Sequence record: NZ_CP011653.1
From: a plasmid
Length of the DNA: 16,257 nt
Strand: one strand, 5' to 3'
In this document: positions 1-16,257 of the stretch, piece after piece
How positions within the stretch are numbered: position 1 is the first letter of the stretch
How the letters are laid out: each line of letters opens with the position of its first letter
Program-made: the position numbers and the translations under genes
Notes under the pieces: generated by a model
The model's input: the letters and a program-made list of their open reading frames with translations, nothing else
What the model was told of the DNA's origin: nothing
Database searches by the model: none

Positions 1-11
1 AGAGAAGATTT

Positions 12-368
12 TTAGATTTTATATAAAATAGCAATATTATCATTTGTCAGAAGATCGGACAGAGCCATACATTCAAGAACCACAATACCCGTCCCTGCCA
101 ACAAACTGGCATCAGATATCTTATCGAAGCTGATAATCATCATTGGCTTGCGTTGTGTTAAATCAAAGATTACTAATGGTAGTATTACACTGTTAATTGA
201 TTCAAATTCTTTAAAGAAAGCATCAGAGCCATACTCACTGGCAGGAAAAAGAATTTCACTCAATCTGATCCCATAAAAAACATGATAGTTTTCTTTGAGG
301 TTTTCCTTTAAAATATTAATAGCTTTTGCGTATTTATCATCAATAAACTCTTTTACATCAAACTTCAT
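12..368 (-). CDS. Hypothetical protein, 118 aa from the ATG at 366-368. The ORF track extends it to a TTG at 405-407.
   Basis: Long open frame in AT-rich DNA. A strong SD (GGAGG, minus strand at 373-377) lies 5 nt upstream of the ATG. I recognise no known domain. A perfect 16-bp palindrome sits just upstream. Confidence 0.5.
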   Translation of the reverse strand: MKFDVKEFIDDKYAKAINILKENLKENYHVFYGIRLSEILFPASEYGSDAFFKEFESINSVILPLVIFDLTQRKPMMIISFDKISDASLLAGTGIVVLECMALSDLLTNDNIAILYKI

Positions 369-413
369 AAATCCTCCAACAAGAACCGACTGTAGGTCAC
401 CGGGCAAACGAGT

Positions 414-429
414 AAAATGCTAGCATTTT
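414..429. promoter_or_regulatory. Perfect 16-bp palindrome AAAATGCTAGCATTTT. It lies between the bis-like gene end and the start of the 118-aa gene. It is a candidate operator, or a weak terminator for the pir-bis operon.
   Basis: Read directly from the sequence. The dyad is centred on GCTAGC, about 40 bp upstream of the SD of the downstream minus-strand gene. Confidence 0.35.
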
Positions 430-541
430 GCGGCGTTTGCCCTATCCTGCATCGCATTGAAAAGAACTCACATCGCGCACTATGCTAAACCGATGGTATA
501 AGGCAAACATGCACAGTGCAAGCAGGCAGCTTGCGACTGGT

Positions 542-985
542 TCACCGCGACTCATCATCAGGTGTCTCCGTGCTTGCTTCTTTCGCATCAGGAACCAGGA
601 GACGATACCACGGCATTTTTTTGTTTATCATCTCCATTAGGGGAGTGGCAAACAAACTCAATCCCCACAGGCTTACGATAACAGGGATCGTGAAATTATG
701 TGGCGTCCAGAACTGGCGCTCAAGGTGAAACCATGTGACGACACAAACCATCCCGCCAATCCAGAAAATAGCCTTACTGAAAGCCCCCAATACAGCCAGG
801 GTAATAACAGAAACTACATGCAGTGCGCCAGCTGTGACAAGGCGAAGATAAAAACAGAACCATTTAACGTGTCGGATAAACGGATTGCCCGTTTTTACTC
901 TACGTTGCTTTTTACGTTCCCTGTCAATTTCATGCCTTAGTTTGTCTCGCTCTGCGCCCAGCGGGAAATCATAGATTTTAGCCAT
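542..985 (-). CDS. bis: Small integral membrane protein, 147 aa. Position and size fit R6K Bis (beta-origin initiation protein), immediately downstream of pir.
   Basis: Starts 8 bp after the pir stop. A GAGGTGA SD overlaps the pir stop codon, indicating translational coupling. Two hydrophobic segments are present. The N-terminal motif MAKIYDFP recalls small proteins encoded beside rep genes on enterobacterial plasmids. The bis assignment is by synteny with R6K, not by alignment. Confidence 0.55.
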   Translation of the reverse strand: MAKIYDFPLGAERDKLRHEIDRERKKQRRVKTGNPFIRHVKWFCFYLRLVTAGALHVVSVITLAVLGAFSKAIFWIGGMVCVVTWFHLERQFWTPHNFTIPVIVSLWGLSLFATPLMEMINKKMPWYRLLVPDAKEASTETPDDESR

Positions 986-993
986 AACTCACC

Positions 994-1908
994 TCATTTC
1001 TTTTTGGGTGGTACTTTTCTATCAAACTCCTCAAGAAAAGCAGAATCATCATCGTCAAATAACTCTATAGGAAAATCAGAGCCTGATTCGGCAAATTTAT
1101 CTTCATCTATAGCGTATTCAAATCGTAACTTACTAACTTTCCTTCCTTCTTTTTCATCGACAACGCAAGACAGGAAAGTCACCTCAGTTTTTTCTTTTAT
1201 TTCTTTGATGGCCTTATTTATTACCTCTCGCTTGAATATAGGGTACTCTGGATACTTATATATAATATCTCCATTATCATCAATATTGTAAGCAATAAGT
1301 TCATCCTTCAACTCTTCCAGAGATAGGCTAAATGAATTTTTCCCTTTAAACGTTGAGTAATTCTTCCTAATTAACTGATACAATGACCACGAATACTCCC
1401 CTCTCAATTTTAATGAGGACGCAATTAGTTGTGTTGTGAATTTATTTTCCGCCCCAATTAATCTTGATATATAAGGCGTGATAGTGTATCCAAATCTTAG
1501 AATTACAAATCCCTCATTTTGGTTATATGCACAATAATCAGTAATCGATAAGTCAAGGCGGTCGATGTTTTTTGAATTTGGAAGACCAAGTTCCTTTGCT
1601 AATTCCTTCATATCATTCCCCGTAAGGGAAAGTTTACTGACATTTAACAATTCAGCACCTTCCTTGACTTGCTTATAAGCAACAGAAGGATGTATTCCGG
1701 CTATCTTTGCGTACATATCAGCCCGAATTTTAAAGGTCTGCCCCATTCTCATTTCTTTTTTTGGATCAACATAAACCAAGGCCAGACACAGAACCCTTTT
1801 GGCTGCCAATGGAAGTTGAGCCAGAGTTTTATTTATTTCGTTCCTGTGACGAATCTTCGTTTTTTCAGTTACATTTTTCATAACTTTTATTCTCATAAAA
1901 CCTCTCAC
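994..1908 (-). CDS. pir: Rep_3-family iteron-binding replication initiator, pi (pir)-like as in R6K/IncX.
   Basis: The protein (…KTKIRHRNEINKTLAQLPLAAKRV… and a C-terminal VPPKKK) closely resembles R6K pi. Iterons lie adjacent. The true start is probably an internal ATG at 1896 or 1881. An AGAGG motif precedes the ATG at 1896. Confidence 0.88.
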   Translation of the reverse strand: MRGFMRIKVMKNVTEKTKIRHRNEINKTLAQLPLAAKRVLCLALVYVDPKKEMRMGQTFKIRADMYAKIAGIHPSVAYKQVKEGAELLNVSKLSLTGNDMKELAKELGLPNSKNIDRLDLSITDYCAYNQNEGFVILRFGYTITPYISRLIGAENKFTTQLIASSLKLRGEYSWSLYQLIRKNYSTFKGKNSFSLSLEELKDELIAYNIDDNGDIIYKYPEYPIFKREVINKAIKEIKEKTEVTFLSCVVDEKEGRKVSKLRFEYAIDEDKFAESGSDFPIELFDDDDSAFLEEFDRKVPPKKK

Positions 1909-1940
1909 TAAAGAGTAGCCACATTAACATGATGAAGTTA

Positions 1941-1982
1941 TTTTTTCCATCATGTTTATTCGCATTTATCATCATGTTTGTC
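1941..1982. repeat. Two 22-bp iteron copies next to the pir start, probably an autoregulatory operator.
   Basis: The sequences ttttccatcatgtttattcg and cgcatttatcatcatgtttgtc match the iteron consensus cgcattt-N-catcatgttt-NNt. Confidence 0.6.
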
Positions 1983-2105
1983 CGCTTAGCGACTCAGCTA
2001 AACCAGACAGGCTCCAGCCAATGTGCTCATAAAACGCACGCCTTGATGACTTCACATACAAAGATCTTCAGATATGAAGCTTTTAAATCAAGCTGTTAAT
2101 AGCGT

Positions 2106-2237
2106 CGCATTTTCCATCATGTTTCGTCGCATTTTCCATCATGGTAAAACGCATTTTTCATCATGCCTCGTCGCATTTCCCATCATGTTTAATCGCATTT
2201 ATCATCATGTTTCGTCGCATCCACCATCATGTTTAGC
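2106..2237. repeat. Six tandem 22-bp iterons forming the core of the origin, gamma-ori-like.
   Basis: Units start at 2106, 2128, 2150, 2172, 2194 and 2216 with exact 22-bp spacing. Each matches cgcattt(t/a/c)(c/t)catcatg(ttt)…. Confidence 0.85.
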
Positions 2238-2342
2238 TTATTTTTCCTATATATATCAGATAATTAAAAACCTCTAATTCTTTAAGATCTTTAAGAAAAG
2301 AAAATATATATAAGGCTTTTAATGCACAGTACCTGTGGATAA
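2238..2342. promoter_or_regulatory. AT-rich DNA-unwinding stretch with a consensus DnaA box (TGTGGATAA at 2334-2342) flanking the iterons.
   Basis: The block is more than 80% A+T and runs ttatttttcctatatatatcagataattaaaaa…. The 9-mer is TTATCCACA on the complementary strand. Confidence 0.65.
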
Positions 2343-2439
2343 CTCAGCATAAACCCAGAGGATAGATCCTTCTAACCTTCGGAAGTTGGAGCAAAACATA
2401 AGGTGTTCATATTTTAGCCATTGAGTGTACGTGCTCTCT

Positions 2440-2560
2440 GTCAGAGCAGCAGATATTCCGCTTCCTCGCTTTGGCTGTTCGTTCCTCGTCGCTATGCTCC
2501 TGCGGTACGCCTCAGCCAAAGACTGCGGCGAGCGGTGCCGTCTCTCGATCACCTAGGTCT
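2440..2560. other. GC-rich island with motifs identical to the ColE1/pBR322 primosome assembly site region. Candidate ssi/PAS element.
   Basis: ccgcttcctcgct (2458-2470) and ctgcggcgagcggt (2523-2536) are exact matches to the pBR322 segment just past ori (…CCGCTTCCTCGCT…GGCTGCGGCGAGCGGTATCAGC…). The local GC content contrasts with AT-rich surroundings. Confidence 0.35.
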
Positions 2561-2675
2561 GAGAAAAGGTGAGAAGAATTTTAACTCAAAAAAAAGAGAT
2601 GTTTTAAACTGTTAAATCAAAGAGATACATTGAGCAAAGATAACTTAAAAGTAAGATGATTTTTAAGTTATGCGT

Positions 2676-2712
2676 AAAAAACGGGAAAGGATCGTGGAGT
2701 GATCCTTTTTAG
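2676..2712. terminator. Bidirectional rho-independent terminator.
   Basis: Stem AAAGGATC (2686-2693) pairs with GATCCTTT (2701-2708) around a 7-nt loop. T5 follows on the plus strand and A6 at 2676-2681 gives a T-run on the minus strand. Confidence 0.55.
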
Positions 2713-2760
2713 ATCCAGCACTAAAACGCACTCAGAAGCCCTCAGAGGCGTTTTAAGTGA

Positions 2761-2797
2761 GTTTACCCCGACGAGGGTTCAGCAGAACGGGGTAAAC
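2761..2797. repeat. Perfect 10-bp inverted repeat GTTTACCCCG / CGGGGTAAAC with a 17-nt spacer. It is the core of a longer imperfect palindrome of roughly 2738-2822.
   Basis: Read directly. The flanks continue to match at about 18 of 21 positions (cggggtaaacNcNcttaNaac on both arms). Confidence 0.5.
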
Positions 2798-3019
2798 CCG
2801 CTTAGAACAGCATACAGCTCGTTTAACGTAACAAGCTGGAAATTGACCAGGAGTGAACTCCGCTTACATGGGATGCCAGCAAAATTTTACGACCGGCAAT
2901 GATGGCCAGTTACTTTTTGCTGGCTATTGTCGCCCAGCAGCTGGCGGCCTGATTGTTTTTTTGCTGTCAGAGTTCGTCAGGCATCAATTGGTTTCAGCTA
3001 CTCGCCACGTAATGCGCTG

Positions 3020-3277
3020 CTAACGCACCTCATAACGCGCAGATACAGCGCCCCGCGCCAGTGCTTCACACTGCCCCGGCGTACCGTTCGCCAGCTCACG
3101 CGCTAACTGCGACAGGCTAAACGCCGTCTGATAGTCAGAAATTGGCTTAGCAGGGGAGAGGAGGTTATTGCTCATATCCAGGCTTGTTGGTTCGCCAATA
3201 CTGGCGAACGTCCCCGGCGCGATGTAACGAGTATGCAAAATGTGACACAGTTCGCGCCTCTTTGAAACACGGTTCAA
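3020..3277 (-). CDS. Hypothetical 85-aa ORF in a GC-rich patch. The start is a TTG. Coding status is doubtful.
   Basis: The ORF is in the supplied track only. I recognise no homology. The partition-type operator boxes lie 20-40 bp upstream of its start on the minus strand. Confidence 0.2.
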   Translation of the reverse strand: MNRVSKRRELCHILHTRYIAPGTFASIGEPTSLDMSNNLLSPAKPISDYQTAFSLSQLARELANGTPGQCEALARGAVSARYEVR

Positions 3278-3280
3278 CAG

Positions 3281-4674
<1,394 letters not shown>

Positions 4675-4682
4675 CCACTACA

Positions 4683-4885
4683 GGAACAACGTGATTGAAT
4701 GCGATCATGGCAAACTGAAACGGATAATCGGCGCCACGCTGGGATTTAAATCCATGAAGACGGCTTACGCCACCATCAAAGGTATTGAGGTGATGCGTGC
4801 ACTACGCAAAGGCCAGGCCTCAGCATTTTATTATGGTGATCCCCTGGGCGAAATGCGCCTGGTAAGCAGAGTTTTTGAAATGTAA
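4683..4885 (+). pseudogene. tnp26: C-terminal 67 codons of IS26 transposase Tnp26, 5'-truncated.
   Basis: The translation …NNVIECDHGKLKRIIGATLGFKSMKTAYATIKGIEVMRALRKGQASAFYYGDPLGEMRLVSRVFEM is identical to the C-terminus of the full copies. Confidence 0.9.
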
Positions 4886-4937
4886 GGCCTTTGAATAAGA
4901 CAAAAGGCTGCCTCATCGCTAACTTTGCAACAGTGCC
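4683..4937 (+). mobile_element. Truncated IS26, a 255-bp 3' remnant that retains the right inverted repeat.
   Basis: Identical to the equivalent segments of the two complete copies, 8336-8590 and 12901-13155. It ends with TTTGCAACAGTGCC at 4924-4937. Its 5' boundary is exactly the right end of the IS911-like element. Confidence 0.9.
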
Positions 4938-5259
4938 TAAAATAAGCCTTATATCCAAGCATAAAACAAGGTTGTCTAGACTTCTTTTAACAGTAAAGTT
5001 ATCATAAAACTGAATTTTATTTTTTAGGTAAGTTTATGCATTCTATCCGCATTCGTTAAGACACAACTATTTGCATAGTGACACTATTTTATAATGGTGG
5101 GCTTTTGTTGTGTCTTTAAGAATATATGCGGATATATAAAGTAAAAGTATGCTTAATTTATAAGTATGCTTTTAGTGCATAGTTTCCAGTTATAACTTAA
5201 TTGACTAGCTATTTGTCCACCCTGTGGATGAATAGCTTTTTTTTTGGGAGGACACTGTG

Positions 5260-5283
5260 ATGCTAGCTTTTGTTTTCACCTAA
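5260..5283 (+). CDS. Putative 7-codon leader peptide MLAFVFT upstream of msr(E). Candidate for macrolide-dependent translational attenuation.
   Basis: GGGAGG SD at 5246-5251 with 8-nt spacing to the ATG. The stop lies immediately before a hairpin that occludes the msr(E) ribosome-binding site. Confidence 0.45.
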   Translation: MLAFVFT

Positions 5284-5285
5284 AT

Positions 5286-5325
5286 CCTGTTTGCTGCATA
5301 AAAAATTTCAAGAGCTAAACAGGAG
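5286..5325 (+). promoter_or_regulatory. Attenuator hairpin that sequesters the msr(E) Shine-Dalgarno sequence.
   Basis: CCTGTTTGC (5286-5294) pairs with GCtAAACAGG (5314-5323) with one bulged t. The 3' arm overlaps the GGAG SD at 5322-5325. Confidence 0.45.
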
Positions 5326-5334
5326 TAAATAAAA

Positions 5335-6810
5335 ATGAGTTTAATTATTAAAGCGAGAAACATACGCTTGGATTATGCTGGGCGTGATGTTTTGGATATT
5401 GATGAATTGGAAATTCACTCTTATGACCGTATTGGTCTTGTGGGTGATAACGGAGCAGGAAAGAGTAGTTTACTCAAAGTACTTAATGGCGAAATTGTTT
5501 TAGCCGAAGCGACATTACAGCGTTTTGGTGATTTTGCACATATCAGCCAACTGGGCGGAATCGAAATAGAAACGGTCGAAGACCGGGCAATGTTATCTCG
5601 CCTTGGTGTTTCCAATGTACAAAACGACACAATGAGTGGCGGAGAGGAAACTCGTGCAAAAATTGCTGCCGCATTTTCCCAACAAGTACATGGCATTCTA
5701 GCGGATGAACCAACCAGCCACCTTGATCTCAATGGAATAGATCTACTTATTGGTCAACTTAAAGCATTTGATGGAGCATTACTTGTTATCAGTCATGACC
5801 GATATTTTCTTGATATGGTTGTAGACAAGATATGGGAGTTAAAAGACGGTAAAATTACGGAATATTGGGGTGGTTACTCGGATTACTTGCGTCAAAAAGA
5901 AGAAGAGCGACAACACCAAGCCGTAGAATATGAGCTGATGATGAAGGAACGGGAGCGATTAGAATCTGCTGTGCAAGAAAAACGCCAGCAAGCTAATCGA
6001 TTAGACAATAAGAAAAAAGGAGAAAAATCCAAAAACTCTACCGAAAGTGCTGGACGACTTGGGCATGCAAAAATGACTGGCACCAAGCAAAGAAAACTGT
6101 ATCAGGCAGCTAAGAGTATGGAAAAGCGTTTGGCTGCATTAGAAGATATTCAAGCACCAGAGCATTTGCGTTCTATTCGTTTTCGTCAAAGTTCAGCCCT
6201 AGAACTGCACAATAAGTTCCCGATTACGGCAGATGGTCTGAGCTTAAAATTTGGTAGCCGTACTATCTTTGATGACGCTAACTTTATAATACCGCTTGGC
6301 GCTAAAGTCGCTATAACTGGATCGAATGGAACAGGGAAAACGTCCTTGTTAAAAATGATATCAGAACGTGCTGATGGATTAACCATATCTCCAAAAGCTG
6401 AAATTGGCTACTTTACACAAACAGGATATAAATTTAACACGCATAAATCTGTGCTCTCCTTTATGCAGGAAGAGTGCGAGTACACAGTTGCGGAAATTCG
6501 TGCAGTATTGGCTTCAATGGGGATCGGAGCGAATGATATTCAAAAAAACTTATCCGACTTATCGGGAGGTGAAATCATCAAACTGCTTTTATCCAAAATG
6601 CTTTTAGGAAAATATAATATTTTGCTTATGGATGAACCAGGAAACTATCTTGACCTAAAAAGTATTGCCGCATTAGAAACAATGATGAAGTCCTATGCAG
6701 GAACTATTATCTTCGTATCTCATGACAAGCAATTGGTCGATAATATTGCTGACATTATCTACGAGATCAAAGACCACAAAATCATCAAGACTTTTGAGAG
6801 AGATTGTTAA
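5335..6810 (+). CDS. msr(E): ABC-F ribosomal protection protein Msr(E), giving macrolide and streptogramin B resistance.
   Basis: 491 aa with two ABC ATPase cassettes (Walker A GDNGAGKS and GSNGTGKT, signature LSGGE). It lies immediately upstream of mph(E), as in the known msr(E)-mph(E) operon. The sequence matches my recollection of Msr(E). Confidence 0.93.
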
Positions 6811-6865
6811 TGATAGCCAATCTAATCCGAACATTAATTATTGAACTCTTTAAAGGAAATTAAAA

Positions 6866-7750
6866 ATGACAATTCAAGATATTCAATCACTTGCTGAAGC
6901 ACACGGCTTGTTGCTTACGGACAAAATGAATTTCAATGAAATGGGCATTGATTTTAAGGTCGTTTTTGCTCTTGATACAAAGGGGCAACAATGGTTGCTG
7001 CGTATTCCTCGTCGTGATGGCATGAGGGAACAAATCAAGAAAGAAAAACGCATTTTAGAATTGGTAAAAAAACATCTTTCTGTAGAGGTTCCTGATTGGA
7101 GAATTTCATCTACAGAATTAGTGGCTTATCCCATACTTAAAGATAATCCTGTTTTAAATTTGGATGCTGAAACCTATGAAATAATTTGGAATATGGACAA
7201 AGATAGCCCGAAATACATAACATCTTTGGCAAAAACCTTATTTGAAATCCATAGTATTCCTGAAAAAGAAGTTCGGGAAAATGATTTGAAAATTATGAAA
7301 CCTTCAGATTTAAGACCTGAAATAGCAAACAATTTGCAGTTAGTAAAATCTGAAATTGGTATAAGTGAGCAATTGGAAACCCGCTACAGAAAATGGTTGG
7401 ATAATGATGTTCTATGGGCAGATTTCACCCAATTTATACATGGCGATTTATATGCTGGGCATGTACTAGCTTCAAAGGATGGAGCTGTTTCAGGCGTTAT
7501 TGATTGGTCAACAGCCCATATAGATGACCCAGCGATTGATTTTGCTGGGCATGTAACTTTGTTTGGAGAAGAAAGCCTCAAAACTCTAATCATCGAGTAT
7601 GAAAAACTAGGGGGTAAAGTTTGGAATAAACTATATGAACAGACTTTAGAAAGAGCAGCGGCCTCTCCTTTGATGTATGGTTTATTTGCCTTAGAAACTC
7701 AAAATGAAAGCCTTATCGTTGGAGCAAAAGCTCAGTTGGGAGTTATATAA
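6866..7750 (+). CDS. mph(E): Macrolide 2'-phosphotransferase Mph(E).
   Basis: 294 aa with an APH-like kinase fold and motifs HGDLYAGH and VIDWSTAHIDDPAIDFAG. A 55-bp gap separates it from msr(E), and its SD is AAGGAAA. Confidence 0.92.
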   Translation: MTIQDIQSLAEAHGLLLTDKMNFNEMGIDFKVVFALDTKGQQWLLRIPRRDGMREQIKKEKRILELVKKHLSVEVPDWRISSTELVAYPILKDNPVLNLDAETYEIIWNMDKDSPKYITSLAKTLFEIHSIPEKEVRENDLKIMKPSDLRPEIANNLQLVKSEIGISEQLETRYRKWLDNDVLWADFTQFIHGDLYAGHVLASKDGAVSGVIDWSTAHIDDPAIDFAGHVTLFGEESLKTLIIEYEKLGGKVWNKLYEQTLERAAASPLMYGLFALETQNESLIVGAKAQLGVI

Positions 7751-7770
7751 TTTAAAAATATGATTGCTGA

Positions 7771-8590
7771 GGCACTGTTGCAAATAGTCGGTGGTGATAA
7801 ACTTATCATCCCCTTTTGCTAATGGAGCTGCACATGAACCCATTCAAAGGCCGGCATTTTCAGCGTGACATCATTCTGTGGGCCGTACGCTGGTACTGCA
7901 AATACGGCATCAGTTACCGTGAGCTGCAGGAGATGCTGGCTGAACGCGGAGTGAATGTCGATCACTCCACGATTTACCGCTGGGTTCAGCGTTATGCGCC
8001 TGAAATGGAAAAACGGCTGCGCTGGTACTGGCGTAACCCTTCCGATCTTTGCCCGTGGCACATGGATGAAACCTACGTGAAGGTCAATGGCCGCTGGGCG
8101 TATCTGTACCGGGCCGTCGACAGCCGGGGCCGCACTGTCGATTTTTATCTCTCCTCCCGTCGTAACAGCAAAGCTGCATACCGGTTTCTGGGTAAAATCC
8201 TCAACAACGTGAAGAAGTGGCAGATCCCGCGATTCATCAACACGGATAAAGCGCCCGCCTATGGTCGCGCGCTTGCTCTGCTCAAACGCGAAGGCCGGTG
8301 CCCGTCTGACGTTGAACACCGACAGATTAAGTACCGGAACAACGTGATTGAATGCGATCATGGCAAACTGAAACGGATAATCGGCGCCACGCTGGGATTT
8401 AAATCCATGAAGACGGCTTACGCCACCATCAAAGGTATTGAGGTGATGCGTGCACTACGCAAAGGCCAGGCCTCAGCATTTTATTATGGTGATCCCCTGG
8501 GCGAAATGCGCCTGGTAAGCAGAGTTTTTGAAATGTAAGGCCTTTGAATAAGACAAAAGGCTGCCTCATCGCTAACTTTGCAACAGTGCC
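7771..8590 (+). mobile_element. IS26, an IS6-family element of 820 bp. Complete copy 1.
   Basis: Left inverted repeat GGCACTGTTGCAAA at 7771-7784 and right inverted repeat TTTGCAACAGTGCC at 8577-8590. The flanking 8-mers attgctga and cctgcgtg do not match. There is one substitution relative to copy 2, gctAatgg versus gctGatgg near position 51. Confidence 0.95.
7834..8538 (+). CDS. tnp26: IS26 transposase Tnp26, 234 aa.
   Basis: The protein is MNPFKGRHFQRDIILWAVRWYCKYGISYRELQEMLAERG…VFEM. The ORF track begins 6 codons earlier at an in-frame ATG. Confidence 0.95.
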   Translation: MNPFKGRHFQRDIILWAVRWYCKYGISYRELQEMLAERGVNVDHSTIYRWVQRYAPEMEKRLRWYWRNPSDLCPWHMDETYVKVNGRWAYLYRAVDSRGRTVDFYLSSRRNSKAAYRFLGKILNNVKKWQIPRFINTDKAPAYGRALALLKREGRCPSDVEHRQIKYRNNVIECDHGKLKRIIGATLGFKSMKTAYATIKGIEVMRALRKGQASAFYYGDPLGEMRLVSRVFEM

Positions 8591-8895
8591 CCTGCGTGCG
8601 CTGCTGCCATGTCCACTACCTGACGCCGGTGATGGTGATGGCCTCGCCGGAGCGGGAATTTCTTAACCTCGACGAATTTAGACGATCGGCGGGCGAGGGG
8701 ATGTCGTGGCAAGGTCCGCCTTGCGCTGCTCCGCAAGGGCGACACCAGCGGGTTCGTCGGCGGCCACGCCTAGCGCGACCGCAACCAAGCGTCGAAAAAG
8801 TATACGCTCGTCACCCGCCGTCTCCTGTGCTGAGAGTCTCAGGCCGATCGGCCGGCAGGGCTCAATGTCAGCAAACGCGTGATGAGCGGTGGCCT

Positions 8896-9174
8896 TCAAC
8901 AGTGATAAGGCGGCACCAGAGAAAAATCACTCAGGGTCAATGCCAGCGCTTCGTTAATACAGATGTAGGTGTTCCACAGGGTAGCCAGCAGCATCCTGCG
9001 ATGCAGATCCGGAACATAATGGTGCAGGGCGCTGACTTCCGGTGCCAGCAGATATTTTGGCAGTTTGCCTTGGATCAGAGCCATCTGACGCAGGGCTAGT
9101 GCAGCCGGATAGTCAATAGCTACCGGCAGCGGTGCGGACTGTTGTAACTCAGAATAAGAAATGAGGCCGCTCAT
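8896..9174 (-). CDS. Hypothetical 92-aa ORF in the pSC101-type DNA downstream of tetA. Possibly a fragment of a tyrosine-recombinase-like gene.
   Basis: The sequence is co-linear with the pSC101-derived part of pBR322/pACYC184, which carries the ORF starting MSGLISYSELQQS…. The segment …LLATLWNTYICINEALALTLSDFSL resembles the start of an integrase catalytic domain. The protein is far too short to be functional. Confidence 0.3.
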   Translation of the reverse strand: MSGLISYSELQQSAPLPVAIDYPAALALRQMALIQGKLPKYLLAPEVSALHHYVPDLHRRMLLATLWNTYICINEALALTLSDFSLVPPYHC

Positions 9175-9623
9175 GGCGTTGACTCTCAGTCATAGTATCG
9201 TGGTATCACCGGTTGGTTCCACTCTCTGTTGCGGGCAACTTCAGCAGCACGTAGGGGACTTCCGCGTTTCCAGACTTTACGAAACACGGAAACCGAAGAC
9301 CATTCATGTTGTTGCTCAGGTCGCAGACGTTTTGCAGCAGCAGTCGCTTCACGTTCGCTCGCGTATCGGTGATTCATTCTGCTAACCAGTAAGGCAACCC
9401 CGCCAGCCTAGCCGGGTCCTCAACGACAGGAGCACGATCATGCGCACCCGTGGCCAGGACCCAACGCTGCCCGAGATGCGCCGCGTGCGGCTGCTGGAGA
9501 TGGCGGACGCGATGGATATGTTCTGCCAAGGGTTGGTTTGCGCATTCACAGTTCTCCGCAAGAATTGATTGGCTCCAATTCTTGGAGTGGTGAATCCGTT
9601 AGCGAGGTGCCGCCGGCTTCCAT

Positions 9624-10814
9624 TCAGGTCGAGGTGGCCCGGCTCCATGCACCGCGACGCAGCGCCGGCAGGCAGAGCAAGTAGAGGGCAGCGCCTGCAA
9701 TCCATGCCCACCCGTTCCACGTTGTTATAGAAGCCGCATAGATCGCCGTGAAGAGGAGGGGTCCGACGATCGAGGTCAGGCTGGTGAGCGCCGCCAGTGA
9801 GCCTTGCAGCTGCCCCTGACGTTCCTCATCCACCTGCCTGGACAACATTGCTTGCAGCGCCGGCATTCCGATGCCACCCGAAGCAAGCAGGACCATGATC
9901 GGGAACGCCATCCATCCCCGTGTCGCGAAGGCAAGCAGGATGTAGCCTGTGCCGTCGGCAATCATTCCGAGCATGAGTGCCCGCCTTTCGCCGAGCCGGG
10001 CGGCTACAGGGCCGGTGATCATTGCCTGGGCGAGTGAATGCAGAATGCCAAATGCGGCAAGCGAAATGCCGATCGTGGTCGCGTCCCAGTGAAAGCGATC
10101 CTCGCCGAAAATGACCCAAAGCGCGGCCGGCACCTGTCCGACAAGTTGCATGATGAAGAAGACCGCCATCAGGGCGGCGACGACGGTCATGCCCCGGGCC
10201 CACCGGAACGAAGCGAGCGGGTTGAGAGCCTCCCGGCGTAACGGCCGGCGTTCGCCTTTGTGCGACTCCGGCAAAAGGAAACAGCCCGTCAGGAAATTGA
10301 GGCCGTTCAAGGCTGCCGCGGCGAAGAACGGAGCGTGGGGGGAGAAACCGCCCATCAGCCCACCGAGCACAGGTCCCGCGACCATCCCGAACCCGAAACA
10401 GGCGCTCATGAAGCCGAAGTGCCGCGCGCGCTCATCGCCATCAGTGATATCGGCAATATAAGCGCCGGCTACCGCCCCAGTCGCCCCGGTGATGCCGGCC
10501 ACGATCCGCCCGATATAGAGAACCCAAAGGAAAGGCGCCGTCGCCATGATGGCGTAGTCGACAGCAGCGCCGGCCAGCGAGACGAGCAAGACCGGCCGCC
10601 GCCCGAAACGATCCGACAGCGCGCCCAGCACAGGTGCGCAGGCAAATTGCATCAACGCATACAGCGCCAGCAGAATGCCATAGTGGGCGGTGACGTCGTT
10701 CGAGTGAACCAGATCGCGCAGGAGGCCCGGCAGCACCGGCATAATCAGGCCGATGCCGACAGCATCCAGGGTGACGGTGCCGAGGATGACGATGAGCGCA
10801 TTGTTAGATTTCAT
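9624..10814 (-). CDS. tetA: Tetracycline efflux MFS transporter TetA, 396 aa. It is a mosaic with a tet(C) 5' end (about 57 nt) and 3' end (about 35 nt) and a tet(A)/Tn1721-type core.
   Basis: N-terminus MKSNNALIVILGTVTLDAV and C-terminus RRGAWSRATST are as in pBR322 TetA(C). The interior …LIMPVLPGLLRDLVHSNDVTAHYGILLALYALMQFACAPV… matches class A TetA. At the nucleotide level the 5' end is identical to pBR322 through …CCTGGATGCTGT and then diverges. The 3' end is identical from GCGTCGCGGTGCATGGAGCCGGGCCACCTCGACCTGA. Confidence 0.9.
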   Translation of the reverse strand: MKSNNALIVILGTVTLDAVGIGLIMPVLPGLLRDLVHSNDVTAHYGILLALYALMQFACAPVLGALSDRFGRRPVLLVSLAGAAVDYAIMATAPFLWVLYIGRIVAGITGATGAVAGAYIADITDGDERARHFGFMSACFGFGMVAGPVLGGLMGGFSPHAPFFAAAALNGLNFLTGCFLLPESHKGERRPLRREALNPLASFRWARGMTVVAALMAVFFIMQLVGQVPAALWVIFGEDRFHWDATTIGISLAAFGILHSLAQAMITGPVAARLGERRALMLGMIADGTGYILLAFATRGWMAFPIMVLLASGGIGMPALQAMLSRQVDEERQGQLQGSLAALTSLTSIVGPLLFTAIYAASITTWNGWAWIAGAALYLLCLPALRRGAWSRATST

Positions 10815-10906
10815 ACACGGTGCCTGACTGCGTTAGCAATTTAACTGTGATAAACTACCGCATTAAAGCTTATCGATGATAAGCTGTCAAACATGAGAAT
10901 TCGCGA
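10815..10906. promoter_or_regulatory. Divergent tetA/tetR promoter-operator region of class C. It is identical to the first 90 bp of pBR322, including the EcoRI, ClaI and HindIII sites.
   Basis: The minus strand reads GAATTCTCATGTTTGACAGCTTATCATCGATAAGCTTTAATGCGGTAGTTTATCACAGTTAAATTGC. It carries TTGACA (-35), TTTAAT (-10) and the inverted repeat GCTTATC-gat-GATAAGC (10868-10884). EcoRI is at 10896-10901. Confidence 0.85.
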
Positions 10907-11566
10907 ATGAACAAGCTCCAACGCGAGGCCGTGATCCGAACCGCGCTCGAACTGCTTAACGACGTGGGCATGGAAGGTCTAACGACGCGCCGACTGGCTG
11001 AGCGCCTCGGGGTGCAACAGCCAGCGCTCTACTGGCATTTCAAGAACAAGCGTGCGTTGCTCGACGCACTTGCCGAAGCCATGCTGACGATAAATCACAC
11101 GCATTCGACGCCAAGGGATGACGACGACTGGCGTTCGTTCCTGAAGGGCAATGCATGCAGTTTTCGACGGGCGTTGCTCGCTTATCGCGATGGCGCGCGT
11201 ATTCATGCCGGGACGCGGCCAGCCGCGCCGCAGATGGAAAAAGCCGACGCGCAGCTTCGCTTCCTTTGCGATGCTGGCTTTTCGGCAGGTGACGCGACCT
11301 ATGCGTTGATGGCAATCAGCTACTTCACCGTCGGCGCTGTTCTTGAGCAGCAAGCTAGCGAGGCAGACGCCGAGGAGCGGGGCGAAGATCAGTTGACCAC
11401 CTCAGCGTCTACGATGCCGGCGCGCCTACAGAGCGCGATGAAAATCGTCTACGAAGGCGGTCCGGACGCGGCATTCGAGCGAGGCCTGGCTCTCATCATC
11501 GGCGGTCTTGAAAAAATGAGGCTCACTACGAACGACATTGAGGTGCTGAAGAATGTTGACGAATGA
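10907..11566 (+). CDS. tetR: TetR-family repressor of the tet determinant, class C type.
   Basis: 219 aa with an N-terminal HTH (…LTTRRLAERLGVQQPALYWHFKNKRALLDAL…). It is divergent from tetA and continuous with pSC101-type sequence beyond the EcoRI site. It is only about 70% similar to TetR(A). Confidence 0.88.
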   Translation: MNKLQREAVIRTALELLNDVGMEGLTTRRLAERLGVQQPALYWHFKNKRALLDALAEAMLTINHTHSTPRDDDDWRSFLKGNACSFRRALLAYRDGARIHAGTRPAAPQMEKADAQLRFLCDAGFSAGDATYALMAISYFTVGAVLEQQASEADAEERGEDQLTTSASTMPARLQSAMKIVYEGGPDAAFERGLALIIGGLEKMRLTTNDIEVLKNVDE

Positions 11567-11867
11567 CAGGGGGCGGCAGGTGCGGAGGGCGCGGTTGCTT
11601 CGTCATATGAAGCAAAGTCACCTAGCTGAATTAATGGGTGTGGATCAGGCAACCGTGTCGCGCTGGGAGCGGGGCACCCTTGCATTGTCGGATGGGAGGT
11701 GGTCAGCGGTTCTTCAATTGCTTACCGGGCCTTCCGATTCATCGTACGACGCTGCGCTGAAGCGTCTGGTGCAATCCTCCGCCCACAAAGTCCATCTGGT
11801 AGCGACCGGACACATTGTTTGCTCGCGGCATCTCCGGCCAGGCAAAGGGAATTGCGGATTGACCTAG
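11553..11867 (+). CDS. Hypothetical XRE-family HTH protein, 104 aa.
   Basis: HTH signature …SHLAELMGVDQATVSRWERG…. It overlaps the tetR stop by 14 nt. Function unknown. Confidence 0.4.
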   Translation: MLTNDRGRQVRRARLLRHMKQSHLAELMGVDQATVSRWERGTLALSDGRWSAVLQLLTGPSDSSYDAALKRLVQSSAHKVHLVATGHIVCSRHLRPGKGNCGLT

Positions 11868-12335
11868 CCGAACTCCTTGGTAAATCGCTGCGTGTTTATG
11901 CGTCCCCGAGATAGTTGCGGCCGACTCTGCGCTTAATGGGCTCGGTTGGCATGAGGGGCGGCTGGGGTCACTCGAGGTGGATACCGGCCCGAACTGGAGC
12001 GAGGAACTTCCATACTGCCAAGGCGAATGCTGTGGGAGCGCATCATGCTCGCTGATGGTAGCCCGGCACTACTTGTTACCACCACAGCTTAATGCGAAGG
12101 GTGCTCCTGTTCTTGTGCATATTTTATGCGCTGCTGATTGTGCATCGAACTGATAACCTCAACGGGTCTGCTTTGTAGTTCACCACACCCCTGACGCGCG
12201 CGTGCCGGATAAGCAGAACTATGGTGCCGATGGATGTCAGGAACACTCGGCCTGGTTCGTAACTAGGTCGTCCTGCGCGATCCTGCGGCTAGGGCCGGAA
12301 TCGTGCTCGCCAGTCAGGCGCTGATGAAGCCTATG

Positions 12336-13155
12336 GGCACTGTTGCAAATAGTCGGTGGTGATAAACTTATCATCCCCTTTTGCTGATGGAGCTGCACAT
12401 GAACCCATTCAAAGGCCGGCATTTTCAGCGTGACATCATTCTGTGGGCCGTACGCTGGTACTGCAAATACGGCATCAGTTACCGTGAGCTGCAGGAGATG
12501 CTGGCTGAACGCGGAGTGAATGTCGATCACTCCACGATTTACCGCTGGGTTCAGCGTTATGCGCCTGAAATGGAAAAACGGCTGCGCTGGTACTGGCGTA
12601 ACCCTTCCGATCTTTGCCCGTGGCACATGGATGAAACCTACGTGAAGGTCAATGGCCGCTGGGCGTATCTGTACCGGGCCGTCGACAGCCGGGGCCGCAC
12701 TGTCGATTTTTATCTCTCCTCCCGTCGTAACAGCAAAGCTGCATACCGGTTTCTGGGTAAAATCCTCAACAACGTGAAGAAGTGGCAGATCCCGCGATTC
12801 ATCAACACGGATAAAGCGCCCGCCTATGGTCGCGCGCTTGCTCTGCTCAAACGCGAAGGCCGGTGCCCGTCTGACGTTGAACACCGACAGATTAAGTACC
12901 GGAACAACGTGATTGAATGCGATCATGGCAAACTGAAACGGATAATCGGCGCCACGCTGGGATTTAAATCCATGAAGACGGCTTACGCCACCATCAAAGG
13001 TATTGAGGTGATGCGTGCACTACGCAAAGGCCAGGCCTCAGCATTTTATTATGGTGATCCCCTGGGCGAAATGCGCCTGGTAAGCAGAGTTTTTGAAATG
13101 TAAGGCCTTTGAATAAGACAAAAGGCTGCCTCATCGCTAACTTTGCAACAGTGCC
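12336..13155 (+). mobile_element. IS26, complete copy 2, in the same orientation as copy 1.
   Basis: Left inverted repeat at 12336-12349 and right inverted repeat at 13142-13155. The flanking 8-mers agcctatg and caaaaatt do not match, so there is no target site duplication. Confidence 0.95.
12399..13103 (+). CDS. tnp26: IS26 transposase Tnp26, 234 aa.
   Basis: The protein is identical to the copy 1 transposase. Confidence 0.95.
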   Translation: MNPFKGRHFQRDIILWAVRWYCKYGISYRELQEMLAERGVNVDHSTIYRWVQRYAPEMEKRLRWYWRNPSDLCPWHMDETYVKVNGRWAYLYRAVDSRGRTVDFYLSSRRNSKAAYRFLGKILNNVKKWQIPRFINTDKAPAYGRALALLKREGRCPSDVEHRQIKYRNNVIECDHGKLKRIIGATLGFKSMKTAYATIKGIEVMRALRKGQASAFYYGDPLGEMRLVSRVFEM

Positions 13156-13245
13156 CAAAAATTTTCGATATCCAAACTGACCCCTATTGAACAATCACAC
13201 AAGCCAACCAGCTAGGACGGGTAGACATTTTCTTGTGTGTTGTAA

Positions 13246-13911
13246 CTACTTACTCAAAGCACGTTTATCTTCCCTCGATTTTACAGCACTACTAATTGTC
13301 CCTCGACTACAGGCCATAATTTTCTGAACCTGGCTCCAAGAACTACCGCTATCGAGCAACCGATTAATTGCATCGTATCGAGCCTGATTGACCTGACGCC
13401 CCTTATATTTTCCCTCCTTTTGAGCTTTATTAATCCCCTGCCTTTGGCGTTCCCGGCGTTGTTCATAATCACGACGAGCCACAGCAGCCAGCATATCAAG
13501 CAACATATCGTTGATTGCAGCAAACATGCGACTATCAAAATCATGGCTCGCTGAAGCAATCCAGGTTGTCGGTACGTTGATGGCCATCACTCGAATATCC
13601 TTCTGGCGAATCAACTTCTTCAGGCTGTTCCAGTCTTCACCAGTTAAGCGTGAAAGCCGATCAACATCTTCAATGAGGAGAATATCGTTCTGTCGGCAGT
13701 CGTTCAGCAGTCTGAATAATTCCGGTCGGTCGAGCCGCGAACCAGATTCATTCTCGATGTAGTAATTGCAGATGTTAAGGCCACGCTCATCAGCAAAGCT
13801 ATCGATCGCAGCGAGTGCGCGAGAAGCGTCTTGTTCAGATGTTGAGGCGCGTAAATAAGCCCGGACAAAGCTTTGCGGTACGGTATGAGTCACAATGTCG
13901 AACCAGTTCAA
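13246..13911 (-). CDS. Serine recombinase or resolvase, probably for plasmid multimer resolution.
   Basis: The N-terminal catalytic motif …VRAYLRASTSEQD… carries the nucleophilic Ser. The C-terminal HTH is …SWSQVQKIMACSRGTISSAV…. The track start is a TTG, and the real start is probably a few codons downstream. The gene is divergent from the par operon. Confidence 0.8.
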   Translation of the reverse strand: MNWFDIVTHTVPQSFVRAYLRASTSEQDASRALAAIDSFADERGLNICNYYIENESGSRLDRPELFRLLNDCRQNDILLIEDVDRLSRLTGEDWNSLKKLIRQKDIRVMAINVPTTWIASASHDFDSRMFAAINDMLLDMLAAVARRDYEQRRERQRQGINKAQKEGKYKGRQVNQARYDAINRLLDSGSSWSQVQKIMACSRGTISSAVKSREDKRALSK

Positions 13912-14073
13912 TTTAGGTTATTAAAGCATAACCATATAGTACCTGTTTCGCATGGTATTTTAAAGGCATACTCAAACCGAACCAAAGAAATGATTCATTA
14001 TGTGACCACGTCACCTACAGTTACATCAGAAAGACGGTGTAAATCAAACGTAAAGCCATAATGAGCTTTACCA

Positions 14074-14225
14074 TGTAAAGCACACATAAAGACACACTTA
14101 TCTTTATACTCTATTTACATCGTAAAACATAAAGAGTATAAAGACACTATAAAGACGCCTATATCTTTATAAGTTAAAGACACCGTAAAGACATGAAAAG
14201 CTTTACATCGTAAATACGAGGATGC
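14074..14225. promoter_or_regulatory. Centromere- or operator-like repeat array upstream of parA. It holds about 8 direct and 2 inverted TAAAGAC(A/G)C boxes, flanked by two copies of the palindrome TTTACatcGTAAA.
   Basis: Boxes lie at 14076, 14087, 14130, 14139, 14150, 14175 and 14186. Inverted copies are at 14101-14108 and 14165-14172. TTTACATCGTAAA occurs at 14114-14126 and 14203-14215. Confidence 0.7.
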
Positions 14226-14229
14226 GGAA

Positions 14230-14892
14230 ATGGGAAAAATTTTACTGGTGGTTTCAGATAAGGGCGGGGTAGGGAAAAGCACCTACTCAGCTAACACAGC
14301 ATCTATGCTGGCAAACAGAGAAAAATCGGTAATCATCCTTAAAACCGATAAGAACAATGACCTTATCAGCTGGAATGAAAAACGCAGGGAGAATAGCCTC
14401 CCAACAGTACCAGTCTACGAGGCATACGGTAATGTAAGCAAAGAGATTAACCGCCTGAGCAAGCTGTGCGATGTTCTGATCGTTGACTGCCCCGGACATG
14501 ACAGCCTTGAGTTCCGTAGCGCACTGACTGTGTCAGATATCATGATAACTCTGGTTAAAGCGTCATCTGACTTTGAAAGTGAAACACTGACGAGCGTAAC
14601 CGAGAAAGTCCGCATGGCTCAGAAATCAAACGCAGCCCTGCAACCCTGGGTATTACTTACCAGAATAAACCCAAGCAAGCCACGCCACAGAAAAGCCGCT
14701 ATTGAGCTGGATAAATTATTACGCTCAGACGACGTCTGGATACAGCCACTAAAAAACCGCATGTCAGAATTGGATGTGTTTGAAAGCGCCTGCAATGAAG
14801 GGGCAGGGGTACATGATGTAAGCCGCGCCTCCAGTCTGACAACAGCAAAAGCACAGATAGAATTAGTCGCCCAGGAAATAGGGATAATCTAA
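14230..14892 (+). CDS. parA: Small ParA-family (type Ib, ParF-like) partition ATPase.
   Basis: Deviant Walker A motif KGGVGKST at the N-terminus, about 220 aa. SD GAGGA lies 7 nt upstream. It is followed by a small RHH protein gene. Confidence 0.85.
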   Translation: MGKILLVVSDKGGVGKSTYSANTASMLANREKSVIILKTDKNNDLISWNEKRRENSLPTVPVYEAYGNVSKEINRLSKLCDVLIVDCPGHDSLEFRSALTVSDIMITLVKASSDFESETLTSVTEKVRMAQKSNAALQPWVLLTRINPSKPRHRKAAIELDKLLRSDDVWIQPLKNRMSELDVFESACNEGAGVHDVSRASSLTTAKAQIELVAQEIGII

Positions 14893-14925
14893 ATATTTCA
14901 ATCGAATACATAGAAATTTACATTG

Positions 14926-14976
14926 TAAAGACAACATAAAGACACTATAGTATTTACACTTAGATAGTGTCTTTAA
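14926..14976. promoter_or_regulatory. Operator between parA and parG. It has direct TAAAGAC boxes and an inverted repeat AAAGACACTAT…ATAGTGTCTTT.
   Basis: Arms at 14938-14948 and 14964-14974. They lie 13-25 bp upstream of the parG-like start. Confidence 0.55.
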
Positions 14977-14988
14977 TGAGGATTTTGT

Positions 14989-15270
14989 ATGGTTTTAAAA
15001 TTGAAAACGCCAACCGTTCCGGCGACAGAAGAACAGGCAACAAACGCAGAAACAGCACGCTTTATCTCTGGAGCCACAAGGAAGCCAACACCAGGTAAAG
15101 CGAAGCTGGTTAATTTCCGGCTTTCTGAAGCCTTTGACGATATCCTAGAGGCTGAGGCGATCAGAACAGGACAGAGCAGGACAACCGTTCTAAAGGCAGC
15201 GCTGGCCGCATTTGATAATCTGGACGAAAACCAGAAAAACCACTGGTTACTGGAATCAGCAAAATTCTAA
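14989..15270 (+). CDS. parG: ParG-like ribbon-helix-helix centromere-binding protein and repressor.
   Basis: 93 aa. The C-terminal RHH segment is …KLVNFRLSEAFDDILEAEAIRTGQSRTTVLKAALAAF…. It lies immediately after the parA-like gene, with a GAGGA SD. Confidence 0.7.
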   Translation: MVLKLKTPTVPATEEQATNAETARFISGATRKPTPGKAKLVNFRLSEAFDDILEAEAIRTGQSRTTVLKAALAAFDNLDENQKNHWLLESAKF

Positions 15271-15294
15271 CCATAGAAGCATGGATGATAATCT

Positions 15295-16257
15295 ATGAGA
15301 TATTTAACCGAATTAATCTGTCAACTCTACAGGTTGACAGATCACCATAAGCTGACCGCTGCAACGTTTAAAAATCTTGCTGATATTAAGTTAGTTGAAC
15401 CTACAGCGGATGCAGACACCATATTGCAGCTTGAAAATATATTTAGCGAATACTCACTGAGATATATTGACAGGGATCTGGCTGAGATTCTGAGTAACAT
15501 AATAACTACAGATAAAAAACACTCTCTGGATTTCGATTTTAACAAATTACAGTCTCTGACTGCCTCGAAAAGTTTCGGTTGTGGATGGAACAAGGTAATA
15601 AATGGTAGTTGGTTCAAAAACCTTTACTCATGGGGGGAGGGGATGTATCCCGCCAAAAACCTGAAAGCTGAAAACATTTCAGACTGGGAGGATAATATAT
15701 GGCACATTGAGCATGAAGGTTTCAACCCTCGCGATTCTATCAATGTTACATATTACTCCTGGCTTGACCGCTATGTAGCTTCAAACAGTGGTGGTTCACA
15801 TCATGCAGCAATGGTTGTATATCAATCTGTCAGAGACAAATTAGAGTATAAACGAGAAGCGGTTATTGAACAACTGAGCATAAATTCAAACACCGTTGAA
15901 ATACTTGACCAGAACTACTATTCATTCATATTCCAGATAAAACGCCCTAGTAATAAGACAGAAATTTATACATCAGAATATGAATTTATAGATGCTTTAA
16001 AAGAGTTTGTAGAAAACAGATATACTATACTTAATCCTGTCAATTACGTTTCCAGTATTAAATTAGTTTTTATTCCAAAACATGCACTAAAAACAAATGA
16101 CAAAACTTTCCGTAACTGGTTCTATTCTGCAATTAGTTGCGGGAAAATAATATCATTCCCCGATTATCTGAAAAATCCAGCGCATTACCATACACACCAT
16201 TACTCACATGAACTAAACTCGATAACACTTGGTGACCCTAGCAGAAAGTATAAACTG
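15295..16257 (+). CDS. Hypothetical protein, N-terminal 321 codons. The ORF is still open at the window end and is absent from the supplied ORF track.
   Basis: Frame 1 from ATG 15295 to 16257 contains no stop codon in DNA of about 33% GC. It begins MRYLTELICQLYRLTDHHKLTAATFKNLADIKLVEP… and continues …DWEDNIWHIEHEGFNPRDSINVTYYSWLDRYVASNSGGSHHAAMVVYQSV…. The start lies 24 bp after the parG stop. I recognise no motif. Confidence 0.6.
   Translation, partial: MRYLTELICQLYRLTDHHKLTAATFKNLADIKLVEPTADADTILQLENIFSEYSLRYIDRDLAEILSNIITTDKKHSLDFDFNKLQSLTASKSFGCGWNKVINGSWFKNLYSWGEGMYPAKNLKAENISDWEDNIWHIEHEGFNPRDSINVTYYSWLDRYVASNSGGSHHAAMVVYQSVRDKLEYKREAVIEQLSINSNTVEILDQNYYSFIFQIKRPSNKTEIYTSEYEFIDALKEFVENRYTILNPVNYVSSIKLVFIPKHALKTNDKTFRNWFYSAISCGKIISFPDYLKNPAHYHTHHYSHELNSITLGDPSRKYKL

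Follow-up and report, generated by a model that had tools for sequence, protein, structure and literature searches.

The window, that is, the whole 16,257-nucleotide stretch of plasmid DNA that we analysed (NZ_CP011653.1), carries on its minus strand an intact tetA open reading frame encoding 396 amino acids (9624-10814), for which we propose the designation tet(C/A/C). An intact tetR(C) gene of 219 codons lies divergent from it on the plus strand (10907-11566), and the two are separated by a 92-bp intergenic region (10815-10906) holding the class C divergent promoter-operator. This region is 100% identical to that of pSC101, with 42/42 informative sites being C-like, and includes the EcoRI (10902-10897), ClaI (10877-10872) and HindIII (10871-10866) landmark, which is native to pSC101, together with −35 (TTGACA, 10890-10885) and −10 (TTTAAT, 10867-10862) elements. 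tetR(C) is likewise 100% identical to its pSC101 counterpart (183/183 informative sites C-like), reaches 306 bits against the NCBIfam TetR model, whose cutoff is 265, and corresponds to a segment annotated as TetR(C), WP_001038045.1, in both pTE_C_3 and pSC101. A small open reading frame on the plus strand (11553-11867) weakly matches an MqsA-like HTH family, and its counterpart in the related loci L010-L016 bears the Pfam domain HTH_3.

A generic promoter and terminator scan of 10780-10940 called nothing. The −10 element of the pBR322 promoter (TTTAAT) breaks the rule that the scanner applies, so that we base the promoter on its identity to pSC101; promoter and operators within 10815-10906 are assigned from what is established for pBR322/pSC101. 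The hybrid tetA retains the start codon (ATG), ribosome-binding site, promoter and operators of class C, accompanied by an unchanged TetR(C), and we therefore infer that TetR(C) represses it and that tetracycline induces it.

The tet module is bracketed by two IS26 copies in direct orientation on the plus strand. The left copy (7771-8590) is 820 bp long, ends in 14-bp inverted repeats, encodes an intact 234-residue Tnp26 and has one non-coding base unlike the other copies; the right copy (12336-13155) also encodes an intact Tnp26 and is identical to the IS26 of pB12, pTE_C_3 and pB3. The 3,745-bp segment between them (8591-12335), which includes the small HTH open reading frame, has the span of the pure IS26-tet(C)-IS26 unit, which ~60 plasmids carry. 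Aligned with that of pB3, it is ungapped across 3745/3745 columns, and its 271 mismatches all fall within 9662-10758, inside tetA, so that the segment is a tet(C) translocatable unit with a tet(A) patch. The pSC101-type DNA 3′ of tetA (8591-9623), in particular, has no mismatch to the pB3 unit. The sequence-only reading had described a pSC101-type tet(C) module between direct IS26 copies, with promoter-operator and landmark, tetR(C) and DNA 3′ of tetA all matching pSC101; the bracketing is confirmed by the gapless alignment with pB3, and each of the matches is 100%. A passenger bounded by direct IS26 copies, with boundaries as in pB3, corresponds to a pseudo-compound transposon or translocatable unit.

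Upstream, the array extends through 4683-7770 (plus strand), with a remnant of the right end of IS26 that is 255 bp long (4683-4937), followed by msr(E) (5335-6810) and mph(E) (6866-7750). The whole arrangement, IS26-msr(E)-mph(E)-IS26-tet-IS26, is also present in pB12, pTE_C_3 and a chromosome-sized contig (L010), so that its carriers comprise IncP-1beta plasmids, the IncX-like replicon of the window and one chromosome-sized contig; the 3,745-bp segment is exact in these three and in a further locus, L011. We did not find an 8-bp target-site duplication around the whole structure, the flanks being mismatched and the leftmost IS26 truncated. The flanks are ATTGCTGA and CCTGCGTG for the second IS26 copy of the array and AGCCTATG and CAAAAATT for the third. 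Arrays with several IS26 copies that arise by conservative or cointegrate routes would not be expected to show matching duplications.

tetA is a three-part patchwork

We aligned the window with pSC101 (NC_002056) and with the canonical tetR(A)-tet(A) of pTE_C_3 in a four-way alignment. The window matches pSC101 at 942/942 positions from 11700 to 10759, switches to tet(A) from 10758 to 9662 (1097/1097, against 825/1097 or 75% for pSC101), and returns to pSC101 from 9661 to 8950 (712/712). On the minus strand, tetA thus consists of a 5′ class C part (10759-10814; gene nt 1-56, comprising codons 1-18 with the ATG and two bases of codon 19), which is 56/56 identical to pSC101 and 39/56 to tet(A), a class A core (9662-10758; gene nt 57-1153), identical throughout to the tet(A) of pTE_C_3, and a 3′ class C part (9624-9661; gene nt 1154-1191), which encodes the Tet(C) tail AWSRATST and the stop codon and is 38/38 identical to pSC101 and 19/38 to tet(A). 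Sites that discriminate between the parents, counted as C-like/A-like/neither, are 183/0/0 in tetR and 42/0/0 in the intergenic region, and within the coding sequence 17/0/0 in nt 1-56, 0/272/0 in the core and 19/0/0 in the tail. The 36 C-like sites among the 308 informative sites of the coding sequence all lie at its two ends (random-order P ~3e-46). The core is common elsewhere, with at least 99% identity to tet(A) in 4,099 plasmid records.

On this alignment, tetA is a natural three-part C/A/C patchwork that has kept its class C regulators. Three segments, each 100% parental and joined by sharp switches, are what the Stanton/Levy/Roberts nomenclature calls a mosaic tet gene. A gene of uniform class, which would have undone the earlier proposal, is not what the alignment contains, since it runs from C to A and back to C, and the class A interior proposed from sequence holds at 272/272 informative sites. 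The identity of the termini to pSC101 holds too, with lengths that differ from those first given: the 5′ class C stretch is 56 and not 57 nt, because nt 57 is the first A-specific base, and the 3′ stretch, counted with the stop codon, has 38 nt rather than 35. The core was also described as GC-rich, which is real but slight (GC 0.638 versus 0.617 in the tet(C) span that it replaces). We considered whether the pattern could instead reflect an ancestral lineage (polymorphism), and dropped this reading because each segment is 100% identical to a present-day parent.

The hybrid protein and its probable function

Against the NCBIfam Tet(A) model NF012193 (cutoff 840) the mosaic protein scores 874.7 bits, and against the NCBIfam Tet(C) model NF012191 748.3 bits, below the cutoff of 850; on the Tet(A)/Tet(B)/Tet(C) efflux MFS family model NF012174 it scores 622.4 bits (cutoff 475) over residues 4-384. 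Its amino-acid identity is 96.7% with Tet(A) and 81.3% with Tet(C); between those two reference proteins the figure is 78.2%. Residues 19-388 are those of reference-type Tet(A), followed by the 8-residue Tet(C) tail, and the N-terminal residues unlike Tet(A) are S3, N5, A6, G12 and T15. Both the N-terminus and the C-terminal tail of TetA are cytoplasmic. From its sequence, the hybrid would exchange tetracycline for H+ as a Tet(A)-type antiporter, with TetR(C) as its repressor and tetracycline as inducer. The known mechanism of resistance is unchanged by the mosaic.

The pump probably works. The plasmid pB12 is listed as tetracycline-resistant in a review table (PMC3590792), and in pB12 no second tet gene is predicted and no other tetA-like copy was found; with the hybrid as the sole tet gene of a resistant plasmid, a functional hybrid is the probable conclusion. 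Furthermore, the paper of Rubin and Levy (1990; cited in PMC5181394) reports, according to its title, resistance conferred by hybrids between Tet classes that are closely related. It is unlikely that the hybrid, though intact, confers little or no resistance and has merely hitch-hiked in the IS26 array. The rarity of the allele in the collections scanned would fit such a passenger, and the canonical tet(A) of pTE_C_3 could account for the resistance of that plasmid; against it stand the phenotype listed for pB12, a full-length reading frame in which only five N-terminal residues and the tail depart from functional Tet(A), and the presence of a variant with the tail alone on tetracycline-resistance plasmids of aquaculture pathogens.

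Crossover tracts and distribution of the junctions

Both crossovers lie inside the coding sequence, as had been proposed, and close to the predicted breakpoints (10750-10760 and 9655-9670). The 5′ tract is GCTGT, 5 bp common to both parents (10759-10763, minus strand), between the last C-specific base at 10764 and the first A-specific base at 10758. The 3′ tract, TGCGTCGCGG, is 10 bp common to both parents (9652-9661, minus strand), between the last A-specific base at 9662 and the first C-specific base at 9651. Just upstream of the 5′ tract, parental identity drops from ~0.8 to 0.5-0.6, and beyond the 3′ tract, the last run of identity, tet(A)/tet(C) homology ceases. The longest run of identity between the two parents anywhere in the coding sequence is 20 bp. 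We also looked for a restriction-site origin of the junctions and rejected it: the sole 6-bp sites close by (NaeI/NgoMIV and HaeII) lie in A-specific sequence, and no 6-bp site common to both parents was found at either junction.

The exact mosaic protein occurs on 114 public contigs under multispecies NCBI names, and 8/8 of the loci that we fetched have both junctions at the nucleotide level, most being contigs of 2.7-3.8 kb that are apparently bounded by IS26. The allele is also carried by pB12 and pTE_C_3, environmental IncP-1 plasmids obtained by exogenous capture. A search of public plasmids for the same junctions, which the sequence-only reading had called for, recovered the 5′ junction in 2 of 72,556 plasmid records and an identical 3′ junction in 13 plasmid records from three unrelated contexts. 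Exact 40-mer scans for the 5′ junction gave no hit in 5,426 complete E. coli genomes, in GTDB species-representative genomes or in JGI metagenome contigs. The tet(C/A/C) allele is rare.

The 3′ junction is shared by pRAS3-like IncQ2 plasmids of Edwardsiella, in which the class A tract reaches through the operator to tetR codon ~136-141 and the core is 1097/1097 identical to that of the window, and by a blaVEB-linked remnant that differs at 1 base in 1,108. The window hybrid is therefore not unique to its locus and is one of a small family of tet(A)/tet(C) recombinants with a common 3′ junction. Another candidate, p30148-2, scored slightly above pure tet(C) and was set aside as a disrupted tet(C) that is no mosaic.

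These observations show that the mosaic is natural, and neither a vector nor an assembly artefact. A laboratory origin, in which a tet(A) core was engineered into a pBR322/pSC101 tet cassette that then entered the record as a construct or vector contamination, is suggested by the landmark and promoter, both those of pBR322/pSC101, and by the fact that class A/C hybrid Tet proteins were once made in the laboratory (Rubin and Levy, 1990; cited in PMC5181394). The landmark, on the other hand, is native to pSC101; the window has a complete tetR(C) and, on the downstream side, 1 kb of pSC101 sequence, in the exact span of the natural IS26-tet(C) unit; and neither junction has a restriction site shared by the parents. 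The junctions lie near the gene ends, unlike the joins between domains reported for the laboratory hybrids of Rubin and Levy, the carriers are environmental conjugative plasmids, clinical-type assemblies and a chromosome-sized contig, and related recombinants are found in plasmids of fish pathogens. With the full tetR(C), the absence of a shared 6-bp site at the junctions, the environmental plasmids and the 114 contigs, the junctions do not come from a cloning vector, and we regard a laboratory origin as highly improbable.

A chimera produced by assembly or sequencing of samples that contain both tet(A) and tet(C) is harder still to credit. pTE_C_3 has a tet(A) module alongside a tet(C)-type one, a situation that may mislead assemblers, but the identity tracts of 5 and 10 bp, and even the longest run, are in our judgement too short for k-mer or overlap mis-joins, and pB12 has no second tetA-like copy. 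The same junctions, moreover, recur in independent projects (pB12, pTE_C_3, the window and the 8/8 further loci), probably obtained with varied technologies and in different years.

Proposed origin of the mosaic

The explanation that we hold with considerable confidence is natural recombination, in which a tet(C) unit was given a ~1.1-kb patch of Tn1721-type tet(A) and the product, presumably under TetR(C) control, is borne by an IS26 array. The recipient was the widespread IS26-bounded pSC101-type tetR(C)-tetA(C) unit, as follows from the gapless alignment with pB3 and the confinement of every mismatch to the core. The donor would have supplied a colinear tract of the ubiquitous Tn1721-type tet(A), replacing nt 57-1153 of tetA(C). 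In pTE_C_3, a canonical tetR(A)-tet(A) lies ~9 kb away from the hybrid, with a core that is 1097/1097 identical, so that donor and product can occupy one replicon. The exchange may have been a homeologous double crossover or a gene conversion between genes that are 74% identical, ending in the 5- and 10-bp tracts. Efficient RecA-dependent exchange normally needs a substrate longer than such tracts; homeologous recombination with patching by mismatch repair, or template switching mediated by microhomology, are candidate routes. The hybrid spreads as part of the IS26-msr(E)-mph(E)-IS26-tet-IS26 array.

The patch may have been acquired in steps. The 3′ junction would then have a single origin, in a common ancestor of the window's allele, the Edwardsiella/pRAS3-type hybrid and the blaVEB-linked remnant, and a second exchange, this time with a pure tet(C) unit, would have followed; we put this at a little under an even chance. 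That second exchange would restore the class C tetR, the operator and the first 56 nt of tetA, and stepwise descent would refine the main explanation. In its favour, three unrelated contexts (13 records) have an identical 3′ junction and the 5′ junction occurs in only 2 records; the core of the Edwardsiella form is also the same as that of the window, and the blaVEB-linked remnant is one base removed. It requires, however, three homeologous junctions where the direct route requires two, and because all segments are 100% parental there are no SNPs by which to order the events. Furthermore, TGCGTCGCGG is the last identity run before homology ends, and independent conversion tracts could therefore recreate the 3′ junction, which argues against descent.

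The recombinants that survive would be those that keep an operator together with the DNA-binding domain of its own repressor, C/C in the window and A/A in the Edwardsiella form. Selection for such regulatory coherence is what these two recombinant forms suggest.

Relation to known tetracycline resistance systems

The hybrid resembles Tet(A) of Tn1721/RP1 in residues 19-388, in its overall identity of 96.7%, in passing the Tet(A) cutoff and in being labelled tet(A). It differs in having 396 rather than 399 residues, a start at ATG rather than GTG, the five N-terminal substitutions and the Tet(C) tail; it lacks tetR(A) and class A operators, and lies in a pSC101-type module rather than in Tn1721 with pecM. 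A uniform class A gene with its cognate tetR(A) and class A operators is thus not what we find, the termini, operator and tetR being class C. With tet(C) of pSC101/pBR322 and the 'Tn-tet' of pB3, it shares tetR(C), the promoter-operator, the tetA ends, the downstream DNA, the IS26 boundaries and the 3,745-bp span, whereas its 1,097-nt core is class A, amounting to 271-272 nucleotide and 74 amino-acid differences, and the Tet(C) cutoff is failed. Swapped termini and class C signals might alter expression, fitness cost or glycylcycline phenotype relative to Tn1721 tet(A).

In architecture, the closest parallel is with the mosaic genes tet(O/W/O) and tet(O/32/O), in which a central segment of one class lies between ends of another, each being ~100% parental (PMC5181394), and in which, as here, the whole protein exceeds the 80% class threshold and is mis-typed as one class. 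The products of tet(O/W/O) and tet(O/32/O) are ribosomal-protection GTPases from Gram-positives and anaerobes, whereas the hybrid gene encodes an MFS efflux pump and is accompanied by a repressor gene that diverges from it. A 2016 review, in its definition of the term, treats mosaic tet genes as a subgroup of the ribosomal-protection protein (RPP) genes, and we found no description of a tet(C/A/C) hybrid in the literature searched (hybrid, chimeric or mosaic tetA, pB12, pTE_C_3 and Edwardsiella pRAS3); the earlier remark that mosaic tet efflux genes are scarcely documented agrees with this search and with that definition. We tentatively suggest that the hybrid could be the first recognised natural mosaic of the efflux type, within a tet(A)/tet(C) family formed at microhomologies and perhaps filtered for a match between operator and repressor, although we consider this combined claim rather doubtful.

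The A/C chimeras engineered by Rubin and Levy, which combine the same two classes, were reportedly joined at the central interdomain loop and are said to be capable of function. The hybrid described here is natural, its junctions lie at codon 19 and ~385-388, and both of its half-domains are class A. The tetR(A/C)-tetA(A/C) of the Edwardsiella IncQ2 plasmids has the same 3′ junction, class A core and Tet(C) tail. There, in contrast, class A sequence continues through the 5′ end of tetA and the operators into tetR, resulting in a hybrid repressor, and the gene sits on a pRAS3-like backbone with no IS26 unit.

The hybrid extends the idea of mosaic tet genes, so far a feature of ribosomal protection, to MFS efflux determinants, and suggests that productive exchange is possible at ~26% divergence with junctions of 5-10 bp. 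In both surviving forms the operator matches the DNA-binding domain of the repressor, and they thereby provide a natural experiment on the constraint that the toxicity of unregulated TetA expression imposes.

Class assignment and typing

Under the class rule of Levy et al., as given in PMC5181394, membership requires at least 80% amino-acid identity. The identity of the mosaic protein to Tet(C), 81.3%, nominally exceeds this value because of its class C termini only, and the rule cannot tell Tet(A) from Tet(C) for this protein. Resistance callers label the gene tet(A), with 98.22% identity in AMRFinderPlus and 96.72% in RGI, and the exact reference allele is apparently absent from the AMRFinderPlus and CARD catalogues used by PLSDB. 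The truncated blaVEB-linked copy, by contrast, is called tet(C) by RGI at 80.7%. The confusion of typing schemes foreseen from the sequence thus finds direct support: labels and thresholds straddle both classes, and class-specific PCR, probes and k-mer typing can therefore conflict. For surveillance, a plain tet(A) label hides the class C repressor and operator that would control the gene.

A Class A Core within a Class C tetA

Alignment of the window with pSC101 (NC_002056), a second pSC101-type plasmid and the canonical tetR(A)-tet(A)-pecM module of pTE_C_3 (NZ_MW574938.1 42641-45488; loci L002/L005) reveals that tetA (9624-10814, minus strand), an ATG-initiated ORF for a 396-aa TetA-type MFS efflux protein, is a three-part mosaic with class C ends and a class A core, as the sequence-only reading had claimed. 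pSC101 is identical to the window over 11700-10759 (942/942) and 9661-8950 (712/712), confirming the assignment of tetR(C), the promoter-operator and the DNA downstream of tetA to pSC101. Between these stretches, tet(A) matches 10758-9662 at 1097/1097 positions and pSC101 at only 825/1097 (75%). Parent-distinguishing sites are C-like in tetR (183) and the intergenic region (42); within the tetA coding sequence, 17 are C-like (nt 1-56), 272 A-like (core) and 19 C-like (tail), and no site from tetR through the tetA tail fits neither parent in the four-way alignment. If the 308 informative coding sites were in random order, the probability of this arrangement would be ~3e-46. The GC-rich composition first noticed in the core is real but small (0.638 in the class A core versus 0.617).

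Both switches occur inside tracts common to the parents, GCTGT (5 bp, 10759-10763) on the 5′ side and TGCGTCGCGG (10 bp, 9652-9661) on the 3′ side, close to the breakpoint ranges predicted before alignment. The terminal pSC101-matching stretches were correctly recognized, with lengths of 56 and 38 nt rather than the proposed 57 and 35 nt. The 3′ tract is the final stretch of identity between tet(A) and tet(C) before their homology stops. An assembly chimera, in which the two parental genes were falsely joined, is implausible, as identity runs between these genes never exceed 20 bp and the junction tracts measure 5 and 10 bp. The 92-bp tetR-tetA intergenic region contains EcoRI (10902-10897), ClaI (10877-10872) and HindIII (10871-10866) sites and a pBR322-type tetA promoter (−35 TTGACA, −10 TTTAAT), features that could recall a cloning vector. 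A vector origin is nevertheless implausible: pSC101 itself has the restriction landmark, full-length tetR(C) (10907-11566, 219 aa, divergent from tetA) and downstream pSC101 DNA are both present, and neither of the two junctions lies at a 6-bp restriction site common to the parents. The tet(C/A/C) mosaic on its IS26 unit is genuine and natural.

The IS26 Unit and Its Carriers

The module is bracketed, as proposed, by direct IS26 copies (7771-8590 and 12336-13155). The 3,745-bp segment between them matches in span the pure IS26-tet(C)-IS26 unit of ~60 plasmid records. Alignment with the pure unit of pB3 requires no gaps and has 271 mismatches, every one of them within 9662-10758; the recipient was therefore a standard IS26-bounded tet(C) unit, in which a colinear internal tract of 1.1 kb was swapped for tet(A). 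The donor was the ubiquitous allele: 4,099 plasmid records carry a tet(A) with at least 99% identity to the class A core.

The exogenously captured IncP-1beta plasmids pB12 (JX469826) and pTE_C_3 (NZ_MW574938) carry this allele complete with its two junctions. The window is a third context, matching these plasmids only over 4683-13155. Its flanks encode DDP3 (12-407), a pir/RepM-like initiator (994-1908), a serine resolvase (13246-13911) and ParA (14230-14892), and match small Enterobacterales plasmids. This backbone (1-4682 and 13156-16257) is IncX-like in appearance and shares 99.6-99.9% identity with plasmids of 47-66 kb from Citrobacter, Klebsiella and Enterobacter; in PLSDB it is never combined with the IS26 array. 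The left boundary of the array is unlike that in pB12 and pTE_C_3, where the leftmost IS26 is complete, because in the window it is a 255-bp right-end remnant (4683-4937) abutting a truncated IS3-family transposase ORF (4048-4674). The IS26 copy at 7771-8590 has A rather than G at IS26 position 51 (window 7821), a non-coding change that leaves the transposase unaltered; G is found in the copy at 12336-13155 and in all IS26 copies of pB12, pTE_C_3, pB3 and a chromosome-sized contig carrying the hybrid (L010).

The hybrid allele is rare, although the exact mosaic protein occurs on 114 public contigs with multispecies NCBI names in the largest collection searched. Both junctions are present at the nucleotide level in 8/8 fetched loci. 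Contigs of 2.7-3.8 kb, apparently breaking at IS26, make up most of these, and a 4.47-Mb contig among them has the IS26-msr(E)-mph(E)-IS26-tet-IS26 array in common with the window. The allele is absent from 5,426 complete E. coli genomes and from GTDB species representatives, and its 5′-junction 40-mer from JGI metagenome contigs.

Related tet(A)/tet(C) Recombinants

The search of public plasmids that had been suggested found the 5′ junction in only 2 of 72,556 records and the 3′ junction in 13. Four Edwardsiella IncQ2 (pRAS3-like) plasmids share the 3′ junction and a core identical to the window's. In these, the class A tract extends past the tetA start, takes in the class A operators and enters tetR, returning to class C at codons ~136-141 inside a 16-bp identity tract. 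The resulting hybrid TetR(A/C) (NZ_CP084431.1 5421-6056, locus L003; equivalents in NZ_CP084511, NZ_MF925338 and NZ_MG212499), class A from codon 1 to ~136 and class C from ~141 to the end, accompanies class A operators and a tetA(A) with a Tet(C) tail; NCBI names it just "TetR" (WP_047706566.1). Furthermore, a 1,108-bp tetA remnant adjoining blaVEB in seven IncC/IncP plasmids corresponds to window 9593-10700 with one base different and has the 3′ junction only. It lies at 3032-4139 in pKAZ1 (L007), whose depositors labeled it tet(A)′, and at 3501-4608 in L008 and L009, and is cut off at nt 115 of the gene and 31 bp beyond the stop. Together with these, the window hybrid makes up a small family of recombinants between tet(A) and tet(C). 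The common 3′ junction may have been inherited by descent or recreated repeatedly; the parent-identical segments leave no SNPs by which the events could be ordered. In both full-length forms the operator is kept with the DNA-binding domain of its own repressor (C/C in the window, A/A in Edwardsiella), which suggests selection against mis-regulated TetA. Salmonella Worthington p30148-2 (L021, NZ_CP051355.1 3521-7500), considered as a further mosaic, proved to be a pSC101-type tet(C) disrupted by extra sequence, and its RGI call covers only 762 bp of tet(C).

Function, Formation and Typing

The mosaic protein is Tet(A) apart from S3, N5, A6, G12, T15 and the Tet(C) tail AWSRATST, and its expression signals and repressor are all class C. 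The hybrid would be a tetracycline/H+ antiporter of the Tet(A) type whose expression, driven by the class C promoter, is under TetR(C) repression and inducible by tetracycline. Its core has the Tn1721-type residues M55, V75, A84 and A201-S202-F203, which have been associated in some studies with lower susceptibility to tigecycline. Laboratory A/C Tet hybrids were reportedly found functional by Rubin and Levy in 1990, in a paper whose title is cited in PMC5181394. The hybrid is probably functional, being the sole predicted tet gene of pB12, which is listed as tetracycline-resistant (PMC3590792).

On pTE_C_3, ~9 kb separates the hybrid from the inversely oriented canonical tet(A), whose core is 100% identical to that of the hybrid; one replicon can thus harbor both donor and recipient. 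The plasmid has two tet pumps with different repressors, and cross-talk between TetR(A) and TetR(C) is therefore possible. Given 74% parental identity and 5-10-bp tracts, the hybrid may have formed by RecA-dependent homeologous exchange and patching by mismatch repair, or by template switching at microhomologies.

Like tet(O/W/O)-type ribosomal-protection mosaics, the gene has a center of one class and ends of another, and whole-protein identity conceals the mosaic (PMC5181394); under mosaic tet nomenclature it would be named tet(C/A/C). A 2016 review defines mosaic tet genes as a subgroup of the ribosomal-protection genes. Neither an efflux-gene mosaic nor this allele is described in the literature searched, which covered few subscription journals; an earlier mention may exist elsewhere. 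Identity to the mosaic protein is 96.7% for Tet(A) and 81.3% for Tet(C), although these two share only 78.2% with one another. With the NCBIfam models, the mosaic protein scores 874.7 bits for Tet(A), above the cutoff of 840, and 748.3 bits for Tet(C), below the cutoff of 850. The anticipated confusion of typing is indeed seen: AMRFinderPlus and RGI label the hybrid tet(A) (98.22% and 96.72%), and RGI labels its blaVEB-linked relative tet(C) (80.7%). The mosaic is relevant to typing and as a case of homeologous exchange, and leaves the way resistance works unchanged. The 112-aa ORF that overlaps the tetA 3′ end (9382-9720, minus strand) and carries a hypothetical-protein annotation is unlikely to be a genuine gene. 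As the class A patch alters its C-terminal part, hybrid carriers and pure tet(C) modules have different accessions for it (WP_071845138.1 and WP_002310911.1, respectively).
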